A stretch of DNA of 64,000 nt from Chara braunii. Its lineage: Eukaryota > Plantae > Charophyceae. The notes beneath the pieces were generated by a model. It had not been told where the DNA came from. It did not search any database and saw only the letters and a list, made by a program, of their open reading frames with translations. The stretch is taken from assembly GCA_003427395.1 (NCBI GenBank), contig BFEA01000004.1, forward strand, positions 697,874 to 761,873. The letters are read 5' to 3'. Shown here one piece after another: positions 1-64,000 of this stretch (its first letter is position 1; every line of letters starts with the position of its first letter). The position numbers were made by a program, and so were the translations under genes.

Positions 1-695
1 GCTCCTGTTGAAGCAGGTGATTTGAGTTTGCCTCTGGGGTATAGAGTTTTGTGGATGTGCGCTCTTTATTTATCATCAACCGCTATATGGTCAGGAGGAG
101 GATTACACTACTTTCTGACAACAAGATGATGGATATGGTGTGCATAAGAAAGGATCAGAAAACAAATTCACTGTGATATTGTTGGATAAAGAAAGATTGT
201 CTTTCGCAATTCTCCATCTACTGTTTCTTGTGTGAAGATCCACTTCTGAGATTCTTTATGGAGCAAAAGAACACAGAGGTGAGAGTGCTCTGCACTCATA
301 ATTTAACTTATTCGGCTTCGGGTACAAGCATGACCTGTATTGTCTGGGTCATCCTGTGTAGTTGAGTGGAAATCTGGGACAGTTTCCTGGAGTTAAGGTT
401 TTTCACAGTGGAAAAAATTGAAATAGTTATCCTACTTGCTATAAGTCCTGGTAGAGGATGATGTTTCAATGCAGTGTGTAGATTTTGGCATAAAACCCTG
501 GCGTTGTCGTGGGTCAGTACATACACCGTGAACGGTGAACGGCTCGTTCACCACCCCCCTATGCCGTTCATGCTAAAAATGGCTTAGTAGAAGACGCGCC
601 ATGATCATGCACGGTGAACGGTGAACGGTGATCGGTCAGTATATAGTATATACACACACCCTCATGATGACTATGTCAAGGTCGCAACTTTTCAG

Positions 696-767
<72 letters not shown>

Positions 768-1761
768 NNNNNNNNNNNNNNNNNNNNNNNNNNNNNNNNN
801 NNNNNNNNNNNNNNNNNNNNNNNNNNNNNNNNNNNNNNNNNNNNNNNNNNNNNNNNNNNNNNNNNNNNNNNNNNNNNNNNNNNNNNNNNNNNNNNNNNNN
901 NNNNNNNNNNNNNNNNNNNNNNNNNNNNNNNNNNNNNNNNNNNNNNNNNNNNNNNNNNNNNNNNNNNNNNNNNNNNNNNNNNNNNNNNNNNNNNNNNNNN
1001 NNNNNNNNNNNNNNNNNNNNNNNNNNNNNNNNNNNNNNNNNNNNNNNNNNNNNNNNNNNNNNNNNNNNNNNNNNNNNNNNNNNNNNNNNNNNNNNNNNNN
1101 NNNNNNNNNNNNNNNNNNNNNNNNNNNNNNNNNNNNNNNNNNNNNNNNNNNNNNNNNNNNNNNNNNNNNNNNNNNNNNNNNNNNNNNNNNNNNNNNNNNN
1201 NNNNNNNNNNNNNNNNNNNNNNNNNNNNNNNNNNNNNNNNNNNNNNNNNNNNNNNNNNNNNNNNNNNNNNNNNNNNNNNNNNNNNNNNNNNNNNNNNNNN
1301 NNNNNNNNNNNNNNNNNNNNNNNNNNNNNNNNNNNNNNNNNNNNNNNNNNNNNNNNNNNNNNNNNNNNNNNNNNNNNNNNNNNNNNNNNNNNNNNNNNNN
1401 NNNNNNNNNNNNNNNNNNNNNNNNNNNNNNNNNNNNNNNNNNNNNNNNNNNNNNNNNNNNNNNNNNNNNNNNNNNNNNNNNNNNNNNNNNNNNNNNNNNN
1501 NNNNNNNNNNNNNNNNNNNNNNNNNNNNNNNNNNNNNNNNNNNNNNNNNNNNNNNNNNNNNNNNNNNNNNNNNNNNNNNNNNNNNNNNNNNNNNNNNNNN
1601 NNNNNNNNNNNNNNNNNNNNNNNNNNNNNNNNNNNNNNNNNNNNNNNNNNNNNNNNNNNNNNNNNNNNNNNNNNNNNNNNNNNNNNNNNNNNNNNNNNNN
1701 NNNNNNNNNNNNNNNNNNNNNNNNNNNNNNNNNNNNNNNNNNNNNNNNNNNNNNNNNNNNN

Positions 1762-1819
<58 letters not shown>

Positions 1820-2373
1820 ATCAATCAATCAATCAATCAACCAATCAATCAATCAACCAATCAAACCTTTTTTCTTTTCAAGTTTTTTGTTTATTTATTT
1901 TTAAATTATATATCTTCATTTTTCTAAAAACACCTTATACCCCTGCAAAAAACAGAAATTCATTTCTAAAGCATACAGGTGAACTCAGGGACCATATATC
2001 TGATGATAAAAAATGACAAAAAAAAAATCCAACTTTTCTTTATACATATATTTTTATTTTTATTTTAAATCGAATTTAGTTTTTGATTTTTAAAAAATCC
2101 GAAACAAAGTCGGATTCCAAAAAAAAAAAAAAAGGGTTGTAGGGCTTAAAATTCCCTACAACCCCATATATATATATATATATATATGTATTGTCAAATA
2201 GAACTGCCCGGTAAACCGTAGGCAGAGAGGGATATATATATATATATATATTTTTTTAACTTATTATTTAATTCAGGAAAATTCTGGTAAAATCGGGTCG
2301 GCTGCGGATGCGGACCCGTCTGCATCCGCCATCCGAGATCGGACCCGCGGACGCGTCCGCGGGTGTTTCATAG
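1762..2373 (-). mobile_element. Third, diverged member of the CTATG-TIR family (other end probably in the gap)
   Basis: Minus-strand start CTATGAAACACCCGCGG, then hammerhead fragment, (TA)n, GGGGTTGTAGGG..CCCTACAACCC hairpin, AT-rich block, (TTGA)n and (GT)n, in the same order as the 15.2-kb copy. Confidence 0.62.
2190..2232 (-). mobile_element. 3'-terminal fragment of the hammerhead repeat
   Basis: Reverse complement CCCTCTCTGCCTACGGTTTACCGGGCAGTTCTATTTGACAAT, flanked on both sides by (TA)n. Confidence 0.72.
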
Positions 2374-3031
2374 GTCCTGTACAACAAACATAGAGTGCGA
2401 GGTGAATGCACGCACACCAGTGAAGTAGTAGCACGGGCACTGCGTTGTGTGCCCATGCGCCTGTTGCTCGCTCGTTGTGAACGGGTGCACGATGCATAGC
2501 GCAGGGCACCGCATGGCCCGCCACATGTATGTGTTAGACCCTTGGTGGTAATGAAGATGTTTCTATGGAGCGTGTTATGTTGTCTTTTCTCTATCCTCTT
2601 TGTGGAATACACCGTTATGAGGGACTTGTGATTCATAGCCATGAATGGTCAGAACGTTAGGGTCGGACAATCTATCGTTAAACTGTCATTTCTGGCATCA
2701 GTCAACCATAGTGCAATGCAACGACAAAAAAAAAAGAAAGAAAAGATTGGACTGTTTGTTGGAGACTTTTATTTTATGAGTAGGAGCCAAACCTCGTTGG
2801 ATCTATGGGTTTTGGGTTTAATTAATGTAACGGTAGTTTCTGCATTGCGAGACAACGGCGCCTGTGAGCGCCACAGAGTTCCAAATTCGCAGGAATAACA
2901 GTTGACTGCAATCTGAACGCAATGCAGTTTGAAACTGCAAAACAAACAGGTACCGGTAGCGGTACCGGTCCTGCCAGTTCAACAATTGGCAAAAATGGGA
3001 GGTACTGGTACCGGTACCGTACGTTTCCCCA

Positions 3032-3185
3032 GGGGTGTGGCCTAGGCATCTCGGCAGTGGCCCAGCCACTGGCGTGGCCTAGACATCTTAGCCATGGCCC
3101 AGCCAGAGGTGTGGCCTACACATCTCGGTCGTGGCCCAGCCACGGGTGTGGCCTAGACACCTCGGTCGTGGCCCAGCCACGGGCG
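3032..3185. repeat. ~37-bp tandem repeat x4
   Basis: GGGTGTGGCCTAGACATCTCGGTCGTGGCCCAGCCAC units. Confidence 0.85.
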
Positions 3186-4110
3186 TGCATTAAAAAAAAA
3201 AAAAAAAAAAAGTCGCAGACGGAAAAAAAAATTAAGTCGCAGATGTGGAAAAACAAACAAACACGAGTGGCCGCCTGATTTTGCCACTTCCGAACTTCCA
3301 ACGGCTAGAAGTGCACAAACTGTTCTGTTTTTGCAGTTTCTAACTGCCATCGGCCCAGACCTGCAGTGCCCTGCCATTCCCGTGAATTCGGAATTGTGCA
3401 CCAGTCACTTGCGCAGCTATGAGTAGGAGCCAAACCTCATTGGATCTGTGGGATTTGGGGTTAATTAATGCTATGGTAGTTTCTCAAGTTTCGTACTGGC
3501 AGATGTATGGTCAATGGTGATTGTACAACCATCTATCTATTGTCTGTTTGTAGGCAACTAAATATCTGTGGGCAGGGACTTGCCACAACAGAGAAACTGG
3601 GGGGATGGTCCCATTCATCCTGGGGGCATACTCATAACAGGGCTTCGCTGGATGTATATGACCACTTTTCGACCCAGCCTGAATGCACCTGACTGCAATG
3701 AAGTCCACAGGGAAATGAAAAAGTCGTAGTGTGAGTAAGCCCTGATTCTTTCTTTCTGGCCGCTGATCTTCATACTCTATAGCGGAATTGGGTTAAGGTA
3801 AATTGTCTGCCTTCCAAGTAGGGGGTATGGGTCCGATCACAGCAGCCCACGTGGAAGAGCAGTAGTGGCTACTATCCATATCTAACAAAGAGCATCAGGT
3901 GGGACCAACATATCCTCTCCCCAAATGCTTGGGGCATGAAGACGCAGACCCCACCGTGGTGATCGTCCGCCCATAAATGATGAAAAAGAAGGTAAAAGTA
4001 AAAGAAAAAAAGAAAAAACAGGGTGGCATGACCTATCTTTTTTCTTCTCCCTCCCTGTCTCGATCTCTCACAAAGGCGCTCTCAGTATGTAGCTCTGTGA
4101 TGGTATATAT

Positions 4111-4384
4111 CATAGTTGCGGCGCACCAGTGCGCAGTGCGGTGCGGGGGGGTGCGCACTGCGCTGTGCGCTGGAACGACAGCGCACGCACTGTGCGCCGT
4201 GCGCTGTGCGCAGTACGCAGTGCTGTCCGCTGTGCGCGGTGCGCGCGCTGAGGGAGTCGCACACTGTGCGCAAAAAAAANNNNNNNNNNNNNNNNNNNNN
4301 NNNNNNNNNNNNNNNNNNNNNNNNNNNNNNNNNNNNNNNNNNNNNNNNNNNNNNNNNNNNNNNNNNNNNNNNNNNNNNNNNNNN

Positions 4385-4443
<59 letters not shown>

Positions 4444-5394
4444 ACAAAGGGTCCCCTTCTCGTCAATTCGAGGCGCCCTGCAGGTACCTCGAATGGCTCC
4501 TACAATACATGTGGAGCCATTAAGGGCCAGCTTAAATGAGAAGGATGGCCTCATCACGAGTGGCAGAGATGTGGGCAGACCACCAATATATGCTGTGGAT
4601 TCGAGTTCAGGGCTGTAGCTCGGCAGTATGGGTCACCAATTCAGCTAGACCCTGTTCGTGTCTCCACGTGATTCTTAGGGCCTCCCTCCACCACTCACCA
4701 AATGTTTATAATATTTGTAGAATGAATCTTCTGCTGAAACATGGAACCACACACAGCCATATGCTATGTCTCTTGTGCATTTGGTGAGTAGTGGAGCAGG
4801 CCCCACTGGACGTATTCGTAAGAAAACAAAAACAAAAAAACGAGAGAGCCACGGGCATCTTCATCCTAACCCATAACTGTCGACATGCGGACCTGAACGC
4901 CAATCTTCAGCATATATTGGTGGTCGGCTGACACTGAATACCCAATTTGCGACTTCTGCGAAGCTTCGCGGGGCATGTCGTTATTAGGCGACTACCCCTT
5001 CTTGCGAACTGACCCCACTAATGTGTGGGGTTTGCAGAAGGCAGCCGGAAGGACAGGTCTCATACCCCGCCTAAAACAAAGTTGGAACGAGCCCTATTTT
5101 GTGCCTCGACATTCGAAACTTTTTGGGGAAGGGCCTGCGCAATTCCAATTTTCAGCAGCCCTTACCCAAAAGAAAAGATCGGGCCATGGGCGCGGCCGGT
5201 TTGTGAACTTGCGCTGTGAGTTTAACATTTTTGCCGAGTTGGGGGCCCTAAGAAATTAGAAGACCCCTACTTTTTTTTCTTTTTTTTTTGACCTAATTTT
5301 TCAAGTGCGCTGTGCTTCGGTGCGCTGTGCGGTGCGCGGCGCGACGTGCGCAAACCGTGCGCAAACCGGCGCCCCGACGTGCGCCGCAACTATG
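4111..5394. mobile_element. Non-autonomous TIR element with CATAG termini and 8-bp TSD (P-like or hAT-like)
   Basis: TIR CATAGTTGCGGCGCAC / GTGCGCCGCAACTATG; TSD GTATATAT at 4103-4110 and 5395-5402; GTGCGC-rich subterminal repeats; nested MITE inside. Confidence 0.82.
4678..4803. mobile_element. MITE family B copy nested in the CATAG element
   Basis: TTA|GGGCCTCCCTCCACCACTCACCA ... TGGTGAGTAGTGGAGCAGGCCC. Confidence 0.72.
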
Positions 5395-5826
5395 GTATAT
5401 ATATAACATATGACTGCACCGGTAATTTCTGCCCCACAAGACATAGACTGTAGCTTTACTGTTGCGATCGTACAAGTAGCAATGAGGGACCGCCAACTTG
5501 AACTACACAATGCTCAAGCAGGTGAGTCGTTTCATCCACCATCTCACATTTTTGCCTGCATTGTACACGGATCTGGCACTTACATGTCCATTGCACATGC
5601 CTCTGTCTACTGGGAGTTGCGGAACAACGACACCAGGGTCCATACCATGACTGATGTTGCCAATTTCTTACAGAACGATGCTGTTTTCTTGCCAGACTGA
5701 ACCGTTTGCACACTCTTTTATCTCGAAGATCATTTCTCGGCCCCTGTACCGCAAAAGGATAATGTATCAACACTCCGCGACCTTCCCCTTTGCACAGCTT
5801 TAGCTTACAGATAGGTGACTATATGT

Positions 5827-5938
5827 ATTGTTATAGAGAGCTGCTCGGTGAACCGTAGGCAGAGAGGGAGAAGAGGACTACAAAGGAGGGGATGTGACAG
5901 ACTTCTCCGTCAGAGTTCCACTGACTCATCAGGAGGCT
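5827..5938 (-). mobile_element. Hammerhead-repeat copy, 5'-truncated and diverged
   Basis: Reverse complement reads AGCCTCCTGATGAGTCAGTGGAACTCTGACGGAG...CTGCCTACGGTTCACCGAGCAG; the GAAA core is mutated; TA-rich flanks. Confidence 0.75.
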
Positions 5939-6553
5939 AGTATACAAGCTACTGATGGAGCCCCTGCGATGGGGGTGGAACAGTCCTCTGGGTGTAGCTG
6001 TTCATGCAAACGTCTTTGCACTACTGTATGCACATGTGTCTGCGGATCCAGTTGTTCACTCAACAAGAATGTAGAACATTTTTCTCTGTCCGTGTAAAAA
6101 AACACAAATAAGAGTTAACAAGTGATATGTTTGTACCCGTGAAAAACCGTTGTGTTCACCCTCCTGACGAGTGACTGGTGGTGAAAGTCCAATGAAAGTC
6201 TAGCATGATCATGGTTTTTGCTGGCTTTATTGAACGGTAACACACACAATGAAAAATAGCAGTGTTAATAGCACTGAGACTAATGTTTTGCCCCAAATAC
6301 AGGTATGATGACCGTGGGTTCAATTAGTTGGAAGACAGTAGTCATAACAGTTGGTATCTATGCCCATGCTTAGATCCGATGCAATTCTTTACCCCCTGAA
6401 CCCCCCGCCAATTGTCCATGAGCAGTTGGGCCGAACAGAGGGCACAGAAATATCGGGTGCCTGGTTTGGTGCAAAGGCAGATACCAGCAGCACCACAACT
6501 CTGGTCAGTATCAGGGCAAAACACACGCACACACACACACACACACACGCGCG

Positions 6554-6608
<55 letters not shown>

Positions 6609-7448
6609 NNNNNNNNNNNNNNNNNNNNNNNNNNNNNNNNNNNNNNNNNNNNNNNNNNNNNNNNNNNNNNNNNNNNNNNNNNNNNNNNNNNNNNNNNNNN
6701 NNNNNNNNNNNNNNNNNNNNNNNNNNNNNNNNNNNNNNNNNNNNNNNNNNNNNNNNNNNNNNNNNNNNNNNNNNNNNNNNNNNNNNNNNNNNNNNNNNNN
6801 NNNNNNNNNNNNNNNNNNNNNNNNNNNNNNNNNNNNNNNNNNNNNNNNNNNNNNNNNNNNNNNNNNNNNNNNNNNNNNNNNNNNNNNNNNNNNNNNNNNN
6901 NNNNNNNNNNNNNNNNNNNNNNNNNNNNNNNNNNNNNNNNNNNNNNNNNNNNNNNNNNNNNNNNNNNNNNNNNNNNNNNNNNNNNNNNNNNNNNNNNNNN
7001 NNNNNNNNNNNNNNNNNNNNNNNNNNNNNNNNNNNNNNNNNNNNNNNNNNNNNNNNNNNNNNNNNNNNNNNNNNNNNNNNNNNNNNNNNNNNNNNNNNNN
7101 NNNNNNNNNNNNNNNNNNNNNNNNNNNNNNNNNNNNNNNNNNNNNNNNNNNNNNNNNNNNNNNNNNNNNNNNNNNNNNNNNNNNNNNNNNNNNNNNNNNN
7201 NNNNNNNNNNNNNNNNNNNNNNNNNNNNNNNNNNNNNNNNNNNNNNNNNNNNNNNNNNNNNNNNNNNNNNNNNNNNNNNNNNNNNNNNNNNNNNNNNNNN
7301 NNNNNNNNNNNNNNNNNNNNNNNNNNNNNNNNNNNNNNNNNNNNNNNNNNNNNNNNNNNNNNNNNNNNNNNNNNNNNNNNNNNNNNNNNNNNNNNNNNNN
7401 NNNNNNNNNNNNNNNNNNNNNNNNNNNNNNNNNNNNNNNNNNNNNNNN

Positions 7449-7624
7449 GTTTACCGGGCAGTTCTATTTGACGATATATATATATATATATTTTCAGCCT
7501 CCTGATGAGTCGGTGAAACTCCAACGAAACAGTTTGTCACAGCCCCTCGTTTGTTGTCCTCTTCTCTCTCTCTGCCCACGGTTTACCGGGCAGTTCTATT
7601 TGTGACGATATATATCGTCAAATA

Positions 7625-7627
<3 letters not shown>
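7449..7627 (+). mobile_element. Hammerhead-repeat cluster: 3' fragment, (TA)n, 5'-truncated copy (7493-7608), inverted 3' tip
   Basis: TTCAGCCTCCTGATGAGTCGGTGAAACTCCAACGAAACAGTTTG...GGTTTACCGGGCAGTTCTATTTGTGACGATATA; lacks the 5' arms of stems I and III; flanked by (TA)n. Confidence 0.8.
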
Positions 7628-7677
<50 letters not shown>

Positions 7678-9189
7678 TGTGTGTGTGAGAGACACAATTC
7701 CAAAATTGTTTTTCTTGTGTGATTGAAGTTATATGTGAGTGTGTTTCGAGTTCTTTCGTTCATGAACTTGTTACTGATTTGATGATTTGTCACTGTCAAG
7801 ATTACTTATCACTTGTTTGGTTGAGTATTATGTCAGAGCCACTGGAAGTGTAGAAAGTTCAGCTTCTATGCTGATTTCCGAGCAGATGGGGAACTTCTCA
7901 GCAACCATGAAATTCTTAAACTTCAATACAAGTTGTGCCGAAATCTGTTTGTATCATATTCTGCGTTTGTATAGGCTAGCATACTTGCCCAACCAGAATC
8001 TTTGTCAATGCTATGGACCGAACCGCCCTGGGTATTGGAGTGTTTTTTCTTAAACTGACGGTGAGATATCTCTGTGCCTAGAGATATGCCTAAATCCGGC
8101 CAGACCTTTTATTTTGGCAATGTCTCACTTGAGCGGAGGTGAAGGTAGATGGGGGTTGAGGGGGTTGAAGAGTCAAAGGGTGTGAGATGAAGTCATTTTT
8201 TGTTTTGCTTTTTATGTCATATTTAATAATAAATATTCAGCATGACTTCTGGCCAAAAGTTGTCTACAACATTAAGGGCACAAAAGTGGATGAGTTTTTT
8301 TTTTTTGGGGGGGGCACCTATTTTCGGAGAGGTTCGCCAGACCATTCAGACCAAGCATTGTGCAGATGGCCCGGCTGATAGCCTAGGCATCGCTTGTTTT
8401 GTTTGATGGTATCTATGAAATTGGTGGGTGTATTGTTTCAGTGATTAAGGTTCTTTGTTGGGTGTCACTAGCAAATACTGCTCAGGCTTGTTGTCATAGT
8501 ACCGAGTAGAAAACCCACCATTGTGGTGCCCTCTGGTATTACAGTGAGGATCAATACTACGAGTAGGGTTACTTGCCAAGTTGGTACCCATGCCAATACT
8601 AGTACGAGTCCAACCGCGTCGGGTATCTGTGTGGGTCATCCTGGTCTTTTCTTTTCCTAGCGGTCGGCTATTTGATCCCCTAGAGATGTGCCCAAATCTA
8701 ACCTCAATGTCTTACTTGTGAGGATTTGAGGGGTGTAGATGGGGTTTGCAGGGGTTGAAAATGACTCAGTGTGAGATGATTTTATTTTATTTTTCCTTCT
8801 TTTTTTTCAGTGATTTTCAGCATGATTCAAGTTGTTAGTCAGAATATATGAAAGCACTTGAGTTGCAAGGGATGAAAATGGTTAAGTTTTTTTTTTTTTT
8901 TTTTTCCCTTGATTGTTTTCAACCTTATCAAACCCTTGTCCAAGTAGGCCATTTAGTGGGTGCCACTAGAAAAAAATATTTTTTGTCACGGTACCGAGGT
9001 GGACACTCACTGTTGAGATGCCATTGAGTAGGGTGCAACGAGGATCTGAGTGATACAAGGCAAAGTAGATCTCTAGCATTCATGTGAACCAGATGAACAA
9101 CTTAACCCTTGTGAAACTTACTAAAAAAATATTTAAAAAATCATGCATAGTTTTTTTTTCAACATAAAAAAATCAGTTCATTTTTTCTG

Positions 9190-9710
9190 GAAAAATGAAC
9201 TTTCAGTTTAATTTCAAGCAAACTAAACGAATTCACTTTATCTTTTCCTTAAAGACAAACTTTCAGTTAAATTTCCCGTTCAGATATGACATTTCAGTTT
9301 ACCTTTCCGATATGACATTTCAGTTTACCTTTCAGATATGACATTTCAGTTTACCTTTCCGTTCATAAATTGCATTTCAGTTGAACTTTCCAGCAATAAA
9401 TCACATTTCCGTTTAAGTATCTGCCCAGAGGGAACATTTCAGTTTAATATCAGTTATATTTTCCAGTCATCTTAAACTGAAACAAAAATATTTCAGTTTT
9501 ATTTCATGCAAGACATATTATTTCAGTTTGTATTAAACTGAAATGTTATGTTGGAATTTTCAAGATTGTTCCCGAACTTTCAGACAAACAATACTTTTCA
9601 GTTTATATAGAAAAATGATCTCTATAAACTGAAAATCTCTTGATAAACTGAAAGTTTTTCAAAGTAGCATGAAAATATTTGAGTTAGCCTTTCCTTCAAC
9701 TGAACTTTTA
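9190..9710. repeat. AT-rich array of TTTCAGTTT/AAACTGAAA motifs
   Basis: Many direct copies followed by inverted copies, suggestive of transposon subterminal repeats. Confidence 0.6.
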
Positions 9711-10581
9711 TGTCTTGAATTTTTCTGTTGCAGCCGCCCGACACCGTGCTACACAGCTGCATAACATAGCTTTTTTTTTTTTCTTTTTTTTTTGACTTCT
9801 TTTTTCTTCTTTGGCTGGGACCTCCAAGTTTTGCACGGCCAGGCCGGACGGGCAAATAGGGTGACCCGGGACTGGATGGTAGCCTAGATAGAATACCATT
9901 TTTTCTGCAATGTCCTGGTGCGGTTCTGATGCGGAGACTCTGGGACTGCACTTGGAGGCACCTCACTGGTTTGCACTCAGCTGGCCCTGGGATTGGCCGG
10001 TCCCCTAAAACTACACCATGTTCTTCTCGCAAACTCTTTTTGCCTTTCACTACCTTCCTACCACTACTCCTAAGAATATATACAGGGGACCCCTGCAAGC
10101 ATAGGGCCTCGCAAACGGGGTAAATCATGTCGCCCCCCGCCCCAACAGCGGTAGTCAGAGATCGGGTGACTGTGATACTAGTCCTCCGGATACCCCAATC
10201 GGTATTAGCAGGGTCTATGAGGACCAAGACGGGTGTGAGTGCGAGCGTGAGTGGGTTGTGCGTGCTGTGTGGGAGAGTGTTGGCCAGAGCCTCTGCTGCT
10301 ACTCCGAGTCAATCAGGGGTGGGCGACGATGAGAGAGCGCAGCTACTGGCAAAATTGCTCGGTCATTGCTTAGGTTTTTGGAATATGCCGGATCCGATGA
10401 CTGATTTTCAACAAAAAAAAAAAAAATCCAACCAGCCGAAAAGCGATGTTGTGGCACAAAAGATGCATAGCGGGTATAGAAAATGCGAGAATGGAAGGAA
10501 AGGAAGTAATGGACACGCTAAACATTTTTTCCAAACGGAAACACAGTGCTCGACGAGTCAATACCACAACTACACTCTTAA

Positions 10582-10794
10582 ACCACCAGTACTTGGCCCA
10601 TACATCAGCCGCGGTGCTGCCGCATTAAGTTTGGCGTTAACACGCCGTGCCTTTAGGACTTCGGGGTACAGGACCACAATGGATGGAGGTGCCAGCCAAA
10701 ATGAAAACCAAACGTCCGCGCTGGCGGTTGGTCAAAACTTGGTGCGCCTTTGCTCTGAGGCTCGGCATCGATAGCTGGGCCAAGTAGTGTTGGT
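10582..10794. mobile_element. TIR family C, TTAA TSD (piggyBac/Kolobok-like)
   Basis: TTAA|ACCACCAGTACTTGGCCCA ... TGGGCCAAGTAGTGTTGGT|TTAA. Confidence 0.75.
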
Positions 10795-12099
10795 TTAACC
10801 ATGCATCAGAAATGAGATATAAAAAGAAAAAAAAAAGTTTGTAAATTATCGATGGACTAGGCTGGAGATGCAATTGGGGCAAGGCTGGGAAAGGTGGTAC
10901 TTTGTCCAGGAGGACGAGGTGATGAGACACCCCTCAAAAAGGGTTTTCATCTTGTTTCTCATGAATGGTTGGAATCGCCGCCACCTGATGCTCGCCTCCA
11001 GCCTCCGGCGGTCTTTGCAGATTTCTTCCCCATGTTCAGAATTGGCTGGTTTAAATGGAATGGTTTGGGTTTGATGGTTAACTTGAAGAAGGCAAGGGGG
11101 TTGAGTTTGTGAAGGAAGACAGGGGGAGACATCCAGACACAATCCTTAGAGGAGGGTTTTGGCCAGCTAGTGTCACTGCTGGCTCTGGCGGCCATTATTG
11201 GGCTGAAGAGCAGCACAACAACCTGAGCAATTTGGACATCTCAGATGTATATGGGACTCTGGACCCGATTTCCAGCAGGTGCCACTCCCTACCAATGATA
11301 GACTGAAGTCCAAAACCAAACTGCTAGGTGCTGGGGGCTCATATCACCACTCCTAGATAGGCATCTGCCTTTGAGGGTTCTTAGGTAAGGGGGAGAGGTT
11401 ACCATTGTTGAGTTTCTCCCGACTGATGCTGGTCCGGAAGCGGTAAGTATTCAACCTCCTTTTTTTTTTTTTTTTTTTTTTTTGGTATTCAACCTCCTGA
11501 TTGGGAGACCTTGTTTTTTTTCTGTTTTTTTGTTTAACCACTTGCTCCAATATATTCGTCGGAACGACATGTGCCGCGAAACGGGCCCAGCATCCCAAAA
11601 CGATCAACCGAAGGTCATCCATTAGTTGACCCTCCCATTCGTTGTGATCCTCGAGTGTGCCATACGGTCCTTGGCCCATCCCTGCAGCCGGAGACTCCCA
11701 TCGGTACCCAGTCGCCGCAGTATGCCGGATTCCCGAAAGACCACCCCCCGCCCTTAGCCTCGGAAGGCTTTCATGACCGGCCAGTGTAGACCGGGCGGTC
11801 ACCGGGGCATGAGGCCTGGGGGTTTCTGACACTCAGGACACCCGGGCAGGGGAAAAGCAATAGAAAAAGAAGAAAAGAATCATGCAGGGGGGGGGCTCCA
11901 CCCTCCGCAAGAGGGCGAGAGGAACCCAAATCTTGGGTAACCAGGCACCCGCGGAAATGGCCTTGCCCTTTACTCCTTTTTGCCTTATCAGCTGCTTTCC
12001 CCCCCCCTTTTTTTGTCGATTGCGAGACTTTCTGCTCTCTTCAGGACCAGACACCTAGGGTCGATGTATGGGACGCTGTACCCGATTTCCAGCACTTAA

Positions 12100-12297
12100 A
12101 CCACCAGTACTTGGCCCAGATATCGGCCGCGACGCTTTCCCGTTAATGCGCCGCGCCTTTAGGGCTTCGGTGTACCGGACCACGATGCCTGGAAGCGCCA
12201 GCCAAAAGAAAACTGAAAGTACCACGGCGCTTCGGCAAAAATTGGTGCGCAGCCCGTTTTCACGGTCGGCATCGATAGCTGGGCCAAGTACTGATCT
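12100..12297. mobile_element. TIR family C copy
   Basis: TTAA|ACCACCAGTACTTGGCCCAG ... CGATAGCTGGGCCAAGTACTG; right end decayed. Confidence 0.68.
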
Positions 12298-12728
12298 TTC
12301 AACACTGCCCACCAATAGAGTGGAGTCCCAAACCAAGGTGTTAGACTTGGCCGCTTGTATCACGACTCCTACCACCCTTCCAAAGGAAATTTCCAAAAAG
12401 AAGTTTTCAAAAAGAAAAAAAAAAAACAAGAACAAAAACTTGCAGAAAGGTCATTGCCCCCTAGCAAGCATACTGGGAAGTCATTGCTGCTTTGAAGCCG
12501 GTAGTGTTGTCATAGTAAACATATCCACAGGCCAGTGAGCTGGGGCAACGGAGCAAGCACTGGGATATCACATGACAAGGGATGTCCAAGCCTCAGTCTT
12601 AACAAACACAAAAGTCTTGATTGCGTCGTATGGCCCATCGTGATCGGAGGAAGAGACACGACCCATCTTTCCTCCGCAGTGTCTTTCCGCTCGATATCAT
12701 ATAAAGCAGAAGGGGGTGGAGATGTCTT

Positions 12729-12998
12729 CTATAATAGAATGTCATCGATGGATCGATATGTGAATGCGTAAGCTTTGCGATGCACGCAGATGTCGCTGAC
12801 GCAGTTCGCCAATGAACTGTGCTCCATCCGAATACAGTGCGAGATTGGTCCGGCATTAGTGCCCATCAGGATACCACCCACCTGATGGCACAGAGTGCAA
12901 TTCTTTGTAGAGAGGCAAGGACTAGAGACCACAAACTGCGGATGCCATTCTATTTCCAACACCGAAAGGGTGTCCGAGCCTTGTGAAGCAACCCACAC
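12729..12998 (-). pseudogene. Degenerate Penelope-like reverse transcriptase fragment
   Basis: QVGGILMGTNAGP (cf. QxxGIPMGTNxAP) and FTYRSIDDIL (cf. RYIDD) in one frame. Confidence 0.7.
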
Positions 12999-13333
12999 CC
13001 CGAGGTCATGTATATTTGCGCTGCTGACCTACTACCCTGTCGACTACGTGCCAAAGCATAATCATATGTGTGCTTCACGAACAGCATTTAAGGCATCGCT
13101 AAGAATCCTATTGTACCAACTGGCCCGGCTCAGTTGGTACGCCCCTGAACTGTTGCACTACTACAGACCGGTGTTCGAACTCCACTGCACTAGATGAATA
13201 AAAAATTGTGACTTCAACAAAAAAAAAAAAAAAAAAAAAAAATCCTATTGTTTGGCAGGCTACTGTACACTGATGAATACTCCATAATCATTTTCAGTAC
13301 TGAATTCATTATCCGTGAATTAACATACATGGA

Positions 13334-13418
13334 CGGATGGAGAGGGATTCGAACCCCCGATATTTTGTAATATGTCAGTTTTCAAGACTGGTACCTTCAA
13401 CCACTCAGACATCCATCC
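13334..13418 (-). tRNA. trnS: tRNA-Ser(UGA), plant mitochondrial type; probable NUMT
   Basis: GGATGGATGTCTGAGTGGTTGAAGGTACCAGTCTTGAAAACTGA...GGGGGTTCGAATCCCTCTCCATCCG; 7-bp acceptor stem, TGA anticodon, long variable arm; resembles plant mitochondrial trnS(uga). Confidence 0.8.
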
Positions 13419-15343
13419 AAAGCAAAGACGCCCCTTACGCGTGGCGTTGCGCCTCGAACGCAATGTGCATTCTGCTCGAGATCTAAAATCACTTTCTCAG
13501 CACTCTGCACAATCCAGCAACAACATTCACCACCTTCATAATGACACTCATTATCCTTTCTGCGGAGAGACCTGATCACACCATGTAGAGCACTGAGCTA
13601 AGTACTCGAGAGGCCACTGTTAATCCTTGCAAGAGGCTTATGTGGGGGGCGGGGGAAGAGGAGGATTATGGACATCTGACACTGAAGGTCAGTGGAGATC
13701 GGGAAAGGTTGTTTCGTTGAGTGACTCCAAGATGCACCAAAGAGCAGGTGGACATAGTGCGCTTTGGGTACAAAGTAGAGAGAAATGAAGGTTGGCAGTG
13801 TGCTGATAGCCCCATCGACGCGGGCCATCCTTGATTGAAAAGTGTCTGGGGAATCTGGGGATTGACAATGCTGGTGCTGATGCATGATTGACAATGCTGA
13901 TGCTGGATGCTGTGCAAGGTTTATTCGGGCGATAATTGTACGTGTGCAATGCATTGGCAGGAGATATTACCATGATGTGCAAGGTTTTCATCGGCTGGTA
14001 CTACGACAAATTGCTGTGTTGGCACCTCACGAGGCAGCCTGAGAAGGTCCCTGGTACATTTGACCTAGAGAAATTCTGTTAGGATCTTAACAGAATTGCT
14101 GCAAAACATCTACTACACAGCTGCAACAGACTGTCAGCAATTACAGGCTCGATTGCACGCTGATGCAATGGCTGGCATAAACATGGAAATACGATCATCC
14201 AAGGCACGTTTCAGTGCTTTCAGCACATCCACATCCACGACGTCAACATTGACGCAGTACTTTCGAGTCTTCGAAGCGAAGGAGAGCCCACAAACGAGGG
14301 TCTTGTAAAATGATTTGGTCCACTGTGGCCACATGACCATCAACAATGTCAGCACACCATGCAAATAATTATCCACAGGATAAAAGTCCGGAGGAGGCAC
14401 ACTGCTCGTTATTTGGAGTGCCACTTTTTGTGGCCATGGCGGAATATTTGTTCACTTGCCGAATTGGACGCGCAATTGGCTGGTGCTGTCTTTTACCACA
14501 CACACTTATTTCTCTAACAGCCGGCTGTGGATGTAATTCAACAACCTTCGGCAATCGTAGGACGCCCCATACTTCTGTAGTGCGAGCAACCCAACCCATG
14601 TGAACATGCTTAATGAAATTTCAAATTTCAAATTTCAAATTTAAGAACACCTTGTGCTTAAGAACACCTTGTACTTGTGGAGCAAGCAACCTGATCCATA
14701 TTCACAAACACATGAAATTTGAGACCGGAGCCTGTACTTGTCATATGCAGGACCGGAATTCGGCTGCCAGTGGTGAGAATATTGCAAACCACAGATCATG
14801 CGCTCCAATTGACACATGTTTGGTGTAAGCTCAACATCAGCAGCCATTGCAATAAGCAAAGAGCGCCAGGCAAGCATGACTTGGGAGAGTGAGAGATGGA
14901 TTGCCATTCTGAATTAGCTGCTAGGATCAGCATGCGGTGTAGGGCGGAACGCACAACATAAAATGGACAAGAGCGCCAGGCAAGCATGACTTTGGGGCGA
15001 ACAGTGGAGGGCGGCCTTAGGCATCGCAAACATATCCACCCGCTGCCGGACGAAAACCCTTCACGAGGAGCGGCCTCATGTGTGAACCGTTGCGGATTGA
15101 TGCAGCCATCAGCATTAGATAGAGATGGTGGTGTATACATTCCGGGAGCTGCAATCGTATAGAAAAGCAGTAAACATGTGCATGTGCATTCTGAGAATGA
15201 TTTTTTCCCTGGTTGCTGGTTCTTACCCTGGCCCTATGTGACACCCGCGGCCTAGGCCGCAGGCAATTCGGCCCCTGCGGCCGAAGAGGTCGGCCACAGC
15301 CGCAGCAGCCGCCAGGCCCTACTGCGGCCCAATTTTTTTTACA

Positions 15344-15503
15344 GTGTAATCAGTGAGGGGATTCTGCAGACTGTTGAGGGTTCAGCCTCCTGATGAGTCG
15401 GTGAAGCTCCGACGAAACAGTTTGTCACAGCCCCTCGTTTGTTGTCCTCTTCTCTCTCTCTGCCTACGGTTTACCGGGCAGTTCTGTTTGTGACGAATAG
15501 GAC
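15344..15503 (+). mobile_element. Hammerhead-containing short repeat (retrozyme-like), longest copy
   Basis: Hammerhead followed by a CT-rich tract and a 3' hairpin CTGCC..CGGTTTACCG..GGCAG, ending in (TA)n; homologous to the copies at 2.2, 5.9, 7.5 and 19.7 kb; 5' boundary approximate. Confidence 0.75.
15366..15425 (+). ncRNA. Type III hammerhead ribozyme (structurally complete)
   Basis: Stem III GCAGACTGT/ACAGTTTGT; GTT cleavage triplet (15373-15375); stem I GAGG/CCTC with loop GTTCAG; core CTGATGA (15390-15396); stem II GTCGG/CCGAC with loop TGAAGCT; core GAAA (15414-15417). Confidence 0.88.
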
Positions 15504-15894
15504 ATATATATATGGGGTTGTAGGGTTTTAAAAGCCCTACAGCCCCTTTTTTTTTTTTGAATTTGACTTCATTCAAGTTCATTTACAATTTGTAAAAAAT
15601 GAAAAACGAAAATCGGTTACAAAATAAATAAAAATAAAAAATAAAAGAAAAGCAGGAATATTACATACATATACATATTTTTTCTTTCACGAGTCCTTAA
15701 AATTTTGCCAAAGTACTTGCTTTTCTTCTTCTTCTTCTTCTTCTTCTGTGCTGTTTGATTGATTGATTGATTGATTATTGATTGATTAGAAAGAAAAAAA
15801 AAATTGAACACGCTAGTTCGTGTGTGTGTGTGTGTGTGGGCACGCACTTGTTTGTGCACGCTTCTGTGTATGTGTGTGTCTCTCTGTGTGTGCA

Positions 15895-15928
<34 letters not shown>

Positions 15929-15942
15929 GTGTGGTGTGGTGT

Positions 15943-15977
<35 letters not shown>

Positions 15978-18392
15978 CTGTGCGCGCGCGCATGTGTTTG
16001 TGCGCACACGTGTGTGCGTGTGTGTGTTTCCCCGTGTGTGTCCCCCGCATGACGGGTGGAGGGGAGGGAGGACCCCTCCCCCACCAATCAATCAATCAAA
16101 AAAACAATCAATTAATCGATGTTTTTTTATTTTAATTTTTTCTATTTTTTTGTCACACAACCTCCCCCCCCCCCAAATTTCCCTTTTTTTTTTATAGTGG
16201 CTTCCGGAGGGGGACGCCATGCGCAGGCAATGCGCGCGCCCCATTTTCAGGCGTGCGGCTCCGCCTGTGCATGGCGCGTAGCTGCCGGCCTCCTCAGCCG
16301 CAGGATCCACGGCCGTGGGGGTCACATAGCCCTGGCCATATACCCTCCCCCCCCCCCCCTCTCTCTCTCCCCGCATGGTTGGGTCTGTGGTAGGATTTGG
16401 GGAGGGATTTAGGGAGGCACAGTGGCAGACACCAGTTCTAACAAATAATGAAGACATCCAAACAGAGGGCAAAAGGAAACCAAAAACCAGTCGAATAGGT
16501 GAACCCGTGCCTGGTAGCAGTGCGGCGGGAAGAAGACGTTAGAACAAACAATAGACGCAAAACCCCCAAGGAATTGCTAAAAGACTTTCAAGGTCGACCT
16601 GAGAACAACTCCAGCAGACTTTCAACCACGGGCCACCTCTAAATAAACAAAAGATGCACCACCAAAACATACAAAGCAGATAACACCAAAGATGTCATTT
16701 CCACGTAGACTCCACACTGCTAACCTAACCTCCGTCTAATCTCGGACCTCTGATCGAAGCTCCAACTCCACTATCACTGCCAAAAATCGGATAAAAACGA
16801 AAAACCAAAAATCGGATAAAAACGAAAAACCAAAAATCGGATAAAAACGAAAAAGATTAACTAGCAAAACCGGTCAAAAGAAGAAGAGAGCAACAATCAG
16901 AACACAGAGAGCACCTACACCTCCTCACAAGTGATATCCCTCCGTCCGAGCTGACATCACATTCGGAGCCCCGCAGAATGCTTCAGAAACTAAAACACAA
17001 CAACAATACACCATAAGTTGGAGACACTTGTTGCACTTCCTTATAGATAGACACAAGACTCCTTCCTGATTATGATTCAGAAGGACATATCTTTCACAAG
17101 GTAGCAGCCATCGAGCAACCAAGAGTCTAGTTCGCATGACCACAGGACATGCCCATTTTGTCGACAACAGACTTGCGATCCATAAATCCCAGGCAGGAGT
17201 GCCCCACAGCCTCTGTTTTAAAAAGCACCAGCACACGACACATCGGCCCGCGGGTGTCAGCAGGAAACCTGGCACCACTTTTGAGGCCGCCGATTTTTTT
17301 TTTTTAACAGCGCCCCACGCCGCGCAGTCCCTCCGAGTTTTGCTAGTGGCGACAAAAAACTTTCTGCAAGGCTGCCGCGGCCGTGTACTTCCGGTTTAAC
17401 ACTCGGCATGCCCGTGCAAAGGAGGATTCCCGCCAAAATTATTTCTATATGATAGGGGTATGGCCAATCCGAAGAGAGGGCAAGATCCACCATCGGCCCA
17501 CCAACAGCTGGCATAGGGACCGTGTACTTGCAGTTTAACTCATTCAAGTCTGACAGCAGGCAGGCATCAGTCAAAGATAAATCACAGCACCATAACACAC
17601 CAGTCTCGCATCCTATACCAGCAACAATGCACTCGATGCTTTTCTCATTCCGCACCCTGTACATGTACCTTGCAGATCAGGTGAGTGAGACCTGTTCCTT
17701 CTCCTTTCCCCTCACGTTCACGTCCTTTCATGAACAGTCGTACGCCCTAAACCGCAAGATACAATGTTGTTTGTGAAGATCCCCTAATAATCCGCAAGGA
17801 CTATCTACAAGGTGTGAAGGAGGAAAACTGGTGGGCACATCATTGGACTAGAATGTGTGGCTGGTATGTGCTGCTGACCCATGCTGCTAAGACATCAACA
17901 GAGGGGATCACATCGATCTGGAGAAGTACCTACAAGCAGACACACACAGCGGCACCACAGACCGAGGATAAAGCCGTCGAACGAACAACCCCCCCTATCA
18001 AAATGACTACGAACCTCCCCTCCGCATCCTCTGGCTAGAAGAAGAGGTGAGGGCAAGGCTAGAAGAAGAGGTGAGGGCAAGTGCAGCACACACGCAACAA
18101 CAGCCACCCGACAGCAATGCTCTCTCGCAGTTGGTTGATGGCTCTATTGTTATCAGCCCGTCCAACATGAGACATGTTGCGTTCATGCAAATTGGCTCTT
18201 TTAAATTCCCATAAGTTGGGCTTATTCAAACCTTGCTCCTGGAAAAGCAATGCGTAAAAAAAAAGAAAAAAAAACACTGAAAGCAGCGACAGCACATTTC
18301 GCATCTCCAAAAGATGCCCTCAAAAGTCCCAAAAACGCAAACCTAAGAAAAGAATACCAATCAAGCAACAACATGTACGACCCATCCCTCGC

Positions 18393-18536
18393 TCAGCACG
18401 AGCAACCCCCGGCCTTGTTTTCCGCCTGTGGTGGGTTAACCGTTGGCGTCAGTTTCACATCTACAAGGTCCTCCGTCTTCGTCGCCGACACGGCTTCCAT
18501 TCCTGGCAAGGCTGCTGCAATCTTCCGAAACAATGC
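18393..18536 (-). CDS. RAB6: Rab6/RabH1 exon 6 (terminal)
   Basis: ggcag| acceptor; ALFRKIAAALPGMEAVSATKTEDLVDVKLTPTVNPPQAENKAGGCSC* with a CxC prenylation motif; the six exons total 648 nt = 215 aa + stop. Confidence 0.95.
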   Translation of the reverse strand, partial: ALFRKIAAALPGMEAVSATKTEDLVDVKLTPTVNPPQAENKAGGCSC

Positions 18537-19014
18537 CTGCCAGGGAAAATATGAACAAAAACAAAAACAATAAATCCAATGTCTGCCAGGCCTGCAGGCC
18601 CAGGTGTACTGGTGGGTTTCATGCCCCACACCGATGCTGATGACAAACCATTCACGCCACTATGCATCCAACATCTGCAGACAGATAGATGATTGATGCA
18701 AATGCCAGAATAGGAAGCCTTTTTGGCCACATACTGCTCGATGAAAAAAGAAAACAATGACCTTTTTGGCCACATACTGCTCGATGAAAACACAAGAAAA
18801 AATGATAGTCCATGCGCAGAAGTAGATCATCAATAGACAACGAAAAATAAACTGGTGTTTTCACTTGCATGAACACCTGGTCATTATCCCTGTATCTCAT
18901 CATGAAGTTGCCCCCACGTAGAGCTATAATGACCAGGCGGGCGTCCTATTCGTCGGAGACAACAACAGCCCTCTGTCTCATCTACTGTAGCTAGATGGAT
19001 TGATGCATCAGAAC

Positions 19015-20419
19015 CTATGTGACACCTGCAGCCTAGGCCGCAGGCAAACCGGATGCTGCGGCCGGAAAAGTCGATCGCGGCTGCGCCCAACAAGGCCTAC
19101 CTTGCGGCCCGGTTTTTCGGGTGTTTTTTTTGGGTCAAAAAATAAGTAATATATTGTCACACTGTGAATCAGAGCGCAGAAGCGAAAAAAAGAAGAAGAA
19201 AATAAGAGAAAAGAAAAAAGGGGGAGAAGAAGAGGTAAGGAAAGCTCCACCTGTTCATAACCTCTTACGTACAAGGCCAGCCACGTGGATGACAGGTTGA
19301 GCGCTGGCTGCCCCCATCCCCGTGTGTCATAAAGACCCACTTGCACGCAGCCAAAAGGCAAAAAGGTAAAGAAAAGGCGGAGGAAACCAAACCTCACAGA
19401 AGAAGAAAGCCTATTAAACAGACGAAGCAAGTACACATCCCACAGATAATCCAATTACCATCCCACAGAACATATTTTCTTTTTTCTTTTTTCTTTTTTC
19501 TTTTTTCTCAGGTTTCTTTTTTTGTGTTTTTCTTTCCTCGGTTTCTTTTTTTAACTTTTTACTCGGTTTTCTTTTTTTAACTGTTTCTTCTACACTTCAT
19601 CTGTCACCCCCTCGGCAGATAGGACAACTACGGTGAGGATGACGGGGATGTTCACAGGGATACCCAAGGAGAGTTGCGTTAGTGCAGCTATATAGCCTCC
19701 TGATGAGTCGGTGAAACTCCGACGCAACACTTCCCCTCGTTTGTTGTCCTCTTCTCCCTCTCTGCCTACGGTTTAACGGGCAGCTCTGTTTGACGATATA
19801 TATACGGGTTGCAGGGTTTGCAAAACCCTATAGCCCATTTTTTTGTTTCTGAATTTGACTTCATTTGCGATTTTTAAAAAATGAAAAACGAAAATCGGTT
19901 AAAAAGAACAAAATAAAAATAAATAAAAGAAAAGCAGGATTTTTTTTTTCACATTTTTTTCATGACTGATAGTCCTAAAAAGGAAAGCAGGTAATTTTTT
20001 CTCTTCTTCTTCTTCTTCTTCTTCTTTGCTGTTTTTTTTTCCTTCTTCTTTGCTGTTTCTTCTTCTTCTTCTTCTTCTTCTTCCTCTTCCTCTTTGCTGT
20101 TTTTTTCGTTTTCTTATTCTTCTTCTTCTTCCTTGCTATTTTTGTTCTCCATCTTCTTCTTCTTCTTCTCCAATTTCTTCTTCTTTTTGGTCTTCTTTTT
20201 CTTCTTTGTTTCTTCATCTTCTTCTTCCATTTGTTCTTCTTGTTGTTCTTTGCTGTTTCATTTTTTTTGTGGTTCTTCTTCTTCTTCTTGTTCTTTTTTC
20301 CACGACCTCCTTCAGGCAATTCAGCAGCGGTGGTCAGACACAGATAGAGAGAGAGAGAGGGCTGCCACACGGCCGCTCGCCAGCAATCGGCTGCCAAGGG
20401 GCAGCCCGACAGTGGTCCA

Positions 20420-20463
<44 letters not shown>

Positions 20464-20855
20464 GCCACGTGGCAGCTCGTTAGAAATCGAGCTGCCAAGT
20501 GGCAGCCCGGCAGTAGAGAGAGAGAGAGACCTGCCTCACAGAATTGTTTTTTTTTTTTTGCCAAATGGGGGGTGCGCAACACCGTCAACATGTACCAACC
20601 CCTCACCATTTCAAATTCACTATTTGGGGGGGGGTCGTCTTTTTTTTTAAACCCCTATGAAATTTCTTTTTTCCCCAAAAACTTCCATTTTTGGGATGGG
20701 AGCCAGGGGCCGACGTGCGCAGGCGGCGCGTGACTCCACCTGGCCGTGGCTCGGCCACACAAAAAATCGTTCGCGCGGCCTAGGCCACAGGGTTGCGGCC
20801 AGCCTCCTCGGCCACAGCCGAGGCCGCGGGATCCGAGTCTGAGGGTCCCACGTAG
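19015..20855 (+). mobile_element. Second member of the CTATGTG-TIR family, in Rab6 intron 5
   Basis: Starts CTATGTGACACCTGCAGCCTAGGCCGCAGG and ends GGGTCCCACGTAG; TSD ATCAGAAC/ATCACAAC (7 of 8 match); shares the hairpin and AT-rich block with the 15.2-kb copy. Confidence 0.78.
19694..19797 (+). mobile_element. Hammerhead-repeat copy, 5'-truncated, core mutated
   Basis: AGCCTCCTGATGAGTCGGTGAAACTCCGACGCAAC...CTGCCTACGGTTTAACGGGCAG...TGACGATATATA, between TA tracts. Confidence 0.78.
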
Positions 20856-20875
20856 ATCACAACCACGTGGACTTA

Positions 20876-21021
20876 CGAGTACGGTCATACTTCGGGTAAT
20901 GCACTCGATCCCATCCGAACTTGGAAGCCAAGTGCCGTTGGGCCGGAATAGTACTACTGGGATGGGTGACCTCCTGGGAAGTCCCGGTGCTGTACCTTAA
21001 CAACAACAGAAGAAAAAAAAA
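20876..21021 (+). pseudogene. 5S rRNA-derived retrocopy with A-rich tail (Rab6 intron 5, antisense)
   Basis: GTACGGTCATAC...GATCCCATCCGAACT..GAAGCCAAG...AGTACTACTGGGATGGGTGACCTCCTGGGAAGTCCCGGTGCTGTACCTT followed by AACAACAACAGAAGAAAAAAAAA; isolated copy with a 3-nt duplication in the internal control region. Confidence 0.85.
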
Positions 21022-21167
21022 GCAAGGGTGCTGAGACAAGAGAAATACAATCCGGGAGGAACAAGCACCCACCCCACCCCGTTCATCGACTTCACAGATT
21101 CACAACATCTCGCTATGCAAACTTGTGACGTGAGAACCGCGAAGAAAAAGGTAACATATTATTCTCA

Positions 21168-21317
<150 letters not shown>

Positions 21318-21342
21318 CTAAGATCAGATACAAAAACAGATA

Positions 21343-21502
21343 CCAACGGCCCTAGCTCAGTTGGTACACCCCCGCTGAATTGTTGAAATACAGACTCAAG
21401 TTTGAATCCAGACACCTTCAGATGAAGAGAACAAAATCACTCTGAATTGCCTCGGACCGTTCAGATCAATGATGATATCTAAAGGTCATAGCGGCATAGC
21501 CC

Positions 21503-21530
<28 letters not shown>
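21343..21530 (+). mobile_element. tRNA-derived SINE family 1
   Basis: A-box TAGCTCAGTTGG, B-box-like AGTTTGAATCC, unrelated body, 26-nt poly(A); homologous to 29083-29257. Confidence 0.75.
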
Positions 21531-21535
<5 letters not shown>

Positions 21536-22427
21536 GAAGAAGATGATTCAGGTTTGTTGCACCAATGTGGCAAGATGACAGGACGAATATGCACCCTGCA
21601 AAAAGCCAAATGGGAATCACAAGAAAACCTAGGCTTCATTTCCATGCGCAGGGGTGCCCCCAGGACGCACGGATCTTTGCATGGCCGGACGCCCGTGCGA
21701 GTCCAGCGAGACCCCAGCGCAGTGTTCAGAAAAAAATGCTAATTTTTTCTCTGCTTCGTCTTTTTCTTTTTCTCCTCCCTCATCATCTCATTCGTCCCTC
21801 CCACTCCCTCCTACTCTCCCTCCCGCTCCCGCCTGCCTCCCCTCCCGCCATCTCCTTCGTCCCTCCCACAACCCGCCATCTCCCTCGTCGCTCCCACCAT
21901 CCTCCACCTCTCTCCCGCCACTTCGTTCCTGCTCTTCCGCAATCCTCCACCTCCCTCCCGCCACTTCATTCCTGCTGTTCCGCCATCTTCCACACTTTTC
22001 CGTTGTCTTCTTCCTACCTCCCTTCCGCCATATCGGACCTCCATCCCACCTTCCCCCACCTACCTCCTGCCACTTCCCACTTCCCCTCCCGCCATTTACC
22101 ACCTCCATCCCGCCGTCTACCACCTACTTCCCGCTACCTCCCACTTCCCCTCCCGCCATCTCCACGTCTCGCGCACCATCCTCCGCCTCCCTCCTGCCAC
22201 TTGGGTCCTATTCTTCCGCCATCTTCTTCCTCCCTCCTGCCGTCCTCCGCCTCCCTCCCGCCATCACTACTTCTCTGCATGTGTGGAAAAGGCAGATTTG
22301 GCCTCTTCTCTGCATTCACAGCAGCCCCCCATTACCACTTGCAGCCGCCTGGCCGTGCAGGCTGCACAGGTGCACGGCCGTGCCGGCCCGGCCGGGCGGC
22401 TCAGGAAGCCTAGGAGAAAACACATGA

Positions 22428-22532
22428 CCGTCTTCCCCTGAACACAACGCACCTTCATTTTGACTGTATCGGGCTGGAAACATACCTCGTACACGTTCAT
22501 GTTCGGGGTGCGTTATGTTCAGGGGAAGACCG
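22428..22532. mobile_element. 105-bp MITE family A (Tc1/mariner-pogo-like, TA TSD)
   Basis: TIR CCGTCTTCCCC.GAACA.AACGCAC; same length and sequence family as 29629-29733 and 33509-33613, opposite orientation; left TA decayed. Confidence 0.75.
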
Positions 22533-22724
22533 TAGTCCGCTTTTCTCCTACCACACATCATGGCGCACATAGGAAGGGGCAGTGCAGTGGCTGCGTAGAG
22601 AGTAAATTTGCGATGTAAGTTGTGTAACCTTCCAAGAGGGTCATCAGAGGAATCCAACAACCTATACCCACACACCAGTATTCTAACCACAGGGAAAAAG
22701 AGGAGAGCACCGCAAGAGATACTC

Positions 22725-22808
<84 letters not shown>

Positions 22809-22943
22809 GGATATATCTTACCGGCATATGTCTTGAATGAACTTGAGAATGCGCCTCTTCAATACTCTTACAACCAGCAGGCAAACTATCACTGAGCTTC
22901 TGTGAATTATCGCTCAGGGCGGCGGTGTGAAAAAGGAAACTCA

Positions 22944-23150
<207 letters not shown>

Positions 23151-23243
23151 CNNNNNNNNNNNNNNNNNNNNNNNNNNNNNNNNNNNNNNNNNNNNNNNNN
23201 NNNNNNNNNNNNNNNNNNNNNNNNNNNNNNNNNNNNNNNNNNN

Positions 23244-23318
<75 letters not shown>

Positions 23319-24144
23319 ATCTCTCAGTGGTCTCTTCCCTCTGCCTCTCAACCTTGTCTCTTCATGATGACAACGCCATGGACGGAGGGAAATGCAAAGC
23401 CACTAGCGCCTTCCAAAGTTCCCTTAGAAGCCAAGCAGAGTACATCATCGCACTCAAAAGAATCAGCCCGTCAGCTTCCTATACCACTCCGTAGGTTTCA
23501 AGAGTCCTCCAAAAAATCAAAATGTACTGGCTGCTTCATTACCAACCAAAACCCAACTCCACAGGTAGAAGGGCTTTTTTGGCATCTGGACGAGAGATCG
23601 AAAGACAATACACTGATTTGAGGAATTAGGACTTCCTAGACAGGACTGGATAAACGAGATATAGACACTGCAAGGAACCCATAGCCTCTGCACATTGGCA
23701 CTGAAGGTTAGTCAAATCCTCAGGGCCCAGTGGTTTGGTCAGTAGGGTTTCAGGCAGAATCCATGCACCATAGGTCCGATACATAACAGGAGTGAGCCCG
23801 GTGCCAAGTGGCTTAGAAACCAGTGGAGCTCATTGAGTCAAATCCAGACCAGTCAGTCTGCAGCCTAGGGTCCCACGTAGACGAACGAGTACCCCGGCAA
23901 AGTCAAGGCCTGGAGCCCCCACCAGCAGGGTAGCGCATCAACAGGGGCCAGTCATTTGGTCAGTAGGGTTTCAGCCACAATCCATGCAACATAGGTCCAA
24001 TAAGTCAGAGTAGTGAGCCCGGTCCCCGGTAGCATAGGAACCCGAGTCAACGGGGTTTGCGAGCCAAAGGGCTAGGAGCTGAATCGTCACATTGAAAATC
24101 ACAGATGATGTCACCATCTTTCATTCATTTCCTTTGTGCTTGCA

Positions 24145-24266
24145 TGGAAGCAATGCTGCACTACATACCGACCTCGTGACAAGCAAAGCAGCCAGTTAGA
24201 CGGAGCAACCGGTAGGTAGTCAAAGGCACTGGGCACTATAGCGTAGATGTACCACAGCCAGGAGCG

Positions 24267-24318
<52 letters not shown>

Positions 24319-24455
24319 GTGGAAGCAATGCTGCACTACATAGCGACCGCGTGACAAGCAAAGCAGCCAGTTAGACGGAGCAACCGATAGGTAGTCAAAG
24401 GCACTGGGCACTATAGCTTAGATGTACCACAGCCAGGAGAGAGAGAGAGAGAGAG
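24145..24455. repeat. ~115-bp tandem duplication, each unit ending in (GA)n
   Basis: TGGAAGCAATGCTGCACTACAT...GATGTACCACAGCCAGGAG occurs twice. Confidence 0.85.
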
Positions 24456-24879
24456 ATGTCATTCCGAGATGAGCAAGGGTGTCAGAAAGAGGCCTGAGAG
24501 TCAGATTGTAAGAGTTGGATCTTTTGTTATTGATGCTGCCGGCCGTAGCCACCCAGCCAGATGTATATAAACTTGCTTGTATAAGGCTGCGTTCTAGATG
24601 ACTTGAGTCCTCTTCGATTTCACCTTTGTGTGCTGTAAATTGCGCAACTCAGTTTGAACCTGAGATGCTCGCTGGTATGATGTTTGAAGGTCACGCTCAT
24701 GTGCAATCAACCAGTTCTGTGGTGGAAGGAGAACATTCCCTTGTCCAAAAGACCTCGCAGCAAAGGAGCTCTCGAGTTTGGGAACAAGTTGGAAGAAGCA
24801 TACTCTGTTCCCCTGTAATGCCTGTGCTAATCAAATGATCAATGCCATGCCAAGATTTAGGAGCCGATTACCCAAATCT

Positions 24880-24995
24880 GGATCCTCGCTTTCACCAAAT
24901 GCATAAAATGAGAATGAATCTTCCGCTAGAACACGGAAAAATGCACGCCATATTTTTCCTCCTTTGTGCATGCAATGAGTAGCGGAGAGAGGCCC
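24880..24995. mobile_element. MITE family B copy
   Basis: CCTCGCT..TCACCAAATG..GAATCTTCCGCTAGA..TGAGTAGCGGAGAGAGGCCC. Confidence 0.68.
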
Positions 24996-26053
24996 CTAGA
25001 GGTTTACCCAAACTTTCACGTGCATCGCTCTTCAGCTTGGTTACAAATTTGAAAATGATCAGCGAACCCATCCCCATGTGTCATATCGTCCCACTTGCAC
25101 ACAGCCAAAAGGCGAAGAGGCAAAGAAAAGATGAAGGGAAGAGCCAAATATAACAAACAGGGGGCAACAAGATCCTGGATGACAAGCCCCACATGTAAGC
25201 ACCGCCCCCAACTTCATAGGCCAAACGACGGAAGAAGACCAACCAGGATATCAAAACACTCTTGCCTGCAAAAAAGAAATCCCAAATACATATCTATATA
25301 CAGCAGATGGCCTTGTTCATCATCAAGATGTTGGTATTCCTTTTCGTAACCATTCATGCTCTCATATAGGCCGAACAACGAAAAAACCCAGATGACTATA
25401 TATTATTTTTTAATTTCTTTTAATCCTATTCTTTATCGCAATGTCTGCCCTTATATAGGTGGGTTCAGCAACTGATTTGTTCCCATTTTAACTACAGAGC
25501 CGTTTTTTTTTGTTCTTTTTTCTGCTTTCCATCACATGCCTGTTCGAATGCACGATCAGGAATACAATAAAGGTGGGCATGTTGATCATAGCAGACCTGC
25601 AGACAGAGCCCTATGTTGACCACGTGCTGTCCGTGACACAAAGCCTGCACAAGCTCTCTCCTATTGCAAATGGAGCTGCTGCTCATTTCGAACAACGAAC
25701 ACATACTGTGGGGAAAACTCCACACATCATCACATTAAAAACTGCTGGACCAGAGCATGCAATGCAACCACCTCTACCACAAGTCTCCTGCAAGGATCTA
25801 CAAGAAGAGTTGCCACGACCTTTTACAAAACACAGAGAAACACCACCCATCTGCACACTGGACAGGTCAGCATCATTTCAGAAGCTAAGCTAAATAGTAT
25901 GCCGAATCTGCGGAGATCACATTCAAGGCTGCAAGCTGCCGATCGCAGCGTTACGCCAAAGCCCATCCATTCATAACAGGAAAGCATTGCCAAAATTATC
26001 GATTCATTACAGGGGCCTTCCTGTATCCCAATTCAGCGCAACACAACAAATCA

Positions 26054-26720
<667 letters not shown>

Positions 26721-27635
26721 ACGGCCGAGAACACGACACAGAACAGGCCAAGCCAACCGAGCCCGCACCAAAACCACGCATCACAAATCCTCGACACGAA
26801 AGAAGCTCAGAGTAAAATCTTCCAGCAGAACCATTGCCAGCAGGACTACCACCATCTTCCCCCAAATACGTCGTACGTTCATTATTGCTGTTTCTAGAAT
26901 CAATGTTGCCTCAAATACAGATATAATAACGGTACACTGAATTCGGGTGAAGACGGTAGTCAATATGATTCAATTCATAAGCAGAGAGGCAGCCATAGCT
27001 AGATCCGATATCTTCGCAGAAATTCTCTTAAGATTGAAAAACGGATGGGTTTTCAACCACCAGGTCCTCTCAGTCTATTTTACCCAATGCGGAGTTTTGC
27101 CTGCTCCTAAGAAATCTGAACAACGATCTGCCTGCTGCTGCCAGCCTTTTCTGCAATAGGCATTCCGCGCACTTCCACAGCCCCATGCTAACCAGGTGGC
27201 GGTTTTCAAGAAGCTGGGGCAACAACTGCCGCTTTAAGATTTTCAATACCAAGAATGTCTCCAAAATCTACTCTTTATTTCACTCTCCATCGATTTATAC
27301 AGTACTTATACTCTTAGCGCCATTGCCGCAATCTATCCTTAGATTCCTTACCCATCGTAATAAGCTACATTGGAGTGCAAGAACGGAGGACCAAAAGAGA
27401 TGAATGCAGACCCAAAAGGGGCAAGAGTGCAATAAGCCGACGATGGCCTGAGCGAGGAGGTCATAAAGCATAAACGCCCTGTTGCTACTTCGGCGTAACT
27501 AGAATTACCAGAAGAAGGCTCTGCAGTGAACTCAATAACAGCAAACTACTAGCCCTCAATTCCCCCGTGGCATGACACAAAATAGGTGCCATCATGCAAC
27601 TCAAAATCACCCATATATTTAAAAATTAATAATAA

Positions 27636-27938
27636 GGGAAAATTTGTCTGGCGCCCCCGTAATTTCCATTATTTTGTGTCGCACCCCTCCAACGGCCAAC
27701 TTACCCTGTCGTGCCCCTGGGGGCTCTGAACTTTCCTGCATGCCCCTGTCAGTAAGGGGCGCAACTTTCTGTGGTGCTCTTACTGGACGGCCAGTCTCAT
27801 TTCCCTGGTCCCTGTGCAACATGCCCTCATGAGTGGCATACATCTTTCCATCATGCCCTCGCGCCAGAAATTCGGATTTGAAGCACGTGGCGTGGTTTTT
27901 GTGGCGCTGCCACAAAAAATGACCGTGTGTGTGTGTGA

Positions 27939-28006
<68 letters not shown>

Positions 28007-28033
28007 TGAAGTGGCCGTCATGAGTGCGTGCAC

Positions 28034-28120
<87 letters not shown>

Positions 28121-28439
28121 GAAGTGGCTGCCATGCACGTAGCCATAGAGGTGCGCTGAAAACCTGCACCCTACCAATAGGGGCATATGGAAAATTTTGG
28201 CCGATAGGGGCATATGGAAAATTTAGGCGCTGGTACACACTGGCTATCCGGTAGGGGCATACTGCAAATTTGGAATGGGTACCGGTAGGGGCATAACAAA
28301 AATATTTCAGGCCCAGCCGACACCGGGGTTTTATGGGAAATTTGAATCGTGGTCAGAGGGGCACGACAGGGTAAGTGGGCCGTTGGAGGGGCGCAACACA
28401 AAATAATGGAAATTACAGGGGTGCCAGACAAATTTTCCC
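27636..28439. mobile_element. Mutator-like non-autonomous element in Rab6 intron 2
   Basis: ~80-bp TIRs starting GGGAAAATTTGTCTGGC; 9-bp TSD TAATAATAA/TAAAAATAA. Confidence 0.8.
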
Positions 28440-28753
28440 TAAAAATAATAATAATATAAAAAAACACCCATATAAACTATGCTTGAAACTAGCTGCAGGC
28501 AGTCAGGTGGTCCCCACACAATAGCAGACAGACCAGTGGATGGGAAGATTTATTTCAAGTGCTGCAAGTGTCTTGTCAGAAATCTCCACAACAACAACGC
28601 CACAACTGTGACAAGAGGCAGGCCGGGCAATCACCAAGACGCTGTGAGATAGGGGTTCAAAAAAGCCCCCCGGGGGGGGGGAGGGGAGGAGAAACTTGAG
28701 ACGACAAAAAAATATACTCTGTTTGGAACCTCATATCAAGTTCAAACACTCAC

Positions 28754-28824
28754 CAGAGCTGCAGCCGGACCGTTCTGTCTTCCAGGTACATGGTTTTCGA
28801 AAGGAAGTCTATCCCAATGGTAGC
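28754..28824 (-). CDS. RAB6: Rab6/RabH1 exon 2
   Basis: ctgcag| acceptor; [23 protein letters not shown](W) (switch I and RabF motifs); TG|gtgagt donor; 71 nt. Confidence 0.96.
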
Positions 28825-29082
28825 CTGCAGAAGTTGCACAGATGGAACGATAAGAACGAGGGAAAGAGGAGCAGCTGCAAAATCAGCAGATGAAAGGAAG
28901 GGACAGGGTGAAACCAGGACATCGCACAGATTTGCGAGAAGGAGAGAGAGAGAGAGACAATTAGTTGAGACAGAGAGGGTAATAACGGCAAAAAGAAACA
29001 CGAAAAGAAAATGAAAACAGGGGCAGTAGGCGAGAAACGGAACCAGGAGAGGTGGAGGTCATCAGGAATCTAATCTGAGGCT

Positions 29083-29257
29083 TTTTTAAAAAAAAAAAAA
29101 AAAAAAAAGGGCGACGGCCTTGAGATATCATCATTAAACTGACCGGCGCCAGGTAATTCAGAATGATTTTATTCTGGTGATCTGATTGTATCTGGCTTCG
29201 AACTTGGGTCTGTATTTCAACAGTTCATGGGTGTACCAACTGAGCTAGGCCCATTGG
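29083..29257 (-). mobile_element. tRNA-derived SINE family 1 with 12-bp TSD
   Basis: Minus strand GGGCCTAGCTCAGTTGGTACA...AAGTTCGAAGCC...CGCCC(T)n(A)n; TSD TAATCTGAGGCT at 29071-29082 and 29258-29269. Confidence 0.82.
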
Positions 29258-29628
29258 TAATCTGAGGCTATATTTGACAATGCAATGGAACAGGTATTTT
29301 GTGCATCCTGGAATCTTTGTTGCAATCGTTGATGATGCACACGAGGTTCGTCGTTTTCTGCTCTTTCATCCTCTCGATCTCTTCTTCACCTTCCCTTCTT
29401 CGCTTTTCGTTTCCCCATGTTCCATGTCCCCACCCGTGCCACCGTTCCTTCCTTTCTCCGTCGCTTGTTGTTCCCCCTAGACCCGACCCTTCCGCAATTT
29501 TTAACCTCAGGTAACCTAACGGTCGCCCACATATACTTGCTCCATCCGCGTGCATATATCGAAGTAGCCTCCATCCGCGTGCATTGTCGAAGTAGCCTCC
29601 ATCCGCGTGCATATATCGAAGCAGCCTA

Positions 29629-29733
29629 CCGTCTTCCCCCGAACATAACGCACCCTGATAATGAATGCATACAAGTTATCTTTCCGGTCCTATACAGCCA
29701 AAATGAGCGTGGGTTGTGTTTGGGGGAAGACGG
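29629..29733. mobile_element. 105-bp MITE family A
   Basis: TA|CCGTCTTCCCCCGAACATAACGCAC ... GTGTTTGGGGGAAGACGG|TA. Confidence 0.82.
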
Positions 29734-30492
29734 TAGTAGCCTACTTGAACCTCTCTCTCTCTTAGTATGTATGCTATACGCTGTAGGAACCTAAATCTAC
29801 GTGAGGCGTATGATGCATTGCTAAAACAATGCCAGACAAATATGATTATGATTATCTGGATTAAAACCAAATAAATACCACCAATAGCTGAGATTGCTAG
29901 GACTTGGCTAATCTACCACATGGAATTGTTGACTGTANAAAAAAAAAAAAAAAAAAAAAAAAAAACACCTTCCCGTAGTACTCTTTCCCCTCTTCTCTCT
30001 CTTCCTCTCATTTTCTCTCCTGCTCGCCTCTGTTGATCTCAGACGTATCTAACTGCTTTTCCAGTCCATCACATTCTCATGCTCGCTCTCTCCTTCATAA
30101 GCAAATTGCCTACCCTCACAAGCAAGTAATGAGAAAGATAGGAGGTGTACAAAAATCCCTAATCAATCGGACATCACCACTCCATATTTGTCTGAACCTG
30201 AGACCGAGTACATAAGAAGCACGCTCTCTCCTTCGTACGTAAGAAACACGAAATAACTTAACTTATTTTGTATATACGGGGAACGAGATCGTCCTGTCAG
30301 ATAGAGTACATCGATCTCTCACTCGGGTCAATTTAACTCTTTTCTTGATATAAGTTGGATAACCTGAGAGCATATGCATAACAGATTTGATTAGGAAGAG
30401 CTGCTTACCTTTCGACAGGACGGTATTCCCAGTAGTTTGAGAGAACCAAAGTCCGAAAAAAACGCCACGCCGCACAGTCAGAATGTACCTTC

Positions 30493-30612
30493 GGGCCTCG
30501 CTCTACTACTCACCAAATGTGCAAAATGAGAGTGAATCTTCAGCTAGAACATTGAGTTGCACCGCCATAACTTTTGTCGTTTGTGAATGTGGTGAGTAGT
30601 GGAGCGAGGCCC
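30493..30612. mobile_element. ~120-bp MITE family B (Tourist/Harbinger-like)
   Basis: TIR GGGCCTCGCTCTACTACTCACCA / TGGTGAGTAGTGGAGCGAGGCCC followed by TTA; three further copies in the window. Confidence 0.78.
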
Positions 30613-30917
30613 TTAGCCTCTCAAAGTATCGGTGAAGACGGGCACTTTTGCTATTTGCACATCCTCTGACACCTCAACTTCTTGTGGGAGAATTTTCACA
30701 ATCTGCACCAAAAAAAAAAAAGGTTCCGCCAGACTCTCTCACGGCAATCTTGTTCTTTTTCCATCCGTCTCTCAAATTCCGAGAGAGAGATGAACAATCA
30801 ACACCATCGGCGTCAGAGCTTGAGACTGCCCAATCAGTTCTTCTACCTCACTTGCCGAAAAACGAAACCCATTGATCGAAGAGGGAGGGAAGAAAACGAA
30901 AACGACCAAACTGCTAC

Positions 30918-31125
30918 CCATAGATTTCTTCTCATATTCAGATCAGACCTGGACTTCTGCAATTCTTTACCCATTGTTTGGTTTCTTCCCATAGATTTCT
31001 TCTCATATTGAGATCAGATCTGGACTATTGCTTCCTTTCAATATATTGTACTATTCAGATCAGACCTAGATTTTTGCTTCCTTTCTATATATTGTATTGT
31101 ACTATTCAGATCAGACCTGGATTTA
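30918..31125. repeat. Imperfect minisatellite
   Basis: TATTCAGATCAGACCTGGA-like unit x4. Confidence 0.7.
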
Positions 31126-31249
31126 TATTTCCTTCGCATATACTTTCTCTCATTTACAGAACAGACCCATAACCAATCCCATTGTCTCGTTACTCTCCAT
31201 GTATTTTCTAACAGGTAATGCACCCTCTGACCAGATGGAAGCCATAGCA

Positions 31250-33500
31250 AGCGGACGAGAAGAAGGCAAGGCGAGCATCAGGATCAACAGTGACTGCTCA
31301 AGGAGGAGCGGGGGGGGGGGAGGAGGGAGGGGGCACGAGACTTTTCAAACGCATATGAGAGAGACAGGAAACGTCGGAACAAAAACAACAACCTTCGAAG
31401 AGATGACGGCCGAAAAAAGGAGTTTGACCAGATAATAAAGAGGCCGAAAAAAGGAGTTTGACCAAATAGAAAAAGAAGACTGAGTTGAGGCCAGTGGAGA
31501 CGAAGACAGGAGAGCGGAGGGAAGAGTAAGGGACACGTCACGGGGAAGCGAAGAGCGGACGGTGAAGCTCATGGAAGCCAAATGTTTCTGTTTTTCAGAA
31601 ATCGTAGGTGTTGTCCTTGGCTCTTCGAGGAGAAACAAAGCGGAATTCGAATGGAAGCCAGGAGGGGAGAAGAGCAAGAGCGTTCCTGAAGTGGGAAATG
31701 AAGAGAGGAATTCACCGGAGTGAAGATCGGTTAAGTACATAGTGGCGTGCGAGAGACGTGCAAGGCATGCATCGGACGGTTGGGGATAATCAAAAAGGGA
31801 TAACAAAGGAGGAAGGGACCAAAATGTACTGAAGTTTGTGTAAGGCGCGCAATCGATGATTGGGCATAATCGAAGGGATAACAAGGGATAACTAACGACG
31901 AAGAGAATTAACAGGAGAACAAATCTGCAAGCGTAAGACGCGTTCGGGGGGGGGGGGGGTATAATCGTGAAAGGGGGAGCCTGAGGAAAAAATAAAAACA
32001 GGCGTCGCCTAAAAGGGGGACACTCGGTTGCCAGAGCTTCTAAAGGAACCAAGTAACACGGGGAAATGGGAGAGAGAGTTTTGTGTGGAGTGAAAAAGGG
32101 GCAAGGAAGCATGAAGTGCAGGAGGAACGACGATGCGCGCAGGGCGCACGAGGAGAGGTCACAAGGAGAAGATCAGTGAAGTGAAGTGAACTGAAGTGAT
32201 CATTCTAGGATGGAGTGAGGTGATGAGTGAAGGAAGGTGATGATGGATTCAGTAAAGGGAGACAGAACAAGGGAGTGGAAGAGAAAAATTCGAAAAATAT
32301 AATTGCACTTCCCTGATAAGTGTCCGGCAGAGTACAAGGGAGAATGTACAAAAAATGTAGGAGGGAAAAAACGTAAGAGACGTGAGGAGGGAAGGAATGA
32401 GAGAGAAAATGAACGTAGGAGGGAATCACATCACATGAGGGGTTAGCAGCCAGAAAAGCACGGAGCAAGGAGGAGGAGTGAGCAAAACGAAAGTAGGAAG
32501 CAGGGTCGACAGAGCAGAGAAAAAAGAAGAGCGCGGACGTGAAAGTGAAAGCGTGACGTGTGATGGGGGCAAGTAAAGGGGAAACGTATTACTAATAGAG
32601 TAAACGAGAAAACGAGAAGGCAAAGCGGAGTGTCGAGGGTAGTAGAAAGGTGAGCACAGTCAAAAGTGGAGGAGAGCGGATGGCTTGTGAAGCAAGCAGC
32701 GCGAAAGCAAGGGGGGAGCTCGAAGAGTTAAGAGTGGGCGGTTGAGGTAGAAGGCTGGGGATAACAACATACCATTCGAAGAAGAGTAGTATAGCACCTA
32801 CGACAGCGCCTACTGTAGGACAGCAGAGAAACGGGCGTGAAGGCAGAAGAAGCGTAGAGTAGAGTAGAGTAGAGAGACAAAGGAGATGGACGAAAAGTCG
32901 GAAGGAGGGTGCGGAAGGTGGAGAGGGTTAAAGAAGCGTGAAGGGGAAGTAGAGGAGAAAGAAAAAAAAGGTGAACGGAGAATTGAGGGGGGATGTAGAG
33001 GGTTAAAAAAGGGTAAGGTAAACGGAAATAAACAAAAACTAGGGGGAGGGGTGAAAAAACAGATGATCGTCCTTCGGGACATCCGTTAAAATTGTAACGA
33101 CACAGAGAAGATTAGCATGGCCCCTGCGCAAGGATGACACGCATAAATCGAGAAATGGTCCAAATTAAAAAAAAAGAAAACAGATGATCGAAGGCGAGAA
33201 AGAGGGAGAGAACGGGGAGAGTGGGCGGGAAGTGGGGAGAGCGGCGGGGAAAGTGAGGAGAGCGATGAAGAGAGTAAAGAGGAGAGTGAAGGGGACAATG
33301 GCGAGAGCGAGGGAAGACAAAGTGGGCTATATAACGGAGTGCGTCAAAGGAACGAAGCAGAGTAGAAAAAAAAGTAACAAGCAGAGTGTGTAGGAAACAG
33401 CCTACGAGTAGTCGGAATGAAAATAGGAAGAGGGGGGCAAGGACTGTAGCCAGGAGAGCTCAAGGCAACGGAGCCAAGGCGTAGGGGAGAGCAGTAGAGC
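31250..33500 (-). mobile_element. Highly decayed LINE ORF2 relic (hosts the U6 retrocopy)
   Basis: Strong purine bias on the plus strand and a remnant VLAPLF-like RT motif near 33.4 kb on the minus strand; boundaries approximate. Confidence 0.4.
33069..33176 (+). pseudogene. U6 snRNA processed pseudogene
   Basis: Full U6 body with ACAGAGA box and ISL (ATTAGCATGGCCCCTGCGCAAGGATGACACGC); poly(A) in place of the U-tail; TSD AAAACAGATGATC at 33056-33068 and 33177-33189. Confidence 0.92.
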
Positions 33501-33508
33501 GTCGACTA

Positions 33509-33613
33509 CCGTCTTCCCCCGAACATAACGCACGCTAAAAATAAACGTAAACAAGCTATATTCTCGGCCAGATACAGCCAAAATGAGGGTGCGTTGTGTT
33601 GGGGGGAAGACGG
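33509..33613. mobile_element. 105-bp MITE family A
   Basis: TA|CCGTCTTCCCCCGAACATAACGCAC ... GTGCGTTGTGTTGGGGGGAAGACGG|TA. Confidence 0.82.
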
Positions 33614-33750
33614 TAGAAGTGCGTTTAAGGATAAAAAGTGACTGAAGGCGGGTAGTGCACGAGCACGGAGGGGAGAGGTGGCAGAGGAACGAATTAGAGT
33701 AAATAGAAAGGTTTGAAGAGAGAGAGGACAGAAGGAAAGGAAAACTTTCA

Positions 33751-33873
33751 CGACCTCGCTCCCCTACTCACCAAACGTGCAAAATGAAGAATGAATCTTC
33801 CGCTAGATCATGCAAACATACGCCGCCATAAATTTTGTCCTTTGTGCATGTGGTGAGTGGTGGAGCGAGGCCC
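33751..33873. mobile_element. MITE family B copy
   Basis: CCTCGCTCCCCTACTCACCA ... TGGTGAGTGGTGGAGCGAGGCCC. Confidence 0.72.
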
Positions 33874-34879
33874 GAAAAAAAGCGCATATATAAAAATGAA
33901 TCAAGTTTTTCTTGTTTTCCTTGTTTCTTTCGTTTTTCGCTTTGGCGCTCTGATATCATGTGACAATATATACACTCAAGCGGGCAAGAGTTCTTGTACC
34001 GGAGTGACCGACGAGGCGGGGAAGAAAGGATGAAGGAGAAAACCTAGGGAGTAGGATTTTGCTCGAAGCGAAGAACATAACCCCCACTGCAGACGTGAGA
34101 CGCGTTTTTTTCGCATCTAAAAAAAAAAAAAAAAAAAAAGTTATCGCTCTCAGAGAAGAGTCCGAACATGAAAACGAGTTTTCCTTTTCAAGTAGAGAAG
34201 AGAAAGAGAAGAAGATAATCAATTTTCCTATTTCCAGTTGCCGAACCACGGACGAGAAAATGCTAAGTGAGTTTATTGGGGTCAAGACCCCCTGGGGAGA
34301 GACAGGAAGAGGCAGGAAGGGGTCAAGACCGCCTGGAGAGAGACAAGAAGAGGGGTATGACCGACCCCCTTCAGATGAAAAGGGTCAATTTTTTTTTTAC
34401 CCTAGATCGTGAAGAACGGCTTGGATTCAACACAAGTAGAATCAATCGCGGTTTTCCTCGATTGGAGGATGGATACTGAAACAGGAAAAGGGAGGTGCAC
34501 TTTGGGTGGAGGGTTACCTTCAGAGACAAAAATGCCAGGGACATGAGAGCGCCAACAACTTTTGCCCGACCAACAATTTTTGCCCGACGAAACGTCGGCC
34601 ATACTAATACAGTCTTCGGCCCGCATTTAACCCCCCCCTCTGTTAATGCACTTGCCCGGTTAAACTCCCTGACGTAAATCAAGGCTTGATAAATCCACCA
34701 AGGGATGATAAACGTAAATCAAGGGTTGATAAATGGGGAAGGACGATCGCCACTCCCATCACAGCGAGGTTGGTGCCTCCCCAATACAACAATCACTCCT
34801 ATGCTGGCGTGAGACAGGAGAGTGACGCTCGTAAACCTAAGCGAACGCTATCCATAGCGACCAACTCGCCTCCTCGTCG

Positions 34880-35480
34880 CACACGGACGTCAGTTCCACG
34901 TGCGTGTGCGACGTCCGTGCAGGACGACGGAGTGAGGTCAGTTCCACGTGCGTGTGCGCCGTCCGTGCAGAATGACGGAGTGAGGTCAGTTCCACGTGCG
35001 CACACGGACGTCAGTTCCACGTGCGCAGCGCACCAGCTCGACTCGCTCGACTCGCTCGACTCGTCATTGCGTGCCCTACCTATCTCGTAAGACCCGCCAT
35101 TCCCTTACCCGACCTTGCTATAAGTGCTAAGCACGACCAAGTACGACTAAGTAAGAATGTATGTGCTTAGTACGACTGAGTACGATTTGCTAAGTACGGC
35201 CAAATACGACGTGCTTAGTCGTACGGGCAAATACGACGTGCTTAGTCTTACGGCCAAATAGGACGTGCTTAGTACGACTAAGTACAAATACAGAGCGCAC
35301 CATCAACACGTCAGTGCTTTTTGCATTTGATGGAAGCCATGGCGTGTCTCTCTTTCCACAGCCCAGCCATGGCGATTTATCCGGGACAGGAAAACGTTTT
35401 CCAGCATACATAACAGTCCGTCAACCAGATGCATCCGACGTGCTAAGTACGACCGAGTACGACGTGCTTAGTGCGAATAA
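34880..35480. repeat. Tandem and inverted short-repeat block in Rab6 intron 1
   Basis: 48-bp GTCAGTTCCACGTGCG... units, then many CTAAGTACGAC / CGTGCTTAG motifs. Confidence 0.7.
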
Positions 35481-36398
35481 GTGCGCGACGGGACAAAGAG
35501 ATCGTCCCTGCGACTTGAGTTTCAGACGGCCTTTCGCCTTCGTTTGACAAATAATATCGCCTCAACGACACGAAGAACGGGATGTACAGCTGGGATGGAA
35601 AGCGCGGGAATAGAGAACGATAGAACGATAGAAAGACTTCAAGCCAGGCCTCCGAGTTCCTCCGAGTTCGTCACCGTCAATATACATACACCCATAACAA
35701 GAGAGAAAGAGGAGGGCCACCGTCAATAAACACCCATAGCGAGAGAGAAAGGGGAGGAACCAAGGGACAAAGAACAAAGTAATCGCCAGGTCATCAATCA
35801 ACCGGTGAACAAACTTCTGTTCATATTTTTCTGGAAAGCTCAACCTTGAGAAACCCACTCTTGATAGCATGAGACAGTACGATAGTGGCAAACAATAGAG
35901 ATCTGCCAAGAAAATACAAGAAATCAAACAATCGAGATCTGCTTAGGCCAGTAGGGGTCAGTAAGTCACCACCAAAACGAAGCTGGTAAGGGTAGGAGGT
36001 GCCTAGACGACCCCGGGCGAATCGAGTTAAGCCCCTGAACAAAAGGGGGGATAAGAGGAGATCGAATGATTGATTGAGAGAGAGAGAGAGAGGGGGGGGG
36101 GCGGGGGAGATGAAAGTCGACCTTGCTCCTGGGGAAGAGGAAGAGAAAGAAAGGGTATTGACTTTGCGATTAGTCAAGAAGAAGGAATGTACAAGCAAGC
36201 AAAATGACAGCAATGACCGCAAAAAATGATGCGCACCCTTCTATCGCCCATTCAAGAATAAGAATGGAAAAAACTCATCTGACTGACACCGTGACACGCA
36301 ACCCGCCGACTTCAAGGGATAGTCGTCTGATTGCAGAACAGAAAGATCGGAAAGACATACATGAGGGTTAACAGAGGAGGACGAACCAGGCGGGCTTT

Positions 36399-36466
36399 GC
36401 TTAGTTGGTACACCCATGAACTGTTTTGAAATACGAATCAGACCCAAGTTCGAATCCAGATACGAA
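36399..36466 (+). mobile_element. SINE family 1 head fragment
   Basis: GCTTAGTTGGTACACCCATGAACTG...CAGACCCAAGTTCGAATCCAGATAC. Confidence 0.62.
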
Positions 36467-36559
36467 CAGAGGTGGAAAACAAATGGACGAGTAGTAGTCG
36501 TAAACAGAGATTAAAATAAAGGGCGAGACAGAAAATGAACTTACAAAGTGAGCGAATCA

Positions 36560-36916
<357 letters not shown>

Positions 36917-37817
36917 CTAAACGAAGGAGATCGACGCGCACAGCTGTCGTCAAAGGTCGTTCGTCGTTGCCGTTTGCTTGATGGGGGAGAGAAGTGCCTG
37001 GACACAAGACGCGCGCAAGTCAGGGGCGTGATTTTAGGGGAACACGCGCGAAATGAATCTTCTCCGCCCGGGTCCGGGTCGCACATGCACAGTGTAGTTG
37101 TAGGAAACTACACTGTGCGACGGGCGGAAGCAGCGAAGCGGCAAACTGGCAAAGTGCAAAGTGGCAAAGCGAAAACGAAAAGACGAAACTTGTCTGTATG
37201 TCCAAAAGGGAGACCGCGGCTGTAAAGTGAACCCTTGAAAGACAGTCTCGTGAGTATTGACCGGAGAAGGGGGGGGGGAGGGGAGGGCTCCGCTAAGCGC
37301 TGCATTACCGGCGCGCGAGCCTGCCGAGGAGACAATAGTCGTAGCGGCATCTCTCCTTGATAACACAGCGTCAACACTGCGTCGACGGAGTTCGTGTTCA
37401 CCGTATTCTCGCGGCCTGGGATATCGAGGAGGGTAGTAGCCGTGCCTAAACGCACTTCGCACTTCGGTTGTGTGTTACTTCTTTTTTGTTTTTTGTTTTT
37501 TGTTTTGCTGTTGTTCTTTTTGCTATTGCTATATTCTTGTCTCAATCCATCTATGTACTCATCTTTCTCAGCTATCTCATCCTCTCGCTAGTCTATGTAT
37601 GTGTAGTACGCACCAACCAACCCGCATCTCTCCCCAGCCCACGGGGTAGGTTTGCACCACAGGAGTGGTGCGAGAGCAAGGCTGTACCAGCCCCTCGTGT
37701 TACTTGTTTGCCTTTCGGATTCACCGGTTGCCATCGAGTTGGAGTCAAACGCTGCAGCTTCTTGTGCTTTGTACTCGAGAGCAAGGCTGTACCAGCCCCT
37801 CGTGTTACTTGCTCGTT

Positions 37818-38330
37818 GGCCTGTGGCTCAGCGGGTAAGGTACTCCTGCATTGTTGTCAATGCGCATTGTGGTCTGAAGTTGCGGGTTCAAAACTCTGAC
37901 CTTTGTGCAGAGACACCGGCAGGCTTTTACATAACACAGTCACTTGCATAACCCCTTGAGCTGACACAGGTAAGCTATTACAGACACTGCCTGCCCACCA
38001 CCCCAAGGGTTTGTCCATGGTGGTGTAAGTGAGGTCTTAGACTATGGTTTTCTTGCGGTTCTTGGCCCATGGTTGTTCTGATAATTGTGCAGTTGTTTCC
38101 CTGTCTCATACAGCGCATCAACCAGACTAGTTGTCACTGTAGCTCAATAGGTTTGAGCTGAGGATTGCATGGAAGAGTTGACAGTTCGAAATCGGATCAC
38201 ATTGAACTAATAGATATACAGTGTTGTTGTCTATCCTCCTTGTCCATGGTCACGGGTATCTTAGTCTAACGGAACGGGCTCCAGGTATTCGCCCTGGGTT
38301 CAGTTGTGACTTGTGATAAGCGAGGCTCTG
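37818..38330 (+). mobile_element. SINE family 2 with two tRNA-like modules, upstream of Rab6
   Basis: TGGCTCAGCGG...GGTTCAAAAC; second module TAGCTCAATAGG...GTTCGAAATC; shares CTATTACAGACACTGCCTGC..CCAAGGGT with the 54.3-kb copy; 3' end approximate. Confidence 0.5.
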
Positions 38331-39016
38331 TGCCTCACGGCTTCACGTACCCTTAGGATAAAACCCGAAGTAAGCCCCGAAGAATGGTTCCTAGCTGATT
38401 AAGGGAAGCGGGTTCCCTTTTTCAAATTTTGAGGATCAAATGCATGCTCTTTCAGGATTGCCCCTGCTCTTCGTCGAATTAGTCCAGCGCGAATGATTAG
38501 CGACCGCGCGGGAAAATTCAAGAAACAGTTATGAATTTCAGTTCTCGGCATCTTGAATTTATGCAATCAGAGAGCGCGCGGCCATTCTTGCTCACCATAC
38601 AAGCTCGCTCCCTACTTTGTGTGCACACGCCAACTCCCTTTCTTGCTTGTTCTTGCCTTTGCATAACCGTCCGTCTTCGTCTAAGTCCCACACCTGATCT
38701 CCCTTCCTCGCCTCTCGGCACGATTGATTGGTCAGCAGTTGGGATGGTCAGATCAAGCCGCAAGAACGAACAAACGCGCGCGGCTTAAACGACGACCCCA
38801 AGAGAACGAAATCTTTGATTGTCCCGCCTTCTTCTATCTTTCTGGAACCTTCTCTCTTCTTTTGTCCTCCTCATCCACTCCCCTGGCTGGCCATGCTACC
38901 CGCTGGTGCCCCGCCGCCTTTCGCGCTATAAATCCTGCAGCCCCTTCCTCTCACTCTCTTTGATATCGCCTGCAATGCTGCTTGAACTATACGTGAAGAC
39001 CGCAGCACCAGACAGG

Positions 39017-39017
<1 letters not shown>

Positions 39018-39048
<31 letters not shown>

Positions 39049-41934
39049 TTTAAGCATCTATGTTGGGGAGTAGAGGACGTGCTGATAAGAGCAGACACTC
39101 CCTCTACTCCCCTAGATGGATAGATGGCTCCGTTCCATTAGTGGGGAGCTGCACCTGCTGGAAACCGGGTCCAGCGTCCCTTTACATCATCCATAGTGAA
39201 CATATACCAAAATTTAAGCTGAAAAGTGGGCCCAACGACCCTTCATATCTGGGAATGCTGGGGAATAGTTATGCCTCTTCACCCTATTCAGGCGCCAGAT
39301 ATGCCATTACATCTAGCAATATTAACACTCCCCATCTGCTTATCGTGAGCTGGGACTGGGATCCACAGATAAAACCCAGACTGGGACACAGGTAATCACT
39401 CAAACGCATACCATGAGCCAGGAACTAAGGCCAACTTTGGTGGAGGAAAAGGATCAGGAAACTCAGAAAGGGGGCTGAGGGGAATGGAGGGATCTATGTT
39501 ACTCTAGTCATTAAAATATAAGTGGTAATTCATTGGGAGCTCACCGTGAGCTATCTCGCACGCTCCATTCCATTCAACCTGCCCAATTTTACCACCTTGT
39601 TCCCCTCCAAGCCAGTTTAGATTGAACGTTTTTATGTGTTGTTTGATTTCTTTTTCTGCTGTCAAGGTTTTAAGTTTTTTTTTTAATGTTTCTCATCTCG
39701 AGTTAATATCTAGTTGGATTTGTTGTTTGATGGAATCTGTGAACTCAGGCCCATCTAGACGGGCATCTTCCATTTCAAATGTGCACCTGTGAAACCATAT
39801 GGCATAGAAAAAAGTTATTCTCCCGATCGTGAATAGGTTCGTTGTTAAGCTGTCTTCACATGATGGGGTCCAGGCTTCCAGGAGGAGAGCTTTCTAGTTC
39901 CATGGCCATGGTAGGGAGGTTTCAATCTGGTTCCAGATCCTATCCCACCAACGCCATAACCAAACTGTCCCCTGAGCACTGTAAAAATATATGTTCTATT
40001 GTTTCCGGAATCAATTTGGACGGGAAGGCAGATTTGCAGAACTTGCACTAGGGAAGGGTTATTCCTCTTTGTTCTAGAGTAGTTTTGTCAATGATCCAGT
40101 CATTGGTTGACAAGCATCGGTGAGTGATCTGCCATTGAAGGGATGCCATTTTAGTTGGTTTGGATTTGATGGAATGGAACCATTTGACTGAATGTAATTT
40201 TTTTTTGCTCACGTTTAGGTGTCTCATCCATCGCTCTTCTATTCTATCTTTTAAATTTATCTTCGGGCGCAGCATCCTGTATGTGGATTTTACTGACAAC
40301 GTATGAAGAGCCCGTGTATGGGAACGTCCTGGATATACCTTAGACGCCTAAGACCAACTAACAGGATCTAGTGGGAGATGGGATATAGGAGTATCTGGTT
40401 TATAAGTCATCCACCTATCTTTGATCATTAATATCCTAGTCCTGAATAGTCTGTCTTTTTGGATTAGCCCCATGCTTTGATGTGCAGTGGATCTAAGGAA
40501 CTCATCCTCCTTCAATTCATAAATTGTCATTAACACATCACGATTAGGGCGTAGCTCACTAATTTTTCCTACCACACCTGGCTGATTATGGATGGAGACC
40601 CAATCATTAGGAATAAGGGTAGGCCATTTTCTCAAGATCCTAACCCAATCTAAGGGGATTATATCAATTATCTGTTCCAATGCTTCCTTCTGATGGCGTC
40701 AGTATCTTAATTTATCATTAAGGGTCGGGAGGTCAATCCAGTCTTGGTCCTCCACACTCCCAATATCTCTGATGCGCGTAACTCCTCTTCTAATTCATCC
40801 TTTCCAAGAAGAGTCCGTGCAGTTTAAGGTGCATTCATGATAGTCTCTGATGAGCGCATTGTTGAATAATGTTTGTTGGCATACTTCTTCCCATCTTTCT
40901 GGTGCTACTTTACCTGGGATGGGTAGTTTCCTCCACGTTTTGAGCAGGTCAGTCCATAAGGGGTCCCTGAATAGGTCAGTCCTTGCTGCTTGGCGATCAG
41001 ATAAATCCAAATTTTGGGGTTCTGATGGGGACGCCCTTAAAATCGGCCAGGCGCGATTTTCCAACCATATTAGAGGTTCAACCTCATCTGGGGTGAGAGG
41101 GGCGAGGCGTCTGATCTGTTCGCAAGCCAGATTATTCCATGGGGCTTGGGGATTGAATAGTAGGCATTTTATCCATTGAATTGAAAGTGTCTTCGCTTGG
41201 GTGGTGGGGTCAATTATACCTAGACCGCCTTTGGATTTAGGTTGAATTAATGATTTTCATGCCACTCTGCTGATAACATTTTTGGATTGATGATTACCTC
41301 GCCAAAGATATGCTACCAACTGCGTCTGCAAGATTTTAATGGATAAGTTATCAAGGGCCCAGATAGCGGATTTGTACCAAATAGAGGCGAGGACCACATT
41401 GTTAATCGCTAGCGTTCTTCCTATCAATGAGGTGTGTTTATCTTTCCATAATTCGAGTTTTGAGAGTGCATGTTTCAAAATCCCTTCGTTATTGGATGTT
41501 GGTTTGCCAAGGGCTGATAGTGAAATCCCGAGAACCATGACTAGCGAATCAAGCGGGAACCATTTGATCGTTGGTCGCTCTGGAGGCCTTACTCCTTGAT
41601 AGTGCATCCACCAACCAAGGGTTTTGTTTCCCCAGTTAATCCTCATGTCTGATAGTTTACAAAATACGTTCATAATCCGTTGTATCGCCTCTAGGTTTTC
41701 ATGTGAGGCATCAACCATGAGAGATAGGTCATCAACGAAGCGAGAACATATCGGAATGGCGTCCTCTGGTATGAATGTAACTTGGATGCGCTTGATATCT
41801 TTATGGTGGCGAATGTGAGCTGCCAGTGCTTCCATGATGATTACAAAGAGAAGCGGGGCAATGGAATCTCCTTGCCTAATTGATCTTTGTAGCATTATAG
41901 GAGGAGCTACATTCCCATTGACCATGACTCTTGT
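39018..41934 (-). mobile_element. 5'-truncated, decayed L1/Tx1-type LINE
   Basis: RT motifs RSIRQGDSIAPLLF and RFVDDL, SLIGRTLAINNV, and a C-terminal zinc-binding-like region; poly(A) tail (T-run 39018-39047); TSD AGACAGGC at 39010-39017 and 41935-41942; several stops and frameshifts. Confidence 0.9.
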
Positions 41935-42539
41935 AGACAGGCTCGACGTGCCAAAGTGACGGGCGGAATGACAGAGTGAGGTGGGATTAGCGGCAGACTT
42001 GGGTTGAAGCAGTCGGAGGGACTGAGCGGTGGTGGAGATGGAATGTGGCGAGCGACAGGGCCTTGTAGCTATGGTTGGCTGATGTCTTGGTTAGTTGGTG
42101 GTTGCGCCGAAGGGAGGCCAACACTGTTGAAATTTTGAATAGTGAGGGACTCGCGCTTTTCTCCATTGTTGCTTTGTCCACGTGTTTTGTGTGCAGCAGA
42201 CTAAGTGTGGATACTTAGTCGCATGCATGATGTTGGCTATGAAAGTTATGGATGTAGTCCAAGATACATGAGTGTATGGATGTGGAATGATGTTGTGGTT
42301 GTAAGGCGCACTTAGGCGCTTTCCTAGGGAGTTATTGGATGTCAAACGTCTGCCTGTATGCATGAGTGTGTTGATCTCCCTTTCTCATCCCGACCCTTGC
42401 TGATCCTTGCGTTAAGAGTGAGCGCGGGGGATCGTCGCCAACTTTTTCCTCTCTCCCCTCTCGCCCGCAAGTGCTACGTGTCGGTATTTCCCTCGTTCAT
42501 TTGGGCTGATCGTCGGCAACCACGGACATCGGGCAAGGG

Positions 42540-44400
42540 CGTTTAGTCAACCCGCCCGATCTCTTTGCTACTCGACCATAGTCGTTTTGTCCTAACAACG
42601 ATTTTGTGATTGCAACGCTGTGTCCCTGACTTGCATTTTTTATAAGTGGGAGGGAGTGGGGCAAGGTCTATTGAGATTTGTACGAGGTCGAGACTCGCTA
42701 CGCTGAACATGAGCGCGGGTGATTGCCCGTGCTCAAGCTTCCCATCGATCTGCCATAACACCCTTTCGCCTTTCCCAATCATAGACGAGGACGGTGTGTA
42801 TTGCGACGCAGATGTGCGAAGCACATTACTGCGGACTGACCAGGTTCATCTCTATAACCAGTTTAAGGTTTGTCACATCGGAGGAAGTGGGTGTATTCTA
42901 GTTGATCGTTTTTCTTCCCCATCCTTGATCTTACCTTACACGGATTTAACAGTCTTGCTATGGTCGGTTTCCCATGCCACGTGGAAGCCCCAGTTTAGCT
43001 GCCACTGGTGTCGGCGGGAAAACTTGTATTTCTGGCGGAGGCTGGTACTAGGGTACGAAGGCTGGGCTCGGTTCTTGAAACTCTCCCGCAGTGCGAGAGC
43101 CCTTTCGGCAAGCTTCTGAACCTAGGTGCCCCTAACCTCGCTCGGGCCATACAACGAGGCCCCTAATCGACCTCGCTTTATGAGTCTGACCCAGATGCCT
43201 AAGATGTCCCTTATCTCTTGGGTCTTTGCAATAAAGTAGGCGTGAACCTGACAAGAGAGAAACGGTAGGTTCCACGTCTTCCCCCCCTTTTTTTTTTGTT
43301 ATCTCTTTTCGCGACTGGCCTTTGGGTCGCACGCTGCCCCTAAACCCCCGGCGAAGCAGAATTTTGCTTATACCTCGAATGTTGACACAACTAGTCCTGC
43401 GAGTTTTCCTTTGTTTTTCCTTTTGAGCCATTTCTGTCGCCCCTAATCCAAAGTGACCTCGGGTAAGATCCCCAGCTTTGTCCAGGTGATTCAACTCCCA
43501 CCCAAAATCCTCGCCCCTTGTCAGAGGGCGCGGTGTCCCGGCCCTTCGCTGCGTACCAAACAGGCATCCGCTTCCTCACAGCTGCGTAGCAGACAGATAT
43601 CATCTCACTCACCGTTGCGTACCAGACAGACATTCACTTACACGCCATTGTGTACGGGGGGGCCGCCCGCATACCTTCGTCGCAAACCCGGTACCAGTTC
43701 GCAGGGTCATGCTGAATCGTCAGGGCCGATTTTTGGGCTTCCCAGTGGTACTGCACGGGTTCGGTGCTCTGCCCTACAGCTGGGTTGTGGGGTAGGTGCG
43801 GAGGCTACGGTCACTATTAGTAAAAGAAAGATATAGAGGAAAAGAAAAATAAAAGGAAAGTGAGGGTTTGAGTGCAGAGCCTCAGATCCGTGTCTGGATC
43901 TAGATCGTTACCTTTGAGTTTTGGAGTCTGGGGGGCTTTAGTGATGCTGAAACGCGAGAGAACTCTGAGGGGTCGTTTCTCTCTTTCCATTAATATTACT
44001 ATTATTATCGTTGCCTATTTCTCCTATTTTACTACTTGTCCTGTCGTTTTGTGTGGAATTAACGGTTCGTTTTCGAACCGTGATTACCGACTGGCGGCCT
44101 AGAATGTCCTGATCGTTCGCGCCTCTGTTGTCCCTGGTGCGGGACCGCAAAAGAGGGGCAACCCGTGACCGCTTCGGTAGGAGGGTTATCACCACCCGTG
44201 GAGGGTCATAAGCCCCCTCCTTGCCAACGGAAACGGGTACCCATTAGTGGTAGCCCGACGACTCGTTTTAGAGGAGAGAGGTCGTTGGTTGGTATCCCGT
44301 TATGGGACCGCCGATTTAGGGTCGCAGTTTTTTCGTAGCAAGACGAAGTTACAGGGACTGATAGCTGAAAGCCTTGTTGGTGCTACGGCCGTTGGGGTTC
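42540..44400 (-). mobile_element. Possible decayed LINE 5' region/ORF1
   Basis: Minus-strand fragment ...QISIDLAPLPPTYKKCKSGTQRCNH resembling a zinc-knuckle ORF1 end; lies between other LINE relics. Confidence 0.3.
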
Positions 44401-44409
44401 TGTCCCTTG

Positions 44410-46490
44410 CTATTTTTATCTTAATTTATTTTATTTTTGTTTGTGTTTTATTTTATTCTATTAAGTAATGGAACCACGGTTTATTGACATGCAGAACTTC
44501 ATAAATTTACCCCATTTAGAACGCTGGGGTCACGACATGCAATGGCCCTATAAGAGAGGAAGGAGGGCTGGCATCTAGCTAATTGGGCATGACCAGTCTC
44601 ACGCTGCTTGTTGTCGAGCTGAGAAGAGGGGTGAGCGGTAGTGTGGGCATGAGGCAGCCCTGTTTGTGTGTGCATGTGCTAAGTGTTCGATCTTGGTTGT
44701 CTTGGGTTTCTGCGGCCTGGCGCAAATGTGTAAACCAACCGAAGAGGGCGCGACCATGGTACGAAGTAGTGGGCTGCACGAGTATAGGCCGAAATACCTC
44801 CAGTTTATCTGAAGGTGGGAGCAGATGTCGGGGGAGGGATCTGCAGTGACAACCATTCTAAACTATAGCCATTGCAATAAAGAGGCAAGGCTGAAGATCA
44901 ACATTGAGGGGGGGGAAAAAGAAAAGATGAGAGCAGACCAAAGACTGTAGTTGGCCATCACAAAGGCCAAGGACCGGGCTGAGAGGAGGTGCAGGAGAGA
45001 CGGGGTCACAAATGAACTGAAGGTGACTGTTTCTTACCTTTAAGCAGAGACTTCGATGGACACAGTAAAGCGAGAACAGAGGCACCTGGACCGCGACACG
45101 GAGGCGGAGAGCGAGGAGAGTGACCGGGAGGTCCGGACCCAGTCCTGGCATGGACTGGACCAGTGCCGGCAAGACCACCCGTCCGCTGAGCCTGTAGAGG
45201 ACGGACCAGAGGCCAGCTCAAAGAAGGGGAAAGATTGAGACCGCAGGGCGGTTACGAGCGATCGGGGTGAAGGCCCAAGACACAGAAGAAAGAGGGACAC
45301 GCAAAAAGAAAAAAAGTGAGACATTTGAGACCGCGCAGCGTGGCTAAGAAGGTCAGTTCCAAGTGAGTCACGACGGTGATGTGCGCGTACTTAGCGGATG
45401 TGTCGAAAAGCGAGCGCACAGACGAAGGTTGACGTCAATAATTCTCCCGCCCTATCTGGACATGACGGAGACTTTTTGGCCTGCACGAGAGTTAGATTGG
45501 GGATAGGGTGACGAGGTTGAGGCCACGGGCAGTGACCGTGCAAGTGTGCAGGGAAAGCTGAAGAGAGGTTAGCGTAGGAGCGGTGTGTGTAGATGACAAA
45601 CCTGCTTGGTCGTGGGTGACGGTTGGCGCTGATCACTGGATATGTTGAATGTAGCCGTGAAGGGTTCAATGGAGGGGGTGCGCGCGAGTGCCGGCGAAGG
45701 TACTGCTCACATTGTTGTGCTAAGGAGTCACGCGATTACCTGTTTGAAGGTCCCTCGCAGAGTCCATTGGAGCCGACTCATGCTTTTGGTGACTAACACT
45801 CCCATCCAATACGTTGAGACTGATGGCGCTTGTGTGACCATCGCTATACTCTGGACGGGCACATGTGAAGAAGAACTTGCACGAGCACTGTGGACAACCT
45901 GCTAGTGTACAATGTAGAAAGATGTCAGCCATCGATGGTGCGGAAAGGAGATATTAGAGAAGTGAGAACACAAAAGAAGGAGGGTAATTGCTAAGGAGAG
46001 CCGATGTAATTGTACTTGAGAGAGAGAGAGAGGGAAGGTGAAAGGGAAGCGCAGAAGACGACCACGAGGGAAAATAACAGGGTCTCTCTTTAACTTGATG
46101 ATGTCGCCTACTGGTCGTGTCGGTTGGTGGCTTACCTGAGTTCAGGCTCGGAGGGTCGAAGTGTGGTCGCAGGGGCAAGTTTCCGCTGAGTGGCCTAAGG
46201 CCTTCGTTACTACCTCTTGGGTGAGCTGGCAAGGGAAAGGCTCGGCTCACCTACTCCGTCTGAGTAATGCATGGCGAGTATGACAATAACCTTGGCGCGC
46301 ACGACGGGTTTTGAGTGAAGCAATCAGGACTAGTGTGGAGGAGATGTCGTGGGGACGAGACGGGGGGGGGGGGGGGGGGGGGGGGGGCTATATGTAGACA
46401 TAAGCATGGAGTAAACTGAACAAGAAATGGACTGTTGACGTCACCTATTCCCTCCGACAATTAGGGTCTCTCCCTGCCCCTGACTTCAAA
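44410..46490 (-). mobile_element. Decayed LINE 3' part
   Basis: A-rich tail on the minus strand at ~44410-44460, C..HLFF-like remnant, QGETL (cf. QGDPL) near 46470; composition like 31.2-33.5 kb. Confidence 0.38.
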
Positions 46491-46519
46491 AGGACGAAGT
46501 ATGTACCTTCGACAGAGTG

Positions 46520-49500
46520 TACGAAATATTAAAAAAAAAGGCTTGGGGACGAGATCAGTATACGCTAGGCCGCTACTCTCTAATGGCTATGGCCTGGGCG
46601 AGCGATGGTCATAAGTTGGTAGAGATGAAGAAAGGTCAAGATGTGTTGAGAAAGAGAGGTCAAGATGCGTTGATGGAATATTCAGTTACACGAAGCTCCT
46701 GTCAACGAGTGAGGTAGATCATGTTAACACATTATGTTCATTGACTCTGATTTAGTAGACCTTGTCATTTCTTAAGTTGACAACAATTGCTTATGGTGAC
46801 CTCATGCTGCTTTCCGGATATTTGAAACGATGAACTAGATAATGAAGGGGAGGTTATGAGCGTAATGGACCTGACCCACAAGGAAAGTAAAGTTGTGTTT
46901 TCCTGTTCGATAACGAGTTGGTGGGTGGATGAGTGAATTGGAGATAGTAATCACAAGCGCTCGACTTGCCTAGCACACCAAACGAGCTTCGTCTGTAAGT
47001 CATGATTGACACATGAAACTCCGCGTACACGTCACTGGTGGGGTATGGTCCTGATATTTCTTAGTGTGTATGCTTGGGTGATTGATGGGTAAGAAGCGAC
47101 ATACTCTAAGGAAGATTGCATACCTCCTCACAAATTCCTGGTAGATGGAGACTTCGTGACTGGTCGAGACTAATTAAACAAGTGAATTTTGTTTGAAGGG
47201 GTCGTCTACAAAGCTTTGGATATAAAGTGTGTTGGTCACTCGACGCCTGGCAAGATGAAAGTTTGTGGTATAGCGTCTGACCTTTTTTTTTGTGCGTATG
47301 AAGCACCTATATTGATTGAACTTGTACACAACCACTCGGCAAATCACTCCCTCTCCACTCGAAAGTTATGTAACTCGACTCAGTATATGGTCTAGCAACA
47401 TCCGACATGACACCTAAGTTGAGGGATGTTAGTGTCACTCCTAGCGAAGCTCAGTCGAGGGTCACGTCGACCTTTCCTGGTGTGGCTTGAACGGGAGGAC
47501 AGACCCCCAGATGACGTTTTCTCGAGTTGTGACAAAGCATATTAATTTTCTTATTTAACCGCTCATCAATCCAGTGCTTCATCCCGTCTAAGGCGAGTAA
47601 GCACTAAGCCAAGCCTCGCTTCGAGTTTGACAGTGCTCTGTGATGTCTGTGAGCGGGGACTGGGAGCGTAAATCTATCATTCAAAGACATTTGGCTGAGT
47701 ACAGTACTTAAAACAAAAGAAAAGGCGGGGTTTCAGGCAAATAGGAAGAGGAAAAATCTGACATGTCTAAAAATGTTTATCTCGTGAACAAATGAGGAAT
47801 AATCAGTTTTGACTATGTGTCCAAGGCAGTCACGCATAACATAAATTTGGCTCTACTCTGGGTAACGGTATCGAGTTCTGACAAGCTTTGCACTGAAAAT
47901 TATTGTGCTTCTTACGGTCATACCTGGAGTCCGAGGTAGCTGTTCTTTAAGTACAGTAATAAAAAAAAATAATGTTTCAGCAGTGTATCTTCGCTCTAGT
48001 CGTGTGGTGCGAATGAATTCTGAGCTTAAAAGCTTCTGGTAAGAGGGCGATTTTATTCGAATAAGAGTTTTGGAAGGATCAACATCTGATACTACTCCCC
48101 TCGTGGCAATCGGTTTTGGTCGAATCTGAGAAACTTTCGCAGATCACCCTCAATATAGCACTTCATAAAGCCAGGTAAGCGTCTGTAATCAGTCGCTAAT
48201 AACGAGTTAGAGTCGTTTTTCTTTCTGATCATAGATGACACTTGATAATCACTCAGTTTCATCCACTGTGGAAGTTCAAACTTGTTCTCAGTGGTTGTTA
48301 ACCATACTTAGAGAGCTATCTACTACTCTTACCTCATAGCATACACAGATTCAACGACCGCAAGAACTCTACCTCTAATACTTGCCTCCAACGGAGGACT
48401 TGGCACCAAATGCTATTATTGAGTTTATCGCAATTAGTCATCTCTTGAGTGGTATCAGACAAAAAGTGATTGGGCCGTATGACCTTATACAAAACTGTGA
48501 TTAGTAGTCGATTATCATGAAGTCTAAGGGGATAAGGGTCCTGAGCAGCAAATCGTAAAGTAGTGATTGTTGCCAGGTCAGACGAGTCATAACAGCGTCT
48601 TGGCTAAGTCTCTGCAAACAAAGAGTTATTATCCTTGCGATCTGAACATTGATCATAGCAGACTATTGTCGGTAATAAACGCCTGGGGAAGGGATAGGTT
48701 CATGCCCTTCGAACCAGTGAGTCCTTCAGTAGTAACCCAACTGTTGGGAAAATTTTAGATGATGACGAGTGTTGGTTACCCTAGATGGTTAACCAGGGGT
48801 TGAGTTACGTGTATAATGAGGTATAATTGATAACGGGAGGGGAGTGAGCATGGCAAGCGTAAATACACTTGTGATGTATGCGTCACTTTGTCGTGATGAA
48901 GAGGGGAACTGGGAAGACAAAGTTTTCAGTAAGATTGAGGATTACAAGAGGGAATTGAGGAATGAAATGACTGGAAGAATTAGAAACTATCACGGATTCG
49001 TTGAGTTTGTGTCTTACATCCACGGGTTTGACGAGAGGTTACACAATACAGTTTCATTCCTTAAGACGATTCAGAAGAAAGAAAACACGGAGTAACTTGT
49101 GAGCAGTCAAGCCCATCCTATTCCAACCACCCTCATACTTGACAAGAACTACAAGGGACAAGACAACCACGTGCATGTGACACTGCTAGCGTGAGTTTTG
49201 AGCAGACAATCGTAAGCCAAGTATAAGGGCATCGGTGTTCCTCGGAGAGCTCGAACCGGACATTTTTACCTTCGCTACTGAGTTCGATGATCAAAACCCA
49301 AAGTGAGATTTTTGTGTAGTCTTCGCTAATCAACCCTTTGGGCAATGTCACTCAGGCGACACTCTTGACAGAGATTCTCATGACTACAAGGGGCACTTCA
49401 GTGGCCGTACACGACTCCTGTTAAAGTAATCAGCAGTCACTAGGTGTCTTAATTGAATGTCAACGCCCCTCATCGGTGAAAATTGTCATCAGGATTAACT

Positions 49501-50300
49501 GTCATTTATTGATTCTCAGGTCAGTACAAGTTTATTGATATCCTTGTCAAGATACTCGGGCCGATCTTCAAATATCTGTCTCAACACATGAGTACAATTC
49601 AATCACTTTCTGTTGATGAATTGGTTCTGACCAATCTCAACCAGATAGCGTCCAAAGATGCCTCATGTATAAATATATCAGTGCAGTTGGTTTCAGACGG
49701 GAAGATCTATCTGTATTCGTGGTTCAAACTCAGTTCGTTGCAGGCACCATCTCAAACTTGAGACCCTATGTGAGGAAAGGCAAAGAGACCCATGAACACT
49801 TTGATTCAGTTTGGATCTCAGCAGCAAGATATCTTGAGGAGAGAGAAAGAGAAATAAATGAGAGCGGGGTGAGACTAATTCGCAACTCCGGACCTAAGCT
49901 CTACACAGACTATCCAAAGCCTCCAGTGCCCTTCACTCTCACTGACGGTTCTTGCTGGGGAGACTTGGTAGATCTGGCCAAAAGGTGTATCTCTCCCGCA
50001 AAGATTGATTACGAGGCAGTGACCGAACCATCAGAGTTTCGACATCTCATACGAGGGATTTTTTTCAGGTCCTACCTTCCTACTCTGTGGGAGTTATGTG
50101 CTATGGTTGACTTTCGTGTTATGAGTCTTGGATGGAAGTGTTCAGAACTTGCAGGCTTCATGTGACTCTTCATTCATAGGTCACAGTTTCAAGAGGTACA
50201 TAGGTATGGGTCGAGGCACAAGAGATGCACAGCCAAATAAGACATTGCGGGATGAGTGAGGACTCTTTACGAGTGGTAGCCGTGTCTATTCATTTGTACT
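46520..50300 (+). other. Decayed coding-like island of unknown origin (candidate endogenous viral element)
   Basis: No microsatellites, even composition, residual plus-strand ORFs (48844-49095, 49665-50165); only weak motif hints. Confidence 0.25.
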
Positions 50301-50787
50301 TTCCTGAGTTTATTATGAGTTCTCATTCTTCCCTCATTCATCCCTGTCATTGCTTGAGTCTGCCAGTCTTGCTCCATTTGTATTGATTTTGCTTGATGAT
50401 CATGTTCTCTGATGATCCTATCACAGTTCTCAAAACTAGTGAATTGGCAAAATTGATACATGTGTGACACTCCCAAATTTTACAATTATTATTTGCATTA
50501 CTCTTTGCTGTTCCGAATCAAAATAAAAGATTCATCAAACCGAGGACCAGCGAAGACCACAATTGAAGGGTCTCGCTCGAAGCCGGACGCACACAACAGG
50601 AAGAGATTTGCTTTCATTAAAGTTATTTATTTATTGCAAACAAGTAACAAAGTCCTGCGTGACAGCCTGTTGACTTTATGGTCGCCCAAAGTGGCATGGC
50701 TGGAAAAAGTGCGATACTGCGCTCCAATTACTATTATCAGCGTCCCTCGGAACGAAACGCCGCGCAGGTGTGAGGTTGCACATTACA

Positions 50788-51140
50788 GGCTGGCATCCAA
50801 GTTACCTTAACACGGGCTTCTCGGGGTGCTGGAACAAGCTTCAGGTATTGACCTTTGGATTCAATTGAGGCTGGCATAGTAGTTACCTTAGTACGAGTTT
50901 GTCAGGGTACCAGAATGGCCTTTAGGTGTTGAATTTGGGGGGTTTAGTCGTGGGTGATATAGCAGTTACCTTAATACAGACTTATCGGGGTACTGGAACA
51001 GGTACTGGTCCAGGGGGTTGTAGTAGTGTGGCTGGCATAACTGTCACCTTAGTACAAACTTATTGAGGTACCAGAACGGGCTCTAGGTACTAGTCGAGGG
51101 TCCAAAGTAGTGTGGGTGGCGTAGTTGTCACCCTAGTACT
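50788..51140. repeat. ~80-bp degenerate tandem repeat x4-5
   Basis: GGCTGGCATAG..GTTACCTTAGTAC...GGTACCAGAA units. Confidence 0.7.
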
Positions 51141-51891
51141 GGCTAAGATCCTACAAGCGAATGAAGGATCTTCAACTCTTTGTCTCATACTACATCTGGC
51201 TTAGTAACTGGGCTATCACTTGGGATATCAACTCATCTATCAACTAGGACATCAACTTACCTATCAACTAGGAGTATCGATCCTCCTATCGACTAGGCTA
51301 TTAATTAGGCAATCCATTATACTATCCAGTACAATCTTAAGTCTAGTGTGCTAGATGGGCGTCACCGTGCACCCTCATTAAGACCTGTAATAACATGTTC
51401 ATACCTAGCTCTCGAAGTCCTCATGCAATCAGGCTTGCACGACGTCTGCTTCAACCGGGGTTTTCTACTTAGCCCGGGTGCTTGCAATTGTCGTCAGGTC
51501 AAGTCACCCCGCCAAAAATGGTGATGGGTGATGGTCTTGGGTGGTGAGCACTAGGGTAGGACGGGTCGGTGGGGGTGTGCCAAGGCAAAAAAATGAGAGG
51601 AAGGGTGGGTGGGGTCCTTAGAGGGGTTCAACCAAATATCAAGTGGGCGATTATTGTGGGTGTGATGTGCGAGTATACGTACCTGAATGAACTCCTCAGT
51701 GCCCCTTTTCACCCCACCCCCCTAGCCTCTTTCGTTTTTCTTGTATGGGTCCAATCCACCAAAGCCCCTAAACTTCAAAGCGTTTTTGTATTCCAGCATA
51801 TCGAAACTCTTTGCTTCTTTTTCTTGTAAATTTTACGTAGGAACTTCAGTAGGTGCGCTGAAATTCAGTCCGACAGTTGGAAATTTTTTAA

Positions 51892-52148
51892 ACCACCATT
51901 ACCTACCAGTTGTCAAGGCCCGTGGCTCAGGCTACCGGTAGCCCGGTCATTCCCAAGCCTCGGACTTTATTGCCGAGCCTCGGACAACCGGTAGTGCAGA
52001 ACGGGAAAAAAAAAAAAAAAAAACACAAAAAAACATACAACATTTTGCAAAAAACAAACAAAAACAACAAAAAAAACAGAAAAACAAAACGAACACAACG
52101 TTGCCCAACGAGAATGAATCTTCCTCGATAAAGAGGAAGATTCATTCT

Positions 52149-52206
<58 letters not shown>

Positions 52207-53012
52207 NNNNNNNNNNNNNNNNNNNNNNNNNNNNNNNNNNNNNNNNNNNNNNNNNNNNNNNNNNNNNNNNNNNNNNNNNNNNNNNNNNNNNNNNNNNNNN
52301 NNNNNNNNNNNNNNNNNNNNNNNNNNNNNNNNNNNNNNNNNNNNNNNNNNNNNNNNNNNNNNNNNNNNNNNNNNNNNNNNNNNNNNNNNNNNNNNNNNNN
52401 NNNNNNNNNNNNNNNNNNNNNNNNNNNNNNNNNNNNNNNNNNNNNNNNNNNNNNNNNNNNNNNNNNNNNNNNNNNNNNNNNNNNNNNNNNNNNNNNNNNN
52501 NNNNNNNNNNNNNNNNNNNNNNNNNNNNNNNNNNNNNNNNNNNNNNNNNNNNNNNNNNNNNNNNNNNNNNNNNNNNNNNNNNNNNNNNNNNNNNNNNNNN
52601 NNNNNNNNNNNNNNNNNNNNNNNNNNNNNNNNNNNNNNNNNNNNNNNNNNNNNNNNNNNNNNNNNNNNNNNNNNNNNNNNNNNNNNNNNNNNNNNNNNNN
52701 NNNNNNNNNNNNNNNNNNNNNNNNNNNNNNNNNNNNNNNNNNNNNNNNNNNNNNNNNNNNNNNNNNNNNNNNNNNNNNNNNNNNNNNNNNNNNNNNNNNN
52801 NNNNNNNNNNNNNNNNNNNNNNNNNNNNNNNNNNNNNNNNNNNNNNNNNNNNNNNNNNNNNNNNNNNNNNNNNNNNNNNNNNNNNNTTTTTTTTTTTTTT
52901 TTTTAGCGCCCGTTTTTTGGGGACTACCGGTTGCTGGTCGATGGGTACCCCGCCCGACGCAGCGCGTTAACGGCCGCGTCGGATTTCTCAAGCAGGGCGA
53001 GGTACTGGTGGT
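51892..53012. mobile_element. TIR family C, long copy spanning an assembly gap
   Basis: TTAA|ACCACCA ... GGTACTGGTGGT|TTAA; pairing of the two ends across the gap is inferred. Confidence 0.55.
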
Positions 53013-54296
53013 TTAAATTTGCGAGCACACTTTTTTATGCCGTGTCTTTTATGTGCAATCATTCGGAATTCATCCCAGAAAGCCCCATGAATCTTGTAAA
53101 GAAATAGGTATTGATGTATGCGTTAATGTATGGTTGTATGTCAGAGTATGAGGATGGATGCGAATGTTGATCTTGTCAAGCGATGATCATTGAAGCACTG
53201 GGACCAGCGTCGGATTATCAGGTAAAATATATGTTTGCCTTTTTCTTGTGGAATTAGTAGTGTGTTTGTAATGGATGTGTGCGACTTCAATTTATTTCCT
53301 TCTTTTTTATAATCGTATCAAAAGCGTATTTCGTGCCCTCAATCGATCGACCCGACACGTCACTTATGCTCCCTTGAAGGGAGTAATGTGATCGATTGAA
53401 GGCATGTAATTCTCTCGACTTCGCACACTTCTTTCATGTTAATCATCTCGTGAGTAAATATTTTTGACGGTCGTTTTCACTTGGCAAGATCTTTGCTATT
53501 CTTGTCGCTAAGGATACCAACTGTCGTGTGTCTCTCTGATTTTTTTTTGTTGATGTAACTCGGAGTATATCTCTATCCCCTAAGCCCGGAAGAGCTTCTT
53601 CCGGAACTCTTCCATTACTTTCTTGGGTAATCCGCCACCCCGAGGAACATTGAAAACGAAGGATACTTCGAAATAATCCAGAGAACTACTTAGATTTTAT
53701 CATTTCTGGTTTGTGCACAGTGGATAAGTGTACATCGACCATGTGGACTGAGCCAGTTGAACCATTGGGACGTCAGCTTCTCGAGCCCCCTCGGCCACGA
53801 CCCTTCCCATCCAACGAGGACAAGACATGTTTTTGTGAGTGGGACGTAAGAGATATTGTCGTTATGATAGGCGGTCCTTATTACTTTCCATCGGAAGCCC
53901 GTTGTTCAAGATTTGTAAATGCTGGATTTGTGATAGTTGATACAAACTTTCCCCTGTTTTACTTCCCTTCAACGAGTTGATCGTCATCCCGTGGCCGACT
54001 ATGGCACCCCATTGGCCTCGTACTCTGTGCAACGATTGTCGCCGCACAGAGTGTGTTCGGGCCAAGGGATTCCACTATCGGACACGTGGCGAAGAGGATT
54101 ACAAGCAAAATGCAATAAGACTGCGACCCTCCAACTCGGATTCAGAGCTCTGTGACGAGCGTCATCGGTCCCTTGTGCGAAGCCGAGATCCTACGTGGGT
54201 TTCCCCTCCCTTCCGACCCAAAAAGAGGTCTCGCCCCGTGCGCATTGAAGTTCAAAGATACTTTTTGGACTAAGTGACCATTAAGAAAGCCCGCGT

Positions 54297-54700
54297 GTCC
54301 AGTTGATGTAGCTCAGTGGTTAGAGCACCGGTTGGAAATGCACATTATGGTATAAGGTTAGGGGTTCAAAACCCCGCAGCCTTGCGCATGGACACTGGCA
54401 GGGCGTTAGATTGACGCACCGCTGGACACGCATCCCCTTGGGCTGACATGGTACTATTACAGACACTGCCTGCGCACCACCCAAGGGTAGTCCACGGTGT
54501 TGTATGTTGGTTGTGGGTTTCACAGGGTCTGCTTGGGGTGTTGGTCTCGGGTGTTCTGATGTTCTCCCCAGTCTGGCATATTCCAGTAGTTGTTCATACG
54601 GTAGAGTCTTGGATTACATGTTACAAGGTCACAGGTTCAAGCTTGGTTCGGTCATTGGGGGGGGTCCTTGTCCAGCTGGCCCCGTTCTCTCCTCGATACA
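54297..54700 (+). mobile_element. SINE family 2 copy
   Basis: TAGCTCAGTGGTTAGAGC...GGTTCAAAACC; shared core CTATTACAGACACTGCCTGC; second module GGTAGAG...GGTTCAAGC. Confidence 0.52.
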
Positions 54701-54759
54701 CAATTCACAGAGTACATACACACATAGCTTGCGAAATATGTATCGCTTACTACAGGTTG

Positions 54760-55856
54760 CATAGAGAGAAAATCATACAAAAATTGATATAACTTAAGAA
54801 GAAGAAGACGTGAGTTTTACTATCATGGCGACATTAACTTCTCCCCTACATGCCTCGACATCACACCACCGAGGATCTCAACCCTTCCACTCATTTGCCA
54901 CTCAGGCTGAGGAATGAAACCATCTACCCCCTATAAATATAAGTTTACGGACATACTCTCACCCGTACGCGGGCATTCCCGGTCGACATGTTACTCATCA
55001 ACCCGGTGTTCTAGTCCCTATGCATTGGCCCGTCTGAAACCTGGTCACAAGCTGCCCTGACCTTCATTTTTCGCGCGAAAAGGCGCTCGGGTGGACGCTC
55101 TGCCAGCCTCCTCGAAGAACCAAGTCTGTTGAGCGGTACCTGGCCACTATTAACGCTAAATACGTTCCTGCGAAAAACTCGCTAAAAACGCTCGGGCGAC
55201 AACTCTGCCATCCTCCCCGACGAACCAAGTCTTCTGACAGGTACCTGGCTAACATTACCTGCAAAAAACATTCCTGTGGAAAACAACCTGGTACTCCACG
55301 AAAAAACTCGATAGGGCCGAGTCCTTGAGTTTTACCCGACGATCCAGACCCCCTTGCAGAAGAGCCAATGAGAGTCCAGACAAAACCAGAAAAATCCAGA
55401 ACATGCAGAACAATGAAGAAAAATAGACAAAAGTAGAAAAATGGAGGTCACACCAAAAACACTAGACGCACCGGCGCGCCTCAGTCCGATGGTGGAGCAC
55501 GCAACTCAAGCCAAAAACGCCCAGTTGGTATCCATAAAGTCTCCCGCGTATCACGTACCCGGCTCTGTTGGATAACCCACGATTACCTGTCAGCAAGCTA
55601 TGTTTCAATCGCACAGGACATATCTTTCCAGATCCTGCTGCCATCTCGCCGATACATCCAGTCCAACCCTGCCAGCACGACTTTATCAGGGTAGTTTGCC
55701 TTTCGGAGCTCCTCGTTAAGGCTGAGGATATTGAGAAACGTGATCCCCACTTGGTTGGAGTTATTGGAGATTCTGAGAATGGTATTGGCAACAGTCGCAA
55801 ACTTCGCCAGGCGAGGCCCAAATGGGGCGAAATCTTCGTACGTTCAGAATTTCAGG
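54760..55856 (-). repeat. PLE 3' pseudo-LTR
   Basis: Direct repeat of 60963-62057 with scattered substitutions. Confidence 0.92.
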
Positions 55857-57736
55857 GGGCCAGCATCCCAGATCGAGTTTCCGTTCTTAAACTTATGAAA
55901 CATCACCAGGGCTGCTTCGTTAATAACCAACATACGAGTCTCAAGAAAATCAAGGATCCCTGTACCCGTGTCCGTGCGTTCAAGCTGCAGTCCATCGGGA
56001 TAGCAGCTGGTGACACGATCCAGTCGATCCTTGGCAAGCTGACGGCTCACTTGGTCACCTTTCTTGAAGAAGGCAATTATTAACAGGTCGTCAATATATG
56101 GTTTCCCCGAAATCAGGCGAGCATCACTTCCAAGCTCAGATAAAAAGATGAACTCAGCGCACATACACATCACGCAAGCAAAGGGAGGGCTTGCCCTCCC
56201 ACCCATAGGAATCCCATGCTTCTGTCGGAGGATCAGTCCAGAGACTATAAAGAATGTATTGTCCAGTTGGAAGTTGGTTAAACTTACCAACTTGCTCAGT
56301 CGGATTGACTTCCACCCAGCTTCCCCGTGAGACTTGCCAAATGTGGCTAGTTTCTTCCGGGGGTTAATTCGAATCCATTTAATCCCTCCCTGCTGAAACA
56401 GTTCCACCATCCACCTAACAGCACGGATAATTTCCGTGTGGGGGAGTTGAGTAAACATTTCTTTGATGTCGTATGTGCGTGCTTCGAGCCCATAGCCCCT
56501 TGGTACCAATTGGTTAATCCTGGACACCTCAGGTTTCAGGTCGCTGATAGCCCGAAGGTTAAAGTTTGGTGCCTTCGTCCGCTTAATCAGCGCGTTCAAA
56601 GCCGTGGAAAGTAAACCGGAGGCAGTCCGGTAGGGCCTAAAGAAAGACGGAACCATGGGTCTTTTCTTTTCCTTGTCCTTCTCCTTCGACAGAACGTACG
56701 CATGTTGTACATCACCTTTGGGATCCCACTTACTGATCTCATCCAAGTGGTTCTTGCCATATCTCTTCCTCATCTCGGTGAGGACCATTTCTTTCGACGA
56801 CTGAATGGTCTCGTAATTTTCATTCTCAGTGTACATCTTCCGAAGCCCCATCTCATACAACTTGGGGCATTCAATCCAAGTCTCTGATGTGTTGCGGTCG
56901 AGGGGGGACAAGACCAAACCCGACAGAGACTGCCCAATACCTTTAACGTACTCACTCAAAACACAACCATCAGGCTTTGGTACCCCGACCTTGCAAACGG
57001 ATAACAAATTCACCTGAATCTCCCCTTGTACCACGCCAGTCCGTCGAAGCTCTGAGATGGCAGTATTACAAGCCATATTCAGAGCATCCTTGCTAGTAAA
57101 TATTACAGGGAAGGAAACATTTTTTAAGTTAAACAGGAAAGGGTCAATGCCATCCAATTCGCTTAGTTTGACTGCAACACGCCCATTTAACTTAGGCAGT
57201 TCAAAGCCAGCGCATACACAGTCAAAAACATATGCTTGCGCAAATGGCTTCTGGTTATGCAACAGGTCTCCGACATTATGGCCTTTCATCCATACTGCTC
57301 TCGTCCTCCTAGCATACAAGTCAGCAAGCGAAATTGGAACAACATGTGACAGAATCCAGTCCCTCACAGCAACAACAACTCGGTTTTTGTCTACAGTAGT
57401 ACAGAAGGGAATTTTAACAGTAATACTCAATCTTGGGTTAATGTCAAACTTCCGTTTGAAGACATTTGTAAGGATACCCCGAATGATCTGACGGCCACGC
57501 TGCTGGTTAATGGTCTTAACCCCATTATTAAAGTCAATTAATTCTTCTAAAGAGCAGGCATACAAATCTCTCCTTTTCCAGGGCGCACGCAGGAGGGCAA
57601 TAAGGTGCGCTTTCATCAGATCAGACTTAGTTTGAGTTCTAAGTAATTGGGTGATGAACCAACAACCACCTGACTCAATTGAAGTCTTAGCATAACAACT
57701 TTTTTTCACCATCACACTCGATCTTAGAAAAGCCAA
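55583..57736 (-). pseudogene. PLE reverse transcriptase region (linker, RT, thumb) with two premature stops
   Basis: TYDIKEMFTQLPH, QKHGIPMGGRASPPFA, YIDDLL, FLET; the frame continues past TGA (55844) and TAG (55598), which read CGA and TGG in the other repeat copy, to TAA at 55583. Confidence 0.88.
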
Positions 57737-57913
57737 ACAGCAAAGTCACCAGTGGCCATGCTTTCAACCAGCGATACCCCGACTTATTGCTAATACTCAC
57801 AGGATTGCGGCTTCTCCGCTTATTCAGCAGTTTGAGAATCCTCAGTAGGTCTGGTTCCTGGCAGATCTTAAGATCAGGACAGTCAAAATAAGCATCCCCC
57901 CTCTAAACACCTT

Positions 57914-58354
57914 TTATCTCCGGCAGAAAACTCGATAGGGACGAGTTCTCAGTAGGTCTGGTTGAAAAAACAGAGGTTCAGATATGGCAGCCAAGGGCGG
58001 CCGACAACCTGAACGCTTCTTCCCCCGACCCTTCCGAGAAGACTTAGCAAGCCTGCGACCCATTGAGTTCAAGCCTGGGTTGTGACCCTGAATAATCTTA
58101 GGTTCAATACCCTCAACAGCGAGGGCGGCACCAAACCAGATGGGAATTGAAACATAGTGTTTGATACCAACCTTACGCAACCAAGAGTGTACCGGCTGTT
58201 TGCTACTGGTTTTTACAGCCCTGCAGTGCTCGGACCACCTCTCCCTCAGTGGGCGGATAGTCTTCCCAACGTACACCAACTTAAAGTCTATTGACATGAG
58301 TGCATACACGCAACATCGGCCATCAAGCAGGCTGCCCCACTCTCCATCAGTCAT
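57914..58354 (-). pseudogene. GIY-YIG endonuclease domain of the PLE
   Basis: VYALMSIDFKLVYVGKTIRPLRERWSEH...E...LN; disconnected from the RT frame by lesions. Confidence 0.85.
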
Positions 58355-58528
58355 GCGCAGCCAGAAGGGTAAGTAAGCCCGTCCCTATGCAATGTCCCCC
58401 CTTAGGCAAGCCAAAAGAACAATCAAGACCTTGATCTTATCCATCAACACCTGCAGCGAACTATCAACAGAACATTGCAAGGCACTAATGCGCCTTGATG
58501 CTCTTTTTAAGGAGCGAAAGCTTCCTAA

Positions 58529-60218
58529 TCAGTTACCGGCAATTGAGTCACCACCCTTCTCGTTCCCAGACTCTGGGTTATCACAGTTCCTCGCAGTTGT
58601 CTTGCGAGAGGGCTCAGCGCCCCTGTTCCCAACGTTCACCCCATTTGGGGCATTACCATTTAGTTGGTCCGCGTATTCTTGCAGATCCAACCTCGCTAAT
58701 TCCCAAGCTGCTGGTTCCTTACGAAAGTAAGAAATTTCTCTCTGCTTGCATAGTTCCTGCACCCTGGTATAATGCAAGGACATGTAGAAGTCCTGCCGCA
58801 TTTTCATATACACGGCCAACCCGCCTTCATCAACCTCTTCTTCCTCATGGTCAGGGGTGTTCACGGCAACATCCACATCTTCATTGTCCTCTTCCTCCAT
58901 TCCATGCTCCTTGACAGGCTGTTCCTCAGGATCCACCGCCGGCTGCTTGCCTTTGACGTCGGCGAGACTTTGTGCGATCGCGACCGAGACTTTGTGCAAT
59001 CGAGGCCAGCATCTTCTTCACCTCGGATAAGTCACTGCTCTTCTCCAGTTTTTCACTCAAGTTTTGTCGCACCTGACCGATATCACTGTCTTCCTCGTTA
59101 GAAGAGATTTCAACTCGGCGCGATCTCCCTTTCGAACTTCCTCTCGATTGGGACTTCGTGTTGTTGGCAGGCGTCACAGCAGCGGGCGCTACAGCAGCCA
59201 CTCGCTTTCGCTTCTCGCTACTCGCTTCCTTCTTGACCTTCTTGAGGGCAGCCTTCTCCGCTCTTAGTCGCATTAGCTCCTCCTTCTCGATGGCCACCAG
59301 CTTGGATTCGGAGTCCACTTCCTCAAGCTTCTGGGTGATTAACTTCAGTGAATCTCCGAAGGTCGAAGTAACCCATGCCTTCATATCGTCGGTCTTACAG
59401 TTCGAGCGGACTTCTGACCTGCAGCTCTCGTTTGTGCTGTCCGAAATCCGCACGCCACCCATCCTGCCTCCAGAAATCTTCCTCTTCGCAACGTTGAGAA
59501 CTTTTTTCGACTTTATATCCTCCAAGATGTCCATGTATTCTTTTGTAAAATATGCCCGGTTACCTGGGTCTGGAAAAGCATTCGCAGTCGGACCTTTCCC
59601 ATGGTTCTGATTAGACAATCAACCATCGCCATTTGTTTGAGCTTTGGAATCGAGAAGATCACCATTCTGCGAGCTTGGTACTTGGACGCTAGGTAATTGC
59701 ACATTAGATGGTTGAGGAAGAGGCAGAGGAAGAGGATTCCCAGCAGGGGGCATTTGCCATGGAATGACAGCAGGCCATTGTGCAGTAGTCGGCCACGCCT
59801 GCATAGCCCATGGTGCAACAATCGGTGGCATAGCATACTGCGGGTGAGTTCCGCTATTCACCGGGACGAACGGTGCTGCATTCGTCGGAGGTACCTGTTG
59901 CTGCACCGGCGGTAGCTGCTGCTGCGCACCTTGCGCTTGTACAGTGGGCACAACATACGTTGGCACAATGCCCGGAGGCGCAGGCGCAGGATTATACTGC
60001 CCGGTACCAACTTGATTTGGCAGCTGATGTCCGCCATTCATGTTCGTCCAGTACCGACCACAGCTCGACCAGCGGCCACGCCTAGCTCCTCGGCTCCCGC
60101 TACGACTCAGCATGGAGAAAGCAAACATTATCCACCCAAGGCCCAGGCTAATCTTGTTCTTCACTTCGTTGAACTTTGTATCAGTCTGTAGCTCGGAGGT
60201 CCGGAAGCGCAAGAACAT
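58529..60218 (-). pseudogene. N-terminal region of the PLE (P/Q-rich, coiled-coil-like, SAP-like), broken into three ORFs
   Basis: Consecutive minus-strand ORFs 59619-60218, 58926-59618 and 58529-58999; YMSLHYTRVQELCKQREISYFRKEPAAWELA resembles a SAP helix-turn-helix. Confidence 0.6.
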
Positions 60219-60962
60219 GAGGTAAGGTGGACAGCCTCCTTATCCCACCCGATGTGTAGAGCGCCGCACCCGTAAGAGGGGTATGACACATGCAACTTCG
60301 CTTGCGCAGGCGCACCCGTCCACTTTCCCTCCCAGATACACCCGGATGTGCGAAGATACGCAAGGAGAGCGTTGCGAAGATGACGCAGATGACGTAGATG
60401 TTGTAGATAACTTGGAAAGACGTGGATGACGTAGATGACGCACCGTCCACCTTCCGCTACTCTTCCCCGGCTATTAGACAGACACGCAAGTACACACTCT
60501 CACTGCGTCAAAAGGCCGTTCCGAGCAAGCGTCCCAAATCGCAGCTTACAGGCGATGGGATCCGCCACCACCTCGGATATCACCACTGATACTACCCAGC
60601 GCTTCATACGAGAACATCAGTGCAGCACTACCGACTCTACACAAAAAGTCAGCGACGCGTAATCATCCACGCTCCCCCTTGGTAACTGCGGCTGAGACAG
60701 GATATACTCCACCAGTGGTAAGCATGAAAATAGTGAAAGCCATGCTCCCAAGATAACAAAGGCAATGGAGATCGCAAATGAGGAACGAAAAGCATTTAAT
60801 CGGTCAATCGATTGACTAAGTAATTGATAAACAAATAAATGATTACATGAATGAATGATTGATTAGACATAGGAACACAAAGCAAGCACGATCTCGCAAG
60901 GGAGATTCGGCACCTCAGATTCGTGCCCAAGCCACGGCAAGGTCGAATTTGAGGCTGCGTAC

Positions 60963-62057
60963 CATAGAGAAAATCACAGAAAAATGGATATAACTTAAGA
61001 AGAAGAAGACGTGAGTTTTACTATCATGGCGACATCAACTTCTCCCCTACATGCCTCGATATCACACTGCCGAGGATCTCAACCCTTCCACTCATTCGCC
61101 ACTCAGGCTGAGGAATGAAACCATCTACCCCCTATAAATATAAGTTTATAGACATACTCTCACCCGTACGTGGGCGTTCCCGGTCGACATGTTACTCATC
61201 AACCTGGTGTTCTAGTCCCTATGCATTGGCCCGTCTGAAACCTGGTCACAGGCTGCCCTGACCTTCATTTTTCGCGCGAAAAGGCGCTCGGGTGGACACT
61301 CTGCCAGCCTCCTCGAAGAACCGAGTCTGCTGAGCGGTACCTGACCACTATTAACGCTAAATACGTTCCTGCGAAAAACTCGCTAAAAACGCTCGGGCGG
61401 CAACTTTGCCATCCTCCCCGACAAACCAAGTCTTCTGACCGGTACCTGGCTAACATTACGTGCAAGAAACATTCCTGTGGAAAACAACATGGTACTCCAC
61501 GGAAAAACTCGATAGGGCCGAGTCCTCGAGTTTTACCTGGCGATCCAGACACCCTTGCAGAAGAGCCAATGAGAGTCCAGACAAAACCAGAAAAATCCGG
61601 AACATGCAGAACAATGCATAAAAATAGACAAAAGTAGAAAAATGGAGGTCACACCAAAAACACTAGACCCACCGGCGCGCCTCCGTCCGATGGTGGAGCA
61701 CGCAGCCCAAGCCAAAAACGCCCAGTTGGCATCCAGAAAGTCTCCCGGGTATCACGTACCCGGCTCTGTGGGATAACCCACGATTACCTGTCAGCAAGCC
61801 ATGTTTCAATCGCACAGGACATATCTTTCCAGATCCTGCTGCCATCTTGTTGATACATCCAGTCCAACCCTGCCAGCACGACTTTATCACGGTAGTTTGC
61901 CTTTCGGAGCTCCTCGTTAAGGCTGAGGATATCGAGAAACGTGATCCCCACTTGGTTAGAGTTATTGGAGATTCCGAGAATGGTATTGGCAACAATCGCA
62001 AACTTCGCCAGGCGAGGCCCAAATGAGGCGAAATCTTTGTACGTTCGGAATTTCAGG
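60963..62057 (-). repeat. PLE 5' pseudo-LTR
   Basis: Direct repeat of 54760-55856; begins inside RT C-terminal coding sequence. Confidence 0.92.
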
Positions 62058-62582
62058 CTGGGGAGCTAGTCTACACAAGTTTCCACACATGATACTGTCT
62101 ACACAGATTCACAAAATATATACACAAAACAACAGGTTGGGGAGCTAGTCACTGGTGGGGTCTAGTGCCTGCAATAGGTTCAGGTAGGTTGGATAGGGTG
62201 CCATTGGGTGCAGTTCCTACTGACATTCGGATAGAACTGTTTGGTGGCTATATATATATGGGGCCTGTAGTTCATTGTCTGGGCCTGGCGTCCGAAGTTC
62301 CCATTCGACAAGGTTCGTCCGATTCAACTTCCACCAGGGCTGGCCAATCTATCAACCCTGGTGCCTGTCACTGCTGTTCGGTCCAAGTTGCCTGTCCGTT
62401 GGTAGGGCAATGGTCCTGAGTGCTGGTCACACTGAGGTAGAATAGTGGGATAGGGGGTGCGCTAGGAGTATTGACGTGAGGATGGGTTGGGAGGTGGTCT
62501 CATATTCCAGGATACCCACGGCTCACAGTTCCAGGTGATCACTGTGCACACACTGACTGGCCTCTACAACACCCGGGACTTA

Positions 62583-62614
<32 letters not shown>

Positions 62615-63121
62615 GCCCGCTTCCCCAACCTCTCCACCTATCGCTCGTCGCTCCATGTCTGGGACCACACGAGATATTTCAGTTTTGTCTGTGTCTCCAT
62701 ACTCAATTTTCCAAAAATCCTTGGGACACCCCATTTTGCCGCTTTCTGGGCCCCTTTTTCGCGCTTAAGTCACTCTGACAAGGAAAGCAGAGCAGGGCGT
62801 AAGGTTGAACGTCACATGGGTGGCTGTCATCCGTTTAGTATCCCACCTCTACAACAACCTGGGCTTTTAGAAAAAAAAGAAAAAGAACAGAAATGAGGCC
62901 GGGGGAAATCCTCCACAAAGAACTCGGAAAGGAACAATAGTGGGAGTCTGGGACCATTACCCGGCTTAGGTGCAGGCATTGGGGCTTGCACAATCTTCAA
63001 CAGCTGATGCTTTCCTTCCCAGAGCTCCCTCGATCTCAGGTACAACCCCATATCACAAGACCTGGGGAGTATTTAATGGAGTTTTTGGTTCTGTTTTATT
63101 TCTTATTTATGTGTGGGTTAA

Positions 63122-63264
63122 ACCACCAGTACCCTTCCCTGCTTGAAAAACAAATATGCACCCGTTAACACGGAGGCCGCATTTGGTTGGCGGTGGTGGC
63201 CAGATGCGCCCGCAAAGCTTGGCGCACAGGGCCCCAGTCGATAGCTGAGAAAGGTACTGGTGGA
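63122..63264. mobile_element. TIR family C, short copy
   Basis: TTAA|ACCACCAGTACC ... GGTACTGGTGGA|TTAA. Confidence 0.72.
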
Positions 63265-64000
63265 TTAAGTCAGGTTTGGGTGGGGAGGGAACCAGTGTGT
63301 AGTAGCAGTTATCTGGCGCCCGACACAGGGTGAAGAGGTTCCTGTCCCCTCTCCATCTACTGGCTCAGTCAATGCTCCAGTGGTCATCTCACAGATCCCC
63401 TTTCAGACAAGTCTCCAATTCATTATGTATCTGGGACGTTGGACCCGTTCTCCAGCAGGTGATGCTCCCCACCAATAGATGGAGCCTCTCCCCTGTGCAC
63501 TGCAAGGGACTGCATTTAAAAAAAAAAAAAAGAAAAAAAAAAGAGGTTTAGAAGCGTGCTGTTTTCTGACTGATATACCACGGAGGGCATCGAGACGCAG
63601 CATGGAGGGTGCTGGGCGGTGCAAGGAGCCTGAGTGGGAGCCATCGCCCAGTGTGCAGCAGGGCAGGGGGAGTTGTTGGTAGGCAGTGTGCGGATTGGGC
63701 TAACGGCCTGGAGGATGCGGCTCCACGAGTTTGTGTGTGGTTTGCCTTTCATGCTTTTTCCACGCTGCTCTGCAGGGCCACCTTCTGGGTCCTCGAAGTT
63801 GTGTACCCGTATCGCAGGTGCGGGCTTGAGAGGTGTTCAGTCGTGGGGGAGGGGGGGTTCCCCACCTGTCAACTTCGCTGAACGTGAGGGCATACTTGCT
63901 CCAGGACTTGCTAGAATTTTTTGAAGGTGATCGCAGTCAGATTCATCGAAATTGAGTCCAGTCGTAACTGCAGTTAGATACATTTATCCTAGTGCCGCAC

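Follow-up and report, generated by a model that had tools for sequence, protein, structure and literature searches.

What kind of mobile element multiplies a hammerhead ribozyme in the genome of Chara braunii, and does self-cleavage of its RNA decide where new copies begin? The questions are raised by the window, by which we mean the whole 64-kb stretch of DNA that was analysed, in which six copies or fragments of a short unit occur together with one 17-nt inverted stub (Table 1). The initial annotation had described at least six copies with a common 3' end and differing 5' ends. BLAST, alignment and a pattern search bear this out, placing the repeat at all six positions, and the pattern search for the 3' hairpin gave five matches in the window with none expected. 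We consider it likely that the copies belong to a very abundant, short, non-coding retroelement family that carries a type III hammerhead.

Table 1. Copies of the hammerhead unit and associated features, in window coordinates.
Feature	Position	Strand	Details
Longest window copy	15337-15497	+	Found by BLAST; 5'-truncated by ~55-75 nt against the full-length copies L004:24412-24620 and L008:22471-22563; short TA run after it
Complete type III hammerhead	15368-15423	+	Rfam RF00008, 43.8 bits; E 1e-8 locally, 2.9e-6 window-wide
5'-truncated copy	7493-7611	+	Begins TTCAGCC (15381 equivalent); 96.6% identity to the 15337 copy; a TA run at either end
3'-end fragment	7449-7476	+	5' part hidden by assembly gap 6609-7448
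Inverted 17-nt stub of the 3' end	7617-7633	-	From sequence reading, motif scan and flank table; missed by the initial annotation
5'-truncated copy	19694-19798	+	Begins AGCC (15384 equivalent); 87% identity; inside host element B
Older 5'-truncated copy	5826-5938	-	Begins AGCC; 85% identity; degenerate core; outside any MITE
44-nt 3' fragment	2189-2232	-	Begins at 15453 equivalent; (TA)n on both sides; inside host element C
Host element A, non-autonomous TIR DNA transposon	15234-16329	+	TIR CTATGTGAC.. at both ends; holds the 15337 copy in its internal TA run
Host element B, same family as A	19015-20855	+	TSD ATCAGAAC / ATCACAAC (7/8); inside it are a Y-family insertion and the 19694 copy
Host element C, related subfamily	2033-2373	-	Left TIR region from 2373 downward, hairpin-plus-T-rich segment 2174-2033; holds the 2189-2232 fragment
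Second TA-tailed short repeat, Y	19149-19693	-	Head-to-head with the 19694 copy

The unit opens with a 5' leader of ~85-110 nt and continues with the internal type III hammerhead, followed by a CT-rich spacer and a 3' hairpin (CTGCC..GGCAG), after which ..TTTG(TG)ACGATA leads into a (TA)n run. Its full length is ~210-235 nt, a value taken from two copies, one of them gap-containing, and the true 5' end could lie further upstream. These two copies (L004:24412-24620 and L008:22471 onward) have TA runs on both sides and start 55-75 nt upstream of the 15337 copy. The cut site is therefore internal to the unit, since full-length copies begin 85-110 nt upstream of it. Walking upstream from the longest copies, which the initial annotation had proposed in order to see whether the unit is the 3' end of an autonomous element, extends the unit by ~55-75 nt and ends at TA runs in these two copies.

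The ribozyme had been recognized correctly. The cmscan alignment, over model positions 1-54, gives a type III topology, in which helix III is open and loops close the other two helices, and the minimum free-energy fold of the window unit is a three-helix junction. The RF00008 scores of 43.8 bits in the window and 42.1 bits in L004 are below the gathering threshold of 48.5, with E-values of 1e-8 to 3e-6. Helix III pairs 15366-15374 with 15417-25, helix I, which is short at 4 bp, pairs 15376-79 with 15386-89, and helix II pairs 15397-01 with 15409-13. The core consists of CUGAUGA (15390-96) and GAAA (15414-17), and the predicted cut lies between 15375 and 15376, preceded by GUU (H at position 17, not G). 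Only the 15337 copy, one of the six in the window, retains a complete intact ribozyme; the 19694 copy, for example, has lost 8 nt internally and its GAAA is mutated. Across the family, variants at a frequency of at least 5% avoid the 11 core positions except the unconstrained N7 (15394) and the cut-site base, an avoidance that is suggestive at p about 0.07 by our own estimate. The cut-site base changes from U to C or A and never to G, variants in helix III keep its pairing, and a sister family in L014 carries a compensatory C-G to U-A change in this helix. Separately, a metagenome core scan returned two phage-like contigs (L001 and L002) with an unrelated type III hammerhead, whose shared helix II is coincidental and which are not from Chara.

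Abundance was estimated from sequencing reads placed on window positions 15180-15680 (four runs in total, DNA and RNA) and from 335 kb of additional Chara DNA. Summed DNA contig depth is ~8 in unique flank, 9-14 thousand in the TIR of the host transposon and 1.3-2.3 million in the hammerhead unit, and 19 copies were found in ~360 kb of sampled Chara DNA. Together these place the copy number roughly at the order of 1e5. The family is transcribed with a strand bias. In one oligo-dT RNA run 5,967 of 8.9 million reads (~0.07%) fall on the stretch, dividing 3.4:1 between the strands downstream of the cut and ~1:1 upstream, the strand label of the library having been deduced from the read asymmetry and not from the record.

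The description of a short non-coding retroelement that has no LTR, poly(A) or Pol III box holds, and a primer-binding site is absent as well. No direct repeats flank any copy (units of 44-209 nt), and when the 5' regions of the full-length copies were scanned against Rfam by E-value, no Pol III-type head of tRNA, 5S or 7SL RNA origin emerged. The tRNA-Met primer-binding motif, allowing up to two mismatches, occurs three times in the window against 4.3 expected and at no unit, and no polypurine tract was seen at the units by eye. With neither flanking repeats nor a primer-binding site above chance level, the unit is indeed unlike the LTR-flanked retrozymes of angiosperms. The accompanying claim that terminal inverted repeats are lacking is true of the unit itself, but three copies (15337, 19694 and 2232) lie inside a TIR element with 8-bp target duplications.

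The 3' end is constant. In all four runs the top loose end behind the unit falls at 15490, with the consensus ..GTTTG|ACGATATATATA. A TA run precedes 12 of the 13 informative 5' junctions; the 5' flank of the 15337 copy is a T run and the flanks of the 5938 copy are short and TA-like only. The view that every copy abuts TA tracts is right as to insertion at TA repeats generally, with these two copies as caveats. Target-primed reverse transcription is consistent with the constant 3' end, the variable 5' ends and the flanking TA, and to this extent the earlier proposal of target-primed insertion into (TA)n stands, with the priming step itself inferred.

Does the ribozyme set the 5' end? The three window copies that were said to begin 5-8 nt past the cut do so, copy 7493 at the equivalent of 15381 and copies 19694 and 5938 at that of 15384. 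Among 16 mapped 5' ends, four fall at 15381-15384; the others are at 15391, ~15410, 15426-15428 (three copies), 15453, 15471 and ~15483 or lie upstream of the cut. Starts away from the cut either group around loop II and the base of helix III or show no clustering. Among the 5' junctions in RNA reads, 15407 has the strongest support, followed by 15381, 15386 and 15384, and six of the 11 best-supported 5' loose ends in three RNA runs fall at 15379-15387. The starts just past the cut form a real hot zone, which is located in loop I of the ribozyme. Stalling of the reverse transcriptase at the folded ribozyme explains the hot spots as well as cleavage does.

The initial annotation went further and held that copies start past the cut since self-cleaved RNA is the template, which as stated is unsupported. 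In its strict form, with self-cleaved RNA as the only template, new copies would begin at or just past the cut and longer ones would be rare exceptions. The hot zone, seen both in the sampled copies and in the RNA loose ends, agrees with this, as do several tandem joints at 15380-15383 and an RNA depth upstream of the cut that is, on one strand, ~3 times lower than the other strand predicts. We nevertheless judge the strict form improbable. The full-length, TA-flanked copies reach far upstream of the cut, and a conserved upstream loose-end consensus at 15338/15339 is present in ~150 DNA contigs. DNA contig depth is level across the cut (1.29 M at 15375 and 1.27 M at 15385), although this measure does not vary along a contig and could mask a step. 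Neither copies nor tandem joints have a start precisely at 15376, the RNA junction with most support is elsewhere, and the three starts at 15426-28 correspond to the base of helix III, which would be absent from a cleaved RNA. Nor do the RNA reads support cleavage in vivo, because no molecule starts pile up at 15376. The classical retrozyme cycle, in which a tandem transcript is cut at two ribozymes, ligated into a circle and reverse transcribed by rolling circle into arrays, would account for TA-spaced tandems. These occur at 7449/7493 in the window, at L004:13260-13551 and in the reads, where position 15490 is joined through TA spacers to 15381, 15383, 15393, 15400, 15408 and 15423 in DNA and RNA runs alike. 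Most copies are solitary, however, and the arrays consist of unequal 5'-truncated members (71, 71 and 121 nt in L004) with differing spacers, so that serial insertion into earlier TA tails fits better than rolling-circle copying. The cut site is missing from most array members, every RNA back-joint is also found in DNA, and the fold of the unit is not unusually stable against shuffled sequences (z -1.0 and +0.3), lacking the stability of viroid-like RNA. We regard this cycle as an even less probable source of the family.

Two other readings make the unit part of a larger element. Three of the six window copies occupy an equivalent place, in one orientation, in three copies of a DNA transposon, in each case directly upstream of (TA)n and a hairpin GGGGTTGTAGGG.., as would be expected if the unit were an internal cassette spreading along with the transposon. 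Element A of this transposon has a perfect 8-bp target duplication (CCCTGGCC at 15226-33 and 16330-37, 8/8). From the length of the duplication we infer a hAT-type non-autonomous element, and no transposase for it was seen. The cassette reading is close to refuted. In DNA contigs the unit is 100-1000 times commoner than the transposon, and copies 5826-5938 and 7493-7611 and those in L004, L013 and L014 lie outside it. The 5' junctions of the internal copies differ (15337, 15384 and 15453), each beside a TA or T run, similarity is 87-97% among the units against 75-80% among the transposon arms, and one orientation for all three copies has a chance of 0.25. The three copies are secondary insertions into the internal TA run of the transposon. 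Alternatively, the unit might be merely the 5'-truncated 3' tail, a pseudo-LTR piece, of an autonomous Penelope-like element such as the hammerhead-bearing Chlamys-2_cBra or PLE-X. According to Craig et al. (2021; PMC8557442), Chlamys families of C. braunii bear a 'canonical 3'-HHR', are very numerous, insert at microsatellites and leave 5'-truncated copies as well as partial ones in tandem or inverted arrangement, and the hammerhead unit shows a matching insertion signature. We sampled four Penelope-like families, namely that of the window element (1,092-bp pLTRs), L003/L005/L006, the CCHC-type L011/L012 and L014, and none of them has either the unit or the TGACGATA(TA)n tail. In the one sampled family with a hammerhead, L014, the pLTRs contain a minimal type I motif whose sequence is unrelated, and two copies of the unit stop at TA runs ~210-235 nt from the 3' end. 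An origin as a Penelope tail is in our view unlikely. Protein and profile searches and inspection of loci yielded no related hammerhead-bearing autonomous partner among the four families and, as far as these comparisons go, the enzyme donor is not one of them. The Penelope-like element of the window itself (54765-62057), whose protein homologues are all from C. braunii, was considered as the mobilizer; it shares no sequence, hammerhead core or TA tail with the unit and the idea is unsupported, although the element might still act in trans.

We return to a free-standing retroelement inserting at TA repeats. Nicked TA-repeat DNA would prime the reverse transcription from which new copies arise, giving the constant 3' end, the variable 5' truncation and TA on both sides, and re-targeting of earlier TA tails would produce tandem or inverted partial copies. 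The ribozyme most likely trims the element RNA from an upstream transcript. Those copies that start 2-11 nt past the cut may have been templated by the 3' cleavage product, and the reverse transcriptase may also stop at the hairpins of the ribozyme. The ribozyme probably matters for the source RNAs, since it is intact in the bulk of the family, and the full-length copies show that cleavage is not an obligatory step. A comparable role is played by the HDV-like ribozyme of non-LTR retrotransposons, which releases the element RNA from co-transcribed upstream sequence ahead of target-primed reverse transcription. HDV-like ribozymes cut at their own 5' edge, and the copy retains the whole ribozyme. 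As noted in PMC5680766 (its ref. 32), they occur at the 5' end of R2, RTE and L1Tc elements. Copies made from a cut type III hammerhead RNA would, in contrast, be ribozyme-dead, because one strand of helix III is lost.

In eukaryotic genomes, type III hammerheads have to our knowledge been linked until now to LTR retrozymes of flowering plants, and non-LTR retrozymes to type I hammerheads of animals. The Chara family has features of each. Plant LTR retrozymes are likewise non-autonomous elements of the green lineage with a type III hammerhead; they differ in having two ~350-bp LTRs, each with a ribozyme, a tRNA-Met primer-binding site, a polypurine tract, 4-bp target duplications, circular RNAs of 600-1000 nt and mobilization by Gypsy elements (Cervera et al., 2016; PMC4918200), none of which was seen for the Chara family. 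Metazoan non-LTR retrozymes, of 170-400 nt and up to 1e5 copies with type I hammerheads (Cervera & de la Pena, 2020; PMC7229834; Li et al., 2026, preprint 10.64898/2026.07.22.740005), resemble it in being short, non-coding, highly repeated and transcribed, in lacking LTRs, a primer-binding site and a polypurine tract and in sharing their genome with Penelope-like elements; they are often tandem, and tandem copies occur in Chara too. They form regular tandem monomers and have a kinship to Penelope-like pseudo-LTRs, whereas the Chara family is type III, mostly dispersed and 5'-truncated, has a (TA)n tail, resides in a streptophyte alga and matches none of the four sampled Penelope-like families. 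The Chlamys and PLE-X elements share the genome and the insertion habits of the unit, and some have hammerheads; they are coding, 3-8 kb long and usually target (CA)n or (C)n (PMC8557442), whereas the unit is short, non-coding and TA-targeting.

A full-text literature search for Chara braunii and hammerhead gave, among the matches listed, descriptions of coding Penelope-like elements only. A transcribed, non-LTR, TA-targeting type III family of ~1e5 copies would be intermediate between plant and animal retrozymes, and it offers a tractable case for asking whether the hammerhead serves retroelements in 5' processing or circle formation or simply hitch-hikes. We put forward tentatively, as a possibility that we hold to be less than probable, that the family represents a third kind of retrozyme, non-LTR like those of animals and with the plant-type (type III) hammerhead, whose ribozyme-trimmed RNA uses its (TA)n tail for priming at TA microsatellites, with an enzyme that does not come from a hammerhead-bearing Penelope element. 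Such a state, in a streptophyte alga, could have given rise to plant LTR retrozymes and perhaps to viroid-like hammerhead RNAs.

The family also shapes the genome locally, by seeding and lengthening TA microsatellites and by nesting in other transposons. Copies 7449 and 7493 lie in tandem, and the start of the former is no real truncation because an assembly gap cuts it. The window contains two gaps, 4280-4384 and 6609-7448, and no conclusion rests on continuity across either. The stub at 7617-7633 is tail-to-tail with copy 7493, forming a palindrome around a TA run. The neighbouring Y repeat has only the terminal ..TGTGACAATATA(TA)n in common with the hammerhead unit.

The hammerhead unit, a short non-coding retroelement, represents a family that is real, abundant and transcribed. 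Copies were located by a BLAST search of the window with the longest unit, by scanning it for the 3' hairpin pattern (five matches, none expected) and by alignment; the repeat is present at all six places named in the initial annotation, and an inverted stub was found beyond them. Every window copy shares the 3' end described there, with the hairpin CTGCC..GGCAG, ..TTTG(TG)ACGATA and a TA run, and the 5' ends vary. That of the copy at 7449 is unreadable because an assembly gap (6609-7448; another lies at 4280-4384) cuts the copy. The initial observation is therefore confirmed, whereas the mechanism proposed with it is only partly supported.

Features of the window and of other sampled loci (L004, L011, L014); PLE, Penelope-like element; pLTR, pseudo-LTR
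Feature	Sequence	Position	Strand	Remarks
Unit copy, longest in window	window	15337-15497	+	BLAST, alignment
Unit copy	window	7493-7611	+	BLAST, alignment; 5' start TTCAGCC
Unit copy	window	7449-7476	+	BLAST; 5' end hidden by assembly gap
Unit copy	window	19694-19798	+	BLAST, alignment; 5' start AGCC
Unit copy	window	5826-5938	-	BLAST, alignment; 5' start AGCC
Unit fragment	window	2189-2232	-	BLAST, alignment; 5' start CCCTCTC
Inverted unit stub	window	7617-7633		17 nt
Transposon copy A	window	15234-16329		TSD CCCTGGCC
Transposon copy B	window	19015-20855		TSD ATCAGAAC / ATCACAAC
Transposon copy C	window	left end 2373	-
Y copy	window	19149-19693	-
Y copy	window	33906-33971	+
Y copy	window	25067-25130
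Y copies	L004	12330-12594 (including 12404-12594); 12974-13214; 13548-13591
Y copy	L011	4294-4546
PLE	window	54765-62057	-	GIY-YIG by Pfam
PLE	L014	gene 10001-13717; pLTRs 8641-9367 and 13883-14610		pLTRs 97.5% alike
tRNA-Ser(TGA) gene	window	13330-13419	-
5S rRNA gene	window	20877-20998	+	84 bits; starts 22 nt past right end of copy B
U6 snRNA gene	window	33069-33169	+	96.6 bits

Positions 15368-15423 match the Rfam type III hammerhead model over its full length at 43.8 bits, below the gathering score of 48.5, with E-values of 1e-8 (local search) and 2.9e-6 (whole window). The predicted fold is a three-way junction, with the cleavage site predicted between 15375 and 15376. In the window no other core is intact: each remaining copy is mutated, is missing the 5' helix III strand, or shows both defects. 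Of the family-wide variants that make up 5% or more of the reads or depth of one or more runs, none falls on the 11 conserved core positions; the CUGAUGA block contains a single variant, located at N7 (15394), a free position. At the cut site the base varies to C or A, never G, and pairing is preserved by all four helix III variants and by the one helix II variant. That the core is kept free of variants is suggestive only (chance p about 0.07 by our estimate).

The type III hammerhead is also used by other repeat families, with different sequence downstream. A sister family at L014:17036-17111 has the ribozyme in common with the unit and a different 3' part, and this 3' part also occurs among the DNA loose ends, behind 15419; in the alignment its helix III carries a double (compensatory) change from C-G to U-A, with GUC at the cut. 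A decayed copy of the same hammerhead, with different downstream sequence, lies at L010:8282-8336. In each of two metagenome contigs (L001:8195-8223, minus strand; L002:3461-3489, plus strand) a type III hammerhead occupies the intergenic space between short ORFs. It is identical base for base to the Chara family in helix II and loop II, most likely by chance.

Two copies outside the window reach further 5' than any within it. That at L004:24412-24620 spans 209 nt, with TA-rich flanks on both sides and a hammerhead of 42.1 bits. The copy at L008 reads (TA)27, a leader of about 75 nt upstream of the equivalent of 15339, an assembly gap and (TA)30. Since the same leader consensus lies upstream of 15338/15339 in about 150 DNA contigs, the longest window copy must itself be truncated. 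The full-length unit would measure about 210-235 nt. The initial annotation had copies start just after the cut; the longer L004 and L008 copies argue against this, placing the predicted cut 85-110 nt inside and not near the element start.

The 5' ends of 16 copies could be mapped in window numbering. Three lie within the leader (-75, -55 and -19) and the others at 15337, 15381 (two copies), 15384 (two), 15391, about 15410, 15426 (two), 15428, 15453, 15471 and about 15483. In raw RNA reads a junction with unrelated flank ending in TA has the strongest support at 15407 (362 reads), followed by 15381 (155), 15386 (144) and 15384 (129), and the top positions in two further RNA-type runs include 15379, 15382, 15387, 15400, 15410 and 15422. 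The zone 3-11 nt past the cut is reproducible, yet it is one of three, all of which match the ribozyme structure: loop I (15380-85), loop II (15402-08) and the 3' base of helix III (15423-28). The suggestion that self-cleaved RNA serves as template thus gains from the first zone and loses from the other two and from 15376 itself, where the 16 mapped copies and four runs show no copy start, joint or pile of read starts. DNA depth is equal across the cut (1.29 M versus 1.27 M); because contig depth does not vary along a contig, a step there could be blurred. In our reading, the folded ribozyme frequently halts the reverse transcriptase; self-cleavage may have affected some templates and is not required.

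We infer that copies are made by reverse transcription primed on TA-repeat DNA, because the 3' end is constant and the 5' ends variable, TA runs precede 12 of 13 informative 5' junctions and follow every 3' end, tandem pieces are unequal in length with TA spacers (L004:13260-13551, window 7449/7493 and joints in mapped reads) and inverted stubs sit head-to-head or tail-to-tail (L004:13211-13240, L004:24307-24401, window 7617-7633). These features fit insertion into (TA)n by target priming, as originally proposed. Older TA tails would be targeted again, giving nested copies.

Three window units lie inside copies of a non-autonomous TIR transposon (A, B and C), in each case with a TA run and the hairpin GGGGTTGTAGGG.. 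directly downstream; copy B additionally acquired a Y element, the second TA-tailed repeat. On one reading, the transposon would carry the unit as an internal cassette. Against this, the unit exceeds the transposon 100-1000-fold in abundance, is also present away from it, both in the window and at other loci, differs in 5' junction among the three internal copies, and is 87-97% alike between copies as against 75-80% for the transposon arms. The three internal units inserted secondarily into the TA run that belongs to the transposon itself.

Among the runs listed, the unit is present in 20 public runs from ten studies, four of which were mapped onto 15180-15680. Summed DNA contig depth, which is not equivalent to copy number, is about 8 for unique flank, 9-14 thousand for the neighbouring transposon's terminal repeat and 1.3-2.3 million for the unit. 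Independently of depth, 19 copies, whole or fragmentary, were counted across the roughly 360 kb of Chara DNA sampled (the window and loci L003-L014). The C. braunii genome is roughly 1.8 Gb, and both depth and count point to a copy number of the order of 1e5. In run X6, whose organism code differs (organism B), 81% of the unit's sampled words are present and the junctions follow the same pattern; a second species may also have the family, or the sample may carry a wrong label.

In one oligo-dT run 5,967 of 8.9 million examined reads map to 15180-15680, and 69% of these continue into unrelated sequence. First mates downstream of the cut number about 3,100 on the minus and about 930 on the plus strand; upstream they number 198-445 and 180-359, respectively. 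Assuming a library of the usual stranded type, the favoured strand is the ribozyme sense. The relative drop in sense signal upstream of the cut is consistent with self-cleavage, after which the 5' piece, lacking poly(A), would be lost, and also with truncated copies being transcribed preferentially in the sense direction.

Chlamys and PLE-X Penelope-like elements, some with 'canonical' hammerheads, are described in C. braunii (PMC8557442); among the features listed for them are that they target microsatellites, reach very high copy numbers and leave partial copies in tandem and inverted arrangement. We sampled four PLE families (the window PLE with L003/L005/L006, a divergent relative in L004, the CCHC-type L011/L012, and L014). 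In none does the unit or its tail occur, and none terminates at a TA run. The idea that the unit is the terminus of an autonomous element therefore finds no match among them. The window PLE has an N-terminal GIY-YIG domain (57914-58354), a 630-aa RT ORF (55844-57736) and 1,092 bp pLTRs that are 95% alike (62057-60966 and 55856-54765); its protein homologues are all from Chara braunii. It contains no hammerhead and no microsatellite flank, and there is no specific support for it as the mobiliser. Each pLTR of the L014 PLE bears a minimal type I hammerhead (9203-9231 and 14446-14474), unrelated in sequence to the type III unit and probably of the published 'canonical 3'-HHR' type.

In mode of working the nearest known elements are the animal non-LTR retrozymes (PMC7229834), linked to PLE pseudo-LTRs by a 2026 preprint (10.64898/2026.07.22.740005). 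Those carry type I hammerheads, whereas the Chara unit has type III, is mostly dispersed and 5'-truncated, ends in a TA tail and belongs to another host lineage. Plant LTR retrozymes (PMC4918200) share its ribozyme type, but their LTR, PBS, PPT and TSD features are all absent from the unit, which bears out the initial contrast with the LTR-flanked elements of angiosperms. The unit has no SINE head and no viroid-like stability. A full-text literature search returned no description of the family beyond the PLEs of Craig et al. 2021 (PMC8557442), which were compared by description.

In the Y repeat the end ..GCGCTCTGAT..TGTGACAATATA(TA)n is constant and the 5' ends vary. One Y 3' end carries, on its reverse strand (window 33947-33958, minus), an 11/12 match to a tRNA-Met PBS; such matches across the window total no more than chance level. 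Similarity between Y and the hammerhead unit is confined to the TA tail and the last dozen bases. The two nest in each other's TA runs and probably employ the same machinery.

Follow-up and report, generated by a model that had tools for sequence, protein, structure and literature searches.

Penelope-like elements target microsatellites, are commonly 5'-truncated and leave adjacent inverted fragments, and hammerhead ribozymes occur in some of the Chlamys elements of Chara (Craig et al. 2021, PMC8557442). Hammerheads are also carried by the LTR retrozymes of plants (Cervera et al. 2016, PMC4918200) and by the non-LTR retrozymes of animals (Cervera and de la Pena 2020, PMC7229834; Li et al. 2026, preprint, 10.64898/2026.07.22.740005). 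Here we consider a 64,000-nt stretch of the Chara braunii genome (the window; contig BFEA01000004.1, positions 697,874 to 761,873), for which a preliminary description had noted hammerhead sequence at the same internal site of three DNA transposons. The arrangement is confirmed, and on balance we favour reading it as recurrent landing of a retroposon in a (TA)n tract of the transposon, i.e. as ordinary nesting of mobile elements.

Results

The window contains a family of elements with terminal inverted repeats (TIRs). Two are complete (E1 and E2), and an assembly gap interrupts the third (E3); an nhmmer search with profiles of the arms, the ends and the palindrome region described below detected no further copies in the window. 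E1 is a non-autonomous element of 1096 bp on the forward strand (15234-16329); its arms are GC-rich and bear GCGGCC-type repeats, and its core is AT-rich and rich in microsatellites. Its 19-nt TIRs are 89% complementary, a second, subterminal inverted pair lies at 15274-15294 and 16284-16304, and the element is bounded by an 8-bp target-site duplication (TSD), CCCTGGCC, whose copies at 15226-15233 and 16330-16337 match perfectly (8/8). E2, also on the forward strand (19015-20855, 1841 bp), follows 2.7 kb further on in the same orientation and begins with the same 12 nt as E1; its flanks, ATCAGAAC (19007-19014) and ATCACAAC (20856-20863), match at 7 of 8 positions. The two elements are 78% identical in the left arm and 90.8% in the palindrome region, and their right arms are alignable. 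E3 occupies about 1762-2373 on the reverse strand, its far end falling in the N gap at 768-1761. Its terminus at 2373 reads CTATGAAACACC, with two mismatches; nhmmer places it in the family by its left arm (E 4e-16) and palindrome region (E 1e-35), and it has in common with E1 the order (GATT)n followed by (GT)n. Its subterminal repeats are of GCGGAC rather than GCGGCC type. E3 is a diverged subfamily and the three elements are unequally close, E1 and E2 being the closest host pair. The common termini of the preliminary description stand for E1, for E2 and for the one available end of E3, and its 8-bp TSD for E1 and, with a single mismatch, for E2. We considered whether the additional 530 bp of E2 might be an older cassette, and rejected this as the similarity was not significant; a 53-nt inverted match between this extra segment and the region downstream of the palindrome pairs low-complexity T-rich with A-rich sequence, and we did not rely on it.

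The usual hAT terminus begins with YARNG, and hAT-type MITEs combine 8-bp TSDs, short TIRs and subterminal repeats. The family described here is probably hAT-like because its target duplications are 8 bp long, and it further resembles hAT-type MITEs in its 19-nt TIR, its GC-rich, repeated subterminal motifs and its lack of coding capacity; it differs from them in its terminus, CTATGTGAC, which starts with CTATG, not YARNG. None of the ORFs in E1 had a family match, a scan of ten large ORFs of the window detected no transposase domain, and no transposase turned up whose ends match. Spurious ORFs in the right arm and at the junction of cassette and palindrome were also translated and used in protein searches, which gave no matches.

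In every one of the three elements, hammerhead-retroposon sequence (the cassette) is followed by (TA)n and then by a palindrome with a 12-bp stem. The palindrome pattern, GGGTTGYAGGG-N9-CCCTAYARCCC, is exclusive to E1, E2 and E3 within the window (0 occurrences expected by chance), lying each time directly after (TA)4-11 and the retroposon 3' end; a scan of metagenomes returned one match only, L001, which is unrelated. The insert in E1 extends at least over 15366-15503 on the forward strand, with 15342-15365 adjoining it upstream, and is 96.4% identical to a copy outside the transposons (7498-7607). It is succeeded by (TA)5 (15504-15513), the palindrome (15514-15546) and a T-run (15547-15558). 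E2 carries a forward-strand copy (19695-19796) that has an 8-nt deletion and is 5'-truncated inside helix I, with TATATA upstream at 19689-19694 and (TA)4 plus palindrome downstream (19797-19837, the TA repeat being 19797-19804). In E3 there is a 44-nt 3' tip on the reverse strand (2188-2231), bordered by (TA)n at 2166-2187 and at 2232-2251, and the palindrome lies at 2134-2164. The differing 5' extents reported earlier (complete, truncated and tip) are thus borne out. TA repeats are absent from the 5' side of the E1 cassette. With each insert taken out, the TA tract beside the palindrome is continuous. Every cassette is oriented alike with respect to its host (chance 0.25 if random).

The sole complete hammerhead of the window is a type III ribozyme in E1 (15368-15423, forward strand). 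It scores 43.8 bits against Rfam RF00008 (E 2.6e-7 for a search of 5.7 kb and 2.9e-6 for one of the whole window), which is under the gathering score of 48.5, and no hammerhead in the window passed the gathering search; the cmscan alignment spans model positions 1-54. The minimum-free-energy fold is the canonical three-way junction, with nine pairs in helix III, 4 bp in helix I and 5 bp in helix II; helix III uses 15366-15374, the U at the cleavage site is also paired in this fold, and the predicted cut falls between 15375 and 15376. The core CUGAUGA...GAAA is present in E1 (15390-15417) and in the copy near 7.5 kb (7502-7530), broken in E2, where GCAA replaces GAAA, and in a copy near 5.9 kb, and missing from E3. 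The full arrangement of three helices around the core, in which helices I and II end in loops and helix III is open, is confined to E1; E2 reaches just 18.2 bits. A ribozyme-core scan of viral and prokaryote genomes gave no matches.

Two further copies of the retroposon are free of the transposon, with neither palindrome nor TIRs at 7449-7607 or 5820-5944, in keeping with what had been stated of them. The first belongs to a forward-strand cluster in a (TA)n tract (7449-7674) made up of a partial 3' end (7449-7473), a truncated copy (7493-7607), a 12-nt inverted 3'-end fragment (7616-7627) and (TA)24, with TA repeats flanking the copy at 7474-7491 and 7608-7674. The second is a decayed copy on the reverse strand (5820-5944) with the same truncation point as E2. 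Five 5' ends were counted for the five copies in the window, and every copy has its 3' end on TA repeats, decayed in the case of the 5.9-kb copy. Variable truncation, a microsatellite target and the partial tandem plus inverted fragment at 7449-7627 are traits of a Penelope-dependent retroposon. The window also has Penelope-like ORFs, and a protein search with one of them (55844-57736, reverse strand) gave four Chara homologues, named RT or GIY-YIG.

Discussion

Cassettes at the same site in three transposons are most likely explained by a retroposon that lands in (TA)n and a transposon that has such a tract. Chara braunii harbors a short retroposon that is non-coding and bears a type III hammerhead close to its 3' end. 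We hypothesize that it is copied, probably by a Penelope-like reverse transcriptase, and integrates into (TA)n by target-primed reverse transcription, usually as a 5'-truncated copy. A family of non-autonomous TIR elements, with an internal (TA)n abutting a conserved 12-bp-stem palindrome and T-run, would then have offered one further target among the (TA)n tracts. Transposition would have come first and the retroposon second, with at least two and probably three independent hits on the tract, whose outcomes may be read as a long copy with the whole ribozyme (E1), one that breaks off within the ribozyme (E2) and a tip of 44 nt (E3). The preliminary description had left undecided between repeated, site-preferring insertion and one capture followed by erosion. 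The former is the better fit: TA repeats directly abut the 5' ends of the truncated cassettes in E2 and E3, as they do at the free 7.5-kb copy, the sequences upstream of the cassettes show no significant likeness, and the cassette tree is incongruent with one capture. It had also concluded that in both cases the ribozyme would be spread by a cut-and-paste vehicle, which does not follow, as insertion could postdate transposition, and a retroposon entering already-transposed copies means that the transposon carried nothing. The trace that transposon transport would leave is two transposon copies that differ in TSD but agree in their cassette junctions, and there is no such pair among the copies in the window.

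The upstream sequences of E1 and E2 are no more similar than shuffles (p 0.61 and 0.08), and the three cassette 5' junctions have no significant sequence in common. Homology between the 25-40 nt upstream of the E1 ribozyme and the sequence upstream of E2 or of the 5.9-kb copy was rejected; words in common can be picked out by eye (ACAGTGTAATCAG, TGCAG and GACTGTT), none of them beyond what shuffles give. In the maximum-likelihood tree the E1 cassette groups with the free 7.5-kb copy (support 92/98), and two linked characters divide the copies, TCTCT with GTGACGA in E1 and the free 7.5-kb copy, TCCCT with GACGA or GACAA in E2, E3 and the free 5.9-kb copy. A capture in the ancestor of all three elements, after which the cassette formed part of the family consensus, was spread by cut-and-paste and eroded from its 5' end, would account for the same site, the same orientation and the occupancy of all three host copies, no cassette-free copy having been seen in the window. 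It appears very improbable nonetheless: an AU test rejects a single clade of the three transposon-borne cassettes (p 0.003), erosion must have deleted 5' sequence only while substituting TA repeats in two copies, and the E3 tip is 95% identical to the E1 cassette while their hosts are just 80-85% identical. A mixed history, in which a cassette inserted a single time into the progenitor of E1 and E2 was carried by the transposon to both sites, E3 being struck separately, is unlikely but deserves more weight. E1 and E2 are the closest hosts, their proximity and like orientation would fit local hopping, the AU test disfavours an E1+E2 cassette clade without formally rejecting it (p 0.07), and a single site (TCTG versus TCTA) unites them. 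Moreover, although their cassettes are more alike (94.0%) than their left arms (78%, p 0.001) or the hosts overall (85%, p 0.03), they do not differ from the 90.8% of the adjacent AT-rich host segment (p 0.46). CpG decay could account for the greater divergence of the arms, an argument that we dropped because the numbers were too small. Set against a mixed history are the unlike 5' junctions of E1 and E2, the joining of the E2 copy to TATATA, as expected of truncation at insertion, the closer match of the E1 cassette to the free copy than to that of E2, and the different 3'-end variants of E1 and E2, both of which occur outside the transposon. Recurrent landing in turn has to accommodate the common orientation, the want of an empty copy, the missing 5' TA repeats of E1, the TCTG site and the comparison at p 0.46, and the tree is small (111 columns, five sequences).

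It may also be asked whether the palindrome makes the adjacent TA a better target than an ordinary, equally long (TA)n, for instance if the GIY-YIG nuclease recognised a DNA structure there. Inside the transposon 3/3 (TA)n loci in the window are occupied, outside it 1/3, and the two empty loci (5396-5405 and 62249-62259) are comparable in length to the TA tracts left in E1 and E2. The difference is not significant, however (Fisher p 0.4), and the free copies need no palindrome, so that we regard such an enhancement as improbable; by the same figures, a cassette frequency no higher than at random TA tracts of similar length, which the preliminary description had named as evidence against its proposal, is not rejected in the window. 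Equally doubtful, in our view, is that E1 is a live source gene and the TIR element a launch pad that relocates and multiplies retroposon masters by cut-and-paste. E1 could be such a source because it has the sole intact hammerhead, retains the upstream strand of helix III and closely matches the free copy, and the palindrome and T-run after (TA)n might end the transcript. If this were true, DNA transposon and ribozyme retroposon would propagate each other.

If recurrent landing is the right reading, a retroposon that targets microsatellites repeatedly lands in one carried by a multi-copy transposon. Such landing can mimic cargo capture, which calls for caution in the annotation of Chara repeats and in claims of ribozyme cargo in DNA transposons. 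The palindrome-adjacent TA tracts of the TIR family would constitute related (paralogous) sites across the genome, and could serve to gauge how often the retroposon inserts and how its truncations are distributed. E1 also supplies one structurally complete hammerhead for cleavage assays.

Among described systems, the cassette may be compared with Chlamys-clade Penelope-like elements including Chlamys-2_cBra, which has a 3' hammerhead; microsatellite bias, 5' truncation, partial tandem or inverted copies and hammerheads are common to both (PMC8557442). Set against Chlamys-2_cBra by description, the Chara cassette differs in being non-coding and about 140-180 nt long, and the Penelope-like copy in the window has no such hammerhead, nor is there cassette-like sequence on the 3' side of its ORF (55844-57736). 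Plant LTR retrozymes, too, are non-autonomous retroelements from the green lineage that carry a type III hammerhead, but the Chara copies target a microsatellite and lack the 4-bp TSD of those elements (PMC4918200); around the cassette copies there is no LTR or direct repeat pair, second ribozyme, PBS or PPT, each copy having one hammerhead. Finally, the non-LTR retrozymes of animals are, like the cassette, short hammerhead repeats, thought to derive from the ends of Penelope-like elements and to depend on their machinery (PMC7229834; 10.64898/2026.07.22.740005); theirs, however, are type I ribozymes in tandem arrays, whereas that of Chara is type III and found in dispersed, truncated single copies.

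The TIR elements and their shared palindrome

The window contains three microsatellite-rich elements with CTATG..CACC termini, here E1, E2 and E3, the two complete ones (E1 and E2) 1.1-1.8 kb long. The left end of E1 (15234-16329) reads CTATGTGACACC, and its right end reads CTATGTGACCCC in reverse complement; over 19 nt the two termini show 89% complementarity, 15274-15294 and 16284-16304 form another inverted pair, and the identical 8-mer CCCTGGCC occurs on either side of the element, at 15226 and 16330. E2 (19015-20855) shares its first 12 nt with E1, is 78% identical to it along the left arm and alignable along the right, and is bordered by the 8-mers ATCAGAAC and ATCACAAC, which match at 7 of 8 positions. 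E3, on the minus strand, ends at 2373; its far end lies inside an N gap (768-1761), and its target-site duplication (TSD) is lost with it. This gap and another at 6609-7448, which takes the upstream part of a cluster of free cassette copies at 7.5 kb, both lie between microsatellites.

The preliminary description treated the three as copies of one transposon. That E3 belongs to the family is supported by nhmmer profiles (arm, E 4e-16; palindrome region, E 1e-35), by a common terminal ~17 nt and by (GATT)n followed by (GT)n, an order that it shares with E1; its subterminal repeats, however, are of the GCGGAC rather than the GCGGCC type, and it is a diverged subfamily member rather than an equal copy. 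No further family copies were detected in the window with these profiles. The TSD of 8 bp, the short TIRs and the GC-rich motifs repeated next to them suggest that the host may be a hAT-like, non-autonomous element; its terminus does not match the usual hAT start, and the ten large ORFs scanned in the window yielded no transposase.

All three elements contain a palindrome with a 12-bp stem, GGGTTGYAGGG-N9-CCCTAYARCCC, which occurs nowhere else in the window (chance expectation 0), preceded in each case by the same retroposon 3' end and then (TA)4-11. The co-location of cassette, TA tract and palindrome noted previously is thus confirmed in three of three elements, and is real and non-random. 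E2 alone also has ~530 bp (19158-19688) between left arm and cassette, absent from E1 and E3, of which 64 bp (19313-19376) recur at 25067-25130 with 87.5% identity; this segment was considered as cassette-related and rejected, being unrelated to the cassette.

The retroposon and its hammerhead

The cassette is a short non-coding repeat present in five or six copies or fragments. Three lie inside TIR elements, at 15366-15503 (E1), 19695-19796 (E2) and 2188-2231 (E3, minus strand). The others are free: a partial 3' end (7449-7473) and a truncated copy (7493-7607) in the (TA)n tract at 7.5 kb, where 12 nt of the 3' end also recur in inverted orientation (7616-7627), and a decayed copy at 5.9 kb (5820-5944, minus strand). 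TA repeats stand at the 3' end of every copy, decayed at the 5.9-kb copy, while the 5' ends differ or are truncated in all of them.

Only E1 retains a whole ribozyme. The Rfam model of the type III hammerhead aligns over its full length at 15368-15423 with 43.8 bits (E 2.6e-7), narrowly below the curated threshold of 48.5, and the fold of minimum free energy takes the form of the canonical three-way junction, with a predicted helix III of 9 pairs using 15366-15374 and predicted cleavage after U15375. Since the 15366-15374 strand is paired to the ribozyme, it counts as retroposon rather than host sequence, which makes the E1 cassette the least truncated copy and not a unit of another kind. A further ~24 nt (15342-15365), between the end of the E1 left-arm homology and the start of helix III, could be assigned to neither element and are probably a further upstream part of the retroposon. 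In E1, loops 1 (GUUCAG) and 2 (UGAAGCU), within 15380-15408, contain the complementary tetranucleotides UUCA and UGAA, which could form a loop-loop contact, as used by natural hammerheads. The E2 copy begins inside helix I, has GCAA instead of GAAA and lacks 8 nt, and the E3 copy is without any ribozyme.

One capture or several insertions

Two scenarios had been proposed for the shared position, repeated insertion into the TA tract and a single capture followed by erosion. The 44-nt tip in E3 has (TA)10-11 on either side, the truncated E2 copy has TATATA before it and (TA)4 after it, and the same signature is seen at the free 7.5-kb copy. A truncation joined directly to TA would remain after insertion of a shortened cDNA into a TA tract, and capture with later erosion is disfavoured because a full copy worn down afterwards would not acquire TA repeats at that point. 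Removing the insert restores an unbroken TA tract adjoining the palindrome in each case, and local alignment of E1 and E2 upstream of the cassettes finds nothing beyond chance (p 0.61 and 0.08 against shuffles). In a maximum-likelihood tree the E1 cassette joins the free 7.5-kb copy (support 92/98); forcing the three transposon-borne cassettes into one group lowers the log-likelihood by 12.3 units (AU p 0.003), and grouping E1 with E2 alone lowers it by 6.6 units (p 0.07). Two linked characters split the copies into two variants: E1 and the free copy at 7.5 kb have TCTCT with GTGACGA, and the other three (E2, E3 and the free copy at 5.9 kb) have TCCCT with GACGA or GACAA, so that each variant has both free and transposon-borne members.

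The E1 and E2 cassettes are also more similar (94%) than their left arms (78%, p 0.001) or the host sequence overall (85%, p 0.03). Against several insertions, however, E1 and E2 are 90.8% identical in the AT-rich host segment beside the cassette, no different from the cassette itself (p 0.46), so that CpG decay may account for the faster change in the arms. All three cassettes share one orientation, one site places E1 with E2, the 5' side of E1 is without TA, no cassette-free host copy was seen among the three in the window, and the tree has no more than 111 columns. On balance, repeated insertion fits better than a single capture: an insertion into E3 independent of those in E1 and E2 is fairly secure, and the E1 and E2 insertions were, less securely, probably independent of each other as well.

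The simplest account of the co-location is nesting, in which a TA-seeking retroposon would repeatedly enter a TA tract present in every copy of the transposon. Spread of the ribozyme by the cut-and-paste element, as first suggested, is not established by the three copies; as a minority reading, a copy carried by the transposon, E1 for example, might act as a source gene. Counting independent (TA)n tracts of 8 bp or longer, the window has six, and the cassette occupies 3/3 inside TIR elements and 1/3 outside (7.5 kb occupied; 5396-5405 and 62249-62259 empty), a sample far too small to decide the matter (Fisher p 0.4; 0.43 with the decayed 5.9-kb site counted); there is therefore no sign in the window that the transposon is hit more than any TA tract.

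Other elements and comparison with Penelope-like elements

The window, which is eukaryotic, also holds a tRNA-Ser, a U6 snRNA copy and a 5S rRNA-like gene. The U6 copy (33069-33169, 96.6 bits) has an A-run at its end and lies between two occurrences of the direct repeat AAAACAGATGATCG (33056-33069 and 33177-33190), features that mark LINE-type retro-copies and not native genes. The 5S rRNA-like gene (20877-20998, 84 bits) starts 22 bp past the right end of E2 and is followed by an A-rich stretch, not a T-run, and may therefore be a retro-copy too. An ORF with a reverse-transcriptase domain (RVT_1, E 2.9e-8; 41257-41925, minus strand) is probably a fragment of another retroelement.

A Penelope-like element occupies 54760-62057, and its ORF (55844-57736, minus strand) shares 45-60% identity with four Chara braunii proteins named RT-domain or GIY-YIG, all homologues found being annotated proteins of this species; no hammerhead or cassette-like sequence was seen 3' of this ORF. 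Penelope-like elements are described as targeting microsatellites, being truncated at the 5' end and leaving short tandem or inverted fragments, and hammerheads have been reported in some Chara Chlamys families (Craig et al. 2021, PMC8557442). As judged from TA flanks and truncation pattern, the features examined in the window, the cassettes described here show this same set: a microsatellite target, 5' truncation, and small tandem and inverted pieces.

Follow-up and report, generated by a model that had tools for sequence, protein, structure and literature searches.

A type III hammerhead motif within an abundant short retroposon of Chara braunii that inserts in a Penelope-like manner

Published schemes assign type III hammerhead ribozymes to flowering-plant LTR retrozymes and type I hammerheads to Penelope-like elements (PLEs) and animal retrozymes (PMC7761336, bioRxiv 10.64898/2026.07.22.740005). 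Plant LTR retrozymes have two LTRs of ~350 bp, each with a ribozyme, the two ribozymes lying 600–1000 nt apart, and a 4-bp target duplication (Cervera et al. 2016, PMC4918200). Metazoan non-LTR retrozymes are regarded as non-autonomous PLE derivatives (bioRxiv 10.64898/2026.07.22.740005), and an origin of plant retrozymes from PLEs has been proposed but not demonstrated (PMC5680766). In the alga Chara braunii itself, canonical hammerheads have been described in two PLE subclades, their type being unstated in the text (Craig et al. 2021, PMC8557442). The same study lists the traits of Naiad and Chlamys PLEs: 5' truncation, partial tandems, inverted truncated copies at 5' ends and microsatellite targets.

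The window analyzed here is a 64-kb stretch of C. braunii DNA (assembly GCA_003427395.1, contig BFEA01000004.1, positions 697,874 to 761,873). A preliminary description of it singled out a type III hammerhead and considered that motif alone. We find that the motif lies in a truncated copy of a short non-coding retroposon, a family that is very abundant in C. braunii (Table 1). For comparison we used eleven further loci of the same assembly, reached through the closest proteins to the reverse transcriptase (RT) of the window's Chlamys element, all of them from C. braunii; they share the repeat families of the window and are cited below by L numbers.

Table 1. Features of the window that bear on the hammerhead and its retroposon family
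Feature	Position	Strand	Basis or remark
Type III hammerhead ribozyme motif (helices III, I, II)	15366..15425	+	Descriptor search, RF00008, folding, pair counts
GUU cleavage triplet; predicted cut 15375/15376	15373..15376	+	Hammerhead numbering; family 5' ends and junctions at 15376-15386
Outer helix GAGGGG/CCCCUC prolonging helix III (15355-15360 with 15431-15436)	15355..15436	+	Folding
5'-truncated copy of ~208-nt retroposon, without about the first 53 nt	15338..15496	+	92.8% identical to full-length L012 89291-89498
Small 3'-terminal stem-loop ahead of the element's 3' end and (TA)n target	15460..15481	+	Folding
Host MITE-like DNA element, with the retroposon at an internal (TA)n	15234..16329	.	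19-nt TIRs (17/19), 8-bp TSD
Family copy starting 6 nt past the cut; partial tandem with the 3' end of another (7449-7491)	7493..7608	+
Family copy starting 9 nt past the cut, in second MITE copy	19694..19794	+
Decayed family copy starting 9 nt past the cut	5837..5938	-
Family's 3'-terminal 40 nt, in third MITE copy	2193..2232	-
Chlamys-type Penelope-like element, GIY-YIG (57914-58354) upstream of RT (55844-57736)	54765..62057	-

As a motif, the hammerhead is confirmed to be complete and apparently intact, which makes it a candidate self-cleaving RNA. All core nucleotides stand where they had been placed, with CUGAUGA at 15390-15396 and GAAA at 15414-15417 in addition to the GUU triplet, in agreement with the general core of CUGANGA, GAAA and NUH. 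Helix III has 9 bp (15366-15374 with 15417-15425), helix I has 4 bp (15376-15379 with 15386-15389) and a 6-nt loop, and helix II has 5 bp (15397-15401 with 15409-15413) and a 7-nt loop; helices I and II are closed by loops and helix III is open, the arrangement that defines type III. When both strands of the window were scanned with type I and type III descriptors, this was the single match, against chance expectations of 0.04 (loose) and 0.01 (strict) hits per Markov-resampled window. The Rfam Hammerhead_3 model (RF00008), proposed earlier as a check, matches 15368-15423 over its full length (E=1.8e-8), but the score of 43.8 bits lies under the gathering score of 48.5, a curation threshold rather than a sign of structural failure; at that threshold, neither the window nor any of five loci yields an Rfam hammerhead. 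The predicted ensemble is dominated by the three hammerhead helices, in the genomic context as well. Modeled pair probabilities within the 159-nt copy are ~0.85 for helix I, 0.87 for helix II and 0.97-1.0 for eight of the nine pairs of helix III, the outermost pair standing at 0.68, and the fold of the region has z=-2.5. The extension of helix III by GAGGGG/CCCCUC also held up, as an outer helix, with a 5x5 internal loop between it and helix III.

The proposed contact between the loops stands only in part. The hexaloop GUUCAG (15380-15385) and the heptaloop UGAAGCU (15402-15408) do contain complementary letters, UUCA and UGAA, and a 4-nt complementarity between random loops of 6 and 7 nt has a probability of ~0.04. 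Watson–Crick pairing between them is not borne out: it shows no covariation and is broken in 3 of 30 cells. The loop contacts of natural type III hammerheads are non-canonical (PMC2632901, PMC6155905), with a tertiary motif that joins UNmYN to RNnA (PMC2632901). Loop I, read as G-UUCA-G, fits UNmYN only when the G-G opposition is counted as stem, and loop II resembles the UGAGAU type of PLMVd. G15406, within loop II, is private to the window copy, 97% of reads having A. By eye, loop I in some copies fits a polymerase III B-box at 8 of 9 letters.

The cleavage triplet had been read as a possible CpG-decayed GUC. GUC does exist, in 20-25% of reads and in L006 and L009, but GUU is the majority triplet (63-68% of reads, with any G below 10%, and 3/3 intact short-family copies), GUA is present in 12% of reads, and neither G15376 nor any of the seven CpG sites of the window copy is changed in at least 10% of reads. 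Because GUU is the majority and the other CpG sites are without variation at this level, GUU is more likely an inherited subfamily state than a private decay of the window copy. GUU is a slower triplet than GUC. At position 17, 7/7 genomic copies have U, C or A, and G is unlisted there in reads. Across ten copies, two of them closely related, 97.4% of helix cells are paired. Covariation among genomic copies, named in the preliminary description as a test, is weak overall: helix III has one true double change, between the short family and the long family described below, and a double change in helix II can be explained by CpG decay. A covariance model of the family kept just five pairs, half its rows being truncated, and was set aside.

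The complete retroposon unit comprises 91 nt, the cut site and ~117 nt, ~208 nt in total, followed by (TA)n. Full-length copies occur at two loci (L002 24412-24620 and L012 89291-89498); both begin at the same base, 91 nt ahead of the cut, and their flanks are unrelated. All copies share the 3' sequence that precedes (TA)n, and the distance from cut to 3' end is 117-121 nt. The 5' ends vary; relative to the cut, copies begin at -91, -91, -38, +6, +6, +9, +9, +16, +51, +51, +53 and +78, three of them at the 3' base of helix III. Self-comparison finds six family pieces in the window, and 13 are present in 447 kb of non-gap Chara DNA, with a patchy distribution; scaled to the size of the genome, the total would be roughly tens of thousands. 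Nothing about the single copy at 15366 points to a host function. The full-length unit (L002 24410-24620; L012 89291-89498) has ends that form an inverted repeat with some mismatches; in the sense strand these are compatible with G-U pairs, so that the two ends of the RNA may pair. Another short family, likewise abundant (window 19159 (-) and 33961 (+); L002 12330-13560) ends in TGAC(A/G)ATAT before (TA)n, the same motif as the ribozyme family, and often lies tail-to-tail with it, which suggests a shared mobilizer.

In the window, the copy that holds the hammerhead sits inside a MITE-like element whose 8-bp target duplication is 15226-15233 and 16330-16337. Two further MITE copies of the window have inserts at the same (TA)n site, each truncated differently; in L005 and L001 there are MITE copies with this site empty. 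Given the different truncations at one site and the empty sites, the inserts represent separate insertions. The empty copies, and the three filled ones with differing 5' ends, likewise rule out that the ribozyme cassette belongs to the MITE as a constant component. The MITE-like family itself (15234-16329, 19015-~20855, ~1870-2380 (-), L005 and L001) has an 8-bp target duplication and GC-rich subterminal repeats, and its internal (TA)n collects retroposons. The window also contains copies of U6 snRNA followed by an A-run (33069-33169 (+), Rfam), of 5S rRNA (20877-20998 (+)) and of a tRNA (13334-13418 (-)), which are probably retroposed or pseudogenes, a LINE-type RT fragment (41257-41925 (-), Pfam RVT_1), and a short stretch that by eye reads like a Rab GTPase exon (22941-23050 (-)).

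The same ribozyme recurs in other elements. A long family consists of a 1.45-kb non-coding, (CA)n-flanked element (L006 16151-17620) with the same type III hammerhead and a GUC or GUA triplet. One contig, L010 (1-1534), represents a collapsed 1448-nt tandem or circular unit of this family, with an 86-nt terminal repeat; although filed among metagenome contigs, it is most likely Chara DNA, as it matches L006 over ~1 kb. A third form, decayed and led by (CA)n, carries the same ribozyme in L009 and L012. The bodies of the two hammerhead families are unrelated, and the core nucleotides are kept in both. In exact-pattern scans of metagenomes, a 22-mer was found in one contig (L010) and a 32-mer in none, and viral contigs and bacterial and archaeal genomes gave no match.

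The insertion pattern of the family resembles that of PLEs in several respects. The copies are truncated at the 5' end and share a fixed 3' end, as Penelope-like elements do. Partial tandems are present (window 7449-7608; L002 13260-13548), as is, next to a 5' end, a truncated copy in inverted orientation (L002 24307-24616), and the targets are microsatellites, (TA)n for the short family and (CA)n for the long one. Retroposon copies that abut (TA)n have no poly(A) and no target duplication. The Chlamys-type element of the window, whose 1092-bp pLTRs are 95% identical and whose upstream ORFs are broken, is a plausible representative of the class of mobilizer. As the actual parent of the family it was rejected, having no hammerhead and no sequence in common with it.

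Hammerheads do occur in the pLTRs of seven Chlamys-2-like elements (L005, L006, L007, where it is decayed, L008, two in L009, and L012). The preliminary description had noted that Penelope-associated ribozymes are usually type I, and these agree: 7/7 are minimal motifs of type I, their helix III is palindromic, and none has sequence in common with the retroposon family. Where measurable, they lie 96-193 nt before the pLTR end, a range that includes the 117-121 nt of the family. That the retroposon is a simple tail of the sampled Chlamys-2-like elements is ruled out by these unrelated type I ribozymes. No pLTR or RT-flanking region matches the family across the window and the eleven Chlamys-RT loci, a sample outside of which the PLE-X and Chlamys-1 types fall. 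As judged from sequence, then, the insertion geometry is Penelope-like and the ribozyme type is not.

The ribozyme-less pLTRs present a further feature of their own. Their last ~140 nt are conserved (window 54775-54915 and 60976-61116 (-); L001 14798-14940 and 9060-9202; L004 9170-9310) and are predicted to form two hairpins whose loops could pair through two crossing helices of 5 and 6 bp. Of the cells, 97.7% are paired, with no covariation above that of shuffled sequences and no Rfam match. This segment stands where other Chlamys elements have their hammerhead, and it is a candidate structured RNA or ribozyme.

Two RNA-seq runs and two contig sets, for which library strandedness is not on record, bear on cleavage. 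The family is abundant in all of them. Nine of the 11 displayed 5' loose ends, in reads and contigs together, fall at 15376-15386, a count that leaves out an upstream end at 15338 and a mismatch artefact at 15407; the latter ends were rejected as real 5' ends, as they reflect clipping beside the private G15406. The main head-to-tail joint, 15490->15377, is equivalent to 15489->15376, the exact cut base, since G stands at 15490 and at 15376 alike; position 15377 recurs in an inverted joint. Joints were mapped on the window copy, a reference without the start of the unit. Upstream of the cut, depth drops 13-21-fold for first-mate-minus reads and 4-7-fold for others; first-mate-minus reads exceed the others 3.4-3.9-fold downstream of the cut, and just 1.2-fold upstream of it. 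If first-mate-minus reads are assumed to represent the sense strand, this bias is consistent with sense RNA that loses its 5' part. Some 69% of reads continue into unrelated flanking sequence, which means that family RNA comes mostly from embedded copies, and a few loci may dominate the signal. The flanks and junctions of the locus at 15338-15496 have little or no read depth, so the window copy itself is probably silent. No pile-up of RNA molecule ends was seen at the cut in the RNA-seq data. Head-to-tail joints could in principle indicate RNA circles, but as proof of circles they were rejected, because such joints exist in the genome as partial tandems (7449-7608).

Many other family copies, and RNA-seq junctions, begin 1-9 nt after the predicted cut. 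This agrees with the cut site assigned in the preliminary description and is the best evidence that the ribozyme of the family is active, being consistent with cleavage. Stalling of RT at the hairpin of helix I could produce the same clustering of 5' ends.

On balance we favor, as the probable explanation, a short non-autonomous retroposon that has the motif as its ribozyme and borrows the RT and endonuclease of a Penelope-like (Chlamys) element. From the observed sequence and family, with its fixed 3' end at (TA)n and its variable 5' ends, we infer priming at a nick in (TA)n: a Penelope-type enzyme would nick the repeat, and RT would prime there and copy the RNA from the 3' end of the element. 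On a template that had cut itself, the copy would end at the new 5' end or a few bases short of it (+1 to +9), and such copies of ~115 nt would be dead, unable to cleave again. On an uncut template, RT might stall at the base of helix III, leaving copies that start at +51 to +53, or might read through, in which case longer or full-length copies would regenerate the ribozyme. A slow GUU triplet would favor the keeping of both cut and uncut templates. The window copy would derive from an uncut RNA on which synthesis stopped at -38. For the one Penelope element studied in vitro, priming occurs at AT-rich DNA and cleavage is dispensable for insertion (PMC11167929); by analogy, the hammerhead may be a passenger, or its use may lie in freeing the RNA from host transcripts.

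Several other explanations have to be weighed against this one. In a retrozyme cycle proper, a tandem transcript would be cut twice, the unit RNA circularized, and the circle reverse-transcribed across the ligated cut site into full-length copies. The tandem or circular 1448-nt unit of the long family, which has the same ribozyme, speaks for such a cycle, as do the abundance of sense RNA, the ends of the 208-nt unit, which can pair over 9 bp in L002, and the ability of type III motifs to cleave as monomers and to drive the circles of plant retrozymes (PMC4918200, PMC6155905). Yet no full-length tandem of the short family exists in 447 kb, the commonest joint, from 3' end to cut site, does not rebuild the ribozyme, and joints of this kind are present as DNA and so are no sign of circles; we therefore regard the cycle as unlikely for the short family. 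We think it somewhat more unlikely that the sequence comes from an autonomous Chara PLE already described with a canonical hammerhead, the endonuclease-less PLE-X type (Craig et al. 2021), and is the non-coding 3' end of its pLTR. The canonical hammerheads of the two C. braunii subclades (PMC8557442), whose type the text leaves unstated, and the position of the ribozyme near the 3' end would fit, but all seven Chlamys-2-like ribozymes are minimal type I with a palindromic helix III, and the shared start at -91 of two independent copies with unrelated flanks suggests a short master rather than random truncation.

The two remaining explanations are less probable again. A SINE-like element could be moved by a LINE of RTE, L1 or R2 type, its ribozyme trimming read-through 5' ends as HDV-like ribozymes do in R2 and RTE. 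The fixed 3' end with its small stem-loop would suit such an element, a LINE-type RT fragment lies in the window, and 5' truncation and inversion are known with LINEs too. The insertions have neither poly(A) nor target duplication, however, and the family does not match the LINE fragment; moreover, a 5'-trimming ribozyme would be expected at the 5' end, whereas here it lies in mid-element and its 3' product could not cut again, all of which makes a LINE-driven SINE improbable. Finally, the motif could be an inactive relic whose 5' ends cluster because RT stalls at a stable three-way junction. The three copies that start at the 3' base of helix III point in this direction, as do the predicted pairing of U17 with A14 when GUU copies are folded with nearest-neighbor parameters and the missing pile-up of RNA ends. 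But two families whose bodies are unrelated have both kept the core nucleotides, G is avoided at position 17, there is covariation in helix III, and the exact cut base is where junctions lie, so that we consider a relic highly improbable.

The retroposon that we favor as Penelope-mobilized works like a non-LTR retrozyme or a non-autonomous Penelope-like element, and its likeness to each known system is incomplete. With the type III hammerheads of RF00008 (PLMVd, sTRSV, Arabidopsis and plant retrozymes) it shares the core, the three helices with helix III open, the common UGAAA-type loop II, and a long helix III competent for cleavage as a monomer; it differs in its GUU majority, its 4-bp helix I with a G-UUCA-R hexaloop and its sub-threshold Rfam score, and its activity is predicted. 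Like the plant LTR retrozymes, it is non-coding, carries a type III hammerhead and belongs to the green lineage (PMC4918200). In contrast to them, it has a single ribozyme and no flanking direct repeat or LTR pair, and thus nothing between LTRs that could hold a PBS and PPT, its copies are 5'-truncated and target microsatellites, and its partner is, on present evidence, not Gypsy; the missing LTRs and 4-bp target duplication exclude it from that class. The metazoan non-LTR retrozymes (PMC7229834) likewise lack LTRs and consist of short non-coding repeats with a ribozyme, which Penelope-like enzymes probably mobilize, but they are type I and the Chara family is type III with an algal host, so that membership fails on ribozyme type. 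The short Chara family is, furthermore, dispersed and mostly truncated at the cut site, whereas the long one, judged by its one collapsed tandem or circular unit, may be tandem, like metazoan retrozymes. With the Chara Chlamys PLEs (Chlamys-2_cBra type and PLE-X; PMC8557442) and non-autonomous Chlamys elements (MRC1), it has in common the genome, the style of insertion and a ribozyme ~100-190 nt before the 3' end. The Chlamys-2-like pLTR ribozymes examined differ from it in type, in their palindromic helix III and in sequence.

The Chara family thus mixes the two published schemes, joining a type III ribozyme, the form usual in viroids and flowering-plant retrozymes, to Penelope-style insertion. 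Our literature search found no paper that describes it, although it could be among the Chara PLE hammerheads of PMC8557442. After a type III cut, the strand that is copied lacks part of the ribozyme; copy boundaries therefore become a genomic read-out of cleavage, and the role of hammerheads in Penelope-type transposition can be tested directly. Between Penelope-like elements and plant retrozymes the family is a candidate link, and not a proof of one. More tentatively, and with considerable doubt on our part, the two families could be Penelope-mobilized non-LTR retroposons, short (TA)n elements and long tandem (CA)n ones, that have one type III module in common and spread at least partly through circular RNA. 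If so, the algal sister group of land plants would hold a living intermediate between PLEs and the retrozymes and hammerhead viroids of angiosperms, with thousands of genomic copies recording cleavage in vivo.
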